64,000 nt of DNA from Planctomycetota bacterium (GTDB lineage Bacteria > Planctomycetota > SZUA-567 > H5-PLA8). A model generated the notes under the pieces. It ran no database searches and had not been told where the DNA came from. It was given only the letters and a program-made list of their open reading frames with translations. The stretch spans positions 51,726 through 115,725 of the forward strand of contig JAKLKQ010000006.1 of NCBI GenBank assembly GCA_023150555.1, given 5' to 3'. Within the stretch, counting starts at the first letter, position 1. Every line of letters starts with the position of its first letter. This document shows positions 1 to 64,000 of this stretch, piece after piece. The position numbers and the translations under genes are program-made.

Positions 1-1886
1 TCGCGCGCCAGCAGTTCCTCGTGCGTGCCGGACTCGACGATCTGCCCTGCATCCAGGACCAGGATGCGGTCGGCGTTGACGATGGTGCTGAGGCGGTGGG
101 CAATGATGAAGGTGGTGCGGCCCCTCATCAGTTCGTCCATGGCCCTCTGGATCTTGGCCTCGGCCTCGCTGTCCAGCGCGCTGGTGGCCTCGTCGAGGAT
201 CAGGATGCGCGGGTCGGCCAGGATGGCGCGTGCGATGCTGATGCGCTGCTTCTGGCCGCCGCTCAGTTTCACGCCGCGCTCGCCGCAGCGCGCGTCCAAG
301 CCGCCGTCGGACTCCTGAATGAATTCCCACGCGCCGGCCATCTGCGCCGCGCGGACGATCTCTTCTTCAGTGGCGTCGTTGCGCGAGTAGGCGATGTTCT
401 CGCGGATGGTGCCGCGGAAGAGGAAGCTGTCCTGCAGGACCATGCCGATGTTGCGGCGGTAGCTTTCCAGGCGGTAATCGCGGATGTCGACGCCGTCGAC
501 GAGCACGCGGCCGCTGTCGACGTCGTACAGCCGCGCGAGCAGGTTGGTGACGGTGGTCTTGCCGCTGCCGCTGGCACCGACCAGCGCGATGCACTCGCCG
601 GGGGCGACGCGGAAGGAGACCTTGCTGAGCGTCGTGGCGCGGGCCTTGGGCGCTTCCGGCGCGTCGGCGGCGTCGGGGCGTTCGCTCTTGTAGCTGAAGC
701 TCACGTCCTCGAAGACGACGGCGCCGGACAGGCGGCCGGCTTCCTTGGCGCCGGGGCGGTCGGCGATCTCGGGGTTGACCGAGAGGATCTCGTCCACGCG
801 TTCGACGCTGGCCATCGCGGCCTGCACGACCTCGGTGAAGTTGATCAGTTCGGCGATAGGCTGGTGCAGCAGGCCCAGCAGGCCGTAGAAGGCGAAGAGT
901 TCACCGACGGTCATCGCGCCGGTGATGACGCGGTAGCCGCCGAACCAGATCAGCGCGATCACGCCCAGGGTGGCGGTGAGCTGCCAGAAGATCTGCACGC
1001 CGTAATGCGTGCGGCGGATCAGCAGGCTCTTGCGCACCATTTCGTGGACCATCTGCATGAAGGTCAGGTCCTCGCGGCGCTCGCGCGCGTAGGTCTTCAC
1101 CACGCGCACGCCGTTGAAGGTCTCGCCTGTCTTGGCCCACATGCGGGCGTTGTCCTCGCTGAGTTCCTTGTGCGCGGGGCGCAGGCGGCGGACGAACTGC
1201 CAGAAGCCGTAGCCGAAGACCGGCAGCACGAAGCTGCTGACCAGGGTCAGCTGCCAATCGATGTACAGCAGCGTGCCGGCGGCGAAGATTAGGCGCACGG
1301 CGCTGCTGGCGGAGTTGATGAAGCCGCCGAAGAGCAGTTCGCGGATCTGAGCTGTGTCGTTCATGATGCGCGAGCAGATGCGGCCGACCTGGTAGTTCTC
1401 CAGCCAGCACAGCGACATCGTCTGCATGTGGAAGTGCACGCGTATGCGCAGGTCGCGGATGATGCGCAGTGCCAGGTGCGTGATCGCCTCGTTGGTGACC
1501 CACAGGAACAGCGCGCGGACGATCATGAACGCGATCAGGCCGATGGAGACCCACGTCAGCAGTGAGAAGTCCTTCTGCGGCAGGATGATGTCCATCGTCC
1601 AGCCGATGGCCAGCGGCAGCACCACCATCATGCCCTGGTTGATCATGGTGAAGACCACCGCGACCGCGACCAGGATCTTGTGCGGGCGCACGAACTCCCA
1701 GAAGCGCTCCAGGCTTTTCCGGGTGACGGAGCCTTCGCGCTTGTCCTCGGGATTCTCGTCCGGGTCGATCTCGCCGCGCTCGTAGCGGAACAGGTGCTTC
1801 CATTGCCGCCGCTCGCGCAGCGTTTCGGGTTTCTTGTAGGCGTCGCTACTGGGAGGCTCCTGGGTCTTGGTCGTGTCGGTACTCAT
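1..1886 (-). CDS. ABC transporter permease/ATP-binding fusion protein (type I exporter, MsbA-like); C-terminus runs off the window start
   Basis: Minus-strand translation gives a multi-TM exporter domain followed by an NBD with Walker A GASGSGKTT, ABC signature LSGGQKQR and Walker B ILILDEATSALD. The start ATG is at 1884-1886. It is absent from the ORF track because it leaves the window. The + ORF 21..1292 is its antisense shadow. Confidence 0.85.
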   Translation of the reverse strand, partial: MSTDTTKTQEPPSSDAYKKPETLRERRQWKHLFRYERGEIDPDENPEDKREGSVTRKSLERFWEFVRPHKILVAVAVVFTMINQGMMVVLPLAIGWTMDIILPQKDFSLLTWVSIGLIAFMIVRALFLWVTNEAITHLALRIIRDLRIRVHFHMQTMSLCWLENYQVGRICSRIMNDTAQIRELLFGGFINSASSAVRLIFAAGTLLYIDWQLTLVSSFVLPVFGYGFWQFVRRLRPAHKELSEDNARMWAKTGETFNGVRVVKTYARERREDLTFMQMVHEMVRKSLLIRRTHYGVQIFWQLTATLGVIALIWFGGYRVITGAMTVGELFAFYGLLGLLHQPIAELINFTEVVQAAMASVERVDEILSVNPEIADRPGAKEAGRLSGAVVFEDVSFSYKSERPDAADAPEAPKARATTLSKVSFRVAPGECIALVGASGSGKTTVTNLLARLYDVDSGRVLVDGVDIRDYRLESYRRNIGMVLQDSFLFRGTIRENIAYSRNDATEEEIVRAAQMAGAWEFIQESDGGLDARCGERGVKLSGGQKQRISIARAILADPRILILDEATSALDSEAEAKIQRAMDELMRGRTTFIIAHRLSTIVNADRILVLDAGQIVESGTHEELLAR

Positions 1887-2077
1887 GGCGTGGTGAACAC
1901 CCCTCGTTGCGGTGCGGTCGGACAAACCGATTCGCGGACCGGCCGGCACCGGCCTGATTCCGCGCTTCGCTGTCCCGAGTCTCCGCCGGGCCCATTCGTG
2001 TGTTCCGGCGGCGGTAAGGCACTCTTCCCGCGTCCCTGCCCTTCCCCCTGCTACGGCGCTGCGCGTCGCAGAGGCCC

Positions 2078-3025
2078 TCAGGCCAACTGCTCCCCCGTCT
2101 CAAAGCCGTACGACTCGTCCTGCTGTGGCCACTTCTTCTCGGTGCTGTCTTTGGAAGGCTTTTCCGGCGTCATCTCGGCGCCCATCTCCATCAGCGAGGC
2201 CAGCGGATCGACGCGCGCCAGATGGTCCGGGTACAGGGCCGGCGCGGTCGGCGGCATGCTCTCGGCGGCGGCGCCGGCGGTCAGCGCGGCGCCATCGAGG
2301 AAGATCGAGAGGATCTGCTCGGCGATCTGCTCGCTACTGCGCATCCCGCCGAAGTTGCGGAGCGCTCCGCGGATGGTGGCCATCAGCATCACGCCGCCAA
2401 AGGCCGGCTCCAGGTCGCTGCGCACGCTGCCCTCGGCGATGCCCTCGGCCAGCAGGCGGATGAAGTACCCGCGCAGCTCGGCGCGCTTCTTCTCGAGATC
2501 CTCGCGCTCCTTGCAGCAGCGGAAGACCTTGTCGTGGTACAGGATCGCCAGCAGAGGCTCGTTACGGCGGAAGTACTCCAGCGTCATCGTCACCGCGCGG
2601 CGCAAGCGTATCATCGCCGAATCGCGCGTCTCGACGCCCGCGCGGATCACTTCGCCGGCGCGGTCCACGGCCAGGTGGACCAGCTCCATGAAGAGCGCTT
2701 CCTTCGTCGGGAAGTAGCGGTAGACGGTGCCCTTGCCCACGCCGGCCTGCTCGGCGATGTGATCGACCAGGACCTCGTGGTAGTCGCGCGTGGTGAAGAG
2801 CCGCACCGCGGCTTCGAGGATGCGCAGGCGCTTCTCGGGCGAGGGCTTGCGGCCGCAGCGGCGCGGCGCGGTGGTGGCGCCGGCACGCATCGGCGTCAGG
2901 CGCGAACCTTCCATCTCGCTCAGCGGAACATCATGGGCGGATTCGGCCAGTCTGACCTTGGTGGAGCCCTCCGGCGAGGGCATCTTGCCGCTCGAATATC
3001 GCTCGTCGCTCATCATAAAACGCAA
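2078..3025 (-). CDS. TetR/AcrR family transcriptional regulator (probable TTG start at 3025, or ATG at 3016)
   Basis: N-terminal HTH RILEAAVRLFTTRDYHEVLVDHIAEQAGVGKGTVYRYFPTKEALF is a classic TetR signature. It lies directly upstream of, and co-directional with, the ABC exporter. Confidence 0.85.
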   Translation of the reverse strand: MRFMMSDERYSSGKMPSPEGSTKVRLAESAHDVPLSEMEGSRLTPMRAGATTAPRRCGRKPSPEKRLRILEAAVRLFTTRDYHEVLVDHIAEQAGVGKGTVYRYFPTKEALFMELVHLAVDRAGEVIRAGVETRDSAMIRLRRAVTMTLEYFRRNEPLLAILYHDKVFRCCKEREDLEKKRAELRGYFIRLLAEGIAEGSVRSDLEPAFGGVMLMATIRGALRNFGGMRSSEQIAEQILSIFLDGAALTAGAAAESMPPTAPALYPDHLARVDPLASLMEMGAEMTPEKPSKDSTEKKWPQQDESYGFETGEQLA

Positions 3026-3052
3026 CCCAGCCCCCTAGAGGATCAATTCGGA

Positions 3053-3064
3053 CTGACCAGTCAG
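3053..3064. promoter_or_regulatory. Candidate TetR operator palindrome CTGAC-ca-GTCAG
   Basis: A perfect 5-2-5 inverted repeat sits about 35-40 bp upstream of the TetR start, at the edge of an AT-rich 460-bp divergent intergenic region. Confidence 0.4.
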
Positions 3065-3585
3065 TTTCAAGTATTACACTCCGATTATCGTCTTGGGTCA
3101 AGAGCGTTTTTATCGATTTCCTTTCCCGCTCAGTATGAGAATGCCGCGAACCATAGTTCATTTTACAGTCATAAATCGTTTGTTTACTTGAGTTAAAATA
3201 CATAGCTAATGAACATAGAACTAGGTCGAGAAATTATTTTCACGCACGCTGGCCACCAGCTGATAGTGGTTTCTCGGGCCGAAGAGGGGGTGAAAAAAAT
3301 TTCGAGGTGCGCTGGTTCCGTTAATTTCATGCCCTCAAAGGACTTTGGACCTATTAAAATAAGAATTGATATGGCTCGGACGTAAAAAAACATTGTGCAG
3401 ATGTTGACTCCTCGCGAAACTCGGTTTTTATAGGCTGATCGGGCGCTCGAGGGCCGGGTGGAAGCTCATGTCGGAATGCATCCTACAAGGTGCATGCCTA
3501 ATAAATACTTACTTTGGGGTCTCCCATTCTGCCTCGGCGCAGGCTCCCGCTGTGGGATTTGCGCCACGCCCAAATTACGCGGAGG

Positions 3586-4395
3586 ATGGTGGTCATGTTA
3601 CTTTCGTATGCGCAACGGCGCCACATGTACGAGCACGGCTATGTCAGCGTGCCCGGCGTCGTGCCCAAGGTGATGGTCGATGCCGCCTTGCGGGCCATAA
3701 ATCACTCGCTCGGCGAAGGCCTGCCTCAGGAAGAGATCCTCAAGCTGCGCGCCCAGTCGTACTGCCGCGAACTCCAGACCGATCCTGTCGTCACCGACCT
3801 GCTCAACAAGACCCCCGCCTGGACCCTGGGCGAGGAGATGATCGGCCAGCTTAAACCGCGCAAGAGCGCCCAGATCGCGTTGCGCTTCCCCGGGAAGGTG
3901 GGTCCACCGGGCAAGCTCGGCGGGCACCTCGACGGCCTGCCGACCAAGGACAACGGCGTCCCCGTCGACGGGAAATACCACAACTTCACGGCGCTCTGCG
4001 TGATCCTGCTCAGCCGCCTCGACGGTCCCTTCGCGGGAAACTTCACCGTCTGGCCGAGCAGCCACCGCAAGAACGAGCAGTACTTCCGCGAGCGCGGCCC
4101 CGAGTCGTTTCTCAACGACGGCATGCCGAAACTCGACTACGGCGAGCCCGTGCAGATCACCGGCGAGCCCGGCGACGTCGTCTTCGCGCATTACTCGACG
4201 GTCCACACCGCCGCGCCGAACTTCAGCCCGCACGTGCGCTACGCTGCGATCTACCGGCTCGAGCACAACCGCCGCGCCAACGGCGAAAACAGCTACGGGG
4301 ACGTGCTGACGAACATCTGGAAGGAATGGCCCGGCATGCGCGAGTTCGCCCCGGAGGCGGGCTTGCTGGAAGAGGCCAGGGTATCTAGCCCTTGA
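3586..4395 (+). CDS. Phytanoyl-CoA dioxygenase (PhyH) family Fe(II)/2-oxoglutarate oxygenase
   Basis: HLDG...HYSTVHTAAPN-type His/Asp/His facial-triad spacing and PhyH-like length. The ORF track starts at 3514, but the ggagga RBS followed by ATG at 3586 is the better start. Confidence 0.7.
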   Translation: MVVMLLSYAQRRHMYEHGYVSVPGVVPKVMVDAALRAINHSLGEGLPQEEILKLRAQSYCRELQTDPVVTDLLNKTPAWTLGEEMIGQLKPRKSAQIALRFPGKVGPPGKLGGHLDGLPTKDNGVPVDGKYHNFTALCVILLSRLDGPFAGNFTVWPSSHRKNEQYFRERGPESFLNDGMPKLDYGEPVQITGEPGDVVFAHYSTVHTAAPNFSPHVRYAAIYRLEHNRRANGENSYGDVLTNIWKEWPGMREFAPEAGLLEEARVSSP

Positions 4396-4432
4396 TCGAT
4401 AGGCGACTGGTCCTCTCCTGTCGATCTACCCC

Positions 4433-4467
4433 GGGGGCGCGTCGAAAGGCGCGCCCCCAACCTTTTG
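4433..4467 (+). terminator. Rho-independent terminator after the PhyH gene
   Basis: 9-bp GC stem GGGGGCGCG/CGCGCCCCC with a 7-8 nt loop, followed by aaCCTTTTg. Confidence 0.5.
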
Positions 4468-4590
4468 AAAGCATCGCAACCTGTTGTAAATAAATATGTT
4501 ATGTATGAATTTTAGCCTCGTTTTCCCACACCCTTTGGGCCCTTTCGCGCCACTGTCTTATGCAGGTGCGCTTTGCTATAAGGGCATGCC

Positions 4591-5133
4591 GTGACGACGA
4601 TGAGCCGCGACGAACTCGAAGCCCTGGTCCTGGCCCACCAGGCCGAGCTCTACCGCTACGTCCGCTACCTGGGCGCCGCCGACGCCACCGCCGCCGAGGA
4701 CCTCGTCCAGGAATCCTTCCTCGCCGCCTTCAAGAGCGAGAACGCGCCGGCCGCTTCGGAGCCCGCACGGCGCGCCGCCTGGCTGCGCGGCATCGCGCGC
4801 AACCTCTTCCTGCAGTACTGCCGCAGCCGCCGCACCAGCCCCGTGCAGGTCGATACGCAGGCGCTGGAAGCCGGCGAGCGCTTCTGGGCCGAGGACTTCC
4901 TGCGCGGCAGCGACGGCTTCGAGTACATCGAGGCCCTGCGCGGCTGCATGGAGCGCCTGGAAGAGAAGCCCCGCCGCGCGCTGGACCTCTTCTACAAGCA
5001 GAAGCTCTCGCGCACCGACGTCGCCGCGGCCTTCCAGATGACCGAGAACGGCATCAAGTCCTTCCTCCAGCGCGTCCGCGCGGCGCTGGGCGACTGCATT
5101 GAACGGCGCGTCAAGACGGAGCACGGCGGATGA
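4591..5133 (+). CDS. ECF (sigma-70 family) RNA polymerase sigma factor
   Basis: Sigma70 region 2 (ELYRYVRYL...DLVQESFL) and region 4 (ALDLFYKQKLSRTDVAAAFQMTENGIKSFLQRVR). GTG start. The stop overlaps the next gene by 4 nt. Confidence 0.85.
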   Translation: MTTMSRDELEALVLAHQAELYRYVRYLGAADATAAEDLVQESFLAAFKSENAPAASEPARRAAWLRGIARNLFLQYCRSRRTSPVQVDTQALEAGERFWAEDFLRGSDGFEYIEALRGCMERLEEKPRRALDLFYKQKLSRTDVAAAFQMTENGIKSFLQRVRAALGDCIERRVKTEHGG

Positions 5134-6512
5134 ACCGCGACGAAGCCCGCGACCGCCTCGTCGACACGCTCCTGCACGAGGCCTGCGGCGGCGAAGAGCC
5201 CCCGGATCTAAGCGCCCGCGTGCTGAGCCGCGCTTTCCCCAATCAATCCATCTTCGCGCGCGGCAAATCGAAGCGCGTCGACTGGCGCCTGTGGGGCCCG
5301 GCCTTCGGCGCCGCCGCGCTGATGGGCATCGTAGTCGGCCTGTGGCTGGTGCTGGCCAATCGCCCGGCTGCGCCCATCGTGGAGAACAATCCTCCGGAGA
5401 AGAAGGCGCCCGCGCGGCAGCCGCAGGACCGCAAACCCGCGCCGCAACCTGAAGTCGCACCGCAGCCCGAAGTCCCCGAGGTGGAGGATCCCTTCCGCCC
5501 CGGCACCATCGTGCAGACCCACGGCGAGCCCAGAAAGATCGAACTGGCCGGCTACTGCGCGCTGGAACTCATGCCCCACAGCACGCTGAAGATCGAACAG
5601 GCCAAGGGCACCGGCGACGCCCACACCACCCAGGTCGCGCTGCATGCCGGCGCCCTGGAATCGTCGGTCGAACCCGGCCAGGGCGGCTTCGCCGTCACGA
5701 CCGAACTCGGCGCCGTCGCGGTGCTGGGCACGCGCTTCATGGTCAAGCTCGCGCATACCGACGGGCCGCGCGGCGAGGGCAATCGCAAGGGCGAGGGCCG
5801 GCGCCTCGAAATCAAGGTCGCCGAAGGCAAGGTCAAACTCGACGCGCCGATGGGCGACCTCATCCTGAACACCGAACAGAAGGAAGGCGGCATCTTCACC
5901 GGCCTGCTGGTGGGGAAGGACCGCGAGAACAAGAATATCGAAGTCAAGGCCGACTACGACGACGGCGTGCTGAAGCTGGGCCCGCGCTGGATCGGCGGCA
6001 TGCCCGACGCCGGCGGCGGCCCGGACAAGGAAGCGCAGGAGCGCATCGCCAGGGTCTATCCCAGCCACCGCGTGCGCGTGCTGTGGGTGCGCGCCGAAGG
6101 CCCGCGCGTGGCCGGCGTCGAACTGCTGCCGCCCGAAGCCAAGGAAGGCACGGACGAAGGCCGCGTCACCTTTATCGGCGACGCGATGATCGAACTGCGC
6201 ACGACCGCCGGCACCTGGGAGCGCTACATGGCGCGGCAGGTGAAGGGCGACGGCGGGCGCTGGCGCCCCGATGGCGAGATCCTGCACCAGATCGAGCGCC
6301 TGAAGAAGGGCGACCGCGTACGCGTCAGTTGGAAGTACAACGAGCGCAAGCAGATCGGGCGCATCGAGATGCTCGACGGGCCGCGCGAGGGCGCGAAGGA
6401 ACGCGAGGGGCGGGACGCTCCGGTCGAACGGGAAGGCCGGGAAGGAAAGGACCGCAAGGAAGGCGACCGGCCGGCGCAGCCCGACCGCCCCAAAAAAGAT
6501 CGTGACTTCTAA
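5130..6512 (+). CDS. FecR-domain transmembrane anti-sigma factor with a C-terminal tandem-repeat domain
   Basis: Short cytoplasmic N-terminus, one TM helix (GPAFGAAALMGIVVGLWLVLA), a FecR-like segment (AVLGTRFMVKL), then two ~65-aa repeats carrying PRW-x-GG and RVRV-x-W motifs. The gene overlaps the sigma gene by ATGA. Confidence 0.75.
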   Translation: MNRDEARDRLVDTLLHEACGGEEPPDLSARVLSRAFPNQSIFARGKSKRVDWRLWGPAFGAAALMGIVVGLWLVLANRPAAPIVENNPPEKKAPARQPQDRKPAPQPEVAPQPEVPEVEDPFRPGTIVQTHGEPRKIELAGYCALELMPHSTLKIEQAKGTGDAHTTQVALHAGALESSVEPGQGGFAVTTELGAVAVLGTRFMVKLAHTDGPRGEGNRKGEGRRLEIKVAEGKVKLDAPMGDLILNTEQKEGGIFTGLLVGKDRENKNIEVKADYDDGVLKLGPRWIGGMPDAGGGPDKEAQERIARVYPSHRVRVLWVRAEGPRVAGVELLPPEAKEGTDEGRVTFIGDAMIELRTTAGTWERYMARQVKGDGGRWRPDGEILHQIERLKKGDRVRVSWKYNERKQIGRIEMLDGPREGAKEREGRDAPVEREGREGKDRKEGDRPAQPDRPKKDRDF

Positions 6513-6557
6513 GGCGAGCGCATTTTCCGCAACCGCAATGAAAGGGGAACGACGACA

Positions 6558-7115
6558 ATGAAGACGAATGCTTGGACGCTGGGCGTGCTGCTGCTGGGCG
6601 TGGTGGCGTGGGGCGCGCGCGCCGAAGGCGATGGAGCCGAAGGCGGAACCGTCAGCGGCGTGCTGGTCAAGAAGGACGGCGCGACGATCTTCGTGAAGAC
6701 CGACGGGACCGAAGAGGCCGTGAAGTACCGCCCGCGCTGGACCGGCGGGAACCCCGACCAGGGCGGCGGCTTCGACAAGGCGATCGAAGAGCAGATCAAG
6801 AAGATCCCCGTCACCAACCGCGTGCGCGTGACGTGGGTGCTCGAGGAAGGCCGCCGCGTCACCGCCATCGAGTGCGTGAAGCCCGAAGGCGAGAAGGGCG
6901 TCGACGAAGGCACCGTGACGGAAGCCGGCGAGAACTTCATCGAAATCCGCACCGCGGCGGGGACTTTCGAACGCTACCTGCCGCGCTGGCAGGAGGGCGG
7001 GCTCGACAAGGAGATGCTCGCGAAGATCAAGACGTTCAAGGCCGGCCAGAAGGTCCGCGTGGAATGGGTCTACGACGAACGCAAGCGCGTCGTCGGCATC
7101 AGCGGGCAGGAATAA
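6558..7115 (+). CDS. Secreted protein made of two copies of the PRW-GG / RVRV-W repeat (paralogous to the anti-sigma C-terminus)
   Basis: Signal peptide MKTNAWTLGVLLLGVVAWGARA. Two internal repeats (KYRPRWTGGNPDQGGG...RVRVTWV and FERYLPRWQEGG...KVRVEWV) align to the C-terminal half of the upstream anti-sigma factor. Confidence 0.7.
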   Translation: MKTNAWTLGVLLLGVVAWGARAEGDGAEGGTVSGVLVKKDGATIFVKTDGTEEAVKYRPRWTGGNPDQGGGFDKAIEEQIKKIPVTNRVRVTWVLEEGRRVTAIECVKPEGEKGVDEGTVTEAGENFIEIRTAAGTFERYLPRWQEGGLDKEMLAKIKTFKAGQKVRVEWVYDERKRVVGISGQE

Positions 7116-7146
7116 CGCGCCACTATTTTGGGATGCGGAGACAACC

Positions 7147-8196
7147 ATGAACAGCGATCGCAGACGCTTTCTGCTCCTGACTCTCGGCGCCGGAGGCGGC
7201 GCACTGCTGGGCCTCTCCCGGGGCCTGCGCGGTGACGCCGGGCACGCGGCCATCGCGACACCTGCGCCCGTTCCGGCGCCGGCGGACCTCGTCGCCGCCG
7301 AACGCAGCGGCCACGCGCTGGGCGCGAAGGTGGCGATCCGCGCGCTGCACGCCGACGGCGTTACGGCGCAGGCGGCTGCCGACGCGGCCTGGCGCGAACT
7401 CGAGACCGTCGAGGCGCTGATGAGCATCTACCGGCCCTCGAGCGAAGTCTCGCGCCTCAACCGCGACGGCGTCCTGACGGACCCGCATCCTTATACGGTG
7501 GCGGTCCTCACGACGGCGCAGGAACTCGCCGCTCAGAGCGACGGGGCCTTCGACGTCACCGTCCAGCCGCTGTGGGCGCTGTACAGCGCGCACCGCAAGC
7601 TTGGCGGCCTGCCGTCCGAAGATGAAGTCGCCGCCGCTCGAAAGTTCGTCGACTGGCACAAGCTCGAGGTGAACGCCAAGCGCATCCGCCTGGGCGCGCC
7701 CGGCATGGCCGTGACGCTGAACGGCATCGCGCAGGGCTACGCCGCCGACCGCGTGCGCGCCGCGCTTGCGGCGCACGGCATCGAACACGCGCTGATCGAC
7801 ACCGGCGAGATCGGGACCTTGGGCGACAAGGGCGCAGGCACGGATGCGCCGTGGAAGGTCGGCATCCAGCACCCGCGCGAGGAGAACCAGTACATCGCGC
7901 TGGCCGCGCTGCAGGGGCGCTGCCTGGCGACCAGCGGCGACTACGAGACGTTCTTCACTCCCGACCGCGTGAACAACCACATCTTCGATCCGCGCACGGG
8001 GCATTCGCCGCGCGACCTCAGCAGCGTCACCGTCGTGGCCGCCGACGCCACCCGCGCCGACGCGCTCTCGACCGCCGTCTTCGTCGCGGGTCCCGAGCGC
8101 GGGCAAGCGCTGCTGGAAGCGGCGCCCGGCGCCGAGGCCCTGCTGGTGCGCAAGGACGGCAGCATCCTGGCGACCAAGGGCTTCCCGAAGGCCTGA
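7147..8196 (+). CDS. apbE: FAD:protein FMN transferase ApbE (flavin transferase), Tat-exported
   Basis: Twin-arginine signal SDRRRFLLLTLGAGG. ApbE family motifs SRLN, GIAQGYA and TSGDYE. About 350 aa. Confidence 0.85.
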   Translation: MNSDRRRFLLLTLGAGGGALLGLSRGLRGDAGHAAIATPAPVPAPADLVAAERSGHALGAKVAIRALHADGVTAQAAADAAWRELETVEALMSIYRPSSEVSRLNRDGVLTDPHPYTVAVLTTAQELAAQSDGAFDVTVQPLWALYSAHRKLGGLPSEDEVAAARKFVDWHKLEVNAKRIRLGAPGMAVTLNGIAQGYAADRVRAALAAHGIEHALIDTGEIGTLGDKGAGTDAPWKVGIQHPREENQYIALAALQGRCLATSGDYETFFTPDRVNNHIFDPRTGHSPRDLSSVTVVAADATRADALSTAVFVAGPERGQALLEAAPGAEALLVRKDGSILATKGFPKA

Positions 8197-8224
8197 CCGC
8201 GCGGAAACGAAGAGGAGATTCCGA

Positions 8225-9595
8225 ATGCGCTCGAGCGTTTCGTCCCGCACGTTGCTTGCCGCCGCGCTGCTCGCCTGCTGCGCGGGCTCGGCCTGGTCGG
8301 CGGAGCTGGTCCTGACCAACGGCATCCGCGTGAAGGGTACCATCGCGAAAGAAGACGCCAACGGCTTCGACGTCGACGTCGGCGGCGCGCAGATGCACTT
8401 CGACCGCGCGAAAGTCTACACCGTCAGCGACCAGGGCAAGGTGCGCGTGATCACGCCCAAGGAGGTGGCCGTGCCCCCGCCTCCACCTCCGCCGCCGCCA
8501 ACAGCGACGAAGGCCGAACCGCCTGCGACGCCCGCAAAGAGCGAACCGCCGCCGCCCGCGCAAACACAAACCGCGCCACCCAGCGCGACAAAGACCGTCA
8601 CACGCACGCGCGCCGAAGTCGAGGCGCTGATCAAGAAGGAGGGCACCAGCAAGCCGCCCTGGTGGGACCAGTCGAGACTCAACTACCCGCAATCGCTGGA
8701 CATGACATGGCCCTTGAAGCCCAACGGCGGCTGGAACAACCAGGTCAACGTCGGGCAGTACATCTGGGACATCGTCAATCCGAACCCCGACCGCTGGCTG
8801 GAAGGCCTGCGCCTGGTCCACCACCTCATGCAGACCCACGCCAACGACGCCGAACTGCTCAAGCGCGACCTGCGCACCCTCGGCAGCATGTACCACAACC
8901 TGATGGAAGACTACCCGCGCGCGGCCTGGTTCTGGCGCAACGCCGGCGCAAATCACGAAGGCGTCGCCGATTGCTACTGGAAGATGGGCTGCAAGGAGAT
9001 GGCCGTCGAACTGCTCAAGCAGCTCGGCAACGACGACACGCGCCACGGCACGATCATCAAGCTCTGGGCCGACATGGGCGAACTGGACACGGCTCTGCGC
9101 CTGGCCGAAGCGAAAGCCAAGGACGGCCGCCCCGAGGTTGCCTACCTGGCCGCCGGCGAGGCCTGCCGCAAAGCCGGCCAGTTCAAGCGCGCGCTCGATT
9201 TCTTCCAGCGCGTCCTGGCCGTGCAGCAGAACGACACGCAGACCCGACAGAACGACTTCAAGCAGACCTACGAACGCGCGAAGGCCAGCATCGAAGCCAT
9301 CCAGGTCTACGAGATGCTCGACCTCGCGAAAGTCCGCGACGGCACCTACTCCAGCGACAGCTACGGTTACTCGGGGCAGGTCTTCGTCGACGTGACCGTC
9401 CAGCGCGGGAAGATCACCGACGTGAAGGTGCCGCGCCATACCGAGCGTCAATTCTACGGCGCCCTCGACAACACGACGAAGCAGATTCTGGACAAGCAGA
9501 GCGTGAAGGACATCGACACCTTCTCCTCCGCGACGATCACCAGCGAAGCCATCGTCAACGCGGCCGCCAAGGCCCTGGCCAGCGGCATGAAATAG
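8225..9595 (+). CDS. Secreted FMN-binding-domain protein (probable ApbE flavinylation substrate) with a Pro-rich linker and helical middle domain
   Basis: Signal peptide, a 10-proline run, and a C-terminal FMN_bind-like domain (YSGQVFVDVTVQRGKITDVKV...SVKDIDTFSSATITSEAI) with the D-x-x-S-S-A-T flavinylation-like motif. Confidence 0.75.
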   Translation: MRSSVSSRTLLAAALLACCAGSAWSAELVLTNGIRVKGTIAKEDANGFDVDVGGAQMHFDRAKVYTVSDQGKVRVITPKEVAVPPPPPPPPPTATKAEPPATPAKSEPPPPAQTQTAPPSATKTVTRTRAEVEALIKKEGTSKPPWWDQSRLNYPQSLDMTWPLKPNGGWNNQVNVGQYIWDIVNPNPDRWLEGLRLVHHLMQTHANDAELLKRDLRTLGSMYHNLMEDYPRAAWFWRNAGANHEGVADCYWKMGCKEMAVELLKQLGNDDTRHGTIIKLWADMGELDTALRLAEAKAKDGRPEVAYLAAGEACRKAGQFKRALDFFQRVLAVQQNDTQTRQNDFKQTYERAKASIEAIQVYEMLDLAKVRDGTYSSDSYGYSGQVFVDVTVQRGKITDVKVPRHTERQFYGALDNTTKQILDKQSVKDIDTFSSATITSEAIVNAAAKALASGMK

Positions 9596-9624
9596 GCTGC
9601 GCAGGCGCGCTACGGACGGGATAG

Positions 9625-11517
9625 ATGTTCCGACTCGATTTTTTCCTTCCGTTCCTCGCGCGCCCGCGGAAGGGCGAGGCGCCCCGCGCGCCGGGGCGCC
9701 TGGCCCGCGTCGCGCGCGTCGTGCTGCCCGCCGCGCTCTTCTCCGATCCGGCCGCCGCGAAGCCCGGGCTGGTCCGCCGCGCGCTCAAGAAGATCGGACC
9801 CATCACCGCGTATTCCCCGTTGCGCCGCGCGGTGCAGGCGCTCTGCTTCGTGCTCTTTCTCGTGCTTTTCTTCCACGTCTGCTGGCCGTACAGCGCGCAG
9901 CCCGGCGGGAAGCTGGAGCTGGATAGCGGCGCGTGGCCCGCGCACTACGCGATCGACCTCGACGCGAAGGAGTGGACCGAGGCGGAGCTCTTCCTGGTGC
10001 TCGACCCGCTGGTGGCGCTCTCGACGGCCGTCGCCGCGAAGGCGTGGGTCTGGTCGCTCGCCTGGGCGGGCGGCATCCTCCTTATATGCGTGCTCTTTCC
10101 GCGCGGCTTCTGCGGGTACCTCTGCCCGCTCGGCACGCTGATCGATTTCTTCGACTGGGCGATCGGCAACCGGGTGCAGCGCTTCAAGATCGAAGGCGAC
10201 GGCTGGTGGGTGCACTTTAAGTACTACCTGCTCGCGGGAATCTTCCTCGCGGGGTTCTTCGGCGTGCTGCTGTCGGGCATCTTCGCGGCGATCCCGGTGA
10301 TCACGCGCGGCTTCCTCTTTATCTTCGGCCTGCTGCAGATGGGCCTTCTGCGGGGCTGGCACCAGGTCCCGCCGCTGAACGCCGGGCATTACGTCTCGAT
10401 CGCGCTCTTCCTGGGCGTGCTCGGCCTGGGTCTGCTGCGCAAACGCTTCTGGTGCCGCTACGTCTGCCCGTCGGGCGCGGTCTTCAGCGTCTTCAACCGC
10501 TTCCGCGCCAGCGAGCGCAAGGTCGAGTCGAGCTGCATCCACTGCGACAAATGCATCGAGGTCTGTCCTTTCGACGCGATCAAGGCCGACTTCACCACGC
10601 GCACGCCCGACTGCACGCTCTGCCAGACCTGCGGCGGCGTCTGCCCCACGCACTCGATCAAGTTCGTCGAACGCTGGAACGTGCAGGACCTCAAGCCCCA
10701 GAACGATCCGCCCACGATGGAAGTGCCGCTCAGCCGCCGCAACTTCCTCTACGGCGCGCTGGGGTCGCTCGCCGCTGTCAGCGGCATGCGCAACGTTTTC
10801 GGCGCGGATCTCGGGAGCTCCAACGCTTTCCTACCCGTGCGCCCGCCCGGCAGCGTGCCCGAGCCCGAATTCCTGCAGCTCTGCATCCGCTGCGGCGAAT
10901 GCTTCAAGGCCTGCCCAAACAACGTGCTTCAGCCGCTGGGCTTCGAGCAGGGCTTGGAAGGTCTCTGGACGCCGCAGGTCGTCGCCGACTGGTCGGGCTG
11001 CGAGACCAGCTGCAACAACTGCGGCCAGGTCTGCCCTACGGGCGCGATCCACGCACTGTCGCTGGAAGAGAAGAAGGTCGCGCGCATGGGCCTGGCCATC
11101 GTCAACCGCGAGACGTGCCTGCCGTGGGCCGGCAAGGAAGCCTGCCAGCTCTGCTTCGACGAATGCAATGCCGCGGGTTACCGCGCGATTGAGTTCCAGA
11201 ACGTCGGCACGCAGGTCGACGAGGAAGGCCTGCCCATCGACGGCAGCGGCTTCCTGGCGCCGGTGGTGAAACCCGAACTCTGCGTCGGCTGCGGCCTGTG
11301 CCAATCGCGCTGCCACCACGCCGTCGTGCAGCTGAAGAAACTCGAAGAGAGCGCCATCGTCGTCGAAGCCGGCGCCGGCAAGGAAGACCGTTTCATGCAG
11401 GGCAATTACCTGGAACTGCGCGCGCAGGAAGCCGCCGAGCGCCGCCGAAAGCAGGAAGAGTTCGAGAAGGCGCACGGCGCGGCCGGCGACGGCTACCTGC
11501 CGGAGTTCCTGAAATAA
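9625..11517 (+). CDS. NapH/MauN/NosR-type membrane polyferredoxin (multiple 4Fe-4S clusters)
   Basis: Membrane CGYLCPLG and CRYVCPSG motifs typical of NapH/MauN/NosR, followed by several CxxCxxCxxxCP ferredoxin motifs (CIHCDKCIEVCP, CTLCQTCGGVCP, CIRCGECFKACP, CNNCGQVCP, CVGCGLCQSRC). Confidence 0.8.
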   Translation: MFRLDFFLPFLARPRKGEAPRAPGRLARVARVVLPAALFSDPAAAKPGLVRRALKKIGPITAYSPLRRAVQALCFVLFLVLFFHVCWPYSAQPGGKLELDSGAWPAHYAIDLDAKEWTEAELFLVLDPLVALSTAVAAKAWVWSLAWAGGILLICVLFPRGFCGYLCPLGTLIDFFDWAIGNRVQRFKIEGDGWWVHFKYYLLAGIFLAGFFGVLLSGIFAAIPVITRGFLFIFGLLQMGLLRGWHQVPPLNAGHYVSIALFLGVLGLGLLRKRFWCRYVCPSGAVFSVFNRFRASERKVESSCIHCDKCIEVCPFDAIKADFTTRTPDCTLCQTCGGVCPTHSIKFVERWNVQDLKPQNDPPTMEVPLSRRNFLYGALGSLAAVSGMRNVFGADLGSSNAFLPVRPPGSVPEPEFLQLCIRCGECFKACPNNVLQPLGFEQGLEGLWTPQVVADWSGCETSCNNCGQVCPTGAIHALSLEEKKVARMGLAIVNRETCLPWAGKEACQLCFDECNAAGYRAIEFQNVGTQVDEEGLPIDGSGFLAPVVKPELCVGCGLCQSRCHHAVVQLKKLEESAIVVEAGAGKEDRFMQGNYLELRAQEAAERRRKQEEFEKAHGAAGDGYLPEFLK

Positions 11518-11795
11518 CCTACCCGCCCTTTCCCTCCCGCTTGACCCGGCCCTCTTCGTGGCGTATCTTTAGTAACTGCCTACGCTTGGGAGATTTGAAC
11601 GCTTTGTCTTATCCGACGCGAACGCACGCCTACGCTCCCTTCCCCACGGGAGCGCTCCTGCGCGCCCCGGGCGTTCTGCCCGGTCCCTGGCGCTCGATGC
11701 CGGGCTGTTGTCGCTTCGCCTGTTGTTGACGGCGAGGCGGGCCGGCGGTCGGCCCGCTCGAAAAGCGACCCGGTTCGACAAGGAAATCTTCGATC

Positions 11796-13382
11796 ATGGC
11801 ACTCCTGGAACAGATTCTCTCGTACAGCGGCATGCTCGTGGGCGGCGCGGTGCTGCTGGTGCTTGCGGCGCTGCTGCTGGTCTCCCTGCTCAGCGCGTTT
11901 CTGCGGCCCGCGTCGGTGAGCGAGGTCCTCAGCGACCTGCGCGCGATCCGCGAACGCGACCCGGCGGCCGAAGGCTGGATCGCGGCGATGTTCTATCCCG
12001 GCTGGTGGGCGCTCTCGGGGCACCGCCTGGTGGCCAACCCGCTCTACCGCATCGGGCTGCGCACGCCCGCGCGGCTGGTGAACTTTCTGCTGCGCCTGCT
12101 GACCGGCACGGACATCCATCCCGGCGCGAAGTTCGGGCGCGGGATCTTCATCGACCACGCGCACGGCGTGGTCATCGGCGAGACGGCCATCGTCGGCGAC
12201 AACGTCACCATCCTGCACCAGGTCACGCTGGGCGGCACCGGCAAACAGACTGGCAAGCGCCACCCGACCGTCGAGGAAGGCGTGCTGATCTCGGCGGGCG
12301 CGAAGGTGCTGGGCAACATCGTCGTCGGCAGGAACGCGAAGATCGGCGCGGGCTCGGTGGTCGTGCGCGAGGTCCCGCCCGAAAGCACCGTCGTCGGCGT
12401 GCCAGGCCGCGTGGTCGTCAGCGCCGGCAAGCGCATCCCCAGCGTGACGCTGGACCAGACCGACCTGCCGGACCCCATCGTCGAGCGCCTGATGGCCCTG
12501 CAGGAGGAGCTGAAGAGCTGGGAGAAGAAACTCGAGGAAGACGAAGTTGAGCTGCATCGCATCGGCGGGCGCGCCAGGCGCGACGTGCTGGCCGAGATCG
12601 TCGAGCACAAGAAGACCGAGGTCGCCGCCGCGAAGGGTCTTTGTCCGCTGGATGCACTCCGCGGCACGCCGGGCAAGCGCGGCGCTGCGCGGAGTTTTCA
12701 TGCCGCACTGAAGGCCGAGGGCCTCTCGCTGATCGCCGAGATCAAGAAGGCCAGCCCCAGCGGCGGCCTGCTGCGCGCCGACTTCGATCCGAAGGCGATC
12801 GCGAAGATCTACGAGCATGCGCACGCCGCGGCGCTGAGCGTGTTGACCGACGAGAAATATTTCCAGGGGAAGCTGGATTACCTGGCCGAGGTTCGCGCGG
12901 CCGCGGCGCTGCCGCTGCTGCGGAAGGATTTCATCATCGACGAGTACCAGGTCGTCGAGGCCGCGCGCGCGGGCGCCGACGCCGTGCTGCTGATCGCCGC
13001 GTGCCTGAACGATTCGCAGCTGAAGGGCTATCGCGAGCTGGCCGAACGCGAGGGCCTGGACGCCCTGGTGGAAGTCCACGACGAGGCGGAACTCGAGCGC
13101 GCGCTCGCCAGCGGCGCGAAGATCCTGGGCATCAACAACCGCAACCTGAAGACGCTCAAGACCGACCTCGAGACGACCTTCCGGCTGCTCGACAAGCTCG
13201 ACCCGAAGACCCGCGCCGGCCTGGCCGTCGTCAGCGAGTCGGGCATCAAGACCCACGCCGACATCGAGCGCCTGCTGCACGCGGGCGTCGACGCGGTGCT
13301 GATCGGCGAAACCTTCATGCGCGCGCCCGATATCGGCGCAAAGGTCCGTGAGCTGCTCGGCGTGGGCCAGTATTCGATCTGA
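11796..13382 (+). CDS. Serine O-acetyltransferase (CysE) fused to indole-3-glycerol-phosphate synthase (TrpC); start uncertain (possible GTG near 11915)
   Basis: N-terminal half has the CysE hexapeptide core DIHPGAKFGRGIFIDHAHGVVIGETAIVGDNVTILHQVTLGG. C-terminal half has IGPS motifs LIAEIKKASPS, SVLTD..YFQG, LRKDFI, LGINNRNL and SESGI. One uninterrupted 528-codon ORF. Confidence 0.75.
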   Translation: MALLEQILSYSGMLVGGAVLLVLAALLLVSLLSAFLRPASVSEVLSDLRAIRERDPAAEGWIAAMFYPGWWALSGHRLVANPLYRIGLRTPARLVNFLLRLLTGTDIHPGAKFGRGIFIDHAHGVVIGETAIVGDNVTILHQVTLGGTGKQTGKRHPTVEEGVLISAGAKVLGNIVVGRNAKIGAGSVVVREVPPESTVVGVPGRVVVSAGKRIPSVTLDQTDLPDPIVERLMALQEELKSWEKKLEEDEVELHRIGGRARRDVLAEIVEHKKTEVAAAKGLCPLDALRGTPGKRGAARSFHAALKAEGLSLIAEIKKASPSGGLLRADFDPKAIAKIYEHAHAAALSVLTDEKYFQGKLDYLAEVRAAAALPLLRKDFIIDEYQVVEAARAGADAVLLIAACLNDSQLKGYRELAEREGLDALVEVHDEAELERALASGAKILGINNRNLKTLKTDLETTFRLLDKLDPKTRAGLAVVSESGIKTHADIERLLHAGVDAVLIGETFMRAPDIGAKVRELLGVGQYSI

Positions 13383-13420
13383 GAGAATGGCGTGCCGGTG
13401 CTTTCGGCCGGCGCCCTGGC

Positions 13421-16414
13421 GTGATACTTTACCTTCTTACAACCTATTCGAAACCGGAGGGTGCCGCCGTGGCCGAAGAGCGCGAGATCAACCTGTCCGA
13501 GAAGTTCCCCGACATGACGCCGCTACGCGGCGCGCCGTCGCTGGGCACCATCAACGGCATCGGCGTGACGCTGACCGGCCGGCGCGACTTCGACGCCGAG
13601 ACCGGCACCTACGTGAAGACCCGCAGCCTCTGCTTCCTGTTCATCCCGCTGGTCCCCATGGACGCTTATCGCGTCGCCGACGCACGCGGCGGCGGCTGGT
13701 ATTTCATCGGCAAGGTGCCCCTCTCGGGCTTCTGCAAGATCTGGAACCTCTGCATCCTGGGCCTGATCCTGGCGTGCATCGGCGCCGGCTACATCAACAG
13801 CTACTACGCCAGCCCCGAGTACGTGAACGGCCAGCGCCTGACCGAAGCCCGAAACCTGAGCGGCAACGGAAAGACGGAGGAGGCGCTGGGCAGGTACGAG
13901 GCCGTCGCCGCCAGCGGCACCAGCCACGCCAGCACCGCGAAGGCCGAAGCTCTGGAACTCTTCCAGGAACGCGTTGGCCAGTGCGACGCCGCCGAGGCCA
14001 AACGCCTGTTCGCTTTCCTCGCCGCGCGCCGCAACGCGCCGGCGCATCTGGTACCCGACCCGACGGCCGCCGAAGCCGCCGCTGCCGCCGTGGCGCGATA
14101 TAAGGAGCAGGACCCGCTGGCCGCGTTCGAGATCCACCGCCTGGCGCGCGTCTTCACGCCCAACCCGCCGGATCCCGACCCGGACTACGAGCCCCTGCTG
14201 GAGGCCGCGCGCGCCGCGCACCCCGAGAACAACGAGCTCGCCATCGAGGCCGCCGCGAATTTCGAGAAACTCGGCCAGCTGGACAAGGCCAAGGCCACTC
14301 TGGAACCCCTGGCCGGGAAGCTGGGCGCCACCGAAGGCGCGCGCATCCTGGGGCAGCTCTACGCGCGGGAGGAGCAGCACGAAAAGGCCTTCGCGCTGCT
14401 GGAACCCTACGCGCAGCAGCACCTGAGCGCCCTGCACGCGGCCGACGACGCCTATGAGAAAGCGCTGAAGGCCAGCAACGACCGCGCCATCGACGAACTC
14501 AACCGCAAACTGACCACCGACCCGTGGGTGCGGCAGTACCAGAAGCAGGACAAGGCGGGCCAGGAGAAGATGGTCAGCGAATACGTCCTGGAACGCATGA
14601 AGGTGGACTCCGCGCTCCATGCGGTTCAGGAGAAACTGGCCCAGGCAGCTTCGACCGTCCCGGTCGCGCTGGATCTGGGCATCGTCCGCCTGTACCGCGG
14701 GCGCGAGATAAAGGATCCCGAGGCCAAGAAGAAGGAGCTCGAGGCCGCCGAGAAGGTCTTCCTCTCCATCCGCAACGTCGCGGGCGAGTCCGACGCCTAC
14801 CGCATGTACTACGGACAAGTCCTGTACTGGCTCGGGAAGCACGAGGAAGGAAAGGCGGCCTTCGACGAATTGCTCGCCTCCAAGAACCGCAACCACGAGA
14901 CGCTGCTGGGCGTCGGCAATACCCTGCGCGAAATTGGCGCGCATTCCGAAGCCAACGTGTTGTTCGAGGAAGCCTACAACCAAGCTACGAAGGTGGAGGA
15001 GAAGCAGCAGGCCGCCGCCATGCGCCGCCTTTCCGCCAACGACATGGACGACCACATCCTCTGGCTGGGGCGCTGCGACACCAGCAAGCCGCACGTCCAG
15101 GCAAGCCTCGAGGCCGCCAAGGGCAAGAAGATGCTCAGCGACGGCGACCGCGCGGGCGCCATACCGCACCTGAAGGCGAGCATCGCGGCGTGGGAGAAGC
15201 TCCCCCGCAGCGACGGCTCCCTGAACGAGATCGCGCTTGCCCAATCCTCGCTCTTCTATGCCAGCGGCGACCCCGAAGCGTTCCGCCAGGGCGCAAAGCT
15301 GCTGCGCGAGGCCGTGGGCCTGAATCCCAGCGACAGCATTCTGGTCCTGAACGCGGCGTCCAGCCTGCTCGAGGCATCCGTCCTGGACGAGGTGTCCGGA
15401 AAGCTCAATTTCACGCACGGCGGCATCTCCATCGACCTGGATCTCCTCGACTATTTCGCCGGCGAACAGAAGGACGAGCAGGCGCTGCGCGCGCGGATGC
15501 AGGCGCGCACCGACTTTAAGGACGCCAAGAGCCTGTATCGCAAGGCGATTCTGCTGGCACCCCGGAATGCCGGCGGGTACGGCACCTTGCGCGAAATCTA
15601 TGCGTGGGAAGACGATCTCGACGCGCTCAAGGAACTAAAGACTGCGCTCAAGGGCATCGAACTGGTCGGCGAGGACCAAAAGGCGAAGACGCTGGCGTTC
15701 TACGCGGGTTCGAACGACCCCGCCATCATTGGCGATTGGGACAAGGCGCTCGCTACGGGACGCACGCAGCTCGCCTCGGTTCCTAAGGATAAGGAAGCGA
15801 TGACCTGGGTCGTCACGGCCGGCACCTACATCCAGACGTGCCTGGCCGCGCACGCGATAGGCAATCCCATCGAACTGGAGCCGCTGTTCCGGATGGCCCA
15901 ACAGGCCTACGCCATGGCGCCCAGCAACGGCACCTCCAGCATCCTTTCCACCATGCACCTTTACCGCGCCTTCGAACGCCTGGCGGCCGCCAACCCGGCC
16001 TTCAAGGAGGGGCAGGAGCGGAACAGCCGCGTGATGAGCCGGACGCAGTACTTCGCGCTGGCCCTGGAACAGATACCGGCACTGCGCGATCCGGCCCGTC
16101 AGGACCCCGACGTGAAGGCAGCCCTGGACCTGATGCGCGAGCAGGACAGGAAGTTCCCGAAGCACCCCAGCGCGTGGAAGTGGGCGGTCTGCAAATACCT
16201 CGATCCAGAGGAAGCCGAAGTCATCGCCAAGGACCTGCACGCGGATCCGATTTCGCCGATCGCGCAGGACGTCCGCGAGATGATCTATCCCATGTCCGGA
16301 AACCATGCCCTGTACGGCCTCTGGCTGCGGCGCGTGCTGGGGCAGGAAGGCGAAGGCCTGGCGCTGTACGAAGCCTGCCGCAAGCGCGGCGTGCCTTTAC
16401 CCGAAAAGCCGTAG
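13421..16414 (+). CDS. Large TPR-like repeat protein with N-terminal membrane anchors (hypothetical)
   Basis: Two hydrophobic helices near the N-terminus, followed by ~850 aa of alpha-helical repeat sequence. Protein-like composition throughout. Start codon uncertain. Confidence 0.6.
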   Translation: MILYLLTTYSKPEGAAVAEEREINLSEKFPDMTPLRGAPSLGTINGIGVTLTGRRDFDAETGTYVKTRSLCFLFIPLVPMDAYRVADARGGGWYFIGKVPLSGFCKIWNLCILGLILACIGAGYINSYYASPEYVNGQRLTEARNLSGNGKTEEALGRYEAVAASGTSHASTAKAEALELFQERVGQCDAAEAKRLFAFLAARRNAPAHLVPDPTAAEAAAAAVARYKEQDPLAAFEIHRLARVFTPNPPDPDPDYEPLLEAARAAHPENNELAIEAAANFEKLGQLDKAKATLEPLAGKLGATEGARILGQLYAREEQHEKAFALLEPYAQQHLSALHAADDAYEKALKASNDRAIDELNRKLTTDPWVRQYQKQDKAGQEKMVSEYVLERMKVDSALHAVQEKLAQAASTVPVALDLGIVRLYRGREIKDPEAKKKELEAAEKVFLSIRNVAGESDAYRMYYGQVLYWLGKHEEGKAAFDELLASKNRNHETLLGVGNTLREIGAHSEANVLFEEAYNQATKVEEKQQAAAMRRLSANDMDDHILWLGRCDTSKPHVQASLEAAKGKKMLSDGDRAGAIPHLKASIAAWEKLPRSDGSLNEIALAQSSLFYASGDPEAFRQGAKLLREAVGLNPSDSILVLNAASSLLEASVLDEVSGKLNFTHGGISIDLDLLDYFAGEQKDEQALRARMQARTDFKDAKSLYRKAILLAPRNAGGYGTLREIYAWEDDLDALKELKTALKGIELVGEDQKAKTLAFYAGSNDPAIIGDWDKALATGRTQLASVPKDKEAMTWVVTAGTYIQTCLAAHAIGNPIELEPLFRMAQQAYAMAPSNGTSSILSTMHLYRAFERLAAANPAFKEGQERNSRVMSRTQYFALALEQIPALRDPARQDPDVKAALDLMREQDRKFPKHPSAWKWAVCKYLDPEEAEVIAKDLHADPISPIAQDVREMIYPMSGNHALYGLWLRRVLGQEGEGLALYEACRKRGVPLPEKP

Positions 16415-16444
16415 CGCATGGCAATTGGCTGCCGGGCCGGTACA

Positions 16445-16481
16445 ATTTCCCGCATCGGTACACGCGCCCTTTGCGGGAAAT
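16445..16481. promoter_or_regulatory. 10-bp inverted repeat ATTTCCCGCA-N17-TGCGGGAAAT immediately upstream of larC
   Basis: Perfect inverted repeat ending 7 nt before the larC ATG (16488). Flanked by a CGGTACA direct repeat. Confidence 0.3.
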
Positions 16482-16487
16482 GATTAG

Positions 16488-17924
16488 ATGAGCAAATCCG
16501 AAAGTCAAAAATTGCTGTACTTGGATCCGTTCAGCGGGATCGCCGGCGACATGCTCGTCGGCGCGCTGCTGGACCTGGGCCTGAATCTCGAGTTCCTCGA
16601 GGCCGAGCTGAAGAAGCTGAAGCTCGATGGGTATACCCTTTTCTCCGGACCCGTCCTGCGCGGCGCGATCGCCAGCACCAAGTTCGACGTGCTCATCAAC
16701 GGCCAGACCGAAGCCCAGCACGGTCACGCGCACTGCGGCTGCGATCATGATCATGCCCATTCGCACGACCACGAGCACGAGCACGGCCATTCGCACGAGC
16801 ACGAACATCATCACGATCACAGTCACGACCACGACCATAAGCACGATCATGGGCATCATGATCACGGCCACGGCCATCACCATCATCACCAGCACGGCCA
16901 TGACCACAATCACGAGCATCGCCACGCGCACGACCACCGGCACTTCGGCGACATCAAGAAGATGATCGAAACGAGCGGGCTCAGCGCGGGCGTTAAGGCG
17001 CGGAGCCTGCGCGCGTTCGAACTGCTTGCCGAAGCCGAGGGCCGCATGCACGGCCAGGCGCCGGAGCAGGTCGCCTTCCACGAAGTCGGCGCCGTCGACA
17101 GCATCGTGGACTTCGTCGGCGCGTGCATCGGGCTCGAAGCGCTGGGCATCACCGAAGTCCTCTGCGGGCCCATCGCGCTGGGCGGCGAAGGCGGCGGCTA
17201 CGTCGACTGCGCGCACGGCAAGCTTCCCGTCCCGGCCTTCGCCACGCTGGAGCTGATGAAGGGCCTTCCAGTGCGCCCCTGCGCCGTGAACAAGGAACTC
17301 ACCACGCCCACCGGCGCCGCGCTGCTGAAGGCGCTGGTCACCGACTTCGGCCCGCTGCCGCCGATGCGCATCGAGAAGATCGGCTACGGCGCGGGCACGC
17401 GCAACGATCCGAACATCCCCGTGCCGAACGTCCTGCGCGCCGTACTGGGCACGTTGGACGCGAAGGCTTCCGGCGACGACGCGGAGTCCGACACCATCGT
17501 CGAGATCCAGGCCAATGTCGACGACGCCGCACCCGAAGTGCTGGGCTACCTCAGCGAGAAGCTGCTGGCGGCCGGTGCGCTGGATGTGTTCTTCACGCCG
17601 GTGCAGATGAAGAAGTCGCGCCCCGGCACGCTGGTGACGGTGCTCGCCGACGCCGCGCACTTCGACGCGCTCGCCGAAGCGCTCTTCCGCGAGACGCCCA
17701 CCTTCGGGCTGCGCTACGAGCACAAGCAGCGCCGCAAACTCGCGCGCGAGACCGTGACCGTCGAGACGCCCTGGGGTACGGTGCGCGTGAAGCTGGGCCG
17801 CTGGCGTGGCGCGTTCATGAGCGCGCACCCCGAGTACGAGGACTGCAAGGCGCTGGCCGAGCAGAAGGGCGTGCCGCTGCGCCAGGTCATCGACGCCGCG
17901 CGCGCGGCCGCCCCGAATGCGTAA
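16488..17924 (+). CDS. larC: LarC (nickel-pincer cofactor nickel-insertion protein, DUF111 family) with a ~75-residue His/Asp/Glu-rich insertion
   Basis: N-terminus LLYLDPFSGIAGDMLVGALLDLG and a conserved C-terminal domain. The insertion runs HGHAHCGCDHDHAHSHDHEHEHGHSHEHEHHHDHSHDHDHKHDHGHHDHGHGHHHHHQHGHDHNHEHRHAHDHRH. Confidence 0.85.
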   Translation: MSKSESQKLLYLDPFSGIAGDMLVGALLDLGLNLEFLEAELKKLKLDGYTLFSGPVLRGAIASTKFDVLINGQTEAQHGHAHCGCDHDHAHSHDHEHEHGHSHEHEHHHDHSHDHDHKHDHGHHDHGHGHHHHHQHGHDHNHEHRHAHDHRHFGDIKKMIETSGLSAGVKARSLRAFELLAEAEGRMHGQAPEQVAFHEVGAVDSIVDFVGACIGLEALGITEVLCGPIALGGEGGGYVDCAHGKLPVPAFATLELMKGLPVRPCAVNKELTTPTGAALLKALVTDFGPLPPMRIEKIGYGAGTRNDPNIPVPNVLRAVLGTLDAKASGDDAESDTIVEIQANVDDAAPEVLGYLSEKLLAAGALDVFFTPVQMKKSRPGTLVTVLADAAHFDALAEALFRETPTFGLRYEHKQRRKLARETVTVETPWGTVRVKLGRWRGAFMSAHPEYEDCKALAEQKGVPLRQVIDAARAAAPNA

Positions 17925-18155
17925 CGCCTCCTTATATGGGCCCGAGGCAGGCAGCATGCACATCGAGCATTCACGGTCCGAATAAATCGGCACTTTGCGC
18001 CCGGAATTATCCGCACCGCCGCGGATGAAAACTCGTAACTCCCTTGTTTCGCAGAGTCTTAGGAGGCGAAGACGACTCCGCACCTTGCGGCGTTCCTCTC
18101 GCATAACGGTTGTCTTTGCGCGTCCCATAGGTTAGAGAGAGGCACCGTTTTCGCT

Positions 18156-19391
18156 GTGGTCAACGCCTGGGAGTTTTCGATGCGCTGGTACTCTGCGGTG
18201 AGTGAGGAGATCGGACCGTCCGCGGCGGTGAAGGAATGCGTCGCGCAGTTGCGCCTGGGCCTGGGCGACGCGCGCCCCGACGTGCTCTTCGCCTTCGTCT
18301 CCTCCTTTTATCAGGAAGCGTATCCCCTGCTGGCGGCGGCGTTGCGCGAGCAGCTAAAGCCCGCCCACCTGCTGGGCTGCACGGCCGGCGGCGTGCTGGG
18401 CAGCGGGCGCGAGATCGAAGACGCGCCGGGTCTGGCGCTGGCTGCCGCGGTGATGCCCGGCGTCGAGATCCATCCCTTCCACTTCCGCAACGACGAGCTT
18501 CCGGACCTCGACGGCGGCCCGCGCGCATGGGAGCAGGCCGTGGGCGTGAAGGCAGCGGCGCAGCCCGAGTTCGTCGTGCTGGCCGACCCGTGGTCGATCC
18601 GCGCGGAGGAACTGCTGAGCGGCCTCGACTTCGCGTTCCCGAACTCGGCGAAGATCGGCGGGCTGGCCAGCGGTGCACGCCAGCCGGGGCACAACGTGCT
18701 GTGGCTCGACGACGTCGACCACCTGCAGGGCGCCGCGGGCCTGGCCTTCACCGGCAACGTGCGCATCCAGCCGCTGGTCGCGCAGGGATGCAAGCCGCTC
18801 GGAAAGCCGATGCGGATCACCGACGCCGAGAAGAACGTGCTCTACGCGCTGGACGGCAAGCCCGTGATGGAAGTCCTCGCGGAGCTGGTCGAATCGAGCA
18901 GCGCGGATGACCGCGAACTGATCCGCACCGCGCTGTTTCTGGGCATCGTGATGGACCCGCTGAAGTCCGGCGCGCCGGGCGCGGGCGACTTCCTGATCCG
19001 CAACCCGCTGGGCCGCGAGCCGTCCCGCGACGGCCTGGTGGTCGGCGCGCTGCTGCGCAAGGGCATGACCGTGCAGTTCCACGTGCGCGACGCCAACGCC
19101 GCGCGCGCGGACCTGGCCGCCGTGCTGCGCGGCTACACCACCGCCCTGCTGCAGGAGGGCCGGGGCGAGGCGCTGAGCCAGCCGCCGGCCGGCGCGCTGC
19201 TGTTCTCGTGCCTCGGCCGAGGCCAGCACATGTACGGCGAGAAGGACCACGACTCGAAGGCCTTCCACGCGTTGGTCGGCGACGTGCCGCTGGCCGGCTT
19301 CTTCTGCAACGGCGAGATTGGGCCCGTCGGCGGGACGACCTACGTGCACGGCTTCACCAGCTGCTTCGGCTGCTTCCGCGCGAAGAGCTGA
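18156..19391 (+). CDS. FIST (N and C) domain sensory protein
   Basis: FIST_C-like C-terminus FFCNGEIGPVGGTTYVHGFTS. About 400 aa. Alternative start MRWYS at 18180. Confidence 0.7.
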   Translation: MVNAWEFSMRWYSAVSEEIGPSAAVKECVAQLRLGLGDARPDVLFAFVSSFYQEAYPLLAAALREQLKPAHLLGCTAGGVLGSGREIEDAPGLALAAAVMPGVEIHPFHFRNDELPDLDGGPRAWEQAVGVKAAAQPEFVVLADPWSIRAEELLSGLDFAFPNSAKIGGLASGARQPGHNVLWLDDVDHLQGAAGLAFTGNVRIQPLVAQGCKPLGKPMRITDAEKNVLYALDGKPVMEVLAELVESSSADDRELIRTALFLGIVMDPLKSGAPGAGDFLIRNPLGREPSRDGLVVGALLRKGMTVQFHVRDANAARADLAAVLRGYTTALLQEGRGEALSQPPAGALLFSCLGRGQHMYGEKDHDSKAFHALVGDVPLAGFFCNGEIGPVGGTTYVHGFTSCFGCFRAKS

Positions 19392-19413
19392 GAGCGCGCC
19401 GCATCAATCCGAT

Positions 19414-20691
19414 TTACGAGGTCTTTGCCGAAGGCGCCTGCCGGATCAGCTCGATTGCGGTCTCGGCGAGTTGCTCGCCGCCGCCCGCCGCCAGCACGGT
19501 GCCGGGGAAGGTGGCCTCGTAGCCGCCGCGCTCGTAGGCCTCGCGGTGCGGAATATACCCCAGCGCGCCGTTGGCATACGCGACCACCAGCGCCTTGCGC
19601 GGATGCGCGCCTTCCTTGACCGCCAGCCCCAGTTCCACGAAGAACTCGCCGGGGATGGTCGCGATCGAGCATTCGTCGAGGTCGAAGATCTGGACCTCCG
19701 CGCGCGCACAGCCATTCCGCTCCATCTTCGCCAAAACCGACGGGATGGCCTGGTCGTACAGCGCCGGATTGATGAAGCGCTGCGTGCCGCGCGAGGTCCC
19801 GGCGATCTGCTCCGCGCTGGCCCGGAAGTACGGCAACTCGACGGTGCGCGCGCGCGCCGCGAGGACCGCCTCCTTGCGCCACGTCATCTTCTCCAGGGCC
19901 TGCTGCACGTCGGCGGCCAACATCGCGCCGATCTCGCCGATGCCCAGCTTGCGGCCGTCGTTCGCCGGATCCGACGTGGCGATGTTCCCGGCGGCGCCGT
20001 TCAGGAAGACGGCGTCGGGCACGCCGCGTTCCGCCAGGAGCTTCGCCATCGCGCCGGGCCAGCCGGCGCTGATCTTTCCGTTGATCCCGTTGTCCGCCGG
20101 GTGGCAGGCGTAGTTCACCCAGACGCCGAGCACCTTGCCGCGCGCGTTGCGGAAGCCCAGCACCGCCACCTCGGGGTCGACGGGCCCCTCGTAGCAGAGC
20201 GCTCCGGGATCGCTGAACTTCCCGTGCGTCCGGGTCGTGCCGTCGCGCTGCCGCACGCGGCGGTTGTGCGCGAAACGGAATTCGGGCACAGACGCGAGGC
20301 CCCACTCGACCGGCTCAAGGCGCTCCAGGGCCTGCCCGAACGCGGAGACCAGCGCGTCCCGTACGGTGGCGGCGTAGGCCGGATCGGGCTTCGCCTCGAA
20401 CGATTCGGAGATCGCGCCGCTGGCGTGGTTGTGCGTGGCGGCGACCACCAGGCGCCCGCCCGGCAGGCCGTAGCGTTCCTCGATGGCGCGCCGCACGGCG
20501 CAGACCATCGTCCAGGGCGCCCGCACGCCGTCGATCTGCAGCAGGCCCAAGCGCTCGCGCCCGCTTTCCAGCACGCAAGCGCGCACAAAGACCGGATCCA
20601 GGACCTCGGTCCCCGAAACGTGCTTGATCCAGCCCCCGAGGCAGATACCCAGCGGCGGCGTCACGTCAATCGCGGCAAATCCGGCTTTCAT
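19414..20691 (-). CDS. Neutral/alkaline ceramidase-like hydrolase (N-terminal domain family)
   Basis: Start MKAGFAAIDVTPPLG...ATHNHASGAI matches the neutral ceramidase N-terminal signature. The ORF track extends to 20940, but the ATG at 20689-20691 overlaps the upstream DegT stop (ATGA). Confidence 0.6.
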   Translation of the reverse strand: MKAGFAAIDVTPPLGICLGGWIKHVSGTEVLDPVFVRACVLESGRERLGLLQIDGVRAPWTMVCAVRRAIEERYGLPGGRLVVAATHNHASGAISESFEAKPDPAYAATVRDALVSAFGQALERLEPVEWGLASVPEFRFAHNRRVRQRDGTTRTHGKFSDPGALCYEGPVDPEVAVLGFRNARGKVLGVWVNYACHPADNGINGKISAGWPGAMAKLLAERGVPDAVFLNGAAGNIATSDPANDGRKLGIGEIGAMLAADVQQALEKMTWRKEAVLAARARTVELPYFRASAEQIAGTSRGTQRFINPALYDQAIPSVLAKMERNGCARAEVQIFDLDECSIATIPGEFFVELGLAVKEGAHPRKALVVAYANGALGYIPHREAYERGGYEATFPGTVLAAGGGEQLAETAIELIRQAPSAKTS

Positions 20692-21950
20692 GACAGGCTC
20701 TCCAGATTCGACATCACCTTGCGGATGCCCTGCGCGGTGCGGTCCACCGCCTCGGCGCCGTTCGGGTACCGCAACGGCACCGTCATACCCGTGTGCGTGT
20801 CGCAGTGGCGCCGAGCGGAGGGGAAGTTCCCCATCTTGTAGTCCACGGACCGCGCGTGCGGGCTCGACCAGGGATGGCCGTGGCCGAAGCCGTCCTTGGC
20901 CTGGAAGATGGTCATCTCGGGCAGCGGGAACGACTGCCACACGCTCGTCTGGACGCCCTCCGCCTGCAGCGCCTTAACGATCCGGTCGCGCGCTTCCTTC
21001 GGCTTCGCGCCCAGCACGTCGGGCTCGAAGCGCAGCGTGTAATTATACCAGTTCGGCAGCGCGCCTTCGAAGCTCCGCGGCAGGATCAGCCCCGGCGTGC
21101 CTTCCAGCGCCGCGGCCAGGCGCGCCGCGTTCTCGCGCTGCCGCGCCAGGTTGCGGTCCAGGCGCTTGAGCTGGCTGCGGCCGAAGGCGGCGACCAGGTC
21201 GCTCATGCGGTACATCCAGCCCAGCGCGTAGACGTGGTAATCGCGGTCCTGGTGCGGCGTTCGCGATTCGCCGAAGGACCAGAGCTGCTTCGCCGTCGTC
21301 AGCATCGCCTCGTCGTTGGTGACGAACATGCCGCCTTCGCCGGCGCACAGGCACTTGTTCTGGTTGAAGCTGAAGGCCGCGCAGTCGCCCCAGGTGCCGA
21401 CCTTGCGCCCGCGGTACTCGGCGCCGTGCGCCTGGCAAGCGTCCTCGATGACCTTCAGGCCGCGGCGCCGCGCAATCTCGAGCACGCGATCCATCGCGAC
21501 GGGAAGCCCGTGCAGGTGCACCACCAGGATCGCCCTGGTCTTTTCGGTAATCGCGGCCTCGATCTTGTCCACGTCGATGTTCATCGTGTCGAAATCAATG
21601 TCGGCGAAGACCGGGACGCAGCTGTGGTGCAGGACGCAGGTGGCCGACGACGACCACGAGTACGCCGGCACGATCACTTCGTCGCCGGTGCGGCAGCCGC
21701 AGGCCGCGATACACATGTGAAGGGCGGCGGTGCCGGAGTTGGCGGCCACCGCGTGGCGGTTCCCGTTCCAGGCCGCGAATTCCCGCGCGAAGGCCTCGAC
21801 GTTGGGGCCACAGGCGTGCTTGCCGCCGTCCAGCGATGCCAGGACCATGCGGCGGTCCTCGTCGTCGATCTGGGGCCAATCCCGGATCAGGCCGTCCGTC
21901 ACGGCCTTGGGCCCACCGTCGATCGCCAGCCGTTCCTGTACGCCTTGCAT
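20688..21950 (-). CDS. DegT/DnrJ/EryC1/StrS-family PLP-dependent (sugar) aminotransferase
   Basis: Fold-type I aminotransferase motifs (GDEVIVPAYSW, AFSFNQNKCLCAGEGGM). About 420 aa. Confidence 0.85.
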   Translation of the reverse strand: MQGVQERLAIDGGPKAVTDGLIRDWPQIDDEDRRMVLASLDGGKHACGPNVEAFAREFAAWNGNRHAVAANSGTAALHMCIAACGCRTGDEVIVPAYSWSSSATCVLHHSCVPVFADIDFDTMNIDVDKIEAAITEKTRAILVVHLHGLPVAMDRVLEIARRRGLKVIEDACQAHGAEYRGRKVGTWGDCAAFSFNQNKCLCAGEGGMFVTNDEAMLTTAKQLWSFGESRTPHQDRDYHVYALGWMYRMSDLVAAFGRSQLKRLDRNLARQRENAARLAAALEGTPGLILPRSFEGALPNWYNYTLRFEPDVLGAKPKEARDRIVKALQAEGVQTSVWQSFPLPEMTIFQAKDGFGHGHPWSSPHARSVDYKMGNFPSARRHCDTHTGMTVPLRYPNGAEAVDRTAQGIRKVMSNLESLS

Positions 21951-22040
21951 GGTGCGCGTCCTCGCTTTTTGGGCATCTTTCGACCGCAGGGAAAACGTAC
22001 GTTACCGCAGGACGCGGGGACAAGATGACATTCTTGCCAA

Positions 22041-22949
22041 GTGGGGTACGATCTTGCGCGGTGCACCATGGCAACCAAGAAGACGCGAAGCAACCGGCGC
22101 GCCCCGCCGCCCTCGCCCTGGCTCCGGGAATGGCAGGACGCCCTGGCCGCGTGGCCCGCGATCCAGCGCCTGGACATCATTTCCGTCGGGGACGTGTGGG
22201 GCCACGCCTTCCACACGACGCCGCGCCACGAACTGCTACACGTGCTGGAAGGCCGCGCCGAGATCCAGTTCCGCGGGCGCCTCTTTCACGTCGCCACGGG
22301 CGACACCTTCGTGATTCCCCAAGGCACGCCGCACCGCGACATCCGCCAGGCCGGCGCCGACTACCGCGTGCTGTACGTCTTCTTCGAGTGGCCCAAGGGT
22401 GCGCGGCTGCTGCGCAGGCTGAAAGGCGAGACCCTGACGCGGCTGCCGCAGGCCGCCAAGGCGCACGTTCACGCGATGATGAACGAACTCGCCGACGAGT
22501 ACCAAGGCAAGGACCAGACTGCCGTCGAGCGCATGCACCTGCTGCTGCTCGAGATCCTGCTCGCGCTGGGACGCTACGCGCAGCCGGCGCCGCCGGCCGC
22601 CAGCAACGCGCGGCGCGCCGCCGCCGAACGGCAGCGCCGCCGTCTCGCGGAAGCCGCCTGCGAATACCTGAAGGCTCACTACGCGGAAGAGATCAGTCTG
22701 GAGGCGCTGGCCGAAAGCCACGGCGTCAGCCCGTTCAACCTCTCGCGCGGGTTCAGCCAGGAGTTCGGAACCTCGCTCTTCGCCATGCTGGCGCGCATCC
22801 GCATGGACCGCGCCCGCGAGCTGCTCGCGTCCGGGCACAGCGTGAAAGAGACCGCTGCCGCCGTCGGGTATGCCAACGGCAACTACTTCGCGAAGGTCTT
22901 CCGGCGCGTGACGGGGCGCTCGCCCAGCGAGTACTTGGCCGCGCGGTGA
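22041..22949 (+). CDS. AraC-family transcriptional regulator with N-terminal cupin domain
   Basis: C-terminal double HTH (GVSPFNLSRGFSQEFGTSLFAMLARIRMDRARELL...VGYANGNYFAKVFRRVTGRSPSEY). Divergent from the DegT operon. Alternative start at 22068. Confidence 0.8.
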   Translation: MGYDLARCTMATKKTRSNRRAPPPSPWLREWQDALAAWPAIQRLDIISVGDVWGHAFHTTPRHELLHVLEGRAEIQFRGRLFHVATGDTFVIPQGTPHRDIRQAGADYRVLYVFFEWPKGARLLRRLKGETLTRLPQAAKAHVHAMMNELADEYQGKDQTAVERMHLLLLEILLALGRYAQPAPPAASNARRAAAERQRRRLAEAACEYLKAHYAEEISLEALAESHGVSPFNLSRGFSQEFGTSLFAMLARIRMDRARELLASGHSVKETAAAVGYANGNYFAKVFRRVTGRSPSEYLAAR

Positions 22950-23029
22950 AGTTGCGCGCTCCTTCTTGTAAGTCCTTATTTGAGGATCCTAGATAGGGGA
23001 CGAAATTAGTGCTAATATTAAGGCAAGCT

Positions 23030-23130
23030 ACTTTGTGCTGTGTAACATTTTGCACGTAGAGAACATGTTTATTGAAAACGAGTTATGAAGTAAATTGGAA
23101 AAATGTTTCACGTGAAACATTATGTCAATA
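23030..23130 (+). repeat. AT-rich conserved non-coding element, copy 1 (candidate sRNA or regulatory repeat)
   Basis: Bipartite: TGTGTAACATTTTGCACGTAGAG, then ~45 nt, then AAAAATGTTTCACGTGAAACAT (a perfect 18-bp palindrome). About 70% identical over ~110 nt to the minus strand of 48395-48530. Confidence 0.5.
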
Positions 23131-23159
23131 TTAGGTATATCGCGTAGGTCGCACAGGAC

Positions 23160-23765
23160 TTACTTCAACGCCTTCTCAAGGTCCTTCAGCACCTCGTACG
23201 GCCCGCGGTAACTCTTGCCCGCGAAGCTGCTGCTGAGTACCTGCCCGGTCCCATCGAGCATCTCGAGATCGGGAATGCCGTTGCCCGCGTAGCGTTCCTG
23301 CAACCCGCTGGCCTTGATCTGGTCGTGCTTCACCGCCAGCCACGGCATCTTGTACTCGTCGATGTACTCCTGCATCTTTGCGGTGTCGGCATCGGAGCTG
23401 ACGAAGACGACCTCGAAATCCTTCCCGCCGCCATGCGCATTGTAGAACTCCACCAGCTTGGGCGTGAATTGGTGGCACGGCGGGCACCAGCCCGCGCTGA
23501 AGTACAGCAGCACGAAGCGCTTGTCCTTCAACGCATCGGTCGAAATCGCCGCACCGTGGGCGTCGGCCAGCTTGCCGTCGAGCATGGAGCGCAAGCCGGC
23601 GTGGTCGCCCGTAGCCTGAGTTTGCGCGCCGGCCTGGGTCTGCGCTGCGGGATCGACCGCCTTGCTCTCGCTCGCGGGAGTGCCGACGATGGCGCGTACC
23701 CCGAGGAAGATCAGGCCCGCCGCCAGCGCGAGAAAGAAGAGCGCCCAGGAAGTCTTCATGTGCAA
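23160..23765 (-). CDS. TlpA-like thioredoxin-fold thiol-disulfide oxidoreductase (membrane-anchored or secreted)
   Basis: N-terminal hydrophobic anchor, a WCPPC active-site motif, and a thioredoxin-like fold of ~200 aa. Confidence 0.8.
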   Translation of the reverse strand: MHMKTSWALFFLALAAGLIFLGVRAIVGTPASESKAVDPAAQTQAGAQTQATGDHAGLRSMLDGKLADAHGAAISTDALKDKRFVLLYFSAGWCPPCHQFTPKLVEFYNAHGGGKDFEVVFVSSDADTAKMQEYIDEYKMPWLAVKHDQIKASGLQERYAGNGIPDLEMLDGTGQVLSSSFAGKSYRGPYEVLKDLEKALK

Positions 23766-23965
23766 AACTCCTTTCAGAACCCCAACGCCATAAACACCTT
23801 ACCGCATCTCCCCTGCCTTCTACATACCTTTGCCCCGCCAGGATATTCCGCTTCGCGGCGAATCCCTTTCGGGCCCGGGAATCTTCGCCTTTTCGGTCCC
23901 CAGGTTTCTGCTAGATTCGATTTCGACCGGAGAATGCCCTGCCTCTTCGTGACCATCCGGCAAGT

Positions 23966-23986
23966 CCGCCTCCTTTATAAGGAGGC
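23966..23986. promoter_or_regulatory. 21-bp palindrome CGCCTCCTTTATAAGGAGGCG (TATAAG -10-like core) 24 bp upstream of the aconitase start
   Basis: Perfect 9-bp arms around TATA. A near-identical copy (20/21) sits in reverse orientation at 60783-60804, and a degenerate relative (CGCCTCCTTATATGGG) at 17927. Confidence 0.35.
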
Positions 23987-24009
23987 GCACCCTCCACGGA
24001 GGAACCGCC

Positions 24010-26610
24010 ATGCTGGAACTCGACCGCGCCAAGACCTTCTACGCGACCCTGCCCGAACGCGTGCGCAACGTGCGCTCGAAGCTGGGCCGGCCGCTGACGA
24101 TGACCGAGAAGGTGCTGTACAGCCACCTCGAGGACATCGGCGGGCAGGCCATCGAGCGCGGCAAGAGCTTCCTGATGCTGAACCCCGACCGCGTCGCGAT
24201 GCAGGACGCCACCGCGCAGATGGCGATCCTGCAGTTCATCAGCTCCGGCCGCAAGGCCGTCGCCGTGCCGACCACCGTGCACTGCGACCACCTGATCCGC
24301 GCGCAGAAGGGCGTCGACCAGGACATGGCCGTCGCGCTGAAGGAGAACAAGGAAGTCTTCGAATTCCTCTCCAGCGCCGCGCGGAATTACGGCATGGGCT
24401 TCTGGAAACCCGGCGCGGGCATCATCCACCAGGTGGTGCTCGAGAACTACGCCTTCCCCGGCGGCCTGATGATCGGCACCGACAGCCACACGCCCAACGC
24501 CGGCGGCATGGGCATGCTCGCGGTCGGCGTTGGCGGCGCCGACGCGGTGGACGTGATGGTCGGAATGCCCTGGGAACTGCTCTGCCCGAAGCTGGTCGGC
24601 GTGCGCCTGACCGGCAAGCTCAGCGGCTGGACCAGCAGCAAGGACGTGATCCTGAAGATGCTCGAGCTGCTCACCTGCGCCGGCGGCACGAACAAGATCA
24701 TCGAGTACTTCGGGCCGGGCGTCGAGAGCATCAGCCTGACCGGGCGCGGCACCGTCACCAACATGGGCGCCGAACTGGGCGCGACGACGAGCGTCTTCCC
24801 CTGCGACGAACGCACCGCCGCGTACCTGCGCGCTACGCGCCGCAAGGACGTCGCCGAATGGGCGCTGGCGAATCGCGGGTCGATCAACGCCGACCCCGAG
24901 GTCCACAAGGATCCGAAACAGTTCTTCGACGAGTTCATCGAGATCGACCTCGACAAGCTCAAGCCGCGCATCACCGGACCGCACACGCCCGACAAGGTGC
25001 GCCCGGTCTCGCAGATGCAGGCCGACATCGAGAAGGAAGGTTACCCGCGGGAGCTGAAGGTCGGCCTGATCGGCAGCTGCACCAACAGCAGCTACGAGGA
25101 CATTGGCCGCGCCGCGCACGTCGCGCGCCAGGCGCTGGCGAAGGGCCTGAAGTCCAAGGTTCCGCTGCTGATCACGCCCGGCAGCGACCAGGTCTACGAC
25201 ACGCTCGAGCGCGACGGATTGCTGAAGCCCTTGCGCGAGATCGGCGGCACGATCCTCGCCAACGCCTGCGGCCCGTGCATCGGGCAGTGGAAGCGCGAGG
25301 ACGTCCAGATGGACGCGCCCAAGTCCGGCGACCAGGGCGAAGGCACCGCCATCGTCACCAGCTTCAACCGGAATTTCCGCGGCCGCAACGACGGCCTTAA
25401 GCAGACGCTCGCCTTCATCACCAGCCCCGAACTGGTCGTCGCGATGAGCCTCAGCGGCAAGCTCGGCTTCGACCCCGAACGCGACGCCGTCAACGGCGGC
25501 GGCGTGAAACTCGAGGCGCCCTACGGCGACGACCTGCCCGCGAAGGGCTTCCAGTTCAACGACAGCGGTTTCCAGGCCCCGGCCGCCAAGGGCGGCGGCG
25601 CCGTCGCGGTGAAGCGCGGCAGCGACCGGCTGCAGCTGCTCGAGCCCTTCGCGCCCTGGGAAGGCAGCGACCTCTCCGGCCTGCGCGTGCTGGTGAAGGC
25701 GCAGGGCAAGTGCACCACCGACCACATCTCCGCCGCGGGCAAGTGGCTGACCTACCGCGGGCACCTGGACAACATCTCCAACAACCTCTTCCTCGGCGCG
25801 GTGAACGCCTTCACCGGCGAGACCGGCGCGGGGACCAACCAGCGCAGCGGCGAGAAGGGCAAGTCCTTCCCCGAGATCGCGCGCGACTACAAGGCGCACG
25901 GCATCGGCTGGGTGGCCTTCGGCGACCACAACTACGGCGAAGGCAGCAGCCGCGAGCACGCCGCGCTGGAACCGCGCCACCTGGGCGGGCGCGCTGTTGT
26001 CGTGCGCAGCTTCGCGCGCATCCACGAGACGAACCTCAAGAAGCAGGGCATGCTCGCGCTGACCTTCGCCGACCCCGCCAACTACGACAAGGTCCGCGAA
26101 GGCGACACCGTCGCGATCTCTGGGCTAAAGACCTTCGCGCCCGGCAAGCCGTTGACCCTGACCTTGACGCACACCGACGGCACAAGCGATTCGTTCCGCG
26201 TCCTGCACAGCTACAACGCCGAACAGATCGCGTGGTTCAAAGCCGGCAGCGCGCTGAACATCATCCGCAAGAATTTCTCCGCAGCCGCCGGCGCCGCGCC
26301 CGCTGGTAAAGCCGCCGCCAAGCCGAAGGCCGCCAAGAAGAAAGCGAAGGCAGCCGCAAAGAAGACGGTCGCGACGAAGAAGAAGCCCGGGAATCACAAG
26401 GGCGGCTACGGTCGCGGCACCGACACCAAGAAGCGCCGCAAGCCCATCGGCAACGGCACCCAGCGCGGGAAGAAGGGCCGCAGCCTGAACGCGAAGGCCG
26501 CCGCCCGCGCGCGCCGCTACAAGTCCAAGCCAAAGGGCAAGACCGCGAAGGTGCTGCCGCGCGGCAAGAAGACGCCGTCGAACGTCAAGCGCGCGCGCTA
26601 CAAGCGCTGA
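24010..26610 (+). CDS. acn: Aconitate hydratase (mitochondrial-type aconitase family) with a ~105-aa Lys/Ala/Pro/Arg-rich C-terminal tail
   Basis: Aconitase motifs across ~760 aa, including the domain-4 [34 protein letters not shown], and the cluster-ligand region IGSCTNSS...[10 protein letters not shown]. The tail runs [26 protein letters not shown]...RARYKR. Confidence 0.9.
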
Positions 26611-26638
26611 GACCCACCAGAGCCCCGTCGAAAGCGCG

Positions 26639-26675
26639 AACCGGCGGCACCCGTGCCGCCGGTTCGATTTTTTCA
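26639..26675 (+). terminator. Rho-independent terminator after the aconitase gene
   Basis: Stem AACCGGCGGCA/TGCCGCCGGTT with loop CCCG, followed by cgaTTTTTTc. Confidence 0.65.
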
Positions 26676-26750
26676 CCGCCATGTTGTATTATCGATTCGA
26701 ACGCATCCCATCGCGCTCTATCGCGTTTCACTTCAGACGTTGGAGGTTTC

Positions 26751-28331
26751 ATGGCCGAGGAAATGCCCGTCCGCCGCAACAAGATCAACCTGAAGGACTT
26801 CGAGAAGAAGGTCCGCCTGCGCAGGCTGCGCCTGAAGGACCACGACGACATCGTGAAGCTGCAGCTCATCTGCTTCCCCACGATGCCGCCGTGGACGAAG
26901 GATCAGTTCGAAAGCATGCTCAAGCACTTCCCGCAGGGGCAGCTCTGCGTGGAGTTTAACGGCAAGATCGTCGCCTCGTCCAGCAGCCTGATCCTGGACT
27001 TCGACGAGTACCAGGACTGGCACGACTGGCGCCTGATCGCCGACAGCGGCTACATCCGCAACCACGACCCCGACGGCGACACGCTGTACGGCATCGAGAT
27101 CATGGTCGATCCCAAGTTCCGCGGCATGCGCCTGGCGCGGCGCCTGTACGAGGCCCGCAAACGCCTCTGCCGCGAGAACAACCTGCAGCGCATCGTCATC
27201 GGCGGGCGCATCCCCGGCTACAACAAGCACCGCAGCAAGATGACCGCGGAACAATACGTCGAGAAGGTCCGCAACCACGACCTGTACGACATGGTCCTGA
27301 CCACGCAGCTCGCCAACGGCTTCGCGCTGCGCAAGCTGATTCCCGAGTACCTGCCCAGCGACGAGGATTCGGCCGGCTACGCCACGCAGATGGAATGGAC
27401 CAACGCGGACTACCAGCCCGACGAGAAGGCCTGGCACGCGACGCCGCGCAGCGTGCGCATCTGCACCGTCCAGTACCAGATGCGGCCGGTGAGGAACTTC
27501 GCCGAGTTCGCGCAGCAGGTCGAGTTCTTCGTGGACGCCGCCAGCGACGACCGCGCGGACTTCGTGCTCTTCCCGGAACTCTTCACGCTGCAGCTGCTCA
27601 GCTTTACGCCGACCAAGCGCCCCGGCGAGGCCGCGCGCAAGCTCGCCGAGTTCACGCCGCAGTACATCGAACTCTTCAACCGCCTGGCCGTGAAGTACAA
27701 CGTCAACATCGTCGGCGGCAGCCACTTCACATTGGAGGACGACCACCTGCGCAACGTCGCGTACCTGTTCCGCCGCGACGGCACGCTGGGCAAGCAGGAC
27801 AAGCTTCACGTCACGCCCAGCGAGCGCAAATGGTGGGGCGTCGAAGGCGGCGATTCCATCCGCGTCTTTGGCACCGACAGCGGCAAGATCGCGATTCCGG
27901 TCTGCTACGACATCGAGTTCCCCGAGCTGATCCGCGTCGCCGTGCAGAAGGGCGCGCAGATCCTCTTCTGCCCCTTCAACACCGACAGCGAGCACGGCTA
28001 CCTGCGCATCCGCTGCTGCGCGCAGGCGCGCTGCGTCGAGAACCACGTCTACGCGGCCATCGCCGGCTGCACCGGAAACCTGCCGATGGTCGAGAACGCC
28101 GACATCCACTACGCGCAGTCCGGCATCTTCACGCCCTGCGACTACCCGTTTACGCGCGGGGGCATCGGCGCCGAATGCAACGCAAACATCGAGACCATCG
28201 TCACCCACGACGTGAACCTCGACACGCTCCGCCGCCACCGCTTCACCGGTTCCACGCGCAACTGGAACGACCGCCGCACGGACCTGTATCACGTCAGCTA
28301 CCAGGATCCCGACGGCAAACTGAAAATCTGA
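26751..28331 (+). CDS. Bifunctional GNAT N-acetyltransferase / carbon-nitrogen hydrolase (nitrilase superfamily) protein
   Basis: N-terminal GNAT fold, then a CN-hydrolase domain with a Glu-Lys-Cys triad context (FPELF ... CYDIEFPE). Confidence 0.8.
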
Positions 28332-28531
28332 ACGACAGGAAAGTGATAAAAGTTGATAGATTATAGATGAGAGATAATTGACGAACAGCTTCCCGATCGG
28401 TTCTTAATGCATCTCGATGTTCGAATCTCTCCTCTCTAATCTATTACCTCAAATCTCGAGTCCATTGTTTCGCCGGCATCGCTTGAAATCTGCCCACGTC
28501 CCGGCATCCTAGCTTTCAAAGGAGGCCCCCC

Positions 28532-29125
28532 ATGGCCAACGAACTTGCCGACTTCGAGAAGTGCTACCGGGAAGGCTTCAAACCCTGGGACAGCGGCGTG
28601 GCCTGCCCCGAGCTTCTGCGCGCGCTCGATGCCGGCGTGCTGAAGGGCAAGTCGCTGCTCGAGATCGGCTGCGGGACCGGCACCAACGCGATCGAACTGG
28701 CGCGGCGCGGCTTCCAGGTCACCGCGACCGATTTCGTCAAGCAGGCCATCGACGCCGCGTGCGCGAAGGCCAAGACCGCGAAGGTGAAGATCGATTTCCG
28801 CGTCGGCGACGTGCTGAAGGACGACTTCGGCGGGCCATACGACGCGATCTTCGACCGCGGCGTCTACCACCACATCCGCAAGGTCAACCTGCCGCGCTTC
28901 ATCGAGACCATCACCAAGGTCACGCGCAAGGGCTCGCGCTGGCTGAGCCTGGCCGGCAACGCCAAGGAACAGCACGACCCCGGCCCGCCGACGGTGAGCG
29001 AAAAGGACCTGCGCAAGGAACTCTCGTCGCACTTCGAGATCCTGGAGCTGCGCGAGTTCCGCTTCGGCACCGACAGCGAGGAGTTCCGCCCGCTGGCGTG
29101 GTCGATCCTGATGGAAAGGAAGTAG
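28532..29125 (+). CDS. SAM-dependent methyltransferase (thiopurine S-methyltransferase/TehB-like)
   Basis: Motif I LEIGCGTGTNAIELA and a small ~197-aa class I MTase. Confidence 0.8.
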   Translation: MANELADFEKCYREGFKPWDSGVACPELLRALDAGVLKGKSLLEIGCGTGTNAIELARRGFQVTATDFVKQAIDAACAKAKTAKVKIDFRVGDVLKDDFGGPYDAIFDRGVYHHIRKVNLPRFIETITKVTRKGSRWLSLAGNAKEQHDPGPPTVSEKDLRKELSSHFEILELREFRFGTDSEEFRPLAWSILMERK

Positions 29126-29127
29126 CC

Positions 29128-29667
29128 GTGGCGATCGCGCTCGTCTTCATGCTCCCCGACGACCCCGAACAGGAGGTCGCCGTGCAGGAACGCCTGCGCG
29201 ACATCGTCGAACTGCTCAACCTGGACAAGGACGAGCAGGCCATCGATCCGGCCTTCTTCGCCGGCAACTTGGAAGACTATCCGGCGTGGCTGCGCGAGGC
29301 CTTTGGCAAGCCTGAGTTGCAGCGCCGCGCCGAAAAGCTGTGCGGGATGGAGGCGAACGAACTGAACGACTGGGAGCTCGAGGACTGGTACGAGGACCTC
29401 GTCAGCGGGCAGACCTGGAACTTCAAGCTCACCACCCGGGAGGACGCGCGCGGCTGGATGTTCGCGTACCAGACCGAGGGCGAACACTACGGCGGCGACC
29501 TGCCGCTGGTCTGGATCCTGCTGGCCGCCGGCGCCCAGGACCTGGAACGCATCGAGGCGCCCGAAGGCCCCTTCTCGAAGTCGATCACCGGCCCGCTCGT
29601 CGACGCGAAGGAGCTGGACGAGTTCCTGCGCCGCAAGGGCGAGGAGCCCAACGAAGACCTGCGCTGA
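29128..29667 (+). CDS. Hypothetical acidic protein (~179 aa, GTG start) immediately downstream of the methyltransferase
   Basis: Open frame with protein-like composition starting at a GTG 3 nt after the MTase stop. It is part of the spurious-looking 28561..29667 track ORF that reads through the MTase in another frame. Confidence 0.5.
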   Translation: MAIALVFMLPDDPEQEVAVQERLRDIVELLNLDKDEQAIDPAFFAGNLEDYPAWLREAFGKPELQRRAEKLCGMEANELNDWELEDWYEDLVSGQTWNFKLTTREDARGWMFAYQTEGEHYGGDLPLVWILLAAGAQDLERIEAPEGPFSKSITGPLVDAKELDEFLRRKGEEPNEDLR

Positions 29668-29827
29668 GCGGCGGAGAGGCCTATTGCTGTTTCGGCAGGA
29701 ATTTGTATCTCTTTTAAAATGTGTGAGTTACATTGTTTTTGCACGTTGTGCCTTGAAGGTGCCGTCGGCGCTTGCTACACTTATAAGGTTGCACGGGGCG
29801 CAACGCAGGCTTGCGGGGGAATATCGA

Positions 29828-31072
29828 ATGGATCTCGACCAACTCTTGATCGATCTCGGTCAGCGCGGCGGCTCGGACTTGCACCTCAAGACCGGGCGCC
29901 CGCCGCTGTTCCGCATCAGCGGCGACCTGATGCCGCAGACGACCTACCCGGTGATCAGCCCGGAAGAGATGCGCGAGACGCTCTACCGCCTGATGGGCCC
30001 GGAACGCAGCCGCATCTTCGAGCAGGAAATGGAGTGCGACTTTTCGTACGAGATTCCCGGCTACGCGCGCTTCCGCGTCAACGCCTTCATCCAGCGCGGC
30101 CAGATCGGCTCGGTGATGCGCTTGATCCCGCTGGAAGTGCCGACCATCGACGGCATGGGCCTGCCCAGCGTGCTGAAGGAGATCGCCGACCAACCCAACG
30201 GCTTGGTGATCGTCACCGGACCGACCGGCAGCGGTAAGTCCACCACGCTGGCCGCCATGATCCAGCACATCAACCAGAACAACCCGCTGCATATCATCAC
30301 GATCGAGGACCCGATTGAATTCGTGTACAGCGACGAACTGTCCACCATCAACCAGCGCGAACTGGGCCTGGACACCCACGAACTGCACCGCGCGCTGCGC
30401 GCCGCGCTGCGCCAGGACCCCGACGTGATCCTGATGGGCGAAATGCGCGATCCGGAAACGATCCACTTCGCCATCACGGCGGCCGAGACCGGCCACTTGG
30501 TCTTCTCGACGCTGCACACCAACGACGCCAAGCAGTCGCTGGACCGCATCCTCGGCACCTTTGAAGGCCCCGAAGCCAACCAGGTGCGCATGCAACTGGG
30601 CCTGGTGCTGCGCGGCGTATTCTGCCAGCGCCTGGTCAAGCGCGCCGACGGACAGGGGCGCTGCGCGGCGATCGAGATCATGATCAACAGCCCGCACATC
30701 AAGGAAGTCATCGAGACCGGCGCCACCCGCGACCTGGAAAAGGCGATCCAGGAAGGCGCGCACTACAAAATGCAGACCTTCAACCTGTCGCTGTACAACC
30801 TCTTTAAGGCCGGCGCGATCGGCGAGGAAGAGGCCCTGGCCAGCAGCAGCGCGCCGGAAGACCTGATGCTGATGATGCGCGGCATCCAGCGCGGCACTAC
30901 TGCCGACGAGATGGCCGCCACCGGCTTCGCCGCGCCCGCCAAGGGCGCCACCACCACCAAGGGCGCTCCGGGCATGGCCACCAAGATCGGCGTGAACATC
31001 ACGCAGTCGGCGCCCACCAAGGGCGGCATGCCCGACAAGAAGAAGCCGCCGGGGCGCGGCTTCAACTTCTGA
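29828..31072 (+). CDS. pilT: Type IV pilus retraction ATPase PilT with a ~65-aa C-terminal extension
   Basis: Walker A GPTGSGKST, and Asp-box and His-box regions typical of PilT (VILMGEMRD, FSTLHTN). The ATG at 29828 (MDLDQLLIDLG) matches canonical PilT N-termini. The track ORF begins earlier, at 29684. Confidence 0.85.
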   Translation: MDLDQLLIDLGQRGGSDLHLKTGRPPLFRISGDLMPQTTYPVISPEEMRETLYRLMGPERSRIFEQEMECDFSYEIPGYARFRVNAFIQRGQIGSVMRLIPLEVPTIDGMGLPSVLKEIADQPNGLVIVTGPTGSGKSTTLAAMIQHINQNNPLHIITIEDPIEFVYSDELSTINQRELGLDTHELHRALRAALRQDPDVILMGEMRDPETIHFAITAAETGHLVFSTLHTNDAKQSLDRILGTFEGPEANQVRMQLGLVLRGVFCQRLVKRADGQGRCAAIEIMINSPHIKEVIETGATRDLEKAIQEGAHYKMQTFNLSLYNLFKAGAIGEEEALASSSAPEDLMLMMRGIQRGTTADEMAATGFAAPAKGATTTKGAPGMATKIGVNITQSAPTKGGMPDKKKPPGRGFNF

Positions 31073-31102
31073 TCCGGTTTCGCGGAAGAATCACGAACGA
31101 AC

Positions 31103-31129
31103 AGAGGCGGGCCCGAACGGCCCGCCTCT
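31103..31129. terminator. Bidirectional terminator hairpin between convergent pilT and the secreted paralog gene
   Basis: 11-bp stem AGAGGCGGGCC/GGCCCGCCTCT with loop CGAAC, flanked by T-rich sequence. Confidence 0.5.
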
Positions 31130-31130
31130 T

Positions 31131-32063
31131 TCATTTGCCGGATTGCGCGGATCCGGCGGGCTCAATGGCAATTTTCACGTCGTTCGAGCGCAATTCGCCG
31201 GACCAAGCCTCCAGGCCTTCGAGATCCTTCGCCTCTACCTTCTGGCGGAAGATGCCGTCGATCGAGCAATCATCGCCGTTATCGATGGCCAGGCCGCGCT
31301 TGTCCGCCACGACCGAATGGATGACGCTCAACCGCACGGTCCCTTCCATCGGAGCGGCCAGGAACGCACCACGATCGTCCCCCAGACTCAAGCCAGGTTC
31401 GCTGCCGCGCTTTTCGCCGTTACTGCCGACATACGCCTGGTCGAAGTGGACTTTGCAGCGGTAGCTCTTCGTCTCGCCGGCAGGCAATCGCGCGTAGAGT
31501 CTGTGGTTGCCAAATTTGCAGGACATTAACATGTCCACAGACGCCAGGTAGACCAATTCGCGTTCCGCGCCAACGCCTTTCGTTGTTACGCGACATACCG
31601 CGTAGCCGCATTCAAACTTGTTCCCCCAATTGCTTTCGCCGACGTACAGCAGCAGGTCTCTTTCGCCTCGATTGGCCAGCGAGACGGTCAGCACGACGCT
31701 TTCGCCCGGTTTGACCGCCTTGCGGTCGGCCTCGAGCGCGCAGACGATGCCGTTGGTTTCGGGCGAGCTGAGTTCGTACAGTTCGACCACCTTCAGCGCC
31801 CGCGCGGCGAATTCGGGGCTGCGCTCCTTTTCCTTCAACGCCTGTTTCAGAGGCGCGACGGCGGGCTCGCCGGTCTCGATCAACCCTTTCACGGCCTCCT
31901 CGCGCTTCACGAAGTCGTCGCTGTCCAGGTCGGCGATGTATGCCGCGATCTTACGTGTGGTGGCCTCGCTGTTTTCGTTCGGCTTGAGCGGGGCGTCGGA
32001 GGCGCAGGCCGCGCAGGCTAGCGCCAGCAGGGGGACAAACAAGGGCCTTCGCGCCGATTTCAT
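31131..32063 (-). CDS. Secreted/lipoprotein hypothetical protein, paralog A
   Basis: Signal/lipobox-like N-terminus MKSARRPLFVPLLALACAACAS. Shares a helical N-domain (KIAAYIADLDSDDFVKREEAVKGLIETGEPA) with the upstream paralog. The track ORF extends to 32393, but the start at 32063 is ATGA-coupled to the upstream gene. Confidence 0.6.
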   Translation of the reverse strand: MKSARRPLFVPLLALACAACASDAPLKPNENSEATTRKIAAYIADLDSDDFVKREEAVKGLIETGEPAVAPLKQALKEKERSPEFAARALKVVELYELSSPETNGIVCALEADRKAVKPGESVVLTVSLANRGERDLLLYVGESNWGNKFECGYAVCRVTTKGVGAERELVYLASVDMLMSCKFGNHRLYARLPAGETKSYRCKVHFDQAYVGSNGEKRGSEPGLSLGDDRGAFLAAPMEGTVRLSVIHSVVADKRGLAIDNGDDCSIDGIFRQKVEAKDLEGLEAWSGELRSNDVKIAIEPAGSAQSGK

Positions 32064-32890
32064 GGTTTGCCCTCTGCTTTTTCGGATTCCAACACGCTGC
32101 CGAGCACGCGAATACGCAAGACGTTGCTGCTGACGTCCGCTTCCAGGCCCGGCGCAAGCTTCTTGGACTGCGCGAAATAGTCGATCTGCAGGTCGTAGGT
32201 ACCGGGTCCCAGGGCACCTCGAAGAAGCTCGCTCAGGTCGTAGACGGTCTTCACGGTCGCCCCCGGCTTCAACGGTTGCGTCGCAGTGTCGGGTCCACTT
32301 CCGCAGGCCTCCAAGCCATTTCCTTTCTGCTTCTCGCCGGATACCTGGGTGATCCTGAGTATGCCGGTGCAGGAAGTGTACGCCATGTACCAACCGGCGC
32401 CTTCGACGGTCAGGCGCTTCTGCGGCGCGACGGCGAGGTCCTTCTCGCCGACGTTCGCGAGTTCGAACTCGAGTTCGATGCGCTCTCCGGCACGGTAGTC
32501 TTCTTTTTCCGTGCGCAGGGTCGCCTGCAATCCGCCGACGGCCTTGCCGCCCTTGATCGATGCCTGCCGCATTCGTTGGCGGATTCCGGCGGCCGCCGCC
32601 TGGGCGCGGGACTTCGCTTCCAGGCTGGGCGTTCGCGCCAGGAAGTCCTCGATGGGCTTCAGTGCCGGTTCGCCGCTCTCGACGAGCTGCTTCTGAGCCA
32701 GCTCGCGCGCGGCAGCTTCCTCGTGGTCGAGATTCTTCAGGTTCGCGGCGATGGCGGCGGCCTGGGTCTTCTGCGTTTCTTCGACCGTAAGGCTGCCTTC
32801 CCTGGCGCCGGCCGCGGCGGCCACGGCGACAAAAAGGAGCGGCAGCAGCAGGGCCGCGGTCGGGGCGTGCAGCGGAACCGTCTTCGTCAT
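32060..32890 (-). CDS. Secreted hypothetical protein, paralog B
   Basis: Signal peptide MTKTVPLHAPTAALLLPLLFVAVAAAAGA. The segment AIAANLKNLDHEEAAARELAQKQLVESGEPA is homologous to paralog A. Confidence 0.6.
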   Translation of the reverse strand: MTKTVPLHAPTAALLLPLLFVAVAAAAGAREGSLTVEETQKTQAAAIAANLKNLDHEEAAARELAQKQLVESGEPALKPIEDFLARTPSLEAKSRAQAAAAGIRQRMRQASIKGGKAVGGLQATLRTEKEDYRAGERIELEFELANVGEKDLAVAPQKRLTVEGAGWYMAYTSCTGILRITQVSGEKQKGNGLEACGSGPDTATQPLKPGATVKTVYDLSELLRGALGPGTYDLQIDYFAQSKKLAPGLEADVSSNVLRIRVLGSVLESEKAEGKP

Positions 32891-32964
32891 GGCGCCTCCA
32901 GCTAAAGTAAGGGAGGCGCGGGTGTACCCGCGCCTCCGGAAACGTCCAGGATCCGGCGACGGCG

Positions 32965-34239
32965 TCACTTGGCTTCGTTGTACTCGATGCCCTTCTTGCC
33001 AGCCTGAGCCTTGAGCATCTTCATCACCTCGCCGTCGAAGCTCTTGTCGCCGCTGCCCTTCTTGGCCAACTCATCCTTGATGAATTCGGCGCGCTTCTTG
33101 CCCAGATCCTCGATCTTGGCCTGGATCTCCTTGCGCTCGGCGGCCTTCTTTTCCAGGAACGCCTTGCGCTCCTCTTCGCTCATCTTCTGCATCTCGTCCG
33201 GCAGTTCCTCGGCCTTGGTGTTGGCCAGCGCCTTTTCTCCGCCGGCTTCGAAAGCAGCCACCAGGTCGGCTTTGCCGACTTCGCCGCCCAGGCCCATGCC
33301 GGCCATCTCGGCCGGGGGCGCACCGCTGGGACCGGCGGCAGCGGGAGCGGCGGCGCTGGTCTTGGCGCGGAATTCGCTCTTGTCGGCGGCGACGGCCAGC
33401 TTGGCGCCGTCCCCACCCTCAGCCGCATCCTTGGCTTCGGCCTCGGCCTTGCGGGCTGCGCCGCGGGCCATTTCACGCCGCTTGGCGTCGCCGTAGTAGA
33501 CACCGGTGCCGACCAGCTTGCCGGACAACTCGGCCATCTCCTTGTCGTAGGGCGTCGCCACGACCTGCACCCCGCCGCTCTGTGCGATCGACGTGTAGCT
33601 GCCTTCGGCCTTGGCGGCGATTTCCTTCCAGGTCGTTTCGGTCTCGGCGTTGCCGCCGCAGCGGACCGTGTTGATGACGATGTCCTTCAGCACGGCGGCC
33701 TTGCAGAGTTCCGGGTACTTGGTGTCGTCGGTGTAGTCCATGTGCGGCGGCGCGTCGCCGACCAGGAAGATCACGCGGTAGACCTTCTCGCCCTTCGGCG
33801 ACCAGCCGATGCGATTGACCGCATCGCCCAGGCCCTGGTTGACGGACTCGGGCGTGTCGCCGCCGCCCTTGGCGCTGAGCGCGAAGAGCTTCTGGTGGAT
33901 CTCGTCCAGGTTCGCGGTGAGGTCCGTCACCTGCGTGACGTACTCTTCCTTCTTGTCGCGGTAGGCGACCAGGCCCACCTTCACCTCGGGCACCGGCTTG
34001 CCGCTGACGATGCCGTTGACGATGCTCCAGATCTTCTGCTGCGCGCCGGCGATCAGGCCGGACATGCTGCCGGTGGTGTCGATCACAAAGACGACCTCGA
34101 CGCGCGCGCGGGCGGCCGGTGCGTCGGGTTTCTTGCCGCCGTCGGCCAGCAGGTCTGCGGCGGATGCGGTGAAGGTGCAGAAGGCAGCGAGCGCCAAAAG
34201 CGCGGCCAGCTTGGGAAGGGTCTTCGTCTTCGCGTACAT
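32965..34239 (-). CDS. Secreted von Willebrand factor type A (vWA) domain protein with a Lys/Glu/Ala-rich helical C-terminus
   Basis: Signal peptide, plus a MIDAS motif VVFVIDTTGSMSG with downstream T and D residues. Confidence 0.75.
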   Translation of the reverse strand: MYAKTKTLPKLAALLALAAFCTFTASAADLLADGGKKPDAPAARARVEVVFVIDTTGSMSGLIAGAQQKIWSIVNGIVSGKPVPEVKVGLVAYRDKKEEYVTQVTDLTANLDEIHQKLFALSAKGGGDTPESVNQGLGDAVNRIGWSPKGEKVYRVIFLVGDAPPHMDYTDDTKYPELCKAAVLKDIVINTVRCGGNAETETTWKEIAAKAEGSYTSIAQSGGVQVVATPYDKEMAELSGKLVGTGVYYGDAKRREMARGAARKAEAEAKDAAEGGDGAKLAVAADKSEFRAKTSAAAPAAAGPSGAPPAEMAGMGLGGEVGKADLVAAFEAGGEKALANTKAEELPDEMQKMSEEERKAFLEKKAAERKEIQAKIEDLGKKRAEFIKDELAKKGSGDKSFDGEVMKMLKAQAGKKGIEYNEAK

Positions 34240-34265
34240 CGTGGGATCTCCTCGTTCGGTTCCGG

Positions 34266-36839
34266 TTACTTGGCCTTCGGTGCGCCGGCGTCGCCGGTCT
34301 TGGCCGGTTCGATCTGGTACGCCTGGCCATCGACGACGACCAGGATGGTGCCGCCCAGCGCCATGACTGCGCCGAGCTTCGGATTCTTGGTCAGGAGCTG
34401 GAAGTACTCCTTGCTGAAGGTCTCGATCTTCTTCGGCTCGGCCTTCTCGTCGTGCTTGAACGTCGAGTCGATCCAGACGCCGTGGCGCAGGTAGAAGGTG
34501 TGCCCGGCGGCGTGCTTGATGGTCAGTTCCTGCGCGACGGCGACTGCGTCGGCCATTTCTTCGGCCTTTTCGCCGTTCTCGGCACCGGGCTCGCCGGCCG
34601 GTCCGAAGTTTCCGTTGCCGCCGGCCAGGAAGGCCTGGTTGCGCAGGCGGCGCGCGGCCTCGGCGTTCTTGTCCCTCTTCCCGTCGGCAGCCAATTCGAG
34701 CCCCGCATCGGCGTTGGGGTCGATGCTCTTGGCTTCCTTGAAGCGCTCCTCGAACTCGCTCAGGCCCACCGCCACGCCGCCGGACTGTCTGGTCTGCGCA
34801 GCCTGGGCGGCCATCTTCGCCACGTCCTTGGCTTCGCCTTCGGCGTCGGACATGGCCTTGGTGGCTTCTTCCGGTTTGGCAGCCGGGGCGGCGGCGGCAA
34901 GGCGATCGGCCATGTCCTTGCGCAAGGCCTCCCTGCGTTCCGCGCCCTTCAGGTTCGCGCGGTCGTCGCCGCGAAAGTGTCCGCCGCCCAGCATGATGCC
35001 GGGCTGCATGCCGGGTTCGAGCACCAACTGGCTGGTATAAGGCGTCACGATGCCGTGCTGCTGGCTCAGGGCGACGATCTCGTCGATGGTCTCCTTGTTG
35101 GCGCCGTGCAGGCGCACGTCTTCAAGCAGGTGGCCGATCTTGCGCATGGCCCAGACGCGCGGCAGGAAGGCGTTGTCGGTCTCCTTGTCGGGCCAGGCGA
35201 CGCTGACGCTGATGGTGCGCTGTTCGCCGCCGATGTAGCCGGTAAGCGTGACGGGGCCCGAGCCGGCGCCCTTGTAGCGGCCGAAGGCAAGGATCTCGCT
35301 GCCCTTGAACAACGCCGGGATACGGCGCGGATACATGCTGTGCGCGCGGGCGTCCGGGCCGAAGTCGAAGGCCAGGTCGGTCATGACCGGGTTCTTGATC
35401 TTGCCGTAGAAGTCGCTGAGCTTCAGCTCCAGGTCTTCCTTCATCGCGACGTAGCTGCTGGCGCCGTCGTAGTCGGCAGCGATCTTGTCGAGCAGGTGCG
35501 TGTTGACGTCGGTGCCGACGCCGAAGTTGAAGATGCGCGCGCCGTGCGCGTTGGCGCCGGCGACGTCCTTCAGGATCTCCGGGATGTCGGTGATGCCGAC
35601 GCTGGGCAGGCCGTCGGTGAGGAAGATGACGAGCTTGGCCTTGCCCTTGCCTTCGGAGAAGTCGTTGGCGAGCGCCTCGCGCAGGGCGCCGTCGATGTTC
35701 GTGCCGCCGGTGGCTTCCAGCAATTCGACGGCCTTGATCGCCTTGCCGACGTTCTCTTTGGTCGCATCGAGCAGTTTCTGCGGGCTGAGCGTGCGGACGT
35801 CGGTGGAGAACGTGACGAGGTTGAAGCGGTCCTTCTCATTGAGCTGCCCCAGGCAGAAGGTAAGGGCCTTCTGCGCCTGGACCATTTTGTTCTCCTGCAA
35901 CATGCTGCCGCTGGTGTCGAGGACGAAGACGATCTCCTTGGGCAGGATGCGCGCCTTGGCCAGCTCGTCGTCGGGGCGGCCCACGAGCATGAAATAGCCG
36001 TCCTCGTCGGAGTTCGGGCGGTGCGCGATCACGCGCAGCGCGACGTCTTCGGTGCTGGGCGCGTAGTACAGGTTGAAGTCGCGATCGCTGGACAGGTTCG
36101 CCTGCGACAGTTTCACCACCGCGGTGTGCTCGTCGGGGCGCGTCACCGTGACGGTGTGGCTGGGGCTGTAGACCGGACCGATGCTGTCCTTGCTGCGGAT
36201 CACGCACTCGAAGCTGAACGACTCGAGGCCCGCCGGGTACAGCTGGCTGCCGGCCAGGATGTGGCGGAAGTCGTAGAGGCCGTTGACCGGCGCGAGCACG
36301 GTGTCGTAAGTGAACTTCAGGCGCCGCTCCTCGTTCGGCGGCACGGGGAAGATGCGCGCTTCGTACAGGTTCTCGCCGACGAAGCGCAGCAGCGCCGGGT
36401 CCCGGCGCTGCTGGACGATCGAGGTATAGATGCGTTCGGCTTCCTCGGCGGTGTGCAGGTTGCCGGTGACCATCGTGTCGTTCATCGAGAGCGCCGACTT
36501 GTTGATCGTCGCGCCCTTGGGCAGTGGGATCATCACGCGCACTTCCAGATTGCCGCCGGTCAGGTTCAAAAAGCTCTGCTCGATGGTGGTGCTCGCGACG
36601 TTCTCCTGGATGCGCACGTCCACGCGGCTGCTCGTCACGCGGAAGGGCAGGTCGCCGGGCTGCGGCGGGCGAATGGGGCGCCAGCCGGGCGGCATCGGCG
36701 CAATCGCCGCGACCTTTGCGACCGCTTCGTCCCTTTCGACGGGCACCAGCAGCCCCGACGCGTGCGCCGGGCCGGTGACCGCCAGCGCCAGGAGCGTGAT
36801 CGCCGAAAGAACCAGGAACTCGAATCGTCCGAACTTCAT
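34266..36839 (-). CDS. Secreted VIT (vault protein inter-alpha-trypsin) + vWA domain protein
   Basis: Signal peptide MKFGRFEFLVLSAITLLALAVTGPAHA, an N-terminal VIT-like domain, and a vWA MIDAS motif IVFVLDTSGSM. About 857 aa. Confidence 0.75.
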   Translation of the reverse strand: MKFGRFEFLVLSAITLLALAVTGPAHASGLLVPVERDEAVAKVAAIAPMPPGWRPIRPPQPGDLPFRVTSSRVDVRIQENVASTTIEQSFLNLTGGNLEVRVMIPLPKGATINKSALSMNDTMVTGNLHTAEEAERIYTSIVQQRRDPALLRFVGENLYEARIFPVPPNEERRLKFTYDTVLAPVNGLYDFRHILAGSQLYPAGLESFSFECVIRSKDSIGPVYSPSHTVTVTRPDEHTAVVKLSQANLSSDRDFNLYYAPSTEDVALRVIAHRPNSDEDGYFMLVGRPDDELAKARILPKEIVFVLDTSGSMLQENKMVQAQKALTFCLGQLNEKDRFNLVTFSTDVRTLSPQKLLDATKENVGKAIKAVELLEATGGTNIDGALREALANDFSEGKGKAKLVIFLTDGLPSVGITDIPEILKDVAGANAHGARIFNFGVGTDVNTHLLDKIAADYDGASSYVAMKEDLELKLSDFYGKIKNPVMTDLAFDFGPDARAHSMYPRRIPALFKGSEILAFGRYKGAGSGPVTLTGYIGGEQRTISVSVAWPDKETDNAFLPRVWAMRKIGHLLEDVRLHGANKETIDEIVALSQQHGIVTPYTSQLVLEPGMQPGIMLGGGHFRGDDRANLKGAERREALRKDMADRLAAAAPAAKPEEATKAMSDAEGEAKDVAKMAAQAAQTRQSGGVAVGLSEFEERFKEAKSIDPNADAGLELAADGKRDKNAEAARRLRNQAFLAGGNGNFGPAGEPGAENGEKAEEMADAVAVAQELTIKHAAGHTFYLRHGVWIDSTFKHDEKAEPKKIETFSKEYFQLLTKNPKLGAVMALGGTILVVVDGQAYQIEPAKTGDAGAPKAK

Positions 36840-37771
36840 GATGGATACCTCCAGGTCTCGTGCCGTCTTCTTCGCCCGATTCGACGCGATCCGTGCGTGG
36901 CGGTTTCGGTGAATCCCGGAATTCACGGAGACTACGTACACAAAGGAGGCGCGTGCTATTTAGTAGTGTATTAGGATATGGAATCCACCGGGACTAGGTC
37001 GCACTTCTCATGTAACTTGTTTATAGTAAATTACTTATAGTACCAGGCTCTGCCGGTTCGCCGAAAAGTCCACGCCTTTCGCCGACAATCCCAGCCATCC
37101 CCCGTTCGAGCTTGACCGGCCGATGCTACAAACGGAATGCCGGCTGAGCCGACGTCAGAAAGAAGGGAGAAAAGCCCGTGACAAACGCGCATGCGCGCCT
37201 TGGCCTTGCCTTGGCGATTCTCACGTTGTCCGCCGCGGCGAACTCGAACTCGGCGAAGACATAAAGGAAGGACGCTGGGTCGTCGCCGAACGCCACGAGA
37301 AGGCGCCGGTGGACGGCGTGCTGCAGACCCGCTTGAGGTGCATGCTTGTCGTGCGGACCGAGTCCGGCCACCTGAAGCCCATCCCGAACGCGGAGATCGA
37401 TCACGTCCGCTTGATCTATCCGAACGACGTGATGGTCGAGACCGCGCGCGTCCGAAGCTCTTCGGCGAGCGCCGTAGGTCCTCACAAATCTCCGAATTGT
37501 CATCCTTGCGCCGGAACGCATTCCGGCCTCTAAAGGCACCGGTTTTGCCTTGAAACAGCACTGCGCATGGCGCAATTTTTCTCGCTTCCGGGGCGCACAA
37601 TGTGCTTTCCCCGCAAATGCAGCTTTCGAGCGAATTTCACGTCCGTTTAGAGGGACCGGAAGGAACTTTGGTGTAAGAACAGAGTGTATAAAACGTTGCT
37701 AATAGAGAGGTTGCCTTCGCGTCGAAAGTCCGGCTTGTCAGCCCGAAAGCCGCAGCATTAGGAGCCGCACC

Positions 37772-39907
37772 GTGGCGATTCTCTTCCAGTGTTCCTCCTG
37801 CAATTCCAAGATGCGCGTCCCCGATGCGCACGCGGGCAAGAAAGCCAAGTGCCCCAGCTGCAAGCAGGTCGTCAACATTCCGGCCCAAAGCACCTTGAAG
37901 GATGCCACCAAGTCCACGCTCGACCTGCAGGCCACCGAAGACGACCTGGCGCTTCAGGATCCGAACGCACCGGCCGGCGCGCCCGAAGCCGCCAAGCCCA
38001 AGTTCATCACCTTCGACTGCCCCTCGTGCGGCAAGAAGACTGGATTTCCCAGCGAGAAGGCCGGTCAGCCGGCCACCTGCCCCAGCTGCAAGGCCACGCT
38101 GATGGTCCCCGATGCGGCTGGCGGCGAGGCCTTCATCATCGGCGAACTGCCTCCCGGCGCGCCCGCACCCGCGAAGCAGGGCAGCGCGCGCAGCGGCATG
38201 GCGCCGAAGGTTCAGGTGCGCCGCGACCTGCTGGCCAAGAAGAGCAACGCCGCCGCGCCCGCGGTGAAGAGGACCCAGGCGCTGGTGGTCCTCGGCGGCG
38301 TGCTGGCGGCCGGCCTAGTCACCGGACTGCTGCTGATGTGGGCGCTGAACGGGGGCAACGCCGAGAACACCGCGGCCAACACGCCCGCGTCCGGCAACAA
38401 CGCGCCCGCCGTCAACGGTTCGGCCACGAACGATGCCACGCCTGCCGCCTTGGGCCAGAGCGACCATGCGTCCGAACCGAGCGGCAAGACCGGCGCCGCC
38501 GTCACCCCGCGCCCCGATGAGATCGGCGGAAACCCTGCGGCAACGCCTAAGGAAACCAAAAACGGTCCTTCCGACGAGCCCCTGCTGATCTCCCGCCAGC
38601 CCAGAACCGAGGAGAGCACCGCACCCATCACGCCGCAGCCCGCCGAAGAGACGCCTGCCACCCAGGCCGCCACCGAGACGCCCGCCACTCCAGCCACCAA
38701 AACCGACGAGGACGACCTGGACCTCGATAAGCTGCAGAAGGAGAACGCGGACAAGGAGAAGCCGCCGGAAGTCGCCCAGGAGAACCCCGAAGGGGAAAAG
38801 ACCTCCCTCGGCTTCCTCAAGAAGGACGATCCCGCCAAAGCCGAAGATCCGGCCGCACAGCCTGCGCAACCCGCCCAGCCCGCCAATCCGGAACCGGAGA
38901 AGCCCAAGGAGCCGGACCCGGAGCTCTACGCCAACAAGTTCGCGCCGCTGCCCACGCTGCGCCCGCTGGTGCACCTCGGCGACGCGCCGCCCGCGCAGGA
39001 CTGGGTCCTGGTGCCCTGGCAGTACAGCCCGACCTACAAGGGCGACAAGGATAACGAAAAGCTGATCACCGACGCCAAGCTGCGCTTTATGGAAGCCCGC
39101 AAGCGCTACCTCGCGTGGGTCGAGATGACCAAACTCAAGCTGCTGATGGTCAACACGCACCACGTTACGCTGTACTGCGAGCTGCCCGAGACGCTGGCGC
39201 GCAGCGTAGGCGACGCCTGCGAGAAGCTGACCGCGCACCTGCAGAAGGTCACCAAGAGCGTCGCGTTGACGCCCGCGCTGCCGGCCCAGCAGGAGATCAT
39301 GATCTTCTGGGAAGACTTCAGCTACCAGAACTTCATCAACGTGCTGGCCCAGAAGAACCCCGGCGTCGATTACACGCTGGCCCGCGCCGCCAGCGGCAGC
39401 AGCGACAGCCGCCACTTCGGCTTCTTCAACTCGAAGAAGGCCGCCGGCGCCCCGCCCGAACACATGACCCTTCACCAGTTCGGCAAGTTCATGATCATGG
39501 AAGCCACCGACGGCAAGGCGCCGCCCTGGCTGGCCGAAGGCTTCGCGTCATACAGCGAGAACGCGGTGTTGAACAAGAACCTGGTCTACTCGTTCCGCTA
39601 CGAAATGAACGACGTGAAGTTCTCGCCCAACTGGAACGAGGACCTGCGCAAGCTGGCCGAACAGCGCAAGCTGAAGGAGTGGAAGTTCATCTTCCAGCTC
39701 GACCTCATCGGCATGGGCAGCCTGGACTACTTCACCTGCTACTCGATGGTCAGCTTCTTCATGAAGAGCGACCCGCAGCGCTTCGTGACGTTCGTGCAGT
39801 ACCTGCGCGACGGGATGGAGCAGAATGCCGCGCTCACCAAGGCCTTCGGCCGCCCCGTCGAGGACCTGCAGAAGATGTGGGGACAGTGGGCCCTGCGCCA
39901 GCGCTAG
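37772..39907 (+). CDS. Membrane protein with two N-terminal zinc-ribbon modules, a Pro/Thr/Ala-rich linker and a conserved C-terminal globular domain (hypothetical; possibly DUF1570-like)
   Basis: Two CxxC...CxxC zinc ribbons (CSSC..CPSC and CPSC..CPSC), a TM helix ALVVLGGVLAAGLVTGLLLMWAL, and a ~330-aa conserved C-terminus. GTG start with an aggag RBS. Confidence 0.65.
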   Translation: MAILFQCSSCNSKMRVPDAHAGKKAKCPSCKQVVNIPAQSTLKDATKSTLDLQATEDDLALQDPNAPAGAPEAAKPKFITFDCPSCGKKTGFPSEKAGQPATCPSCKATLMVPDAAGGEAFIIGELPPGAPAPAKQGSARSGMAPKVQVRRDLLAKKSNAAAPAVKRTQALVVLGGVLAAGLVTGLLLMWALNGGNAENTAANTPASGNNAPAVNGSATNDATPAALGQSDHASEPSGKTGAAVTPRPDEIGGNPAATPKETKNGPSDEPLLISRQPRTEESTAPITPQPAEETPATQAATETPATPATKTDEDDLDLDKLQKENADKEKPPEVAQENPEGEKTSLGFLKKDDPAKAEDPAAQPAQPAQPANPEPEKPKEPDPELYANKFAPLPTLRPLVHLGDAPPAQDWVLVPWQYSPTYKGDKDNEKLITDAKLRFMEARKRYLAWVEMTKLKLLMVNTHHVTLYCELPETLARSVGDACEKLTAHLQKVTKSVALTPALPAQQEIMIFWEDFSYQNFINVLAQKNPGVDYTLARAASGSSDSRHFGFFNSKKAAGAPPEHMTLHQFGKFMIMEATDGKAPPWLAEGFASYSENAVLNKNLVYSFRYEMNDVKFSPNWNEDLRKLAEQRKLKEWKFIFQLDLIGMGSLDYFTCYSMVSFFMKSDPQRFVTFVQYLRDGMEQNAALTKAFGRPVEDLQKMWGQWALRQR

Positions 39908-39925
39908 CAGCCGCGCGAGATCAAC

Positions 39926-40780
39926 TCACTTCGCCAGCGCCTTCTCCAGCGCGCGAGCCTTGCCGCGCAGCACCACCGCCCATTCCGCCGCGCGCCGTTC
40001 GTCGACTTCCTCCGCGCCGCACGCGATGCCCAGCGCCGCCGCCAGCCGTCCGCCCTTCGCGTGCGGGTCGTACACCGGAACGCTGACGCGCGCGTTCTGC
40101 GCCTGCGCGCCTTCCTGCCGGCACCACGCGTAGCCCAGCTTGCGCCAGCGCGCGCACTGTTCTTCAAGAAGATTGAGCTTCGCAGGCGGAGCGCGCCGTT
40201 CGGGAAAGTCCGGCGGCGCGGACTTTCCCTTCGCGTAGTTGATGAACGTCTTCAGCCGCCGCGCACCGTCGAAGCTCAGGTATACCAGGCCCGGCGCGGT
40301 GTTCGTGTTGAGCGCGAAGACCAGGCCCGGCCGCGCCATTATCCGCACCGGCGTGCCTTCCACCTGCCACACGTCCAGCATCGTCAGTTCCCACGGACCC
40401 ACGGTCACCGCCAGCTCGGCCATGCGGTGCGTCAGCTGCGCGACTTCGCGCAACAGCGGCTGCGCGGCTTCCACCAGCGGCGAAGCCCGGCGCGCGAGAA
40501 AGCCCATCGCCACCAGCCCCGGCCCCGCGCGGTAGCGCCCGCTCGCCGGATCCTGCACCGCCAGCCGCCGCTCCAGAAGCGGCTTGAGGATGCGGTACAG
40601 CGACGCGCGCGGCACGCCCAGCGCCGCGTGCAGTTCGTGCGCCGCCAGGCCCTCCGTTCCGGCCCGGTTGAGCCTATCGAGCAGGGCCAGGCCGCGTTCC
40701 AGGGCGGGCGCACTTAACTCCTTTGAAAGCAACAGGTTCTGAGGTGGCCTTTGAGCGCGGTTCGGGCGTGAGTGTCTCAT
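39926..40780 (-). CDS. IclR-family transcriptional regulator
   Basis: N-terminal wHTH (LERGLALLDRL...LHAALGVPRASLYRILKPL) and an IclR effector domain. Divergent from the PhyH/sulfatase genes. Confidence 0.8.
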   Translation of the reverse strand: MRHSRPNRAQRPPQNLLLSKELSAPALERGLALLDRLNRAGTEGLAAHELHAALGVPRASLYRILKPLLERRLAVQDPASGRYRAGPGLVAMGFLARRASPLVEAAQPLLREVAQLTHRMAELAVTVGPWELTMLDVWQVEGTPVRIMARPGLVFALNTNTAPGLVYLSFDGARRLKTFINYAKGKSAPPDFPERRAPPAKLNLLEEQCARWRKLGYAWCRQEGAQAQNARVSVPVYDPHAKGGRLAAALGIACGAEEVDERRAAEWAVVLRGKARALEKALAK

Positions 40781-40894
40781 ATGCGAGACAGTCTACCGGC
40801 GCCCCGTTTCTCCGTCCAGCGCGCGCGGGTATCTCCATTCATGCCGGGCGCGCACGCGCGCGCCGCCGATTCGATAGATGATGAGGAGCCGACC

Positions 40895-41710
40895 ATGCCA
40901 ACCGCAGCCCCCGAGATCGCCCCCTTCGCACTGACGCAGGAAGAGATCGACCGCTTCGAACGCGACGGGTTCCTGGGCCCGTACGCGATCTGCACGCCCG
41001 AAGAGATGGCGCGGATCCGCCGCGACATCGAGACCCGCGTGCTGGCGAGCGAAAGCCCCTTCAAGTCGCACAACGGCCAGTCGCGCCACCTCGACTGCAA
41101 GGTCGTCTACGACCTGTGCGCGCATCCGGCGGTCACCGAGCGCATGGCGGGGATCGTCGGGCCCGACCTGGTGCTGTGGCGCAGCAACTTCTTCGTGAAG
41201 GAAGCCGGCGGCAGGGAGATCCCCTGGCACCAGGACCGCGCCTACTGGCCGCTGGACCCGGCGATCAACATCACCGCGTGGATCGCGATCGATCCGTGCA
41301 CGCGCGAGAACAGCTGCGTCGAGATCCTGCCCGGCTCGCACAAGAAGAACCTGCCCACGGTGCCCACGGGCGACGAGATGGCGTTCAGGCACATGTCCGA
41401 CACCCACGGCATCGACCTGGACAAGAAAGTCGAGATGGTGCTGAAGCCCGGCGAGTTCTTCCTCTTCAACGAGACCACGCTGCACCACAGCGAGCCCAAC
41501 CGCAGCGACAAGCGCCGCATCGGCCTGGCCGTGCGCGTGACCGTGCCGGCGGTGAAGGTCAAGCACGAGGACCTCTTTCCCGGCCACCGCTGCGTCCTCC
41601 TCCGCGGCTGCGACACGCACCACCGCAACGAGATACAGGCGCCGCCGGCGGGCAATCCGCCCGTGCAGGCGATCGATTACCGCCAAGCCAAGAAGCACGC
41701 GGCCGTCTGA
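40895..41710 (+). CDS. Phytanoyl-CoA dioxygenase (PhyH) family oxygenase
   Basis: HQDRAYWPLDP and a downstream His. The PhyH-like start MPTAAPEIAPFALTQEEIDRFERDGFLGP is preferred over the upstream track start at 40772. Confidence 0.75.
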   Translation: MPTAAPEIAPFALTQEEIDRFERDGFLGPYAICTPEEMARIRRDIETRVLASESPFKSHNGQSRHLDCKVVYDLCAHPAVTERMAGIVGPDLVLWRSNFFVKEAGGREIPWHQDRAYWPLDPAINITAWIAIDPCTRENSCVEILPGSHKKNLPTVPTGDEMAFRHMSDTHGIDLDKKVEMVLKPGEFFLFNETTLHHSEPNRSDKRRIGLAVRVTVPAVKVKHEDLFPGHRCVLLRGCDTHHRNEIQAPPAGNPPVQAIDYRQAKKHAAV

Positions 41711-41744
41711 ACCCCGGCCTCCAATACATGGAGGGTAGTACACA

Positions 41745-43205
41745 ATGCGTATAATTATGCTCGACATCGATTCCCTGCGCCCCGACCATCTGGGTTGCTA
41801 CGGCTACCCCCGCAACACGTCGCCCACCATCGACGCGCTGGCCGCCGAGTCCGCGCGCTTCACTAACTGCCACGTCTCCGACGCGCCGTGCCTGCCGTCG
41901 CGCACGGCCTTCACCATGGGGCGCTCGGGCATCCACACCGGCGTTGTGAACCACGGCGGGACGATGTCCGAGCCCTTCCGCGAAGGCCCGTCGCGCGGCT
42001 TCCGCGGATCGAAGGATCGTTGGCACTTCTACGAATGCCTTGCCAACAACGGCTGGCACACAGCGAGCATCTCGCCGTTCCCCGCGCGCCATTCCGCCTG
42101 GCATTACCTCGCCGGCATCCGCGAGCACCACGATACCGGGCAGAACGGCCACGAGACCGCCGAACAGGTCAACGCCGCCGTCCTTCCCTGGCTGCAGCGC
42201 AACGCGCGCAACGACAAGTGGTGCCTGCACGTCAACTACTGGGACCCGCACCGCACGTACCGCACGCCAGCGTCGTACGGAAATCCATTCGAGAAAGATC
42301 CGCCGCCCGCGTGGATGACCGAAACGATCCGCGCGAAGCACTGGAACGGCTGCGGCTTGCAGTGTGCGCAGGATCCCAACGACGGCACCGGCAAGAGCGA
42401 CTGGCCGCGCATGCCGAAGACGATCTCGTCGATGGACGAGTACCGCCACTGGATCGACGGCTACGACACCGGCATCCGCTACATGGACGACCACCTGGAC
42501 CGCGTCTTCGATGCGCTGCGCGCCGAAGGCGTGTACGACGAAACCGCCATCGTACTGACCGCCGACCACGGCGAGAACCAGGGCGAACTCAACTACTACG
42601 GAGCACACCGTACGGGCGATTCGATCACGCACCGCGTGCCGCTGCTGGTCAAGTGGCCCGGCGTCGCGAAGGCCGGCTGCGTGCAGGAAGGCCTGCATTA
42701 CCAGTACGACGTCGCCGCGACGATCCTCGACGTGTTGGGCATCGAACGCCCAGCGAGATGGCACGCGAAAAGCTTCGCGCCGGAACTGAACGGCGAAGGA
42801 CGCTGCCCCCGCGAGTACCTCGTGCTGAGCCAGCTCGCCTGCATGGCGCAGCGCAGCGTGCGCTTCGAGGACTGGATCTGGATGCGCACCTGGCACGACG
42901 GCTTCTCGCGCTTCCCCCGCGAGATGCTTTACAACCTCAAGGACGATCCGCACGAACTGAACGATCTCGCCGCCGCACGCCCCGAGATCGCCAGGCGCGG
43001 CGCGGCGCTGTACGCGCAGTGGCACGCCGAGATGATGAACACGCATCCGGGGCCCGAAAGAATTGATCCGCTCGATGTCGTCCTGTGCGAGCAGCCGCTG
43101 CACGCCAACGACGGCGTCCGCGAACGCTACAGCCAGCGCCTGCGCGCGACCGGGCGCGAGCACCACGCCGAGTACATCGAGAAGACCCGCGGCATCGTGC
43201 GTTGA
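41745..43205 (+). CDS. Cys-type sulfatase (arylsulfatase family)
   Basis: N-terminal sulfatase signature with the formylglycine motif CLPSRTA, and the metal-binding MLDIDSLRPDHLGCYG. Confidence 0.85.
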   Translation: MRIIMLDIDSLRPDHLGCYGYPRNTSPTIDALAAESARFTNCHVSDAPCLPSRTAFTMGRSGIHTGVVNHGGTMSEPFREGPSRGFRGSKDRWHFYECLANNGWHTASISPFPARHSAWHYLAGIREHHDTGQNGHETAEQVNAAVLPWLQRNARNDKWCLHVNYWDPHRTYRTPASYGNPFEKDPPPAWMTETIRAKHWNGCGLQCAQDPNDGTGKSDWPRMPKTISSMDEYRHWIDGYDTGIRYMDDHLDRVFDALRAEGVYDETAIVLTADHGENQGELNYYGAHRTGDSITHRVPLLVKWPGVAKAGCVQEGLHYQYDVAATILDVLGIERPARWHAKSFAPELNGEGRCPREYLVLSQLACMAQRSVRFEDWIWMRTWHDGFSRFPREMLYNLKDDPHELNDLAAARPEIARRGAALYAQWHAEMMNTHPGPERIDPLDVVLCEQPLHANDGVRERYSQRLRATGREHHAEYIEKTRGIVR

Positions 43206-43283
43206 AACCGGACAGCTCATAAAGGAAGGGAGCCCACGGATTTCTCCGTGACGGTGGGGCTGCGTGGTGGGTCGGCGAAGGTT

Positions 43284-46200
43284 CTACTTGCCGCTTAACG
43301 CCTTGGCTTTCTTCGCAAGGTCGATGAACTCGGCGCGCTGGCCTTCCGCGTCGGCGCCCTTGCTCTCGCCGGCCAGCTCCAGCACGAAGTCCCAGTTCAA
43401 ATTCTTCGCGTAGACGCTGCCGCGCAGCAGCATGCCGAAGGCGGCGACCGAGGACGCGAAGCGGAAGTCCGGGCTGCTCTGTTCGAGCTTCTTTCCGCCG
43501 TCGCGCACCGGGACGCTCAGTTCCGTGCTCTTGTCTTCCTCGGGCTGCTTGTAGCGCAGCCACACGGTCAGCAGCTCGCCGCTGGTCTTCGCGTCTTCCT
43601 TGACCTTGGCTTCCTCGAGGTACCGCGACGCGCGTTCGGCGGGCGCCTTGGGCGCGGCCAGCTCGGCAAGTTTGACGGTGCGCTTGACCGTCGTCTTGAT
43701 CACGTTCGCGTCGGCGACGGCGCTGACTTCGAACTCGTACTCGCCGTCGGCCGTGGGCAGGAAGTACGCGTTCGGGCGGTCGGCGTCGCGCAGGTCGGCC
43801 TTGGGGCCGCCCGTCTGCTTCCAGATGAAGGTCAGCTTCGCGACTTCTTCGGGCTTGGCGTTCAGCAGCAGCACGTCCAGAGGCACGCGCACGGGCTGCA
43901 CGGCTTCCTCGGTGCCGGCTGGAATCACCTCATACAGCGCGGTGACGGCGTGGCCCGCGCCGATCTCGCCGGCGTCCTTCGTGTCGTCGGCGAAGTCTTC
44001 CTTGCGCATCAGGCGGTTCTCGTAGCCGATCAGGCGGTAACTGTGCGCCGTCGCGGGATTGAATTCGACCTGCACCTTCACGTCCTTGGCGATGGTCACC
44101 AGCGTGCCGGCCAGCTCCTGCCCGAAGACCTTCTTCGCTTCCTGGAACGAGTCGATGTACGCGTAATGGCCGTTGCCCTTGTCGGCGATGGCTTCGAGCT
44201 TGTCGTCCTTATAGTTGCCCATGCCGAAGCCGAGCACGCTCAGGAAGACACCGCTCTTGGCCTGTTTCTCGATCAGCTTCACCAGTTCGTCGTTGCTGGT
44301 GGTGCCGACGTTGAAGTCGCCGTCGGTGCAGAGGATCACGCGGTTGGTGCCGCCGGCAATGTGGTTCTTCGCCGCGATCGCGTAGGCCTTCTGGATTCCG
44401 TCGCCGCCATTGGTGCTGCCGCCGGCGTTCAGCGCGTTGATGCGTTCGAGGATGCGGCGCTTCTGGTCGCAGGGCGTGCTCTCCAGCTCGACCTTGATCG
44501 TGTCGCTGTAGGTCACGATGGCAACGCGGTCGCGGGCGTTGAGGTTGTCGACGAGCAGGTTCAGGCCCTGGCGCACGAGGTCCAGCTTGTTCGCGTCGCC
44601 CATCGAGCCGCTGACGTCGACGAGGAAGACCAGGTTGCTGCTGGGTCGGCTGTTCGGATCGATCTCGCGGCCCTTCAAGGCGATGCGTACCAGGCGGTGC
44701 GCGGCGTTCCACGGGCAGGTGGCGACCTCGATGTGCGTGGCGAAGGGCTCCTTCGCGTCGCTGGGCGGCGGCTCGTACGCATAGCGGAAGTAGTTGATCA
44801 ACTCCTCGTAGCGCACCGCGCCGAGCGGCGGAAGCTGGTTGTCGTTTAGCCAGCGGCGCACGTTCGAGTACGACGCGGTGTCCACGTCGATGGAGAAGGT
44901 GCTGATCGTGCGGGCCTTCTCGAAGGGATTCTCGTTCACCACCGCGTAGGATTCGGTCTGGCGGCCTTCGTCGGGGTGCGGTGCAACGTAGCCCATGCGC
45001 CCGTGGTCGAACTCGCCGTCGACGCCCAGCAGCGCGAGGCCGCCGTCCTTGAACGCGCCGCCGATGCGGTAGTCGTCAAGGGAGCTCATCATATCGCTGA
45101 AGCGCCCGCCGATGCGCGTGAGGCGCCACCTGTCGTTGTTTTGTCCGCGCGCGGGATCCGCCGCGTTGAAGTGCCAGATGACCATCCCGCCGGGCGCTTC
45201 CGGTGCGGGCGTTGCAGGCGAGCGAGCGCCGGACCATTCGCCGCGGGTCCACAGTCCGCGCGTCGAGCCGCGGTCGGCCCAGAGGTTGTCGGTCAAGCGG
45301 TAGCCGGTGGCGACGTAGAAATCGCTAACAGCGGAAATTTCTTCGAGCACGCCAGCCGGATGATACGCGCGGAACTGGTCGGCCCAGTGCTGCTGCGTCG
45401 AACGGTATCCGGTGTCGAAGTTGAATCCTTGAAAATTGAAGTCGTGATGCGGGGTGACGCCGTGGTACTGCGCGTAGGCGTCTTCAATCGAAACCTTTGA
45501 CACCGAAAGGAAGTAATCTGGCGACGGCAGACCGTGAAGCGAATGAGGAACGATCTCTTGGTGCCGCGAACTACCGCGCGTATTACGCCAAGCATCTTCC
45601 TTGCTCATCAGTCCATAGGCGACGGCCCAATTGGCGTTGTTGATATCACGCGCATTGTACCAGCGGTCGCGGATGCCTTCCTCGCCGATGATCACGCTGT
45701 CGGCGATTCGTTTCTGCGTCTCCATATCAAACCTAAGCTGCCCGCGGCGGATGGCGAAGCCGTCGTTGTCTTCCTGCGGGGCATACACATCGTTGAGATT
45801 GATGCCGCTGTCCCGCGAAATGCCTACGGCAACGTTGTCGTTCTGGATGGTGTAGAACCACGTCTGCACCAGCCCGCCCATGGTGAGCTTGCCTTCTTTC
45901 GTCGTCACGCCGGCGTTGGGGCCATACTTGTCCTCGACGACAGTGTCAGCGGAGCCGATGGACGCAACGGCAGGAGCGTTCGTCTTCTGTTCTTTGGCCA
46001 ATTGCTCGCGCAGCTGCCTTAAATCTTCGCGAAGCTGCCTGATCTCTGCGGTCTCCGAGTTTTCGCCACCTTGTATTGTTGGGGCCTTTTTTACCGTCTC
46101 TTTCTTCTGTGCAATCTGGCCTTCAAGCTTCGCGATTTCGGTCTTGATTATCCCCTCGGGACTCGTGATTTCCCAGACCGGAAAGCCCTTTTCGAGGATG

Positions 46201-47618
46201 CCGGGCTTCGGCGCGTCGGTCGTCTTCTTCGTCTCCGCGATCTCGGCCTCGGGCTTCGCGTCGGCGGTGGCCGTCGAGTCTGCAAGCGGCGGGCCCGGTC
46301 GGCGCGAAGCATCGCCGTAGCGAATGCCAAGATCCAGTTGTCTGAAGCTACCGTCGGACCTGGACGCCACTTCGCGCGAAAGACCTTGGATCAATTGGGG
46401 ATGCTCTGCCCAACGGTACCAACCACTGGCAATTGCGGCCTCCGTGCGCTCCGGGGGAGGCGGCGGTCCTGGCGAATACGTCAGCTCAGGCGAGGCCGGA
46501 TGATACGGCGCAACCGGATCCGCTTCTTCCTCCAGCCGCTCCTTACCCAATTCTTCGTTCATCAGGTGCCAGGTGCCTTCGATGGTGTTCGGCGAACTGT
46601 TAATCTGAAGATCAACCGCATCCTCGGTCCTGTATTTCTCCGGCGCCCAAGCGAGCGACGTCTGAAGCCGCTCCTCGCCGATCTTCAGATTCTCGTCCGT
46701 AACTCGGTCGACTTCTTCGAGAAGCTCGGAGATCTTTTGGTTGTGGCGCTGGATTACCGCGGCGCGCGGCGCGACGGCAGTCTCCATGTTCACTTCCGCG
46801 CCCATCCAGCCCGCACCGCTACTGGTCCCGCCTGAACTGGACGTGGCGCTGCCGCTGCCCGGCTGGGCGTCTGCGGCATCCGTTACAGAGGCAATAAAGG
46901 CCCCCAGCTTCTCATGCTGCACACTCAGGTTCTCCTGGACGTCGGCCGACAAATTCGCATCGTTGTGTACGCCGTCGATAGTGATGCCGTTGCCCGCCTT
47001 GAACTTCCCGATCTGAAATTCGAGCGCGGTGTCCAGGTCCAAAGTATTCGACGCGGCCTGGTCTTGCGCCGGCGTCGGCATGTCCACCGCAACGGACGAG
47101 GACGGACTCATCTGTCCGTACGAAGCCACCAGCAGGCCCACCAGCACGGAGATGACCAGCGTCGCGGCGACGGCGCCGAGCGCGAAGTAGCGCCGGAAGG
47201 GTGACGGCGCGGGCCGCGTGGCTTCCCGCGCGCGGCGCCCGCTGCCGGCGGCGGCGTGCGGTTTTTCCGATACGGTGCTTACGGTTTGTGTAGGAGCTTC
47301 GTCCTCGAATGCGGCGGCCATGAGGGCTTCGGCGCTCAGAGCACTGGCTAGCCGGCCGCCTTTCACCGAGGAGGACTCCGTGGCGCCCAGCCCAACGCAG
47401 AGCGTTTCGCCCGTCGCGCGCAGGTCTTCGACGTACTGGCGCAGTTCGGGGTCGCGCGCGATCGCTCCGGCGATGGCCGCGATGCTTTCCTCGTCGAGCG
47501 CCTCGAGTTCGCCCAGCGCGTAGGCGGTGACGCGCGGGTCGTCCCGCCAGCCGCCGTTCGCGGCTTCGGCGCCGTTCTTCCAGGCGATCGTTTCGTTGTT
47601 CTGGTCGTGCTCGCTCAT
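43284..47618 (-). CDS. Giant anti-sigma-factor::YfbK-type vWA fusion protein (1444 aa)
   Basis: N-terminal anti-sigma-like cytoplasmic domain (RVTAYALGELEALDEESIAAIAGAIARDPELRQYVEDL), one TM helix, a large periplasmic region, and a C-terminal vWA (LVFLVDVSGSMGD) + DUF3520-like module as in YfbK. It starts 27 bp after the ECF sigma gene. Confidence 0.75.
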   Translation of the reverse strand: MSEHDQNNETIAWKNGAEAANGGWRDDPRVTAYALGELEALDEESIAAIAGAIARDPELRQYVEDLRATGETLCVGLGATESSSVKGGRLASALSAEALMAAAFEDEAPTQTVSTVSEKPHAAAGSGRRAREATRPAPSPFRRYFALGAVAATLVISVLVGLLVASYGQMSPSSSVAVDMPTPAQDQAASNTLDLDTALEFQIGKFKAGNGITIDGVHNDANLSADVQENLSVQHEKLGAFIASVTDAADAQPGSGSATSSSGGTSSGAGWMGAEVNMETAVAPRAAVIQRHNQKISELLEEVDRVTDENLKIGEERLQTSLAWAPEKYRTEDAVDLQINSSPNTIEGTWHLMNEELGKERLEEEADPVAPYHPASPELTYSPGPPPPPERTEAAIASGWYRWAEHPQLIQGLSREVASRSDGSFRQLDLGIRYGDASRRPGPPLADSTATADAKPEAEIAETKKTTDAPKPGILEKGFPVWEITSPEGIIKTEIAKLEGQIAQKKETVKKAPTIQGGENSETAEIRQLREDLRQLREQLAKEQKTNAPAVASIGSADTVVEDKYGPNAGVTTKEGKLTMGGLVQTWFYTIQNDNVAVGISRDSGINLNDVYAPQEDNDGFAIRRGQLRFDMETQKRIADSVIIGEEGIRDRWYNARDINNANWAVAYGLMSKEDAWRNTRGSSRHQEIVPHSLHGLPSPDYFLSVSKVSIEDAYAQYHGVTPHHDFNFQGFNFDTGYRSTQQHWADQFRAYHPAGVLEEISAVSDFYVATGYRLTDNLWADRGSTRGLWTRGEWSGARSPATPAPEAPGGMVIWHFNAADPARGQNNDRWRLTRIGGRFSDMMSSLDDYRIGGAFKDGGLALLGVDGEFDHGRMGYVAPHPDEGRQTESYAVVNENPFEKARTISTFSIDVDTASYSNVRRWLNDNQLPPLGAVRYEELINYFRYAYEPPPSDAKEPFATHIEVATCPWNAAHRLVRIALKGREIDPNSRPSSNLVFLVDVSGSMGDANKLDLVRQGLNLLVDNLNARDRVAIVTYSDTIKVELESTPCDQKRRILERINALNAGGSTNGGDGIQKAYAIAAKNHIAGGTNRVILCTDGDFNVGTTSNDELVKLIEKQAKSGVFLSVLGFGMGNYKDDKLEAIADKGNGHYAYIDSFQEAKKVFGQELAGTLVTIAKDVKVQVEFNPATAHSYRLIGYENRLMRKEDFADDTKDAGEIGAGHAVTALYEVIPAGTEEAVQPVRVPLDVLLLNAKPEEVAKLTFIWKQTGGPKADLRDADRPNAYFLPTADGEYEFEVSAVADANVIKTTVKRTVKLAELAAPKAPAERASRYLEEAKVKEDAKTSGELLTVWLRYKQPEEDKSTELSVPVRDGGKKLEQSSPDFRFASSVAAFGMLLRGSVYAKNLNWDFVLELAGESKGADAEGQRAEFIDLAKKAKALSGK

Positions 47619-47645
47619 CGTCTTGCTCCGGCTTTCGGCGCCTGC

Positions 47646-48266
47646 TTACGCGCGCGCCGCGTTGCTCTCTCCGTCCTCCGCTACGCGCCGCGCTGCCATG
47701 CGTCCCGAATTATCCGTCGAATTCGCATCGAAATTCGCCGCTTCCTTCGCGCCGTCCGCCTTCATTTCCGTGCGCATCGCCTGCATGGCCTTGTGAAGGA
47801 GGAAGCCGACGTTGGTGACGCTGCGCCCGGTGACGCGCGCGATCTCGCGGTAGCTCAGGCCGTGCTGGAACTTCAGCCGCACCACTTCCTGCTGCAGCGC
47901 AGGCAATTTGACGAGCGCCTCGCGCATGCGCGCGCCGTCTTCGCGGTGCTCGGCGAGGGCGTTCGGTTCGGGCGTGAGGGCTTCCTTCTGCGCGAGCGCC
48001 ACTGAGGCGCTGCGCAGCCGGCGGTCCTTGCGGTGGGCGTCGATGGCGCGGCTGCGGCAGACGGTGTAGAGGCGTTCGCGGAGGTTGCCGTTCAGCGAAC
48101 CGGGGTCCTGGCGGCAGAGCCAGAGGAAGGTCTCCTGCACGGCGTCGCGCGCGCGGTCGGGATCGCCGGTCAGGCGCTGGGCGTAGTGCTCCAGCGGCCC
48201 CCCGAAGCGTTCGAGGGCCTCGCCGACCCAGCGGGTCGCATCGGCCTGGCTATCCACCGCGCTCAT
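47646..48266 (-). CDS. ECF RNA polymerase sigma factor
   Basis: Sigma70 region 2 (ERFGGPLEHYAQRLTGDPDRARDAVQETFLWL) and region 4 (LQQEVVRLKFQHGLSYREIARVTGRSVTNVGFLLHKAM). The track ORF extends to 48320. Confidence 0.8.
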   Translation of the reverse strand: MSAVDSQADATRWVGEALERFGGPLEHYAQRLTGDPDRARDAVQETFLWLCRQDPGSLNGNLRERLYTVCRSRAIDAHRKDRRLRSASVALAQKEALTPEPNALAEHREDGARMREALVKLPALQQEVVRLKFQHGLSYREIARVTGRSVTNVGFLLHKAMQAMRTEMKADGAKEAANFDANSTDNSGRMAARRVAEDGESNAARA

Positions 48267-48394
48267 TTCGATTCGCTCGGGCTCCGCTCCCCTGCGCCCG
48301 CCACCGCTTTCGCCCCCCACTACGGATGAGAGCGACTTTTCTTAGCGCCTCCGGACCGAATTCCGAGAATTCCGGCGTCGCGAAAGGCTTGCCA

Positions 48395-48530
48395 TGGCCT
48401 GTTCCGGAACCCTAATGAGAGTCTAATAGTTCACGTGAAACTTTTTTGCGATTATCTGCATAACGCCTTTACAGAAAAGGACTGCTCTGTGTGCAAAGCG
48501 TTACACTGCACGAAGTAGGCTAGGGAATTG
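48395..48530 (-). repeat. AT-rich conserved non-coding element, copy 2 (homolog of 23030-23130)
   Basis: The minus strand reads CTTCGTGCAGTGTAACGCTTTGCACACAGAG ... AAAAAAGTTTCACGTGAACTATT, collinear with copy 1. It lies between the dciA-like gene and the ECF sigma gene, next to a GTTCCGGAAC palindrome. Confidence 0.5.
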
Positions 48531-48551
48531 TTATCCTTACTCCGGTAACGG

Positions 48552-48878
48552 TTACGCGTCGCCGCTCGCCAGCTTTACGCGGACCTCGCGCACGGCCAAC
48601 CCGGCGGCGCGGAAGGCGTCGAGCAGTTCTTGGCGGCGGTAGCCTTCGAGTTCCTGAAAGAGCGCCGCGCTGTCGGCTTCGACGGTCACGACGCCGGTCT
48701 TGACACTCAGCACGTCGGCGTGCGGCGCGAGTTTCTCGCCGAGGATCTCGGCGAGGACCTTGCGCGCGAGGCGGCGGCCCTGGAGCTGGCGCTTGCCCAG
48801 GCCTTCCTTGCGCACGACGCCCTTAAGGATGTCGCCGAGGCCCTGCGCGGGAGCGGGTTTCTTGCGTTCGCTGGCCAT
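48552..48878 (-). CDS. dciA: DUF721 / DciA-like small protein
   Basis: About 108 aa with GLGDILKG...LAPHADVLSVKTGVVTVEADSAALFQELEGYRRQELLDAF, matching the DUF721 pattern. Same operon as dnaN. The upstream Arg-rich part of the 48552..49307 track ORF is rejected. Confidence 0.55.
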   Translation of the reverse strand: MASERKKPAPAQGLGDILKGVVRKEGLGKRQLQGRRLARKVLAEILGEKLAPHADVLSVKTGVVTVEADSAALFQELEGYRRQELLDAFRAAGLAVREVRVKLASGDA

Positions 48879-48888
48879 GCGCGTGCGC

Positions 48889-50025
48889 CTACCGGACCGA
48901 GAACTCCTGCGTGCTGGACGGCACCACCTGCCATACCTGGATGCTCTCGTCCTGCCCGCCGCTGGCGACGCGCGTGCCGTCGGAGCTGAACGCCAGCGCG
49001 GTGACCCAGCCGATGTGGGGCTCGAGCGTGAAGCGGCAGCCGCCGCTGGCGGTGTCCCACGCCTGGATCTGGCGCAGGCTGCCGGCGAGTACGAACTTGC
49101 CGTCGGGCGTAAAGGCCAGCGCCGTGACGCGCACCTTCGCGCCCTTGAGTTCGAACGCGACGCCCTTCTTCGCGACGCTCCAGAGCTGAAAAATGGGCTG
49201 CTGCCCGCCCACGGCGAGGAAGCGGCCGTCGCCCGAGTACGCCAGCGCCGCGATGCCCGGGCCGCCGTCCTTGAAGTTCGGCGCAGCCTGGCAGAGCACC
49301 TGCCCATCGGCGAGCGTCACGACCGCGAAGGCTTCGGTCGCGTCGCCGATGCCCATGCCGGGGTTGATGGCGTGCAGGGCGGCGGACTTCCCGTCGTGCG
49401 ACGGCAGGATCGCGCTCACGGCGGGCAAAGGCAGCGCGCAGGCGTGCAGGGGTTTGCCCGTGGCGGCGGCGAGCACGCGCAGCTGCTTGGGCACGGCCAG
49501 CACCAGGGCCTGGCCGCCGGGCGAGTAGGCGCCCAGCGTGGCGCCGCTGCAGTCGAAGCCCGGCACCGCAGTCTTGGAGGCTACGTCGAGCAGTTCGGCC
49601 TTGCGCCCCAGCAGGTCGACCAGCAGCAGGCGCTTGCCGTCGGGCGAGAGCGCGCCGCTTTTGCCGGAGAACTCGCCGGCCAATTTGGGTTCGGCGCCGG
49701 GGCTTTTGGGCAGCTCCCAGACCTTCACGTGCCCGCCGCCGGCGCTGAGCAACCGCGGCGAGGCCGCGGCGAACTGCAGGCGCTCGACGCCCTTGCCGTG
49801 CTTGAATACGTAGCCGCCTCCCTTGGGTGCGGCGGGCGCGGCTGCCTTGGGCGCGCCGGACGCCTTGGACGGCTGCGCGGTTTCGAGGGCGGCGTTATCG
49901 GTCTTCAGGCTGGCTTTGGAATCGCTCTTGGCGGGCGCCTTGGGCATTCCGCCGCCGCCGGCCGCGAAGTAGAAGATGCCGCCGATGGCCAGCGCCACCG
50001 CCGCGAGCAAAATGGCCGTGCGCAT
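48889..50025 (-). CDS. WD40-repeat protein with N-terminal membrane anchor
   Basis: TM helix TAILLAAVALAIGGIFYF, an Ala/Pro/Lys-rich linker, then repeated beta-propeller blades (GHVKVWEL, QIQAWDT, SIQVWQV). Confidence 0.7.
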   Translation of the reverse strand: MRTAILLAAVALAIGGIFYFAAGGGGMPKAPAKSDSKASLKTDNAALETAQPSKASGAPKAAAPAAPKGGGYVFKHGKGVERLQFAAASPRLLSAGGGHVKVWELPKSPGAEPKLAGEFSGKSGALSPDGKRLLLVDLLGRKAELLDVASKTAVPGFDCSGATLGAYSPGGQALVLAVPKQLRVLAAATGKPLHACALPLPAVSAILPSHDGKSAALHAINPGMGIGDATEAFAVVTLADGQVLCQAAPNFKDGGPGIAALAYSGDGRFLAVGGQQPIFQLWSVAKKGVAFELKGAKVRVTALAFTPDGKFVLAGSLRQIQAWDTASGGCRFTLEPHIGWVTALAFSSDGTRVASGGQDESIQVWQVVPSSTQEFSVR

Positions 50026-50038
50026 GGCCGCCGCCGCG

Positions 50039-51148
50039 CTAGTCCTTCCCGCTGACGGGCATCAGGACGTAGAGGTAGTCGGTGCCTTCGCGGATCACGC
50101 CGGGGCGCGCGCCGTCCTTCATCTCGATGCGCACGGTCTCGGCGTCGAGGGCCTTCAGACAGTCCTGCACGAACTGCGGGTTGAATCCGATGGTCAGGGC
50201 CTCGCCTTCGTATTCGACCTCGACGGTGACGGCGGCGACGCCCTTGTCGGGGCTGCGCGCCTCGATCAGGCACGTGCCGGGGCTGAAGGTCATGTTGACG
50301 GTGCGGGTGTCGTCGCTGGTTAGGAAGACGGCCTTGCGCAGGGCGTGCTGCATGGCCTCGCGCTTGAAGGTGGCTTCGTGGTCGCTGTCCTTCGGGATGA
50401 CCTGCTGGTACTTGGGGAAGATGCCTTCGACAAGCAGGCTGCTGAGCGTCACGTCGCCGCCTCGCACCAGGAAGTTGCGCCCGCGCACGGCCAGTTCGAC
50501 GTTCTCGCCTTCGGCGATCGGATCGCAGAGCTTGCGTACTTCCTGCATCATCTTGACGGGCACGATCACGCCGTCTTCCAGCGTTCCGCTGCCCTTCAGC
50601 TTGCGCTTGCAGTAGGCCAGGCGGCGGCCGTCGGTAGCGACGACTTCCAGCGTCTTGTCCTTGAACTGCATGTACACGCCGTTGATCGCGAAGCGGCCCT
50701 GTTCGCGCGCGGCGGCAAAGAGCGTGCGGTCAATGATGCGGGCGATCTCGCTGGCGGGCACCGGCAGCGTGGCGCCGTCGCCCAGGTCCGGAACGTCCGG
50801 GAAGTCGCTCGACTCCTGCCCGACGATCTCGAAGCGGTCGCGCCCGACGGTAAGGATGCCCTTGGCGCCCTCGGTCTCCAGCGTGACCACGTCCTCGGTG
50901 CATTCCTTTAGCAGGCCGGCCAGCGTGGTGCAGGGCAGGCACAGCGAGGCGGGATTCTTGACGGACTCGGCCTTGAGCTTGTAGCGCAGGCCCACTTCCA
51001 GGTCCGTGGCCTGGATCTCGAGGTTGCCGTCTTTGTCGGCGACCAGCAGCGCATTCTTGAGATTCTGGCGCACGCCGCGCAGCGGGACGACGGCGGCGGC
51101 CGCCGAAAGAGCAGCGGTGAAGGGTTCGCGCTTGACGACGAGTTTCAT
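50039..51148 (-). CDS. dnaN: DNA polymerase III beta subunit (sliding clamp)
   Basis: About 370 aa. The start MKLVVKREPF and a three-domain beta-clamp pattern (LEIQATDLEVGLRY, FAINGVYMQFKDKTLEVVATDGRRLA, IGFNPQFVQDCLKAL). Confidence 0.85.
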   Translation of the reverse strand: MKLVVKREPFTAALSAAAAVVPLRGVRQNLKNALLVADKDGNLEIQATDLEVGLRYKLKAESVKNPASLCLPCTTLAGLLKECTEDVVTLETEGAKGILTVGRDRFEIVGQESSDFPDVPDLGDGATLPVPASEIARIIDRTLFAAAREQGRFAINGVYMQFKDKTLEVVATDGRRLAYCKRKLKGSGTLEDGVIVPVKMMQEVRKLCDPIAEGENVELAVRGRNFLVRGGDVTLSSLLVEGIFPKYQQVIPKDSDHEATFKREAMQHALRKAVFLTSDDTRTVNMTFSPGTCLIEARSPDKGVAAVTVEVEYEGEALTIGFNPQFVQDCLKALDAETVRIEMKDGARPGVIREGTDYLYVLMPVSGKD

Positions 51149-51909
51149 GGCTTGCTTCTCCTTAACGCCGTCGCTGTTCATACGCAAGCTTGGGCGGTTT
51201 CTTGATCTTGTCCGTGCTGTTCTTGCCGTTCCTTTATAGTAATTAATCTATTCCCTCTTACCTCTTATAGGGCCGCTCCGGATGTGGATAAGTCCGTCGG
51301 CTTCGAGGCAAGCGGTTCATGCCAAAGGAATTGTACCTTTCAACCTCACCCGGTGCACATGTGAAAAGAGCCGGGGCCTTCTTCGCGCCGACTGTTCATC
51401 CCGGAGAACAATCCACACGGCCCTTTTCGCGCGCGCGCGGGAAGATATTGGAGCCGGCGTGAAGCCGGACACCAGCGCTTGCGTTCGCGGGGCTTTCCAC
51501 GGCTGCGAAAGCCCCAACGCCCAAGCGCGCCTGGGCGTGGACGAATCTGGAAAAGAGCAGAGGCTTTCCCGAACTCTTCCACGGCCTGCATCGCGTCCGC
51601 AGCATTCGTTCCGCCGCCGATCCTTCCGCGATTCACGGGTTTTCAACAGCGCCAAATGGCGCGCATGTCGAAGATCCCGGCGTGCTGCGCTCAACGGCAC
51701 GGGCAGTCTATGCCAAACAAGGCTCGGGTCAAAGTCTTTAGGGTAAGAAACGTCAGCTATAAGGGCTAAGGAGCAAACGGTTTTAGGGCTTCCGATGCAC
51801 CATGTTCCGTGCTACTCTAAAGGCTGCACTTCGGCGGGATTACCGAAAAATAGGGGCCTAAAAGCGTTCGCCGCGACGTCTATGGAGAGGCTTTAAGGAC
51901 GAAGCCGCA
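51149..51909. other. Candidate chromosomal replication origin region (oriC) upstream of dnaN
   Basis: A 760-bp non-coding gap with a perfect DnaA box TGTGGATAA (51283-51291), a weaker box cAATCCACA (51409-51417), and an AT-rich stretch CCTTTATAGTAATTAATCTATT (51231-51252). Confidence 0.35.
51283..51291. promoter_or_regulatory. Perfect DnaA box (TTATCCACA, on the complementary strand)
   Basis: An exact 9-mer consensus 30 bp from an AT-rich tract, upstream of dnaN. Confidence 0.45.
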
Positions 51910-53112
51910 TTGCCATACCGCTTTCAGGAGGACGTTTCCTTGGTAGCACGTCGTTTCTGGTTCATTGCCGTTGCGGCGCTGCTGCTGGCCGGAGGCCTGG
52001 GCCGCGCGGCGCGCGCGTCGGAAGTATTCGACGACGAGAAGCTGATCAAGCTGCTCGAGGCGGGCCTGAGTTGGACCGTGATCCAGCGCAAGATCGACGT
52101 ATCGGAAAGCTTCCTGACCGACAGCACCGAGCAGATGATGAGGATCCAGCAGACGGCCAAGAAGGCCGGCGTGCTGACCGAAGGCGACATCAACAACCTG
52201 CAGCTGAAGATCCTCGAGGTCGCCAGCAAGCAGAAGGATCTGGTCAAGAACGGCGTCACCAAGTTCATGAACGCCGCGGTGAACAGCAAGCCCGGCGAAC
52301 AGGAATACGACGCGGCCATGCGCGACGTCCTGCGCGTGGGGCCCGCGTGTGTTCCCGAACTGCGCACGTACCTGCAGAGCGAGAACGAACTGAAGCGCAT
52401 CGCCGCGCTGCACGCCTACGAGAAGATCGCCGACAAGAGCGCCCCCGTCGTGCAGGACGCCTGGATGATGCTCACCGACCGCATCCCCGCCGTGCGTGCC
52501 CAGGCCGCCAAGGCCTTCGCCGCGCTGGCCGACGAGAAGTCCGTCGCCGGCTGCATCGAGGCCCTGCAGGCGCCCAAGACGAACCTGCTCGACGGCTACG
52601 CCCTCTCGCTGGGCTACGTGCGCAGCAAGTCCGCGCTGCCGGTGCTGGTCAAGACGCTCTCGGCCCGCGAGAACGGCAAGGAAGCGCGCTTCGCCGCGGC
52701 CTTCGCGCTGGGCGAGTTGGGCGTGAAGGACGACGGCGCCAAGGCCGCGCTGCTCGAAGCCGTGCTGGACGAATCCGATGATGCGCTGCGCGCCGCCGCC
52801 GCGCAGGCCCTGGGCAAGCTGGGCGTGATGGAAGCGCTGGCGCACATCAAGCGCGCCTACGACCGATTCGGGAAGGGCCGCGAGGCCCTGGTGTACGAAC
52901 TCAGCAACTTCCGCTCGCGCGAGACGATGGAGTTCCTGATCTACACCTGCCTCGACAGCGACAAGAACGACGTGCGCATCAGCACCGTGCACGCGCTGAA
53001 CAAGCTCACCGGCGAAGACTACAAGAACCCCGAGGACTGGAAGATCTGGTGGGAAGCCAACAAGGAGACCCCCGAGTGGGTCGCCACCGGGAAGACGACG
53101 AAGGCGCCGTAG
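51910..53112 (+). CDS. HEAT/PBS-lyase-like repeat protein, secreted or membrane-anchored (hypothetical)
   Basis: N-terminal hydrophobic segment, then repeated AxxAAxALGxLG HEAT-like units. Non-ATG (TTG) start. A possible alternative TTG at 51940 is preceded by an aggagga RBS. Confidence 0.65.
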   Translation: MPYRFQEDVSLVARRFWFIAVAALLLAGGLGRAARASEVFDDEKLIKLLEAGLSWTVIQRKIDVSESFLTDSTEQMMRIQQTAKKAGVLTEGDINNLQLKILEVASKQKDLVKNGVTKFMNAAVNSKPGEQEYDAAMRDVLRVGPACVPELRTYLQSENELKRIAALHAYEKIADKSAPVVQDAWMMLTDRIPAVRAQAAKAFAALADEKSVAGCIEALQAPKTNLLDGYALSLGYVRSKSALPVLVKTLSARENGKEARFAAAFALGELGVKDDGAKAALLEAVLDESDDALRAAAAQALGKLGVMEALAHIKRAYDRFGKGREALVYELSNFRSRETMEFLIYTCLDSDKNDVRISTVHALNKLTGEDYKNPEDWKIWWEANKETPEWVATGKTTKAP

Positions 53113-53181
53113 GACGGCAGCGTTTAGCTATCGGCTTTCAGCTAAAACAACGGCTCAGTTGTCAATTGTCATCTACAGGTG

Positions 53182-53505
53182 TCATTTTTCATTGAGCGCA
53201 GGCGAGTTTCCTTTCCTTAACAGCCATTCCATGATCCGCGCAATGCCGATCATGATCAGCAAGCCGATTATGACGTTCCCAAAAACAAAGAAGGGATCGA
53301 AGCATATACCCGCACCCAGTTCCAGTCCTCGTTTGTAAACGGGCAGCGGGAAGCCCCAATTATGAACGCATTCGCCGTCCACCGTTATCATTTCTCCCGA
53401 AACCATGTTCGCCCAGATCAAGAGCCCGGCGACAAACATCAGCACGATGCACGTCAGCAGCCGAAGCTGGAACCAGGGGCGTTTGGTTTGTGGTTCGTCG
53501 CTCAT
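53182..53505 (-). CDS. Small membrane protein (hypothetical) in a low-GC island
   Basis: Two predicted TM helices (LLTCIVLMFVAGLLIW, VFGNVIIGLLIMIGIA). Local GC is markedly lower than the flanks. The track ORF extends to 53562. Confidence 0.5.
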   Translation of the reverse strand: MSDEPQTKRPWFQLRLLTCIVLMFVAGLLIWANMVSGEMITVDGECVHNWGFPLPVYKRGLELGAGICFDPFFVFGNVIIGLLIMIGIARIMEWLLRKGNSPALNEK

Positions 53506-53533
53506 GCTCTTCTCAATGACAAATGAAAGGTGA

Positions 53534-54490
53534 TCAGCTCCACGCCGCGCGCAATCCATCAAACAGCGCCGCGAAGGCGCGCGACTCCTCCGTGCCCGAG
53601 CGGTAGACGACGCCGAACGAGAGCGCCCCGCCTTTCAGCCGCTCGCTGACGTCGAAGGCCACGGTGTTCGGTTCGCGCGGCAGCGCGGCTTCGGTCTCCT
53701 CGGTATCGTTGCGCTTTGCTTTCCCGTCCTTCGCATTCTTCGTCCAATGCAGGTACGGCACGAAGGCCGGCGCCACGCCCTGCCGCACCAGCGCGCGCAT
53801 CGTCTGCGCGAAGGTCACTTCCGCCGCGATCTTCAGGCGCCCACCGGCTTCCTGCAGCAGGCGTTCGGTCAGCACGCGCCCCGGCGAGTCGCCCTCGTAG
53901 GCGATCAGCCCGTGCGGCGCCAGTTCCTGCGGCGTGGGCTTGCGCCCCAGCGCCGCCAGCGGGTGGTTGCGCGGCACCAGCAGCGCAGCGCCGATGCGCC
54001 CCAGCGGCTTCCAGTTCAGGCCCGGCGGGCCTTTCAGCAGCAGCACCAGCCCCGCGTCGGCGTGCCCGCTGCGCACGCGTTCGACGATCTCCGCCGTGGC
54101 GAGTTCCTCGACGCGGACCACCAGGCCCGGGCACTTCTTCTGCGCGTGCCGCAGCGCCGGCGGCAGCGCTTCCATCGCCAGGAACTGGTCCGACGCGAGC
54201 ACCAGCGGCGCGGCGCCGCCGGTCGCGACGCGTTCCAGCACCTTCGGCAGGCCCTCGAAGAACGGCGCGACGAACGCGAACAGCGCGCGGCCTTCGGGCG
54301 TCAGCTCGGTGCGCCGCGGCCCCGCCTGCCGCACCAGCGCCACGCCCAGGGCCTCCTGCAGGCCCTTCACCTGCTGGTAGACCGCCGGCTGCCCGATGGG
54401 GTACGGGAAGGCCTGCGCCGCCTTCGTGTAGCCGCCCTCGCGCGCGACGTGAAAGAAGCCTTCGAGCTGGTGGATGCGGACGTCGGGCAT
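53534..54490 (-). CDS. LysR-family transcriptional regulator
   Basis: N-terminal HTH (IHQLEGFFHVAREGGYTKAAQAF...QVKGLQEALGVALV) and a LysR substrate-binding domain. Confidence 0.8.
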   Translation of the reverse strand: MPDVRIHQLEGFFHVAREGGYTKAAQAFPYPIGQPAVYQQVKGLQEALGVALVRQAGPRRTELTPEGRALFAFVAPFFEGLPKVLERVATGGAAPLVLASDQFLAMEALPPALRHAQKKCPGLVVRVEELATAEIVERVRSGHADAGLVLLLKGPPGLNWKPLGRIGAALLVPRNHPLAALGRKPTPQELAPHGLIAYEGDSPGRVLTERLLQEAGGRLKIAAEVTFAQTMRALVRQGVAPAFVPYLHWTKNAKDGKAKRNDTEETEAALPREPNTVAFDVSERLKGGALSFGVVYRSGTEESRAFAALFDGLRAAWS

Positions 54491-54514
54491 GGCCGGTTCT
54501 CCTATCAACTGCAT

Positions 54515-54532
54515 TGATACTACTTTTAATCA
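54515..54532. promoter_or_regulatory. LysR-type box TGAT-N10-ATCA in the divergent promoter region
   Basis: An inverted-repeat T-N11-A motif 25 bp upstream of the LysR start, inside an AT-rich 127-bp divergent region. Confidence 0.4.
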
Positions 54533-54617
54533 CTATTGTTTTAAAGAATATTTTGCTTTGCGTAAGAATCGCCCCGAACGGGAGCGCAGGCCGCGCCCCG
54601 CCCCGGAGGACCGAGCC

Positions 54618-57600
54618 ATGCTGATCGTGATAGCGCTCTTGATGCTGGTGGTGGTCGGCGCGATCACCGTGATCTGGCTGGGCCTGAAGGGTTTGTCCTG
54701 GCTGCTGGGCGTCGGCGACCAGCCCAAGCCGCGCGGCAGCTACCACTACACCGCCTATCGAAGCGAACCGGCGGGCTCGCCGATCGGTCTGAACGCGCAC
54801 GGGGAAGCCGCGCGGGACCGGGAGGACCCGCGCCCCATCCCCGCCGTTCGGCCCGATCCCGCGCCGCCCGCCGCAGGCATCAAAGCTGTTCCGCTCGACG
54901 AGTACGCGCACTACGGCGTGCTGCGCATTCCGGGCGGCGAAGCGCACCTGGAAGGCGCGCTGCCGCGCAGTCCGGAAAAGATCCGCGCCGCCGCCGAGAA
55001 GCTGCACCGCGACGAGACCGCCCCCGAGACGCCGGGCATTCCCGAGACCCCCGATGGAGCCTCCGCCCAGGAGGCTCCCCCTGTTCCTCCTTCCCTGGCT
55101 GCGTCGATGGCCACGGCAGCGGACAACCGAAAGGAGCCGCACGCGTCCGCATCGGCCGTCCGCCAGGGAAAGGAGGACCCCACCCTTTCGGAGATCCTGC
55201 AGCGCGCGTCGCAGCAGGTGGAAGCCGGCCGCGCGCGGGGAAGCGTCGTTCCGTTGATGCGCAGGCCCTCGCCGCCCGAATCCAAGCGGCCCTGGACCGA
55301 GCGCCTCTTCACGCCGGAGAACATCCGCATCCTGCAGAGCTTGGGCATCGGCATCATCTTCATCTCCGCGGTGGCCTTCGTGCGCGGGCAGATGTGGGAC
55401 GCCGCCGGCCCCTGGGAGCAGCTGGGCATCCTGCTGGGCGGCACGCTCTTCTGCGGCCTCGCGGGCTTCGCGCTGCACCGCTGGACGTCGCTGCGCATCA
55501 CCGGCCTGGGCTTCCTGCTGCTGGGGCATCTCTCGCTGCTGCTCGATACGTACGCTTCCGTGCTGAACACCGCCAGCGGACCGGCGCTGTATCCGTTCGC
55601 GCCGGCCTCGCTGTGGACGGCGATGTTCGCGGCCTTCGCGGGCAGTTCGCTGTGGCACGCGCGCAAGCTTAAGGAACCGCTCTTCGAGGCCTTCGCCGTC
55701 TTCGGCGCGCTCTGTTCGTGGGGCAGCGCCGCGTACTGGTTCGGATTTCCGTGGGCAATGATGCCGGCGGCCATGGTTCCCGCGCTGCTTTTGTGCGCCA
55801 TCGGCGCGCGGGCCCTCGCCAAGGACGGCGAGCCCGTGCGGCGCTGGTCGGTGGCGTGGTGGCTGGGCGCGATCTGGGACCTGGGCGGGCTGCTGATGGC
55901 GCTCGCGCTGCCCGCGGTGGCGGTCTTCGACGCGAACCTGAAACTCGAATCGCACCTCGTCCTGCACGTGGCCGTGCTGCTGGGCTTGGCGCTCGCGCTG
56001 CTGGCGCAGGCCTGGCGCGCCGCGGGCCCGCAGGGCGAAAAGAAGAGTTCGACCAGCCTGTTGGGCCGCGTGGACGCCGCCGCAGTGCTGCTCCTGGCGC
56101 CGCTGCCGCTGGTCTTCTTCGCGCGTGGGGCGGAATGGTACCAGTACCTCACGGCCTTTGCGCTGCCGGCGGCGCTGCTGGGCGGCGTGGCCTTCGCGCT
56201 GCGCCGCGCGCTGGCCGGCACCGGCTGGGCGCGCGAGTGCCTGGTCGAACGCCTGGGCCACTGGGGCATCGGCGTGGCGCTCTTCGCCGTGCCCTTCGCG
56301 CTGCTGGTCGCGGTGGACGGCGCGATGACGCCCGCGCAGGCGGCGCTGCCCGTCGCCGCGGCGCTCTTTGCGTCGCTGGTCGCGGCGGTCTTCGGCAGGC
56401 AGGCCTGGGCCGCGGGCACGGCGACGCTGCTGGCGGCGGCCGTCAGCGGGCTGCTGCTGGCCGAACACCGCGCGGCGGCGGAAGCCTGGCCGGCGGTCTG
56501 GCTGGGCGGCGCGCTGCTGCTTCAGGCGGCGTGGGCGCTGCTGGGTTCGCGCGCGCCGGAATTCGCGGGCGAAGCGCCGACGGTGGGCACGCGGAGCGCC
56601 GACCTGTGGGCGCTGCTGGCCGCCGCGCTGCTGGTAACGCTGAACCCGGCGGTGCCGCTGGGCTTGGCGGCGAAGGCGGCCTCTACGGAACTCCTCTACG
56701 GCTGGCTGGCGCTGCTGGGCTACGCGGCATGCGCGGCGTTGCTGCGGCGCGGCAACGCGCGCTGGAGCGTCGTCTTCTACGCGGGCGTGCCGGCGCTGCT
56801 GGGGCTGACGGGCTGCGCCTACGCATTGTGGAAGTGGCCGGCGGAGAGTTTCCCGCTGGCCTGCTCGGGTCTTGCGCTTGGGGCGTGGTGGCTGGCCGGT
56901 TGGGCGCGGCAATCGGGCATGGGGCTCGATGCCGGCCGGCGCCACGCCCTGAGCATGCCTACCTTTGCGGTCGCGCTGCTGGGCGCGGGCCAAGCGCTGC
57001 ACGGCCTGTACGCCTGGCCCGACGGCCCCAAGCACCTATACGCCGTCGCGACGTGGGCCGGCTACGCGCTGCTGGGCTGGCGCGCGAGCACCGGGACGCG
57101 GCGCGCGCACTGGAACACCGGCACCTTCTTCGGCCTGGTCTGCGGGAGCTTGATCGCGCTGGCCGCGCTGCACGGAATGCGCGCGGCCTCGCTGCCCGCC
57201 GCGCAGATCGGCCCGGTGCTGATGCTGGTCGCGCTGGTCTTGCAGGCGCTGTGCGAGTTGAGCCTGCGCATCGCGCGATCGGAGACGGACGGCGAAGCGG
57301 CGGCGGAAACCGGCGCGCCCTTGTCCGGGGCGCCGCTTTCCGGCCGGGCGATGGGCCTGCGCGTCTCTTCGGCGCTGGCGGGCTTCGGCGCGCTTTCGCT
57401 CGGCTGGATCGCCGCCGCGGGCACGCATCCGTGGTGCTGGGCCTCGACGCTGCTGATGGGCGCGGTGCTTATGGCAACGGAGGCGGTGCTGGGCCGGCGC
57501 GGCAAGGCGAAGATCCACGCGCCGCGCTTCATGCTGCTGGAACTCGCGGGCTTCGCGCTGCTGGCGTGGTCGGCGCGCGAGGCGCTGCTGGCGCTGAACT

Positions 57601-59177
57601 TCCAAATGATTCCTCAATTGTGGCCGCTGGGCGGCGCGCTGCTGCTGCTGGCGGGCATGGCCTGCGAGTCGCTCGCCGGCGCGGTGCTGGGCATCGAGAA
57701 GGCCCGCGAGACGCCCAGCCCCTTCCTGGAGTCGCGCATGATCGCGGCGCTGGGCCTGGGCACGCTCGGTCTGGCGCAGGCGCTGCTGGGGCGGCAGCCC
57801 TTCGGGCTGTTCATCGAACCGACGTGGCGAACGATCTTCGCCTGCGCGGCGCTAGCCGTGTACGGTTCGATGGCGCGCTGGAGCGCCGAAGACGCCTGGA
57901 CGCGCCTGGCGCAGTGGGGCAGCGGGCTCACGGCGTACGTGCTGCTGCCGCTGGGCTACCTGGCCTTCCTGGAAGCGCATTCGACCGGCAGCAGCTACGG
58001 CGGCGCGTGGTTCATGCTGCTGGCGCCGCTGATGCTGGCCACCGCGTACGTGCTGAAGCGCAACGGCCAGGGCGCGCAGGTGGCGCTGGCCGCCGCCGGG
58101 GCGATGTTTGTCAACGCGGGCGCGCTGGTGCTGGCCTTCGCGAAGAACGCCGGAAACCTGCCCGAGGTTCCGATGCTCGTCTTCGCGGGGATCGGCGCAC
58201 AGCTGGTTGCCGCGCGCGCTTACTTTAAGTCGTCGGCCTTCACCTACGCGGCGTGCGCGGCCTGGACGGGCTTCGCGCTCTTCGCCGAACGCCTCGCCTT
58301 CGGACTCGGCGCGTGGAACCCCGCGCCGCCGGTCTGGGAGCCGCTGGCGATGCTGGCCCTGGGCGCCGGGCTGCTGCTGGCCTTCAGCTCGAAGCAGGCG
58401 GCGAAGCGCATCCAGGAGCACCAGCACGTGGCGCTGTACGGCTTCTGGCTCGCGACGGGCATGGCGGTGTGGTCGTTCCTCGTGTGGGGCATGTACGCGC
58501 CGCACGGCGCGCGCGCCTCGGCTTCGGGACTGCTGCGCTACGAGGTCCTGATCGCGTGCCTGGCGTTGTACGGCTGGGTCTGCACGCACGCGCGGCGGGC
58601 GCTGAGCTTCGAACCCGGCGCGTGGCTGGGCCCGGCGCTGACGATGCTCGCCTACATGCTCTATGTCTGGAAGATGCGCCCCGACGCCTGGGAATGGTTC
58701 ATGCTGCCGCCGGCGGTCTTCTGCTTCGGCTGGGCGTACCACCTGGCGAAAGAAAGTGGCCTGGGCGCGCGCGGCGAGGACCGCGAGCCCGTCAACGCGG
58801 TGCTGGGCGCGGCCAGCCTGCTGGCGCTGGCGCCGAGTTTCCTGCAAGCGATGCCGTACGAGCCCGGCCTGAGCAGTTCGACGTACCACTACTTCGCGCT
58901 GGTGGTGCTGGGCTTCGCGCTGGTGGGTGGTGCGATGGTCGCGCGGCGCAAGGTGCCGCTGCTGGCCGGCAGCGGCGCGATACTGCTCGGCACGCTGGTG
59001 AAGGCGGTGCAGTGGATCGCGGACAAGAGTGTGGCCCTGCCGGTGGCGGGCATCGTGATCGGGTTCTTCGTCCTGATGGTGGGCTGCTTCTTCGAGTCGC
59101 GCATGAACGCGGCGCTGAAGCTGGCCGTCGACCGCGCCAAGGCCGAAGCCAAGCTCTTCTGGATTTCGTGGCAGTGA
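54618..59177 (+). CDS. Giant polytopic membrane protein (~1520 aa, >35 predicted TM helices; unknown function)
   Basis: ggagga RBS plus ATG at 54618. Almost entirely hydrophobic Ala/Leu/Gly/Trp-rich helices with short loops. Divergent from the LysR gene. Confidence 0.7.
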   Translation: MLIVIALLMLVVVGAITVIWLGLKGLSWLLGVGDQPKPRGSYHYTAYRSEPAGSPIGLNAHGEAARDREDPRPIPAVRPDPAPPAAGIKAVPLDEYAHYGVLRIPGGEAHLEGALPRSPEKIRAAAEKLHRDETAPETPGIPETPDGASAQEAPPVPPSLAASMATAADNRKEPHASASAVRQGKEDPTLSEILQRASQQVEAGRARGSVVPLMRRPSPPESKRPWTERLFTPENIRILQSLGIGIIFISAVAFVRGQMWDAAGPWEQLGILLGGTLFCGLAGFALHRWTSLRITGLGFLLLGHLSLLLDTYASVLNTASGPALYPFAPASLWTAMFAAFAGSSLWHARKLKEPLFEAFAVFGALCSWGSAAYWFGFPWAMMPAAMVPALLLCAIGARALAKDGEPVRRWSVAWWLGAIWDLGGLLMALALPAVAVFDANLKLESHLVLHVAVLLGLALALLAQAWRAAGPQGEKKSSTSLLGRVDAAAVLLLAPLPLVFFARGAEWYQYLTAFALPAALLGGVAFALRRALAGTGWARECLVERLGHWGIGVALFAVPFALLVAVDGAMTPAQAALPVAAALFASLVAAVFGRQAWAAGTATLLAAAVSGLLLAEHRAAAEAWPAVWLGGALLLQAAWALLGSRAPEFAGEAPTVGTRSADLWALLAAALLVTLNPAVPLGLAAKAASTELLYGWLALLGYAACAALLRRGNARWSVVFYAGVPALLGLTGCAYALWKWPAESFPLACSGLALGAWWLAGWARQSGMGLDAGRRHALSMPTFAVALLGAGQALHGLYAWPDGPKHLYAVATWAGYALLGWRASTGTRRAHWNTGTFFGLVCGSLIALAALHGMRAASLPAAQIGPVLMLVALVLQALCELSLRIARSETDGEAAAETGAPLSGAPLSGRAMGLRVSSALAGFGALSLGWIAAAGTHPWCWASTLLMGAVLMATEAVLGRRGKAKIHAPRFMLLELAGFALLAWSAREALLALNFQMIPQLWPLGGALLLLAGMACESLAGAVLGIEKARETPSPFLESRMIAALGLGTLGLAQALLGRQPFGLFIEPTWRTIFACAALAVYGSMARWSAEDAWTRLAQWGSGLTAYVLLPLGYLAFLEAHSTGSSYGGAWFMLLAPLMLATAYVLKRNGQGAQVALAAAGAMFVNAGALVLAFAKNAGNLPEVPMLVFAGIGAQLVAARAYFKSSAFTYAACAAWTGFALFAERLAFGLGAWNPAPPVWEPLAMLALGAGLLLAFSSKQAAKRIQEHQHVALYGFWLATGMAVWSFLVWGMYAPHGARASASGLLRYEVLIACLALYGWVCTHARRALSFEPGAWLGPALTMLAYMLYVWKMRPDAWEWFMLPPAVFCFGWAYHLAKESGLGARGEDREPVNAVLGAASLLALAPSFLQAMPYEPGLSSSTYHYFALVVLGFALVGGAMVARRKVPLLAGSGAILLGTLVKAVQWIADKSVALPVAGIVIGFFVLMVGCFFESRMNAALKLAVDRAKAEAKLFWISWQ

Positions 59178-59309
59178 GGCATCCCCCAGTGCACCTTGCG
59201 CATTTCCGGGCTAACGCGTGACTAGTTCGCGGTTTCCCGTCCGTTGATTGCGCCGTGCGCGCGTCTAGAATGATGGTCTTGCGTCCCTTCCACGCCCGAG
59301 GTCCCTACC

Positions 59310-60626
59310 GTGAATCGCTTGACGTCCGTGCTGCTCGCATCGTTCTGCTGCGCCTGTTTCTGCGCGGCGGCTGAAGAGGGCGCCAAGCCCGCTCCGAAGC
59401 CCGCGCCCAAGGCCGGCAGCGAAGCCGCCGACCTGCCCGAGATCTACACGCTCGCCGAGTTGCTCGAGAAGGCCGACCTGATCGTGCTGGGCGAAGTCTC
59501 CGATGCGGACGGCATCGGTTCGCGCATCAAGGTCCTGGACCTGCTCAAGCAGCCCGAAGATCCCGCGGTGAAGAAGATGACCGAACCCGCGCGCGAGAAA
59601 CTCGCCGAGGAACGCCTCGCGCTGCTGGCCGCCGGCAAGGAGCCCAAGGCCGAGGACGAGCAGAAGGAAGAGAAGCTCAAGGCCGCCACCGTGCTCCCGG
59701 CGCTGGCCGTCGAGGCCGCCGGGCGCATGCGCGTGCCGGCCGCCGGCACGCAGGGCCTGTTCTTCCTGTGGGAGCGCATCGACGGCAGCAAGGAAGTCCC
59801 GCTGCGCTACCGTCTCGCGCACCCGCAGTGCCTGTACGACCCCAGCTACGCGGCGACCGCGAAGGTGGCGCTCGCGCGCGGGCGCTTCCTGGACCGCACC
59901 GTGTACCTGCGCGACTGGGACGAGAAGATGGCGCGCCGCGGCGCCGAGGCCAGCGCCGACGACGCGATCCGCGCGCACGCCGCCGGCGCCGACGAGAACG
60001 GCATGCGCCTGAAGGCGCTCAGCCCCCGGCGCAGCGTGCACCGCAACGACAACAGCTTCAGCGTGGTCGTGGAGTTCGAGAACCTGCTCGGCCGCGACGT
60101 CTACTTCTTCGACGGCATGCAGAGCAACTTCGGGGTGCGCCTGCGCAAGAAGGACGCCGCGCCCGAGACCGCTGTGGTGCTGCGCGTGAAGATGAAGAAC
60201 GTCACCGAAGGCGTCGACGGCGGCACGCTGGAACTGCTCGACTACGGCGACTTCGCGCTGCTGGCCAAGGGCAAGACCTGCACCCGCACGCTCTACTTCG
60301 ACGCCCCCGACCACCTCGGCGTGAAAGAACTCGACGGCGAGTACCTCGTCGCGGGCTTCTACGCCAGCACCGTCGAAGGCAAGGGCGTGAAGAACCTCAA
60401 CACGCTGGCCTGGACCGGCACGCTGCTGACGCAGGAAGTCCCGCTGGCCTTCAGCAAGGACGGCACCCAGCCCGTGCAGCGCCGCTACACGCCGCCCAAG
60501 CGCGCCGCGAAGTCCGAAGGCGAAGGCGAAAAAGACAACGCCGCCGCGAAGACCGAGCCCGCGCCCGCCGCGCCCGCCGCGCAAGTCGTGCCGGTCGAAC
60601 CCGCGGAAGCCAAGGCCGAAAAGTAG
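59310..60626 (+). CDS. Secreted hypothetical protein with an Ala/Pro/Lys-rich C-terminal tail
   Basis: GTG start, signal peptide MNRLTSVLLASFCCACFCAAA, and protein-like composition. Confidence 0.6.
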   Translation: MNRLTSVLLASFCCACFCAAAEEGAKPAPKPAPKAGSEAADLPEIYTLAELLEKADLIVLGEVSDADGIGSRIKVLDLLKQPEDPAVKKMTEPAREKLAEERLALLAAGKEPKAEDEQKEEKLKAATVLPALAVEAAGRMRVPAAGTQGLFFLWERIDGSKEVPLRYRLAHPQCLYDPSYAATAKVALARGRFLDRTVYLRDWDEKMARRGAEASADDAIRAHAAGADENGMRLKALSPRRSVHRNDNSFSVVVEFENLLGRDVYFFDGMQSNFGVRLRKKDAAPETAVVLRVKMKNVTEGVDGGTLELLDYGDFALLAKGKTCTRTLYFDAPDHLGVKELDGEYLVAGFYASTVEGKGVKNLNTLAWTGTLLTQEVPLAFSKDGTQPVQRRYTPPKRAAKSEGEGEKDNAAAKTEPAPAAPAAQVVPVEPAEAKAEK

Positions 60627-60737
60627 CCTGCCCGCCGTAACTTTAGCCATTCAGGTAACCCCGGAAACCGGTGAACCCGCGCGCCTCCGCTGCGTTCCCT
60701 TGCCCGTCGGCAAGGACCGCATGCGGAGGCACCGGCT

Positions 60738-63700
60738 ATGAACGCGAACGAAGGCAGTCCCGGCGCGAGCACCCCTTCCGAGCGCCCCCTTATAAAGGAG
60801 GCGGCCCCGTCTGCGCCCGGCGCTCTCGCGGCGCGCGGCTGGCTGCGCGGCCTGGTCGAGTACCTGGCGCAGACGCGCTGGTGGGCGGTGGCCGCGGCCT
60901 TCCACGTGCTGCTGCTGGCGCTCTCCGGCGTTGTGGCGATGGTCGCGCTGCCGTACTTTGGCCAGGGCGAAACGTACAGCACGCTCTCCCTCGTCCATCC
61001 CCCGGCGCCCGAGTACGACGAGAAGCCCGCGCGCGACGTCTTCCTGAAGCCCATGCCGGTCGACGCGAACAGCGCACCCATCGAGAACCCCATGGTCACG
61101 CACGAGACCATCGAGTTCGGCGACCACAGCGAGACCGAGGTCTCGAACAGCTTCGACACGCAGATGCTGCGCGGAGCGGCAGGCATGAGCGACATGCCGA
61201 TGGGCGGCAGCGGCACCGTTGCGGCCATCGGCTTCGGCGGCGGCGGGGGCGGCGCGTACGGCTGCTCAAGCTACGCCGGTGCCGGCGGACGCCGGCGCCT
61301 GGCCATGCGCGGCGGCGGCGCATTGGCGACGACCGAGCGCGAACGCCGCGCGTATGCCGTCGATCCGCGCGTCGCGGCCGCGGTGCGCTGGCTGGCGCAG
61401 AACCAGGACGCCGACGGCGGCTGGGACTGCAAGGCCTTCGGCGGCAAGGAGCACGACGTCGCGGTCACCGGCATGGCGCTGCTCGCGTTCCTCAGCGCCG
61501 GCAGTACCGAGATGGAAGGCCCCTACCGCGACCAGGTCCGCCGCGCGGTTACGTACCTCAAGCAGCACCAGCTCCCCGATGGGCGGCTCGCCGGAGCCGG
61601 CGGCGAAGGCGATGGCTACGCGCACGCAATCGCGGGGATGAGCCTGGCCGAGGCCGCGGGCCAGGGCCGCGTCAGCGATACGATCCGCGCCGCGCAGCAG
61701 GCCGCCTTCTGGAGTGCCGCGCTGCCGGACGTGCCGGACGCCGCGTGGCGTTACCGCGGGCCGGGAGGTGAGGGCGACCTCTCCGTCACCGGCTGGTACG
61801 TCCTGCAGCTCGACGCCGCGCGCGCCAACGGCCTGCGGGTCTCAGACCATGCGCTCGACCAGGCCCGCGCGTTCCTCGACCGCGTGTCGGTGAAGGAGAA
61901 GGGCGCGGCTGCCACGAAATATCTTTACAGACCCGGCGGCAAGGAGAGCGTGCGCCTGGACGCCATCGGCGCGGCCTGTGACCTGCTGCTGGGCGACGGG
62001 CGCAGCCCCGCGCACGGCCTGCGCGCGCTGCCCGACGCGCGCACGCCCGATCTGTACTACTGGTACTACGGCACGCTGGCCGCGTTCCAGGCCGGCGGGC
62101 ATCCGTGGAAGCAGTGGCACGGCGCGCTGTACCGCACGCTGGCCAGCACGCAGCGGCGGGGCGGCGCGGAGACCGGAAGCTGGGACCCCGCGGGCGACTA
62201 CGCCGACCACTGGGGCCGCGTGGGCCAGACCGCGCTGAGCGCCCTGTGCCTGAACGTCTACAACCGCAACCTGCCCGCCGCGCCCGACAGCACCGCCGGC
62301 CTGGCGCCGGCCCCCGCGCCCGAACCCAAGCCGCAGGCGCTCGAGAACCCGCAGGATGCCGTCGATCCGGTCGCGAACACCGAAAGCTACGATCCGATCG
62401 ACGAAGCGACCTTCACGAAGGTCATCGGCGCCGACGCGCTCTCGACCTTCGACATCGACGTCGACACCGCGTCGTACTCGAACGTGCGCCGCTTCATCCA
62501 GGGCGGGGACCTGCCGCCCGCCGGCGCGGTCCGCATCGAGGAGCTGGTCAACTACTTCGACTACGATTACCGGGCGCCGGACAACGGCGACGCCTTCGCC
62601 GTGCGCACGGAGATCAACGAGTGCCCGTGGAGCCCCGCGCACCGCCTGGCCCTGGTGGCGCTGAAGGGCCGCGAACTCGAACGAGCGAAGCCCGAGGCGC
62701 GGCCGTCGAGCAACCTCGTTTTCCTCGTCGACGTCAGCGGCTCGATGAGCGCCGACAACAAGCTGCCGCTGGTGCAGCAGGGCCTGCGCCTATTGGTCGA
62801 CAACCTCAACGCGAAGGACCGCGTCGCCATCGTCACCTACGCCGGCCACGCGGGCGTGGCGCTGGAGAGCACGCCCTGCGGCGACAAGCGCGGCATTCTG
62901 AACGCGATCAACAGCCTGGGCGCCGGCGGCGGCACCAACGGCGCGCAGGGCATCCTGACCGCGTACGAACTGGCGAAGAAGGGCTTCATCCCCGGCGGCG
63001 CCAACCGCGTGATCCTGTGCACCGACGGAGACTTCAACGTCGGCGTCACCAGCCGCGACGAGCTGCTGGACCTGATCAAGGAGCAGGCGAGGAGCAACGT
63101 CTTTTTGACCGTGCTGGGCTTCGGCATGGGCAACTACAAGGACAGCACGCTCGAACTGCTCGCCGACAAGGGCAACGGCACCTACGGCTACATCGACACC
63201 TTTACGGAGGCGAAGAAGGTTTTCCAGAACGATCTCGACGCGACGCTGGTCACCATCGCCAAGGACGTGAAGATCCAGGTCGAGTTCAACCCCGCCAAGG
63301 TCGCCGCCTACCGCCTGATCGGCTACGAGAACCGCGTGATGGCCGCCAAGGACTTCCGCGACGACACCAAGGACGGCGGCGAGATCGGCGCCGGCCACCG
63401 CGTCACCGCGCTGTACGAGCTGATTCCCTTTGGCGACCCGGGCGCCTCCGCCGTGCGCGGCGCCGGCCCGCTGAAGTACCAGGAAACCGCCAAGTCCAGC
63501 GCCGCCGCGCAGAACGGAGAACTCTTCACCGTCTACCTGCGCCACAAGCAGCCCGAAGGCGATTCGGCCACCGAGCGCGACGTCGCGGTGCGCGACGCGG
63601 GACTCGGGTGGAAGGACGCTAGCGCCAACCTGCGCTGGGCCAGCGCGGTGGCCATGTTCGGCTTCCAGTTGCGCGGCAGCGCGCACAAGGGCCGCACCGG

Positions 63701-63812
63701 CTGGGACCTGATCGAGAAGACCGCCGCGGACGCCAAGGGCAAGGACGAGCTGGGCTACCGCGCCGAATTCCTGGACCTGGTTGCGAAGGCCCGCGCGCTG
63801 CCGAAGCGCTGA
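60738..63812 (+). CDS. Membrane-anchored prenyltransferase/terpene-cyclase-like alpha-toroid repeat + YfbK-type vWA/DUF3520 protein (true start probably ~60870-60940)
   Basis: TM helix VAAAFHVLLLALSGVVAMVALPYF, repeat motifs QNQDADGGWD / KQHQLPDGRLAG, and a C-terminal ~480 aa about 65% identical to the C-terminus of the 43284-47618 protein (LVFLVDVSGSMSAD MIDAS). Confidence 0.75.
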   Translation: MNANEGSPGASTPSERPLIKEAAPSAPGALAARGWLRGLVEYLAQTRWWAVAAAFHVLLLALSGVVAMVALPYFGQGETYSTLSLVHPPAPEYDEKPARDVFLKPMPVDANSAPIENPMVTHETIEFGDHSETEVSNSFDTQMLRGAAGMSDMPMGGSGTVAAIGFGGGGGGAYGCSSYAGAGGRRRLAMRGGGALATTERERRAYAVDPRVAAAVRWLAQNQDADGGWDCKAFGGKEHDVAVTGMALLAFLSAGSTEMEGPYRDQVRRAVTYLKQHQLPDGRLAGAGGEGDGYAHAIAGMSLAEAAGQGRVSDTIRAAQQAAFWSAALPDVPDAAWRYRGPGGEGDLSVTGWYVLQLDAARANGLRVSDHALDQARAFLDRVSVKEKGAAATKYLYRPGGKESVRLDAIGAACDLLLGDGRSPAHGLRALPDARTPDLYYWYYGTLAAFQAGGHPWKQWHGALYRTLASTQRRGGAETGSWDPAGDYADHWGRVGQTALSALCLNVYNRNLPAAPDSTAGLAPAPAPEPKPQALENPQDAVDPVANTESYDPIDEATFTKVIGADALSTFDIDVDTASYSNVRRFIQGGDLPPAGAVRIEELVNYFDYDYRAPDNGDAFAVRTEINECPWSPAHRLALVALKGRELERAKPEARPSSNLVFLVDVSGSMSADNKLPLVQQGLRLLVDNLNAKDRVAIVTYAGHAGVALESTPCGDKRGILNAINSLGAGGGTNGAQGILTAYELAKKGFIPGGANRVILCTDGDFNVGVTSRDELLDLIKEQARSNVFLTVLGFGMGNYKDSTLELLADKGNGTYGYIDTFTEAKKVFQNDLDATLVTIAKDVKIQVEFNPAKVAAYRLIGYENRVMAAKDFRDDTKDGGEIGAGHRVTALYELIPFGDPGASAVRGAGPLKYQETAKSSAAAQNGELFTVYLRHKQPEGDSATERDVAVRDAGLGWKDASANLRWASAVAMFGFQLRGSAHKGRTGWDLIEKTAADAKGKDELGYRAEFLDLVAKARALPKR
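60783..60804. promoter_or_regulatory. Second copy (reverse orientation, 20/21) of the CGCCTCCTTTATAAGGAGGCG palindrome
   Basis: CGCCCCCTTATAAAGGAGGCGG lies inside the annotated 5' end of the vWA ORF. This argues that the real start codon is downstream and that the motif is a promoter/operator. Confidence 0.3.
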
Positions 63813-63917
63813 AACTCCGGCACTTGCCACGCTTCCTCACCCGACTAGCGTGAACGGTGTACGCATCCCACGTACGCCGCTTTCGCCGTTGAACCGCTTT
63901 CGCAGGAGAGAAGCGCC

Positions 63918-64000
63918 ATGGCCGATGCCAAAATCCGCGTCACCGTCTGGAATGAGTTCCGCCACGAGAAGAAGGCCGGCAAGCCCGCCGAGATCTACCC
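63918..64000 (+). CDS. ThuA-like (trehalose utilization / class-I glutamine amidotransferase-like) protein, 5' fragment running off the window
   Basis: MADAKIRVTVWNEFRHEKKAGKPAEIYP matches the conserved ThuA N-terminus (VxVWNExxHE...YP). Confidence 0.45.
   Translation, partial: MADAKIRVTVWNEFRHEKKAGKPAEIY

Follow-up and report, generated by a model that had tools for sequence, protein, structure and literature searches.

The locus very probably constitutes a self-contained and probably autoregulated module, in which an ECF sigma factor is paired with its cognate anti-sigma factor, a single-pass membrane protein with a vWA head. Both genes lie within the window, i.e. the whole 64-kb stretch of DNA that was analysed. 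The anti-sigma interpretation holds on the basis of a family profile, the synteny and a promoter motif.

Locus layout and the ECF sigma factor

The first-pass annotation had described an ECF sigma gene followed 27 bp downstream by a 1444-aa fusion ORF, and both coordinates as well as the gap were reproduced (Table 1). The mechanical call set the sigma ORF to 47646..48320 (-). Its start GTG 48320 directly adjoins the -10 element and is an improbable start codon; the likely true start is ATG 48266. Judged by its sequence, the product is an ECF sigma factor (sigma-70 group 4) with sigma-2 and sigma-4 regions only. It was matched by the Pfam models Sigma70_r2 (28.3 bits) and Sigma70_r4_2 (51 bits) and by TIGR02937 (sigma70-ECF) with 72.6 bits against a cut-off of 42.9. 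The protein could be aligned with the sigma factors encoded upstream of the homologues and carries an unusual C-terminal tail of ~35 aa. The 1444-aa ORF was a single continuous coding frame according to codon-position GC and showed no frame switch. In an all-vs-all BLAST of 40 loci, no conserved neighbouring genes were found beyond close relatives.

Table 1. Features of the sigma/anti-sigma::vWA locus and further vWA proteins in the window.
Feature	Coordinates	Strand	Details
Putative autoregulatory ECF-type promoter	48321..48345	-	-35-like CTAAGAAAA 48345-48337; -10-like CCGTA 48325-48321
ECF sigma factor gene	47646..48266	-	206 aa from ATG 48266; Sigma70_r2, Sigma70_r4_2 and TIGR02937 matches
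Predicted anti-sigma::vWA gene	43284..47618	-	1444 aa; ATG 47618, 27 nt past sigma stop codon
Putative zinc-less class-I anti-sigma domain core, aa 25-77 (DDPRVTAYALGEL...DPELRQYVEDLRAT)	47388..47546	-	leave-one-out family profile, 45 bits
Single transmembrane helix, aa 145-166	47121..47186	-	Kyte-Doolittle scan, peak 2.6; Arg-rich segment before it (N-terminus inside)
Linker 1, aa 167-518	46065..47120	-	low complexity, Pro/Ser/Ala/Glu-rich, helical stretches
Porin-derived segment, aa 519-728	45435..46064	-	N-terminal coiled coil and first part of OprO/OprP-type barrel; truncated
Linker 2, aa 729-886	44961..45434	-	Gly/Arg/Asp-rich
vWF_A (PF12450), aa 887-978	44685..44960	-	Pfam E 2.6e-33, 114.3 bits
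VWA domain, aa 995-1166	44121..44636	-	Pfam E 3.6e-22, 79.9 bits; intact MIDAS motif
YfbK_C (DUF3520), aa 1171-1444	43287..44108	-	Pfam E 2.7e-66 in two stretches, 223.7 bits; interrupted by insert
77-aa insert in YfbK_C, ~aa 1236-1312	43683..43913	-	unique to window protein; beta-rich prediction, low confidence
Paralogue, 1024 aa	60738..63812	+	TM helix, prenyltransferase/squalene-cyclase-like repeats, vWF_A/VWA/YfbK_C
vWA protein with VWA_4	32965..34239	-	domain match
vWA protein with VIT and VWA	34266..36941	-	domain match

The N-terminal domain and its linkage to the sigma gene

For the N-terminal domain, a profile was derived from 27 further proteins with this architecture, the window protein being left out. 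It matched aa 25-77 with 45 bits (E 5.7e-16), which was the sole significant match in the six-frame translation of the window. The top two PDB matches of the family profile were the anti-sigma factors RslA (3hug_B, E 3.5e-6) and RskA (4nqw_B, E 3.6e-5). Weak zf-HC2 matches were obtained for 17/28 family members and RskA_N matches for 10/28. No anti-sigma model from Pfam or NCBIfam matched the window protein's own N-terminus, even at E up to 10. The HMM mapping proposed earlier thus stood for the vWA and DUF3520 calls and failed for Pfam zf-HC2 and RskA at the N-terminus; since these two gave no direct match, the anti-sigma assignment was made via the family profile and synteny. The signature of the N-terminal domain can be written as DDPRLTAYALGEL...DP.L..V.E.R.

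The N-terminal helical anti-sigma domain is homologous to those in RslA/SigL (3HUG) and RskA/SigK (4NQW) from M. tuberculosis; as in these two systems, the N-terminus lies in the cytoplasm, a single TM helix leads to an extracytoplasmic C-terminus, and the gene adjoins the sigma gene. The H-x3-C-x2-C zinc ligands of RslA, however, are replaced by A/D/L at the aligned family positions and by G-A/D/L in the window protein, where the sequence reads AIARDPEL. It is therefore a zinc-less ASD and not a ZAS protein. A further difference is the extracytoplasmic part, which is ~1280 aa long and bears the vWA head in the window protein, whereas it is a small domain in RslA and RskA. Taken as a sequence-based assignment, a class-I anti-sigma domain homologous to solved ASDs is supported for the N-terminus; this domain is predicted to bind and inhibit the sigma factor.

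An anti-sigma-like cytoplasmic domain with one TM helix and more than 1200 periplasmic residues had been suggested at first sight. This agrees with the profile result, with the helix found at aa 145-166 and with the ~1278 residues computed past it. In the homologues, the TM helix is located 77-109 aa downstream of the anti-sigma domain start.

Synteny was analysed in 80 genomes carrying the vWA module, with counts limited to evaluable loci. When the anti-sigma N-terminus was present, an orthologous ECF sigma gene was found directly upstream on the same strand for 35/35 vWA proteins, compared to an adjacent upstream sigma gene for 4/39 when it was absent (Fisher p = 5e-17). This bears out the pairing in related genomes for which a synteny check had been proposed. 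The orthologous sigma genes at the 35 loci scored 103-229 bits, and these loci belong to Planctomycetota, Verrucomicrobiota, Acidobacteriota and others. A word-indexed homologue search with the full-length 1444-aa query gave four matches; the sigma/anti-sigma::vWA arrangement was present in 4/4 database homologues (P0001-P0004).

The large protein might also be read as a membrane-anchored vWA adhesin that is the main co-transcribed target of a sigma factor controlled in another way. The lack of a curated anti-sigma HMM match to the window protein itself and the tail of the sigma factor speak for this reading, as does the fact that the neighbouring gene is often transcribed by ECF sigma factors. 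It is nevertheless very unlikely given that the N-terminal profile is homologous to the anti-sigma domains of RslA and RskA, that this domain is cytoplasmic and separated by a fixed distance from the TM helix after it, and that sigma linkage tracks the N-terminal domain and not the vWA module. The paralogue in the window has neither this domain nor a sigma gene next to it.

The vWA head, its paralogue and the variable spacer

At the C-terminus of the anti-sigma factor, vWF_A, VWA and YfbK_C were detected in this order, all above the Pfam cut-offs. The MIDAS residues D1001-x-S1003-x-S1005, T1069 and D1099 are present, and their columns are invariant in the family alignment; the vWA(MIDAS) and DUF3520 ending that had been read from the sequence was thereby recovered. 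The AF2 model of the head had a pTM of 0.72 with pLDDT 80-95 in the VWA region. It resembled the vWA and beta-sandwich proteins ITIH1, ArnB and 4fx5. The best matches among solved structures, by sequence as well as by fold, were the inter-alpha-inhibitor heavy chains ITIH1/4 and archaeal ArnB; they share a MIDAS vWA packed on a beta-sandwich (Sec23/24-like core), but they are only 11-25% identical, have unrelated biology and show no sigma link.

YfbK_C is interrupted by the 77-aa insert, for which AF2 gave strands at pLDDT 50-65. The loop at this site has a median of 3 residues in 86 family modules, and two relatives (L055 and L015) carry unrelated helical inserts there.

The module with its MIDAS is of the same type as in E. 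coli YfbK-type proteins (PF12450/PF00092/PF12034) and is 55-63% identical across phyla; it differs in being the C-terminal head of an anti-sigma factor. At 44/80 sampled loci, the vWA module was joined to N-termini other than this anti-sigma one. From its sequence contexts, the head appears to be a portable sensor: besides this anti-sigma domain, its partners include zf-HC2 and N-termini in which no anti-sigma domain was detected.

The second protein with this module in the window has its TM helix at aa 48-70 and a SQHop_cyclase_C match at aa 208-294, in line with the TM helix and prenyltransferase-like repeats ascribed to it before. It has neither an anti-sigma domain nor an upstream sigma gene. 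The 1444-aa protein and the paralogue were 66% identical over 355 aa and 45% identical over the last 134 aa, and the earlier estimate of ~65% identity for the C-termini was confirmed by the first of these values. The two modules were neighbour-joining sisters, but only ~61% identical overall, and their identity of ~61-66% is no higher than to modules of unrelated phyla. The 'reuse' of the module is therefore that of an old shared portable module and not a recent duplication: the shared module claimed in the first-pass annotation is real, while a recent intragenomic duplication was considered and is unsupported. With the two reverse-strand genes carrying VWA_4 and VIT/VWA, the window indeed holds four vWA proteins.

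The part between the TM helix and the head is variable. Homologues have total lengths of 538-1083 aa with spacers of varying length, in which no similarity was detected. No Pfam match and no homologues were found for linker 1, for which exhaustive searching gave sporadic weak matches only. A word-indexed homologue search with aa 1-880 gave no matches because low-complexity words swamped the candidates.

Aa 519-728 align with the mature N-terminus of the phosphate-selective OprO/OprP porins (PF07396) of Planctomycetota, which have an N-terminal coiled coil. Matches in an exhaustive phmmer search began at about residue 25 of Porin_O_P family proteins with 500-560 aa, and a porin HMM covered positions 25-229 of 539 with E about 1e-45. 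Identity to porins was 33-47% over the mature N-terminus, the coiled coil and the first strands; Pfam Porin_O_P (PF07396) itself did not match the segment. The segment lacks the C-terminal third and the terminal beta-signal; the last ~130 porin residues, including ...VNFQVAW, are not present. It is also rearranged: strand fragments are duplicated, the GEEGIRD motif is displaced, and one porin strand motif is repeated twice in short form in linker 2 (aa 727-751 and 764-785). Unlike OprO/OprP, it has no signal peptide there and lies inside a protein anchored in the inner membrane. As far as its sequence tells, the segment is not a complete OprO/OprP porin, having no full barrel, beta-signal or signal peptide. 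An AF2 model of aa 505-885 from 13 sequences showed no usable fold (pLDDT 34), the coiled coil alone being confident. The combination of anti-sigma::vWA and porin segment was found neither in other family members nor among 1.84 billion representative proteins. This porin-derived insert is the only unusual element at the locus, which is otherwise mostly confirmatory.

GC3 drops to 0.62-0.78 in aa 280-760 compared to >0.9. Together with the missing predicted fold, this lower mid-gene GC3 means that part of the protein may evolve nearly neutrally. Were the ORF an assembly chimera, or a gene that is rearranged or decaying, with a spliced-in porin fragment and a non-functional or only partly functional product, this would account for the same GC3 drop and missing fold, for the truncated and rearranged porin segment (HMM positions 25-229 only, duplicated strands, no beta-signal) and for a combination seen nowhere else. 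Such an origin is improbable, however, as the reading frame is uninterrupted over 4.3 kb, nearly all of which shows the GC3>GC2 pattern of coding sequence, and as no damage is seen in the anti-sigma domain, the TM helix, the MIDAS motif or YfbK_C. An independent read assembly matched aa 1-321 exactly; this match ended before the porin junctions (~46064, 45435). The spacer, moreover, differs in all homologues and therefore a piece inserted there need not disrupt function.

It is quite improbable that the porin segment was co-opted to attach the protein to porin trimers in the outer membrane or to that membrane itself. If true, one polypeptide would physically link the inner membrane to the outer one and inform an ECF sigma factor of the state of the envelope or of the porins. 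To our knowledge, such a design has not been described for anti-sigma factors. An envelope bridge, in which the porin-derived part docks onto or co-assembles with an OprO/OprP-type trimer and relays the outer-membrane or porin state to the sigma factor, is extremely unlikely. The segment does keep the porin N-terminal coiled coil and the family's most conserved strands at 33-47% identity, and the preceding spacer of 350 aa could span even a wide periplasm. Against this, only part of the barrel is present, the beta-signal required for insertion into the outer membrane is missing, no cognate porin gene was found in the window, and AF2 gave no usable structure for the segment. It is also unique to the window protein and therefore not part of the family's mechanism. 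The porin piece and the 77-aa insert are best regarded as lineage-specific additions at positions that vary among members, and not as core to the mechanism of the anti-sigma factor.

Candidate promoter, proposed mechanism and known systems

Upstream of the sigma gene, a conserved bipartite promoter-like motif CTAAGAAA...CGT was found in 17/39 related loci, the window locus included. For the form TAAGR-N15-18-CGT, these 17/39 loci compare to ~1 expected by chance (at most 5 in any of 500 shuffles) and to 2 in the reverse-strand control. The strict form was absent upstream of the sigma gene in the other 22/39 loci. Scanning the entire window gave four matches with 3.9 expected by chance, and the sole intergenic copy was the one upstream of the sigma gene. 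Only this copy is credible among the window matches; a second credible promoter copy was not found in the 64-kb window, and the window scan gave no support for the paralogue at 60738..63812 as a regulon member.

In the proposed mechanism, the N-terminal domain would keep the sigma factor sequestered at the membrane while the system is at rest. The vWA head would then gain or lose a carboxylate-bearing ligand or partner protein via its metal site, which would alter the stability of the periplasmic part, most likely by way of regulated proteolysis as in other single-pass anti-sigma factors. Once freed, the sigma factor would transcribe the operon that encodes it, using the CTAAGAAA-N-CGT promoter, as well as a regulon elsewhere. 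Sigma release would in this way be coupled to a ligand through the vWA head.

The sigma/anti-sigma::vWA architecture is not new but widespread and already catalogued (PMC7826278). In the ECF classification 2.0 (Casas-Pastor et al., NAR 2021, PMC7826278), the +1 gene of group ECF289 is given as an anti-sigma factor in which DUF3520 is fused to von Willebrand factor. Compared by description, gene order and domain content match ECF289 at this locus and at 35 related loci. The old group ECF20, from which ECF289 derives, is reported to have mostly proteobacterial members (PMC7671368), whereas the present family belongs mostly to Planctomycetota, Verrucomicrobiota and Acidobacteriota. Apart from the catalogue entry, the literature searched contained no experimental study of an ECF289-type vWA anti-sigma factor. 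The N-terminal signature, quantitative synteny, a candidate promoter and the evidence for a portable head are added to this entry by the present analysis. The candidate target promoter CTAAGAAA-N12-15-YCGT could be used for genome-wide regulon prediction, and the sigma/anti-sigma::vWA pairing emerges as a widespread signalling module across Planctomycetota, Verrucomicrobiota, Acidobacteriota and other phyla.

Gene pair and C-terminal head

The first-pass annotation had described an ECF sigma gene followed 27 bp downstream by a 1444-aa gene, and coordinates, domain models and codon-position GC agree with it. Codon-position GC favours two real genes with one continuous frame (GC content of the window, 66%). 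The sigma factor passed the TIGR02937 ECF model with regions 2 and 4 present. Its C-terminal tail of ~35 aa past region 4 (ADGAKEAANFDANSTDNSGRMAARRVAEDGESNAARA; 47646-47750, minus strand) is absent from four aligned orthologous sigma factors. The 1444-aa protein has a sole strongly hydrophobic helix, aa 145-166. As an Arg-rich stretch precedes it, ~144 residues are predicted to be cytoplasmic and ~1278 to lie outside, consistent with the one TM helix and >1200 residues beyond it that had been proposed.

The C-terminal vWA(MIDAS)+DUF3520 module (the head) was also recovered as annotated. The MIDAS residues D1001, S1003, S1005, T1069 and D1099 are present, all in invariant alignment columns. 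The AF2 model of aa 881-1444 was acceptable (pLDDT 73.5, pTM 0.72) with a Rossmann-like vWA domain, followed by a beta-sandwich and helical elements. Its best solved matches were ArnA/B, an ArnB paralogue, inter-alpha-inhibitor heavy chain 1 and an actinobacterial vWA protein, while the best sequence match was ITIH4. A 77-aa insert unique to the window protein, weakly predicted to be beta-rich (AF2, low confidence), occupies a YfbK_C loop of normally ~3 residues, in which two Phycisphaeraceae homologues (L055 and L015) carry unrelated helical inserts.

Features of the sigma/anti-sigma::vWA locus and related features
Feature	Position	Strand	Remarks
ECF sigma gene	mechanical ORF 47646-48320, likely start ATG 48266	minus	ORF call
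1444-aa ORF	43284-47618	minus	begins 27 nt after the ECF sigma gene
Candidate promoter, window copy	CTAAGAAAA 48345-48337; CCGTA 48325-48321	minus	bipartite pattern upstream of the sigma gene
Porin-derived segment, coiled coil and first strands	aa 519-728, 45435-46064	minus	porin HMM positions 25-229 of 539, E ~1e-45
Two repeats of porin strand motif TGYR..D..WAD	aa ~727-790, 45250-45440	minus	3' of the porin segment
vWF_A	aa 887-978	minus	far above Pfam cut-off
VWA	aa 995-1166	minus	far above Pfam cut-off
YfbK_C/DUF3520, two stretches	aa 1171-end	minus	far above Pfam cut-off
77-aa insert in YfbK_C	aa ~1236-1312, 43683-43913	minus	unique to the window protein; loop normally ~3 residues
VWA_4 protein, 424 aa	32965-34239	minus	tandem with VIT+VWA; unrelated to the YfbK-type module
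VIT+VWA protein, 891 aa	34266-36941	minus	tandem with VWA_4; unrelated to the YfbK-type module
L012 split ORFs, Planctomycetota MAG	9184-9843 and 9959-11545	plus	anti-sigma N-terminal domain, 75.6 bits, in a separate ORF

The 1024-aa protein at 60738-63812 (plus strand) has a TM helix and a squalene-cyclase-like repeat match, corresponding to the alpha-toroid-type repeats first assigned to it, and shares the C-terminal module. Pairwise calculation gave 66% identity over 355 aa, close to the ~65% estimated earlier, and 45% over the final 134 aa. A rough neighbour-joining tree places the two modules as sisters. A recent duplication is unsupported, as their overall identity (~61%) is no closer than that to modules from other phyla. 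With the two tandem proteins, the window holds four vWA proteins, as originally counted. In P0064 (1646 aa), the module is fused to a bona fide zf-HC2 domain and DUF2950; at two sampled loci (L008 and L034), it follows a different short N-terminal motif, and the sigma factor alongside is more distant (25-46 bits). The module is an old, highly conserved and portable unit.

Three large ORFs of 1567, 997 and 438 aa (54474-59177, 13421-16414 and 59310-60626, all plus strand) have strong coding GC3 and gave no Pfam match; two of them immediately precede the paralogous vWA gene. Another, unrelated ECF sigma factor is encoded at 4591-5133 (plus), overlapped by a FecR-domain anti-sigma gene (5130-6512, plus).

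Anti-sigma homology and linkage to the sigma gene

Among the Pfam assignments initially proposed, VWA and DUF3520 held; RskA/zf-HC2 gave no direct match, as no Pfam or NCBIfam family matched residues 1-880 of the window protein. All four homologues from a word-indexed search share the opening motif DPRLTAYALGEL...DP.L..V.E.R, followed in turn by a TM helix, a spacer that is not conserved, and the vWA/YfbK_C module. In a profile built from 28 such N-termini, weak zf-HC2 matches were found in 17 members and RskA_N matches in 10. Against all PDB sequences, its top two matches were both solved anti-sigma domains of M. tuberculosis, RslA (3hug_B, E 3.5e-6) and RskA (4nqw_B, E 3.6e-5). The window protein scored 45 bits against an N-terminal profile built without it, the only significant six-frame match in the window. 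The RslA zinc ligands H-x3-C-x2-C are replaced in the alignment with the family profile, making this a zinc-less class-I anti-sigma domain. Homology, topology and synteny thus agree with the anti-sigma-like cytoplasmic domain claimed at first; the assignment is well supported, and sigma binding is predicted.

An ECF sigma gene lies immediately upstream in all four word-search homologues. The N-terminal motif and the sigma factor were each modelled as an HMM and sought in 80 loci encoding the vWA module, one genome per species. The motif was present in 36 of the 80 proteins, and in 35 of these loci a same-strand sigma gene (103-229 bits) ended no more than a few hundred bases from the start of the ORF. 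The remaining locus lies at a contig end and hence outside the evaluable set, so that the suggested synteny was found in 35/35 evaluable motif-bearing proteins versus 4/39 motif-less ones (Fisher p = 5e-17). In L012, one of these four exceptions, the motif sits in an ORF of its own between the sigma and vWA genes, the result of either a natural split of the anti-sigma factor or a frameshift. The pairing of this N-terminus with one sigma clade is obligatory.

Candidate promoter and proposed mechanism

Upstream of the sigma genes, the pattern TAAGR-N15-18-CGT was found in 17 of 39 loci. Chance would give ~1 (500 shuffles yielded at most 5), and an opposite-strand control gave 2; variants such as TGTAACGAA...CGTTAT occur in several others. 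In the window, GTG 48320 abuts the -10-like element, and the sigma factor therefore most likely starts at ATG 48266, the end coordinate first given. No further credible copy was found in the window (4 matches versus 3.9 expected by chance) and no conserved flanking gene among 40 loci. Thus, the module looks autoregulated and self-contained, with its regulon outside the window. Directly upstream of the promoter region lies a small DciA gene (PF05258; 48552-48875, minus), over-extended by the mechanical ORF 48552-49307 and preceded by genes for a WD40 protein (48889-50025, minus) and dnaN (50039-51187, minus).

The architecture, the anti-sigma homology of the N-terminus, the intact metal site and the candidate autoregulatory promoter are shown by these data. 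RslA, RskA and RseA are single-pass class-I anti-sigma factors and form the basis of the proposed mechanism. By analogy, the N-terminal domain would keep the sigma factor sequestered. Once a carboxylate-bearing ligand or partner binds to or leaves the vWA head, the periplasmic part would be altered, and regulated proteolysis would free the sigma factor.

The group ECF289 was already described in the ECF classification 2.0 (PMC7826278) as having, at position +1, an anti-sigma factor in which DUF3520 is fused to von Willebrand factor, and the likeness of the window pair to it was judged from the catalogue description of the group. A literature search turned up no experimental study of any member of this kind. 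The sigma/anti-sigma::vWA finding is real and correctly interpreted and belongs to an already catalogued, uncharacterised architecture; only the porin-derived insert and the YfbK_C insert are unusual here.

Spacer and porin-derived segment

Three parts are conserved family-wide: the anti-sigma domain, a TM helix 77-109 aa downstream of where that domain begins, and the head. In the spacer between helix and head, no similarity was detected across the family. Family proteins are 538-1083 aa long. The window protein exceeds the proteins of all 36 motif-bearing loci; the homologue P0004 (1561 aa) and P0064 are longer.

When residues 1-880 were searched exhaustively against 1.84 billion representative proteins, aa ~520-740 matched the mature N-termini of 500-560-aa proteins. 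These are porins of the OprO/OprP family from Planctomycetota that begin with a coiled coil. The Pfam Porin_O_P model left this segment unscored. A porin HMM also detected two very short copies of a single strand motif from further along the porin. The porins' final ~130 residues, including the terminal beta-signal, are missing, and their conserved motif GEEGIRD is displaced; the repeats and this displacement suggest internal deletion or rearrangement of a captured piece. In AF2, only the coiled coil was predicted with any confidence (pLDDT 34 overall). GC3 is 0.62-0.78 in aa 280-760 (~45340-46780, minus) versus >0.9 in the head and neighbouring genes, a drop that would fit either relaxed constraint on the spacer or its foreign origin. 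That a chimeric assembly lies behind the 1444-aa ORF is unlikely; an independent read assembly reproduced aa 1-321, and its coverage stops before the porin junctions.

A porin segment joined to the anti-sigma domain or the vWA module was found neither in 84 other family proteins nor in any other protein among the exhaustive-search hits. Our reading is that part of a porin, truncated and rearranged, was captured in the spacer, which is different in every member. The piece is most probably passive, though it may dock on outer-membrane porins. Other spacers contain a stretch resembling, by eye only, a secretin/TonB N-terminal (STN)-like domain (homologue P0001, aa ~175-250), a faint TPR match (P0004) and DUF2950 (P0064). 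If the STN-like stretch is real, the three together would point to spacers acquiring assorted periplasmic domains.

Follow-up and report, generated by a model that had tools for sequence, protein, structure and literature searches.

The 64-kb stretch of DNA analysed here (the window) carries on its minus strand a compact tandem of three genes, in the order dnaN, encoding the beta sliding clamp, a gene for a membrane-anchored WD40 protein, and dciA, encoding a DUF721 protein, with a long intergenic region and a divergent HEAT-repeat gene upstream (Table 1). The genes, their coordinates and the 13- and 10-bp gaps between them had been called from the sequence in the original prediction, and all were borne out. 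The dnaN product matches all three beta-clamp Pfam domains (E = 1e-20 to 1e-23) and scores 241 bits against TIGR00663 (cutoff 138) over profile positions 1–366 of 367, and its ATG at 51148 is preceded, 9 nt away, by an AAGGAG Shine-Dalgarno sequence. Both gaps stay within 8–27 bp in every member of the clade that carries the WD40 gene. Judged by spacing and strand only, the three genes are probably co-transcribed, and since the gaps are so short, transcription from the dnaN promoter most likely runs on into the WD40 gene. Beyond dciA, a 231-bp, AT-richer spacer containing a terminator-like hairpin leads to an ECF sigma factor gene; the hairpin is only suggestive because a promoter and terminator scan returned no more sites than the shuffled expectation.

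The canonical order of this part of a bacterial chromosome, dnaA-dnaN-recF-gyrB, is not seen at this locus: an opposite-strand HEAT-repeat gene lies upstream of dnaN, and downstream follow the WD40 gene, dciA, the ECF sigma gene and a vWA gene. No dnaA, recF or gyrB was found among the 36 window ORFs scanned against Pfam, which upholds the prediction that dnaN here stands apart from these genes; one further ORF (13421–16414), scanned against NCBIfam only, gave no match, bringing the ORFs scanned to 37, all but a few smaller ones.

The region between the HEAT-repeat gene and dnaN has a lower GC content (0.57), and DnaA-box-like motifs are clustered in it. Three of the nine matches to TTWTCCACA in the window (one mismatch allowed) fall within 51283–51648 (binomial P = 1e-4), and one of them is the only perfect match in the 64 kb. 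That box is kept in the related genome L010, and a box-like motif occupies the aligned position in L003, L004, L002 and L013; box positions are conserved although the sequence of the region as a whole is only 53% conserved. DnaA-box-like motifs are enriched upstream of dnaN in 8/8 genomes examined (the window and seven related ones). A chromosomal origin would be expected to combine such boxes with an AT-rich unwinding element and a switch in GC skew. An Rfam scan of 47.5–54 kb, which takes in both long intergenic regions, found nothing, and cumulative GC skew is lowest at 44–56 kb, in a window too short to display a switch. The cluster is probably either an origin of replication (oriC) or a DnaA-controlled promoter of dnaN, and a conserved set of DnaA boxes upstream of dnaN, apart from dnaA, provides a testable origin candidate for this group of Planctomycetota.

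Table 1. Features of the dnaN–WD40–dciA locus, in window coordinates.
Feature	Position	Strand	Remarks
Weak terminator-like hairpin with T-run	48484..48499	-	53 bp 3′ of the dciA stop
dciA (DUF721), 108 aa	48552..48878	-	PF05258
WD40/dciA spacer, 10 bp	48879..48888	-	8–10 bp at orthologous loci
WD40 gene	48889..50025	-	
WD40 C-terminal tail, residues 371–378 (SSTQEFSVR), and stop codon	48889..48915	-	low pLDDT
WD40 seven-bladed beta-propeller, residues 71–370	48916..49815	-	Pfam, AlphaFold2, Foldseek
WD40 linker, residues 23–70: GGGG, then Ala/Pro/Lys-rich, disordered	49816..49959	-	
WD40 hydrophobic helix, residues 1–22: MR-TAILLAAVALAIGGIFYFAA	49960..50025	-	signal anchor or signal peptide
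dnaN/WD40 spacer, 13 bp	50026..50038	-	12 bp in L012, 27 bp in L010
dnaN, beta sliding clamp, 369 aa	50039..51148	-	PF00712, PF02767, PF02768 and TIGR00663
Intergenic region, HEAT-repeat gene (divergent) to dnaN, 761 bp	51149..51909	.	candidate oriC or DnaA-controlled dnaN promoter
Perfect consensus DnaA box TTATCCACA	51283..51291	-	143 bp upstream of the dnaN ATG

The WD40 and DciA proteins

High-GC DNA yields many long spurious ORFs, and the 378-codon frame between dnaN and dciA might in principle be one of them, yet this explanation can be rejected with near certainty. GC by codon position (0.69/0.54/0.93) is correct for a coding frame and like that of the neighbouring genes, the product matches the Pfam WD40 profile at E = 2e-21 and folds into a confidently modelled propeller, and the frame is unbroken in 8/8 distinct orthologous sequences known, at dN/dS values of 0.33–0.57. 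The ORF is a real gene. No NCBIfam family matched its product.

The protein of 378 aa combines an N-terminal membrane helix with a seven-bladed propeller. Its N-terminus is a hydrophobic 20-mer, with Kyte-Doolittle 19-mer scores of up to 2.4, and residues 1–22 are 87% identical on average among orthologues; the linker that follows (A13 G8 K7 P6; pLDDT <50) is the most variable part, with 61% identity and indels. An AlphaFold2 model built on 36 sequences (a five-sequence alignment gave a pLDDT of 52 and was unusable) has a mean pLDDT of 78.7 and consists of a helix at residues 2–21, a disordered stretch at about 22–68 and a propeller at 72–369, whose seven blades of four strands (28 strands) are modelled at a pLDDT near 90. 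Canonical WD repeats are confined to the last three or so blades. A Foldseek search with the model returned WD40 propellers only, with PDB entry 5yzv as the top match (E = 3e-20).

The charges around the helix, a single Arg before it and three Lys with one Asp in the 15 residues behind it, give an ambiguous result under the positive-inside rule, with which a cytoplasmic propeller is compatible. The N-terminus may put the propeller in the periplasm, and exported WD40 propellers do occur in the sequence neighbourhood of the protein, since a signal peptide or an N-in anchor is clearly present in several short distant homologues (P0106, P0113, P0092 and P0038).

Proteins that bind the clamp, among them Pol II/IV/V, MutS and Hda, bear a QL[SD]LF-type (Dalrymple) motif. 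A candidate was required to fit QL[SD]LF, QLxLxL or Qxx[LMI]xF, to be accessible and usually terminal or disordered, and to be conserved. The original prediction had proposed a search for such a motif in the WD40 protein; strict and loose patterns applied to five orthologue clusters revealed no strict motif. The only loose matches, QALVL and QLRVL (positions 172 and 181), are buried within propeller beta-strands and lost in P0005, and the TQEFSVR of the tail is out of register with the consensus, its Gln varying among Q, H and L in orthologues. Genomic proximity to dnaN is the sole feature that the WD40 protein has in common with clamp-binding proteins.

The small ORF at the end of the tandem had been called DUF721/DciA-like, and a profile check confirmed this over the full domain: it matches PF05258 at E = 1.4e-14 with 54.5 bits (cutoff 24) across profile positions 2–89 of 89. 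Little else is present in the protein, with 13 aa before the domain and 7 aa after it, and most members of the clade are similarly short (100–113 aa). As a single sequence it found no match in the PDB, and a 17-sequence clade profile gave a weak one (8a3v chain C, DUF721 domain-containing; E = 0.021, residues 36–103). Trp is absent from the 108-aa protein and from the domain in its clade relatives; in Mycobacterium tuberculosis DciA, W113 of the DnaA-N-terminal-like domain has been described as conserved and functionally critical (PMC5720831). Membership of PF05258 stands without this residue because Trp does not define the Pfam family. Genomes with dciA lack dna[CI] and vice versa (PMC5109545), and no DnaC/DnaI homologue was found among the scanned ORFs of the 64-kb window.

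History and possible roles of the WD40 gene

Six sister genomes (L001–L005 and L013), whose DnaN is 74–79% identical to that of the window, have dciA directly after dnaN with spacers of 31–122 bp, and tblastn over the 10–15 kb inspected per genome located no WD40 gene within 5–7 kb on either side. The original prediction had made its view of the WD40 gene depend on the presence of the gene at this position in close relatives; in these six sisters it proved to be absent. A relocated sister orthologue could escape detection because the gene evolves so fast. The full order, from the divergent HEAT-repeat gene through dnaN, WD40 and dciA to the sigma and vWA genes, is confined to the closest relatives, whose DnaN is 99% identical (L010, L012, L018, L019 and L017) and in which the WD40 gene always occupies this position. 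Eight distinct sequences make up the family among about 15 billion proteins, and in a set of 1.84 billion representatives all full-length homologues fall into a single 50%-identity cluster. Remaining matches are generic multi-repeat WD40 proteins, most of which align only over residues ~250–370, with a few, at 29% identity, aligning over 73–367. Scanning metagenome contigs with the WD40 protein added one fragment of the same clade (WD40 and dciA), with no other context or donor locus, and at the insertion junctions there were no flanking repeats or traces of mobile elements, only short GC-rich similarities judged to be due to chance.

What lies upstream of dciA differs among other relatives too. 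In L014 dciA is preceded by genes for an exported PQQ-like propeller and a 3-keto-disaccharide hydrolase, in L015 and L016 by an opposite-strand gene, and in L002 a strong terminator-like hairpin lies between dnaN and dciA.

Rates of evolution separate the WD40 gene from the two genes that flank it. Its dN/dS of 0.33–0.57 compares with 0.02–0.04 for dnaN and 0.09–0.17 for dciA, a constraint some 8–25 times weaker than that on dnaN, and is similar to those of the flanking ECF sigma gene (0.36–0.49) and HEAT gene (0.40). There is no sign of co-evolution between the WD40 protein and the clamp, because across the clade, in comparisons with L010 and L012, DnaN is 99% identical and the WD40 protein 80–87%. 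The protein does something useful, since the insertion has been stably kept, with tight spacing, throughout the clade and under purifying selection.

Taken together, these observations make it probable, in our judgement, that the locus is a conserved dnaN-dciA module lying 3′ of a DnaA-box cluster, with the WD40 gene as a lineage-specific passenger. The dnaN-dciA pair (clamp and helicase loader) would be the functional unit, transcribed away from a DnaA-box region of about 0.7 kb, and a gene for a single-pass membrane WD40 protein would have been inserted into the short spacer in one lineage, so that transcription, perhaps together with coupled translation, may now have to pass through the newcomer for dciA to be expressed. 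The WD40 protein itself is most likely an envelope-associated scaffold for protein interactions, possibly with its propeller facing the periplasm, and its gene would be a passenger maintained in the operon and not part of the replisome; we infer that the protein has no replication role. The protein, necessarily co-expressed with the products of two replication genes, could nevertheless have been co-opted for a replication-related function.

As to timing, the DnaN tree (neighbour-joining, single gene, no bootstrap support) nests the WD40-bearing clade, with L013 as sister, then (L002,(L001,(L003,L004))) and then L005, all of them without the gene. Such nesting speaks for one recent gain, and the sequence comparison as a whole favours a recent insertion in one narrow, roughly genus-level lineage of Planctomycetota. 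If the order dnaN-WD40-dciA were instead ancestral and the gene deleted independently in the sister lineages, the short, non-homologous spacers of the sisters (31–122 bp) could be what precise deletions leave, and the tree that speaks against this is a single-gene one without support values. Yet on that tree at least three independent clean losses would be needed in place of one gain, full-length homologues among the 1.84 billion representatives do not extend beyond the single 50%-identity cluster, and the conserved surroundings published for dciA are recF/gyrB, a WD40 gene not being mentioned (PMC5109545), which together leave the deletion account highly improbable. A different grouping of the genes, in which the WD40 protein belongs with the ECF sigma factor and the giant vWA protein in an envelope signalling module and shares the dnaN transcript by position only, draws on the presence of the sigma factor and vWA/YfbK protein after dciA in every WD40-bearing locus, on the like dN/dS of the WD40, sigma and HEAT genes, and on an anchor and linker that are plausible for an envelope protein. 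We regard it as unlikely, given that dciA and the 231-bp spacer with its terminator-like site separate the WD40 and sigma genes and that the sigma-vWA pair is also present in L003 and L004, where there is no WD40 gene.

The original prediction also suggested that the WD40 protein could act as a scaffold associated with the clamp or the replisome, a proposal that gains no support from the sister genomes, the narrow clade, the weak constraint or the motif search. On this view the protein would be a lineage-specific replication accessory with a cytoplasmic propeller, anchoring the clamp, DciA or DnaB at the membrane, and several observations could be enlisted on its behalf: the 8–27 bp operon gaps are retained across the clade, the gene is under purifying selection (dN/dS <1), WD40 propellers are generic protein-binding platforms, the Lys-rich segment right behind the helix could argue for a C-terminus on the cytoplasmic side, and DciA here is of the domain-only form, for which the mode of contact with DnaB has not been established. 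Against these must be set six sister genomes that manage with the same dnaN and minimal dciA and no WD40 gene, the missing clamp-binding motif, a constraint like that of the non-replication neighbours, the discordant identities of DnaN and the WD40 protein, and a literature search for WD40, dnaN and bacteria together, whose hits were unrelated as judged by title and abstract. A replication accessory is accordingly an improbable reading, and its more specific version, in which a cytoplasmic propeller has been recruited as a partner of the domain-only DciA, or of the clamp, and holds helicase loading or the nascent replisome at the membrane next to a dnaN-adjacent origin, is less probable by a further step. 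Were it true, the membrane-tethering protein would be a replication accessory specific to this lineage, without a known counterpart in bacteria, and its binding to DciA or the clamp would be new, but nothing here points there. Overall, the passenger reading carries a caution, namely that lying close to core replication genes in one operon is not itself a sign of a replication role, and a comparison with sister genomes settles the question of passenger or partner cheaply, in this instance in favour of a young insertion.

Comparison with known systems

The best structural match to the WD40 protein is the prokaryotic WD40 domain of PkwA from Thermomonospora curvata (PDB 5yzv), likewise a seven-bladed propeller (target TM-score 0.79, 24% identity). 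Unlike PkwA, the protein described here has no kinase domain, carries an N-terminal membrane helix and A/P/K linker, and keeps canonical WD motifs only in its last three or so blades.

Among DciA proteins, the version at this locus shares with Group 4 (Blaine et al. 2022, bioRxiv 10.1101/2022.01.24.477630) flanks shorter than 14 aa and the lack of both a disordered extension and a pair of terminal helices, and from its sequence the DciA of this clade would be classed as Group 4, or as borderline Group 1. In the same survey Planctomycetia DciA falls mostly in Group 1 and that of Phycisphaerae is split between Groups 1 and 3, and the mechanism of the domain-only class had not been studied (bioRxiv 10.1101/2022.01.24.477630). 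The DciA proteins of Vibrio cholerae and M. tuberculosis have functionally important extensions that are missing here.

With regard to gene order, dciA is found in or beside a dnaA-dnaN-recF-dciA-gyrB-gyrA cluster in 15 phyla, including Planctomycetes (Brezellec et al. 2016, PMC5109545). The locus described here resembles that cluster (PMC5109545; Mann et al. 2017, PMC5720831) in placing a same-strand dnaN and a PF05258 dciA by a DnaA-box-rich region, and differs from it in that dciA is paired with dnaN and not with recF/gyrB and that, in one lineage, a WD40 gene is interposed. The adjacency of dnaN and dciA is unremarkable and seems to be what is left of the ancestral dnaA-dnaN-recF-dciA-gyrB cluster. 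A passenger in such a setting also has a precedent, because the dnaN-recF-dciA region of Mycobacterium smegmatis holds MSMEG_0002, a 6-phosphogluconate dehydrogenase gene unrelated to replication that sits inside the operon in one species, while in M. tuberculosis the 6-phosphogluconate dehydrogenase gene is at a separate genomic location (PMC5720831). Compared with the M. smegmatis operon, the passenger here would be a membrane-anchored WD40 propeller, and its place is between dnaN and dciA.

The dnaN-dciA locus and its upstream region

The original prediction of dnaN in tandem with a WD40 gene and a DUF721/DciA gene is borne out in coordinates and spacing, and in gene identity by Pfam and TIGR matches (table below): the three lie consecutively on the minus strand in this high-GC (about 66%) Planctomycetota metagenome-assembled genome, with 13 bp between dnaN and the WD40 gene and 10 bp between the latter and dciA. 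The dnaN product scores 241 bits against TIGR00663 (cutoff 138), and its start is placed at the ATG at 51148 rather than the upstream TTG at 51187 because a Shine-Dalgarno sequence, AAGGAG, lies 9 nt 5′ of the ATG. The small open reading frame is indeed DUF721, its product matching the PF05258 profile over its full length. Neither dnaA, recF nor gyrB was found among 36 window ORFs searched with Pfam and one more searched with NCBIfam. In 15 phyla, one of which is Planctomycetes, Brezellec et al. (PMC5109545) found dciA in or adjoining the dnaA-dnaN-recF-gyrB-gyrA cluster; the dnaN-dciA pair here looks like a scattered remnant of it.

Features of the locus, its relatives and the encoded WD40 protein
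Feature	Position	Strand	Details
dnaN	50039-51148	minus	369 aa; three beta-clamp Pfam domains, all matched
WD40 gene	48889-50025	minus	378 aa; Pfam WD40 E=2e-21
dciA	48552-48878	minus	108 aa; PF05258 E=1.4e-14, 54.5 bits (cutoff 24)
ECF sigma factor gene, then vWA/YfbK gene (1444 aa)	downstream of dciA		after a 231-bp spacer
Perfect DnaA box TTATCCACA	51283-51291	minus	143 bp upstream of dnaN
Long intergenic region with DnaA-box-like cluster	51149-51909		761 bp long, upstream of dnaN; then divergent HEAT-repeat gene
Same region in relatives	L010 3062-3863; L001 6304-7000; L002 6249-7000; L003 6312-7000; L004 6313-7000; L013 3207-3860; L005 6300-7000		
Terminator-like hairpin in dnaN-dciA spacer	L002 8120-8245		GGGCGGCGC...GCGCCGCCC then TTTTTCTTT
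Genes preceding dciA in a further relative	L014 1059-3290		DciA 79% identical
Large von Willebrand A proteins	43284-48320; 60738-63812; 32965-36941		
Very hydrophobic protein	54474-59177		1567 aa; no Pfam match
ORF	13421-16414		997 aa; no NCBIfam family match
ORF	19414-20940		508 aa; no Pfam family match
WD40 protein, N-terminal helix	residues 2-21		AlphaFold2
WD40 protein, disordered linker	residues ~22-68		AlphaFold2
WD40 protein, seven-bladed propeller	residues 72-369		AlphaFold2, pLDDT near 90
WD40 protein, floppy tail	C-terminus		eight residues; AlphaFold2

In the dciA product 13 residues precede the Pfam domain and 7 follow it. In the scheme of Blaine et al. 2022 (bioRxiv 10.1101/2022.01.24.477630) its sequence would be classed as domain-only (Group 4) or at the border of Group 1, and no Group 4 member has been studied experimentally. 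Most DciA proteins of the group are 100–113 aa long and four reach 124–134 aa through N-terminal extensions only; neither a tryptophan in the domain nor a C-terminal extension occurs in the alignment of this Planctomycetota group. The domain is the same and conserved in all group relatives with or without the WD40 gene, which is therefore uncorrelated with any change in DciA.

No other site in the 64 kb is a perfect DnaA box like TTATCCACA. If one mismatch is allowed, TTWTCCACA matches nine times across the window, and three of these matches fall inside 366 bp of the intergenic region upstream of dnaN. In each of the seven related genomes tested the corresponding region is enriched as well (P 2e-3 to 8e-6), box positions are kept in an alignment otherwise only 53% conserved, and the cluster is positionally conserved in all eight related genomes, with dnaA not nearby. 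The region is lower in GC, its flanking genes mostly point away from it, and the cumulative GC skew has its minimum at about 44–56 kb, in a window too short to reveal a skew switch. It is a reasonable candidate for either oriC or a DnaA-controlled dnaN promoter.

Several other genes in the window deserve mention. Two of the von Willebrand A proteins are paralogous vWF_A+VWA+YfbK_C giants, of 1444 aa (encoded after the ECF sigma factor gene) and 1024 aa (also carrying a squalene-hopene-cyclase-like segment), and the set includes a VIT-VWA and a VWA_4 protein. The 1567-aa protein, apparently multi-pass in the membrane, is conserved beside a LysR gene in L002 (33% identical), L010 and L018, and the 997-aa and 508-aa ORFs have coding-like GC patterns.

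Distribution and divergence of the WD40 gene

A one-genome-per-species (GTDB) search with DnaN as query, and thus independent of the WD40 gene, returned five Planctomycetota genomes with DnaN 74–79% identical (L001–L005); a sixth, L013, was taken from a DciA search. The original prediction was to fall if close relatives lacked the WD40 gene at this position, and these sister genomes do lack it: dciA directly follows dnaN in 6/6 (spacer 31–122 bp), and tblastn found no WD40 gene within 5–7 kb on either side. The L002 spacer holds a strong intrinsic-terminator-like hairpin, so co-transcription of dnaN and dciA is not obligatory in the group. The HEAT gene divergent from dnaN-dciA forms a backbone common to the window and L001–L004, with the sigma-vWA pair also next in L003 and L004; as L001–L004 lack the WD40 gene, this backbone is older than it.

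The gene is confined to very close relatives whose DnaN is 99.2% identical (L010, L011, L012, L017, L018 and L019), always in the order HEAT, divergent from dnaN-WD40-dciA-sigma-vWA. Run exhaustively against 1.84 billion representative proteins, phmmer placed full-length homologues in a single 50%-identity cluster. All other matches were large multi-repeat WD40 proteins, most covering only residues ~250–370, the three canonical C-terminal repeats, and a few reaching 29% identity across residues 73–367. It could be argued that the gene is ancestral and was repeatedly lost. On a DnaN tree (single gene, neighbour-joining, without support values), however, the WD40 clade falls inside a series of genomes without the gene at the locus (its sister L013, then L002/L001/L003/L004, then L005); one gain is thus more parsimonious than at least three precise losses, and ancestry with loss appears quite improbable.

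Evolutionary rates separate the gene from its neighbours in the tandem. Relative to L010 and L012, dnaN is 99.2% identical at the amino acid level (dN/dS 0.02–0.04) and dciA 93–97% (0.09–0.17), while the WD40 gene is 80–87% identical (0.33–0.57), the ECF sigma gene 88–89% (0.36–0.49) and the HEAT gene, compared with L010 only, 85% (0.40). The WD40 gene thus evolves like the non-replication neighbours and unlike the flanking dnaN and dciA.

Anatomy and topology of the WD40 protein

The WD40 ORF is a real gene: its GC by codon position (0.69/0.54/0.93) carries the signature of neighbouring genes, each of the eight known distinct orthologous sequences has it unbroken, and its dN/dS is 0.33–0.57, leaving a spurious ORF with next to no probability. 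The product, identical (100%) to MCK6470997.1 (locus tag L6R28_04555), was modelled by AlphaFold2 from a 36-sequence alignment (mean pLDDT 78.7) in four parts. Foldseek against the PDB returned generic seven-bladed WD40 propellers only, the top match being the prokaryotic PkwA WD40 domain (5yzv). Orthologues differ most in the linker (61% identity, with indels), which starts with GGGG and continues Ala/Pro/Lys-rich; identity is 87% in the helix and 86% in the propeller.

A clamp-binding motif did not emerge: QL[SD]LF, QLxLxL and Qxx[LMI]xF are absent from the WD40 protein, and two loose matches, QALVL and QLRVL, are buried within propeller strands and missing from one orthologue. The C-terminal tail SSTQEFSVR is conserved but does not align in register with the motif, and two orthologues have His or Leu in place of its Gln. 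At the N-terminus MR precedes a hydrophobic helix of 20 residues, as is classical for a signal anchor or signal peptide; this layout would place the propeller outside the cytoplasm, but the charges around the helix are ambiguous (one Arg before; three Lys and one Asp within 15 residues after). Several short distant homologues have clear signal peptides or N-in anchors, so exported WD40 propellers are common among the protein's sequence neighbours. We infer that the propeller is probably periplasmic, in which case contact with the clamp would be impossible.

A probable passenger between dnaN and dciA

The locus is best read as an ordinary dnaN-dciA module carrying a passenger gene peculiar to one lineage. 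In the ancestor of a single narrow clade, the gene for a membrane-anchored WD40 protein would have entered the short spacer between dnaN and dciA, and it would now be read through from the dnaN promoter; the presumably essential dciA would depend on transcription through it, which would help fix the arrangement. It is likely that the product of this inserted, read-through gene is an envelope-associated interaction scaffold without a replication role. Of the original prediction, then, the annotations and the gene tandem stand, while the replisome or clamp scaffold is disfavoured by absence from sister genomes, by rates and by the lack of a clamp-binding motif. A cytoplasmic replisome or DciA tether seems unlikely on that same evidence; a membrane tether specifically for the domain-only DciA or the clamp is very improbable. 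The chance is likewise slim that the WD40 gene is functionally tied to the ECF sigma and vWA module downstream, which comes next in order in every WD40-bearing locus and also in WD40-less L003 and L004.

The position upstream of dciA is also variable in further relatives (L014, L015 and L016). In L014, dciA follows not dnaN but two other genes, one for a PQQ-like beta-propeller, which bears a signal peptide, and one for a 3-keto-disaccharide hydrolase (DUF1080). This is another, unrelated insertion or rearrangement, the second at this position. The Mycobacterium smegmatis dnaN-recF-dciA operon holds the gene for 6-phosphogluconate dehydrogenase (PMC5720831), a precedent for an unrelated passenger in a dnaN/dciA operon.

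Follow-up and report, generated by a model that had tools for sequence, protein, structure and literature searches.

Where would the chromosome of an uncultured Planctomycetota lineage begin its replication when dnaN stands apart from dnaA? The question is raised by a 64-kb stretch of DNA (the window) in which a long non-coding gap lies upstream of dnaN, a gap that a sequence-only reading had put forward as oriC. We place the probability at roughly 0.6 that the gap is the chromosomal oriC of this lineage, linked to dnaN and separated from dnaA. What upholds the earlier proposal is a set of conserved DnaA boxes with an unwinding module, low variation at these elements among close strains, and the presence of dciA and parS nearby; its argument from gene orientation did not survive, nor did the GC skew of the window as evidence. 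The locus is arranged as follows:

48552..48875, minus strand: dciA, helicase operator (PF05258, 54.5 bits), 2.3 kb from the gap
48889-50025: WD40 gene between dciA and dnaN
50039..51151, minus strand: dnaN, DNA polymerase III beta clamp (TIGR00663, 241.4 bits, cut-off 137.65; three Pfam beta-clamp domains)
51152..51939, no strand assigned: non-coding gap, candidate oriC, flanked by dnaN on the minus strand and a divergent plus-strand HEAT-repeat gene

The HEAT-repeat gene more likely starts at the TTG at 51940, behind AGGAGG, than at 51910, which gives the gap a length of about 788 bp. No open reading frame with coding-type composition was found in 51152-51939, so the non-coding character claimed for the region is borne out, and in relatives the only gene calls in the gap were one JGI call (L006) and one call of 42 aa (L036). 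The GC content of the gap is 57%, against 66% for the window. Searches of the gap against Rfam gave no match, either at the gathering threshold or at E values up to 1, and blastn against 72,556 plasmids likewise gave none; a structured RNA and a plasmid or mobile-element origin were rejected on these grounds.

The gap was scored for DnaA boxes in the window with the consensus TT[A/T]TCCACA, in three cumulative classes (perfect, at most one mismatch, at most two). The perfect box described in the sequence-only reading is present at the position given for it, its 7/9 box was recovered as CAATCCACA, and its further weak TTCCAC sites correspond to CTTTCCACG and TCTTCCACG. The boxes are:

51283..51291, minus strand: perfect DnaA box TTATCCACA (TGTGGATAA on the plus strand), R1-type, nearest the unwinding element, invariant in four close strains
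51360..51368, minus strand: DnaA box CTTTTCACA within the conserved TTTTCACATGTG, invariant in close strains
51409..51417, plus strand: weak DnaA box CAATCCACA, one variable column in four close strains
51493..51501, plus strand: DnaA box CTTTCCACG, weak TTCCAC site, invariant in close strains
51537..51554, minus strand: tandem DnaA boxes TTTTCCAGA and TTCGTCCAC in the same orientation, 1 of 18 columns variable in close strains
51575..51583, plus strand: DnaA box TCTTCCACG, weak TTCCAC site, invariant in close strains
51640..51648, plus strand: outermost conserved DnaA box TTTTCAACA, invariant in close strains

The cluster exceeds chance. One, three and eight boxes were counted in the gap in these three classes, where dinucleotide shuffles of the same sequence gave 0.007, 0.21 and 2.8 (p = 0.0075, 0.0015 and 0.004, respectively); for the eight, 0.88 would be expected from the rest of the window. 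The gap also holds the top-scoring 600-bp segment for boxes in the 64 kb (13, against 5 for the runner-up), and the box at 51283-51291 is the sole perfect TTATCCACA in the whole window. Strong boxes are scarce in the gap, where only three have up to 1 mismatch.

Between the perfect box and dnaN lie three further elements, read on the minus strand:

51270..51282, minus strand: GC-rich spacer of 13 nt, TCCGGAGCGGCCC
51247..51269, minus strand: purine tract TATAAGAGGTAAGAGGGAATAGA, C-free and 83% purine, at the expected DnaA-trio position, invariant in four close strains
51231..51246, minus strand: AT-rich tract TTAATTACTATAAAGG, candidate unwinding element
51231-51246: TACTATAAA, candidate -10 element of dnaN

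An AT-rich stretch 30 bp from the perfect box had been noted from the sequence, and was found as CCTTTATAGTAATTAATCTATT at 51231-51252. The least stable 40-mer of the gap, 51229-51268, covers the AT-rich and purine tracts and starts 14 nt from the perfect box; its value of -43.7 kcal/mol compares with a window mean of -64.9 +/- 4.6 kcal/mol, a difference of 4.6 sd towards lower stability. It ranks only fourth among the least stable 40-mers window-wide, equally unstable AT-rich 40-mers being present in other gaps. The -10 element of the dnaN promoter probably lies in this AT-rich tract (51231-51246) too. A scan for sigma-70 consensus promoters returned a single weak minus-strand site (51732-51705), a long way upstream of dnaN. 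The 9-mer TTATAGTAA, with the minus-strand reading TACTATAA(A/G), is over-represented (5 copies, 0.45 expected), and two minus-strand genes have it 80-90 bp ahead of their starts.

The rule published for the basal unwinding system asks for a box with up to 2 mismatches at 0-16 bp (mode 13) from a repeat tract (PMC8287927), and for at least three consecutive trios of the form NAN, with 3'-GAT-5' preferred, along the strand that leads 5' away from the box. In the window the perfect box lies within this distance, with a spacer of 12-13 nt. The strict trio pattern is absent from the window, where in no register do three NAN follow one another ahead of the AT-rich tract; at a 12-nt spacer the first trio alone is 3'-GAT-5'. 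An AT-rich region distal to the trio position is present in the window (TTAATTACTATAAAGG, 51231-51246) and has equivalents in all relatives.

Seventeen Planctomycetota relatives, falling into two subclades and with DnaN 69-99% identical, were used for comparison; the contigs closest to the window (DnaN 99% identical) are at most 12 kb long. Whatever the upstream gene, a gap of 417-802 bp precedes dnaN in all clade relatives for which the gap sequence is complete. An unbiased count of 7-mers in the clade gaps ranked TTTCCAC at the top, with 17 copies across 9 of 9 sequences where 0.29 would be expected; TTTTCCA, TCCACAC and TTCCACA came next, and the count thereby recovered the clade box consensus TTTTCCACA. 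A CCCTAA/TTAGGG motif from the same count was rejected on account of its inconsistent position and copy number. Across 17 loci, the gaps contain 4.8 boxes per kb with up to 1 mismatch and 272 kb of flanking sequence contains 0.17 per kb, a 28-fold difference.

The arrangement of the elements is conserved as well. In the relatives, a proximal box is followed by about 13 nt, a C-free purine or trinucleotide-periodic tract of about 20 nt and an AT-rich tract, in a fixed orientation and 70-230 bp before dnaN. The proximal box takes the same aligned position (for example TTTTCCACG, TTTTTCACA, TTGTTCACA and TTATCCACG), its spacer, read by eye, measures 12-14 nt and mostly 13, and the tract position is occupied by (ATG)n / GATGATGAAGATGATGATG or by GAAGAG-type sequence. 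At least five of seven NTN trios were found in 7 of 16 loci (L007, L008, L009, L010, L020, L022 and L030), compared with 4.9% of background boxes, and the trio pattern was also seen by eye in L036 and L037; the unit is TAC, not GAT. Degenerate forms of the trio tract are seen in the window and in L021, L024 and L025. The reading of the ATG repeats as a Met-rich leader peptide was rejected, as frames and stops vary among relatives. The boxes farther from dnaN have counterparts too: the block aligned with 51360-51368 reads TTTTCACATGTG, TTGTTCACATGTG or TTTTCCACATGGG, the place of the tandem at 51537-51554 is taken by TTCTCCACACCCGTCCACA or TTTTTCCACAGTCCTCCACA with box starts about 10 bp apart, and the block at 51640-51648 reads TGTGGAAAA or TGTTGAAAA. 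Among four close strains, variable columns make up 4.5% of the boxes and module and 17.9% of the rest of the gap (p = 3.5e-5).

The neighbourhood was examined for other marks of an origin domain, and two parS matches were located:

48427..48442, no strand assigned: degenerate parS TAGTTCACGTGAAACT, 2.8 kb from the gap
23104..23119, no strand assigned: perfect parS TGTTTCACGTGAAACA, origin-domain marker, 28 kb from the gap

With up to 3 mismatches allowed, these two compare with 0.04 expected in the window. In L004 the spacer between dciA and a sigma gene, where the degenerate site of the window lies, contains a perfect parS, and in L003 one with a single mismatch. The usual place of dciA is in or beside the dnaA-dnaN-recF-gyrB replication cluster (PMC5109545), and the gene comes after dnaN in most relatives. 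Linkage to replication genes and parS, by which origins are recognized, is represented here by dnaN, dciA and two parS. Pfam scans of all larger window proteins revealed no dnaA, recF or gyrB. In a tblastn search of 38 loci with E. coli DnaA, dnaA was absent from every clade locus, and it lay beside dnaN only in non-planctomycete outgroup loci. Given this absence from the window and the clade loci, a denser box cluster may be present at dnaA.

A switch of gene orientation at the gap, from mostly minus to mostly plus, had also been claimed. It holds only for the nearest 8 kb on the dnaN side, the six genes of 43284-51151 with dciA included, and fails beyond, since 19 of the 31 called genes in the left 51 kb are on the plus strand and head-on genes predominate farther to the left. 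When the window and its relatives were pooled, about 73 genes pointed away from the gap and 74 towards it, and gene orientation was set aside as uninformative. The cumulative GC-skew minimum of the window is broad (43-56 kb). Third-position skew on the coding strand is about -0.15 in almost every window gene, whichever its strand, so that the raw curve mostly reports gene orientation; being dominated by codon usage and gene strand, window GC skew was rejected as evidence in either direction. The residual skew of about 0.035 has the expected direction on the dnaN side (p = 0.18), with only 12 kb available on the other side.

Among the relatives, third-position GC skew changes sign exactly at the gap in L005/L006 (4 genes vs 10), and a weak flip was observed in L025. 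A strong third-position bias towards C marks the dnaN-sense strand of L001 (a 2.76-Mb contig), L007/L014 and L008 to either side of the gap, over the full +/-10 kb; dnaN lies on the C-rich strand, and no sign change is seen at the gap. No skew signal was detected in L009, L010, L022, L024, L036 and L037. A second locus of the L014 species on another contig (L035, reached via aconitase) has almost no strand skew, where L014 itself has a strong one, which indicates that skew is patchy within one species.

These observations can be read in other ways. That the boxes are chance occurrences without any DnaA-related function in an AT-richer promoter gap has a likelihood close to nil: the lower GC content of the gap (57%, window 66%) does raise the odds of AT-rich 9-mers, but the shuffles preserve composition and still give p = 0.0015-0.0075, and together with the de novo k-mer enrichment in 9 independent relatives, the 28-fold box density over 17 loci and the close-strain comparison they effectively refute it. 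The main rival, which we hold to be unlikely, is that the gap is a DnaA-controlled promoter of dnaN, and perhaps of the HEAT-repeat gene, in which the boxes would adjust clamp expression in step with the initiation cycle, the AT-rich tract would be no more than the -10 region, and the origin would lie elsewhere, for instance near dnaA. It would account for the missing skew switch in L001, L007/14 and L008, and the over-represented TTATAGTAA at 80-90 bp from two minus-strand starts is placed as expected of a promoter element. DnaA is moreover known to regulate promoters through box clusters, an example being oriCII-gidA of P. aeruginosa (PMC13438810). A promoter leaves unexplained, however, the fixed 13-nt spacer and periodic C-free tract oriented as in known unwinding modules, the 8-9 boxes over about 390 bp and the exact skew flip in L005/6, and the roles of promoter and origin are in any case compatible with each other.

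The gap may instead hold a relic or secondary box cluster, an ancestral dnaA-dnaN origin that fell silent in some or all members and was retained for DnaA titration or regulation like datA or the non-origin clusters of B. subtilis. The mixed skew results among relatives, the small number of strong boxes and the degenerate trio tract in the window, L021, L024 and L025 fit such a history. We judge it improbable all the same, because the whole module is nearly invariant among close strains, where a relic would be expected to decay, because the most canonical trio tracts are found in L007 and L008, which show no skew flip, and because titration sites have no need of an unwinding module. A further and distinctly unlikely reading is that the module does not mark fork divergence, at least not in all members; three relatives with strong local skew show no sign change there. 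An origin-type unwinding module may in that case have another use, such as DnaA-driven opening of the dnaN promoter or service as a licensing or secondary origin; alternatively, origins may have shifted between dnaN-linked and other sites within one family-level lineage, the module being under selection.

If the gap is the chromosomal oriC, as we favour, the motifs, their enrichment, conservation and geometry let us infer how DnaA binding, unwinding and origin firing might proceed. DnaA-ATP would occupy about 8-9 boxes of the clade consensus TTTTCCACA over some 390 bp (51283-51674). The strongest, the perfect TTATCCACA at 51283-51291, faces dnaN and would act like R1 of E. coli or box 6/7 of B. 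subtilis. From this box a DnaA oligomer would extend across the 13-nt GC-rich spacer onto the pyrimidine-rich strand of the 23-nt tract at 51247-51269, and would there open the adjoining AT-rich 16-mer (51231-51246). Loading of DnaB would be aided by DciA, which is encoded 2.3 kb away. Since the AT-rich tract is probably the dnaN -10 element too, initiation and clamp expression are proposed to be coupled.

Such an origin would give a lineage known only from metagenome-assembled genomes a concrete starting point of replication, a clade DnaA box (TTTTCCACA) and an unwinding module. It would define position zero when growth rates are estimated from the peak-to-trough ratio of metagenomic coverage, help to orient and close clade genomes, and offer a possible replicator for a shuttle vector in a phylum poor in genetic tools. 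Besides the cyanobacteria, Planctomycetota would become a second phylum whose origin kept its place beside dnaN when dnaA was relocated, and one in which DciA is encoded at the origin. All that might surprise a specialist is that, in three relatives, the local strand skew does not agree with the conserved module.

Compared with the basal unwinding system of B. subtilis and H. pylori (PMC8287927, PMC8235120), the module agrees in order, orientation, the spacer of about 13 nt (the commonest length in the published search, PMC8287927) and the AT-rich region, and many relatives share a trinucleotide-periodic tract with a middle adenine on the strand running 5' away from the box. It differs in that the unit of the relatives is 3'-TAC-5' (ATG on the box strand) instead of 3'-GAT-5', that the window tract is purine-rich (GAAGAGG type) and canonical in its first trio only, and that a full 13-nt GC-rich spacer replaces the second box followed by GGCC. 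The left end of E. coli oriC is similar as well: a pyrimidine-rich, easily melted strand is followed by a 13-nt spacer and then by TGTGGATAA, so that CTCTTATA-GGGCCGCTCCGGA-TGTGGATAA in the window stands beside CTCTTATTAG-GATCGCACTGCCC-TGTGGATAA in E. coli, where the 13 nt from R1 to the R 13-mer, in the same order and orientation, were verified in the sequence between mnmG and mioC of 5425 genomes. Unlike E. coli oriC, the gap lacks GATC-rich 13-mer repeats and evident IHF or Fis sites; it is flanked by dnaN and the HEAT-repeat gene in place of mnmG and mioC, and DciA replaces DnaC as the helicase loader.

Non-origin DnaA boxes in a gap beside a regulated gene are familiar from datA and DARS of E. 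coli and from the B. subtilis clusters. To our knowledge, none of these has an unwinding module of box, spacer, periodic tract and AT-rich region. The oriCII of P. aeruginosa, upstream of gidA, is likewise a box cluster in a gap beside a regulated gene (PMC13438810), and is not known to have such a module.

A close parallel is found in the cyanobacteria, where the origin is as a rule linked to dnaN, carries TTTTCCACA boxes and is separate from dnaA; experiments have confirmed two such origins (PMC4674748, PMC4009838). The oriC of Synechococcus elongatus PCC 7942, Anabaena PCC 7120 and Cyanothece 51142 also lies just upstream of dnaN with dnaA elsewhere, and the box consensus TTTTCCACA and an accompanying AT-rich stretch are common to both (PMC4674748, PMC4009838). 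The present case belongs to the Planctomycetota, dciA is linked to dnaN, and a HEAT-repeat gene adjoins the other side in one subclade; it is known from sequence, and among the relatives with a skew signal no more than two confirm the site. Because the more distant relative L038 (DnaN 61% identical) has no long gap before dnaN, the likeness to cyanobacterial oriC is one of architecture, not of descent. On balance we lean towards regarding the gap as an example, in the Planctomycetota, of the kind of dnaN-linked oriC already known from the cyanobacteria.

The non-coding stretch upstream of dnaN (the gap) is a candidate oriC-type, dnaN-linked initiation site, a reading whose probability we put at about 60%. 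The window DNA, which belongs to an uncultured planctomycete, is ~66% GC and the gap lower, at 57% GC; the closest DnaN matches were MAGs labelled Planctomycetota, with 69-99% identity. The divergent HEAT-repeat gene probably starts at TTG 51940, with AGGAGG ahead of it, and the gap was therefore taken as 51152-51939. An ORF of coding composition was looked for between the two genes and none was found.

Genes and parS sites around dnaN
50039-51151, minus: dnaN (beta clamp DnaN; TIGR00663, 241 bits, cut-off 138)
48889-50025, minus: WD40 protein gene, downstream of dnaN
48552-48875, minus: dciA (PF05258, 54.5 bits; 107 aa), previously unflagged
48427-48442: degenerate parS, in the spacer separating dciA from the ECF sigma gene
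23104-23119: perfect parS, TGTTTCACGTGAAACA

An ECF sigma factor gene and then a large VWA/YfbK protein gene also lie downstream of dnaN on the minus strand. The WD40 gene parts dciA from dnaN in the window, and in most relatives dciA directly follows dnaN. The usual location of dciA is inside or beside the dnaA-dnaN-recF-gyrB cluster (PMC5109545); no dnaA, recF or gyrB was found in the whole 64-kb window. Two large paralogues with vWF_A, VWA and YfbK_C domains were found at 43284-48320, preceded by the ECF sigma factor, and at 60738-63812; a similar sigma and VWA pair follows dnaN/dciA in the relative L007. A 1567-aa ORF at 54474-59177 (+) has coding-type composition, 73% GC and a third-position GC skew that is atypically positive; neither Pfam nor NCBIfam gave a match. 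It overlaps the divergent LysR gene (53534-54514) at its start, and similar giant genes of 1529-1893 aa adjoin LysR in two relatives (L002, L009).

In bacterial chromosomes, parS sites are usually clustered close to the origin. Two matches were found in the window versus 0.04 expected by chance; neither parA nor parB was found there. The perfect site lies inside the window's most AT-rich 60 bp, ~0.9 kb upstream of the aconitase gene. The site of the degenerate copy is perfect or has one mismatch in two strains with 99% identical DnaN (L004 5429-5444; L003 7256-7271). In L035, a second locus of the L014 species (identical aconitase, equal GC content), a palindromic parS variant, TGTTCCACGTGGAACA, occurs three times (1609-1624, 1713-1728, 1875-1890) just upstream of parB, at 8 kb from aconitase; L035 and the window both have parS linked to aconitase.

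The sequence-only reading had proposed oriC upstream of dnaN, and all the motifs it named were found in place. The gap holds the sole perfect DnaA box of the 64-kb window. With TT[A/T]TCCACA as consensus, one box had no mismatch, three had at most one and eight at most two, compared with 0, 0.07 and 0.88 expected per 760 bp from the rest of the window. Shuffles of the gap that preserved dinucleotides, and so allowed for its 57% GC, gave expectations of 0.007, 0.21 and 2.8 (p = 0.0075, 0.0015 and 0.004, respectively). By a wide margin, the region is the top 600-bp interval of the 64 kb for DnaA boxes. A chance origin of the boxes was excluded. A second unusually long gap of 830 bp (36942-37771, from a VIT/VWA gene to a zinc-ribbon/peptidase-like gene) contains the TTATAGTA motif twice and no cluster of DnaA boxes.

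Layout of the gap (directions relative to the dnaN-sense strand)
51640-51648, reverse: outermost box TTTTCAACA
51575, 51493 and 51409, reverse: several boxes
51537-51554, forward: tandem box pair TTTTCCAGA + TTCGTCCAC
51360-51368, forward: box within TTTTCACATGTG
51283-51291, forward (minus strand): perfect box TTATCCACA
51247-51269: C-free purine tract TATAAGAGGTAAGAGGGAATAGA, of GAAGAGG type
51231-51246: AT-rich tract TTAATTACTATAAAGG

Relatives have two boxes with starts ~10 bp apart at the place of the tandem pair. Past the perfect, proximal box the order of this module is identical in every relative: a 12-14-nt spacer, usually 13 nt long and in most cases GC-rich; a C-free tract of ~20 nt; and an AT-rich tract of 12-20 nt located 70-230 bp before the dnaN start. 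The C-free tract is a trinucleotide repeat in many relatives (e.g. CTGATGATGAAGATGATGATG) and a purine run of the GAAGAGG type in the others and in the window. The AT-rich tract singled out earlier is real, and no 40-mer of the gap is less stable than the one it makes up together with its neighbouring tract; elsewhere in the window, three gaps are equally unstable or more so. The perfect box and the CTTTTCACA box are separated by 64 bp (51296-51359, containing GGTTGAAAGGTACAATTCCTTTGGCATGAACCGCTTGCC) that are nearly invariant in four strains, the window and three relatives with 99% identical DnaN, and partially conserved in the clade alignment; no motif was assigned to these 64 bp, and an accessory protein may bind there.

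The dnaN loci of 17 relatives, which form two subclades, were gathered by protein look-ups and two collection scans. In all 17 a long gap precedes dnaN (417-802 bp in the complete cases), regardless of whether the HEAT-repeat gene or an unrelated one lies upstream, and in none was dnaA found within 10 kb of dnaN. In outgroup loci of other phyla, recovered by these scans as well, dnaA and dnaN form the classical pair. In L038 (8783-12831; DnaN 61% identical), dnaN lies 48 bp behind an oxidoreductase gene and is followed by nusA-infB; no long gap or box cluster was found upstream, which confines the element to the clade whose DnaN identity is 69% or more. When all 7-mers were counted, with no prior motif, in nine independent gaps against their flanks, TTTCCAC ranked first (9/9 gaps, 17 copies versus 0.29 expected), followed by TTTTCCA, TCCACAC and TTCCACA. 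This ranking gives the clade DnaA box as TTTTCCACA, a variant known from cyanobacteria (PMC4674748). Boxes with at most one mismatch occur at 4.8/kb in the 17 gaps versus 0.17/kb in 272 kb of flanks. Among the four strains, 51216-51375 is nearly invariant, and 4.5% of alignment columns vary in the boxes and module versus 17.9% elsewhere in the gap (Fisher p = 3.5e-5). The alignment indicates that purifying selection acts on exactly the boxes and module elements.

Strand asymmetry was less uniform. The orientation switch described in the sequence-only reading, from mostly minus to the left of the gap, holds only for the six genes at 43-51 kb; further left the genes are mostly on the plus strand. 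The raw cumulative GC-skew minimum is broad (43-56 kb) and mainly mirrors gene orientation, since third-position skew is ~-0.15 along coding sequences whichever DNA strand they are on; raw GC skew within the window is uninformative. On the dnaN side, corrected skew left a weak residual of ~0.035 whose sign fits forks moving away from the gap (p = 0.18), the opposite side being too short to judge. Among the relatives, the sign switches cleanly right at the gap in L005/L006 (4 genes versus 10) and more weakly in L025; six others gave no signal there. L001, L007/L014 and L008 (16-21-kb loci) have strong same-sign skew on both sides of dnaN over the full 20 kb, with third-position GC skew of 0.1-0.45 and a C-rich dnaN-sense strand. 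A well-conserved, unwinding-type module lying off any strand-skew switch in three relatives is the one unusual observation. L035 has almost no strand skew, so skew in the lineage is patchy and unreadable as a simple replichore signal. Pooled orientation around the gap, counted from the relatives' gene tables and the window, is neutral (~73 genes pointing away versus ~74 towards).

The dnaN promoter, too, very likely falls within the AT-rich tract. The 9-mer TTATAGTAA (at most one mismatch; occurrences at 37021-37043, 51234-51242 and 4573-4581) has five copies in the window versus 0.45 expected; read as TACTATAA(A/G), it precedes two minus-strand gene starts by 80-90 bp and probably serves this organism as a -10-like promoter element. 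Such a promoter leaves room for a gap that is purely regulatory, which we consider unlikely, or for a relic or secondary site, which seems quite improbable. Both readings draw mainly on the relatives without a skew flip and on a dnaA locus outside the window and the clade loci. The oriC reading is preferred because the multi-box cluster, fixed module geometry, selection and dnaN/dciA/parS context are hard to explain otherwise. The arrangement has a well-documented parallel in cyanobacteria, whose origin remained beside dnaN after dnaA had left (PMC4009838). A dnaN-linked, DnaA-dependent origin is of a known kind and not surprising. A candidate origin is useful for coverage-based growth estimates, genome orienting and vector design, and to our knowledge Planctomycetota is a phylum whose origins have hardly been described.

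As published, the basal unwinding system begins with a DnaA box and a spacer (mode 13 bp); three or more DnaA-trios follow, each with adenine in the middle, on the strand that extends from the box in its 5' direction, and an AT-rich region comes last (PMC8287927, PMC8235120). When the strict trio rule was run on every box in all loci, at least five of seven trios followed a box 60-260 bp before dnaN in 7 of 16 clade loci, versus 4.9% of 615 background boxes; the clade repeat unit is 3'-TAC-5', versus 3'-GAT-5' in the basal unwinding system. The window's own tract fails the strict rule, only its first trio being canonical and requiring a 12-nt spacer. The window element is therefore predicted to work like a basal unwinding system as far as layout goes, but under the published rule it does not qualify as one. 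The left end of E. coli oriC, whose sequence lies between mnmG and mioC and is present without change in 5425 of 5426 complete genomes, consists of the 13-mer R, then 13 nt, then TGTGGATAA; the window's CTCTTATA-GGGCCGCTCCGGA-TGTGGATAA has the same order, strand and spacing.
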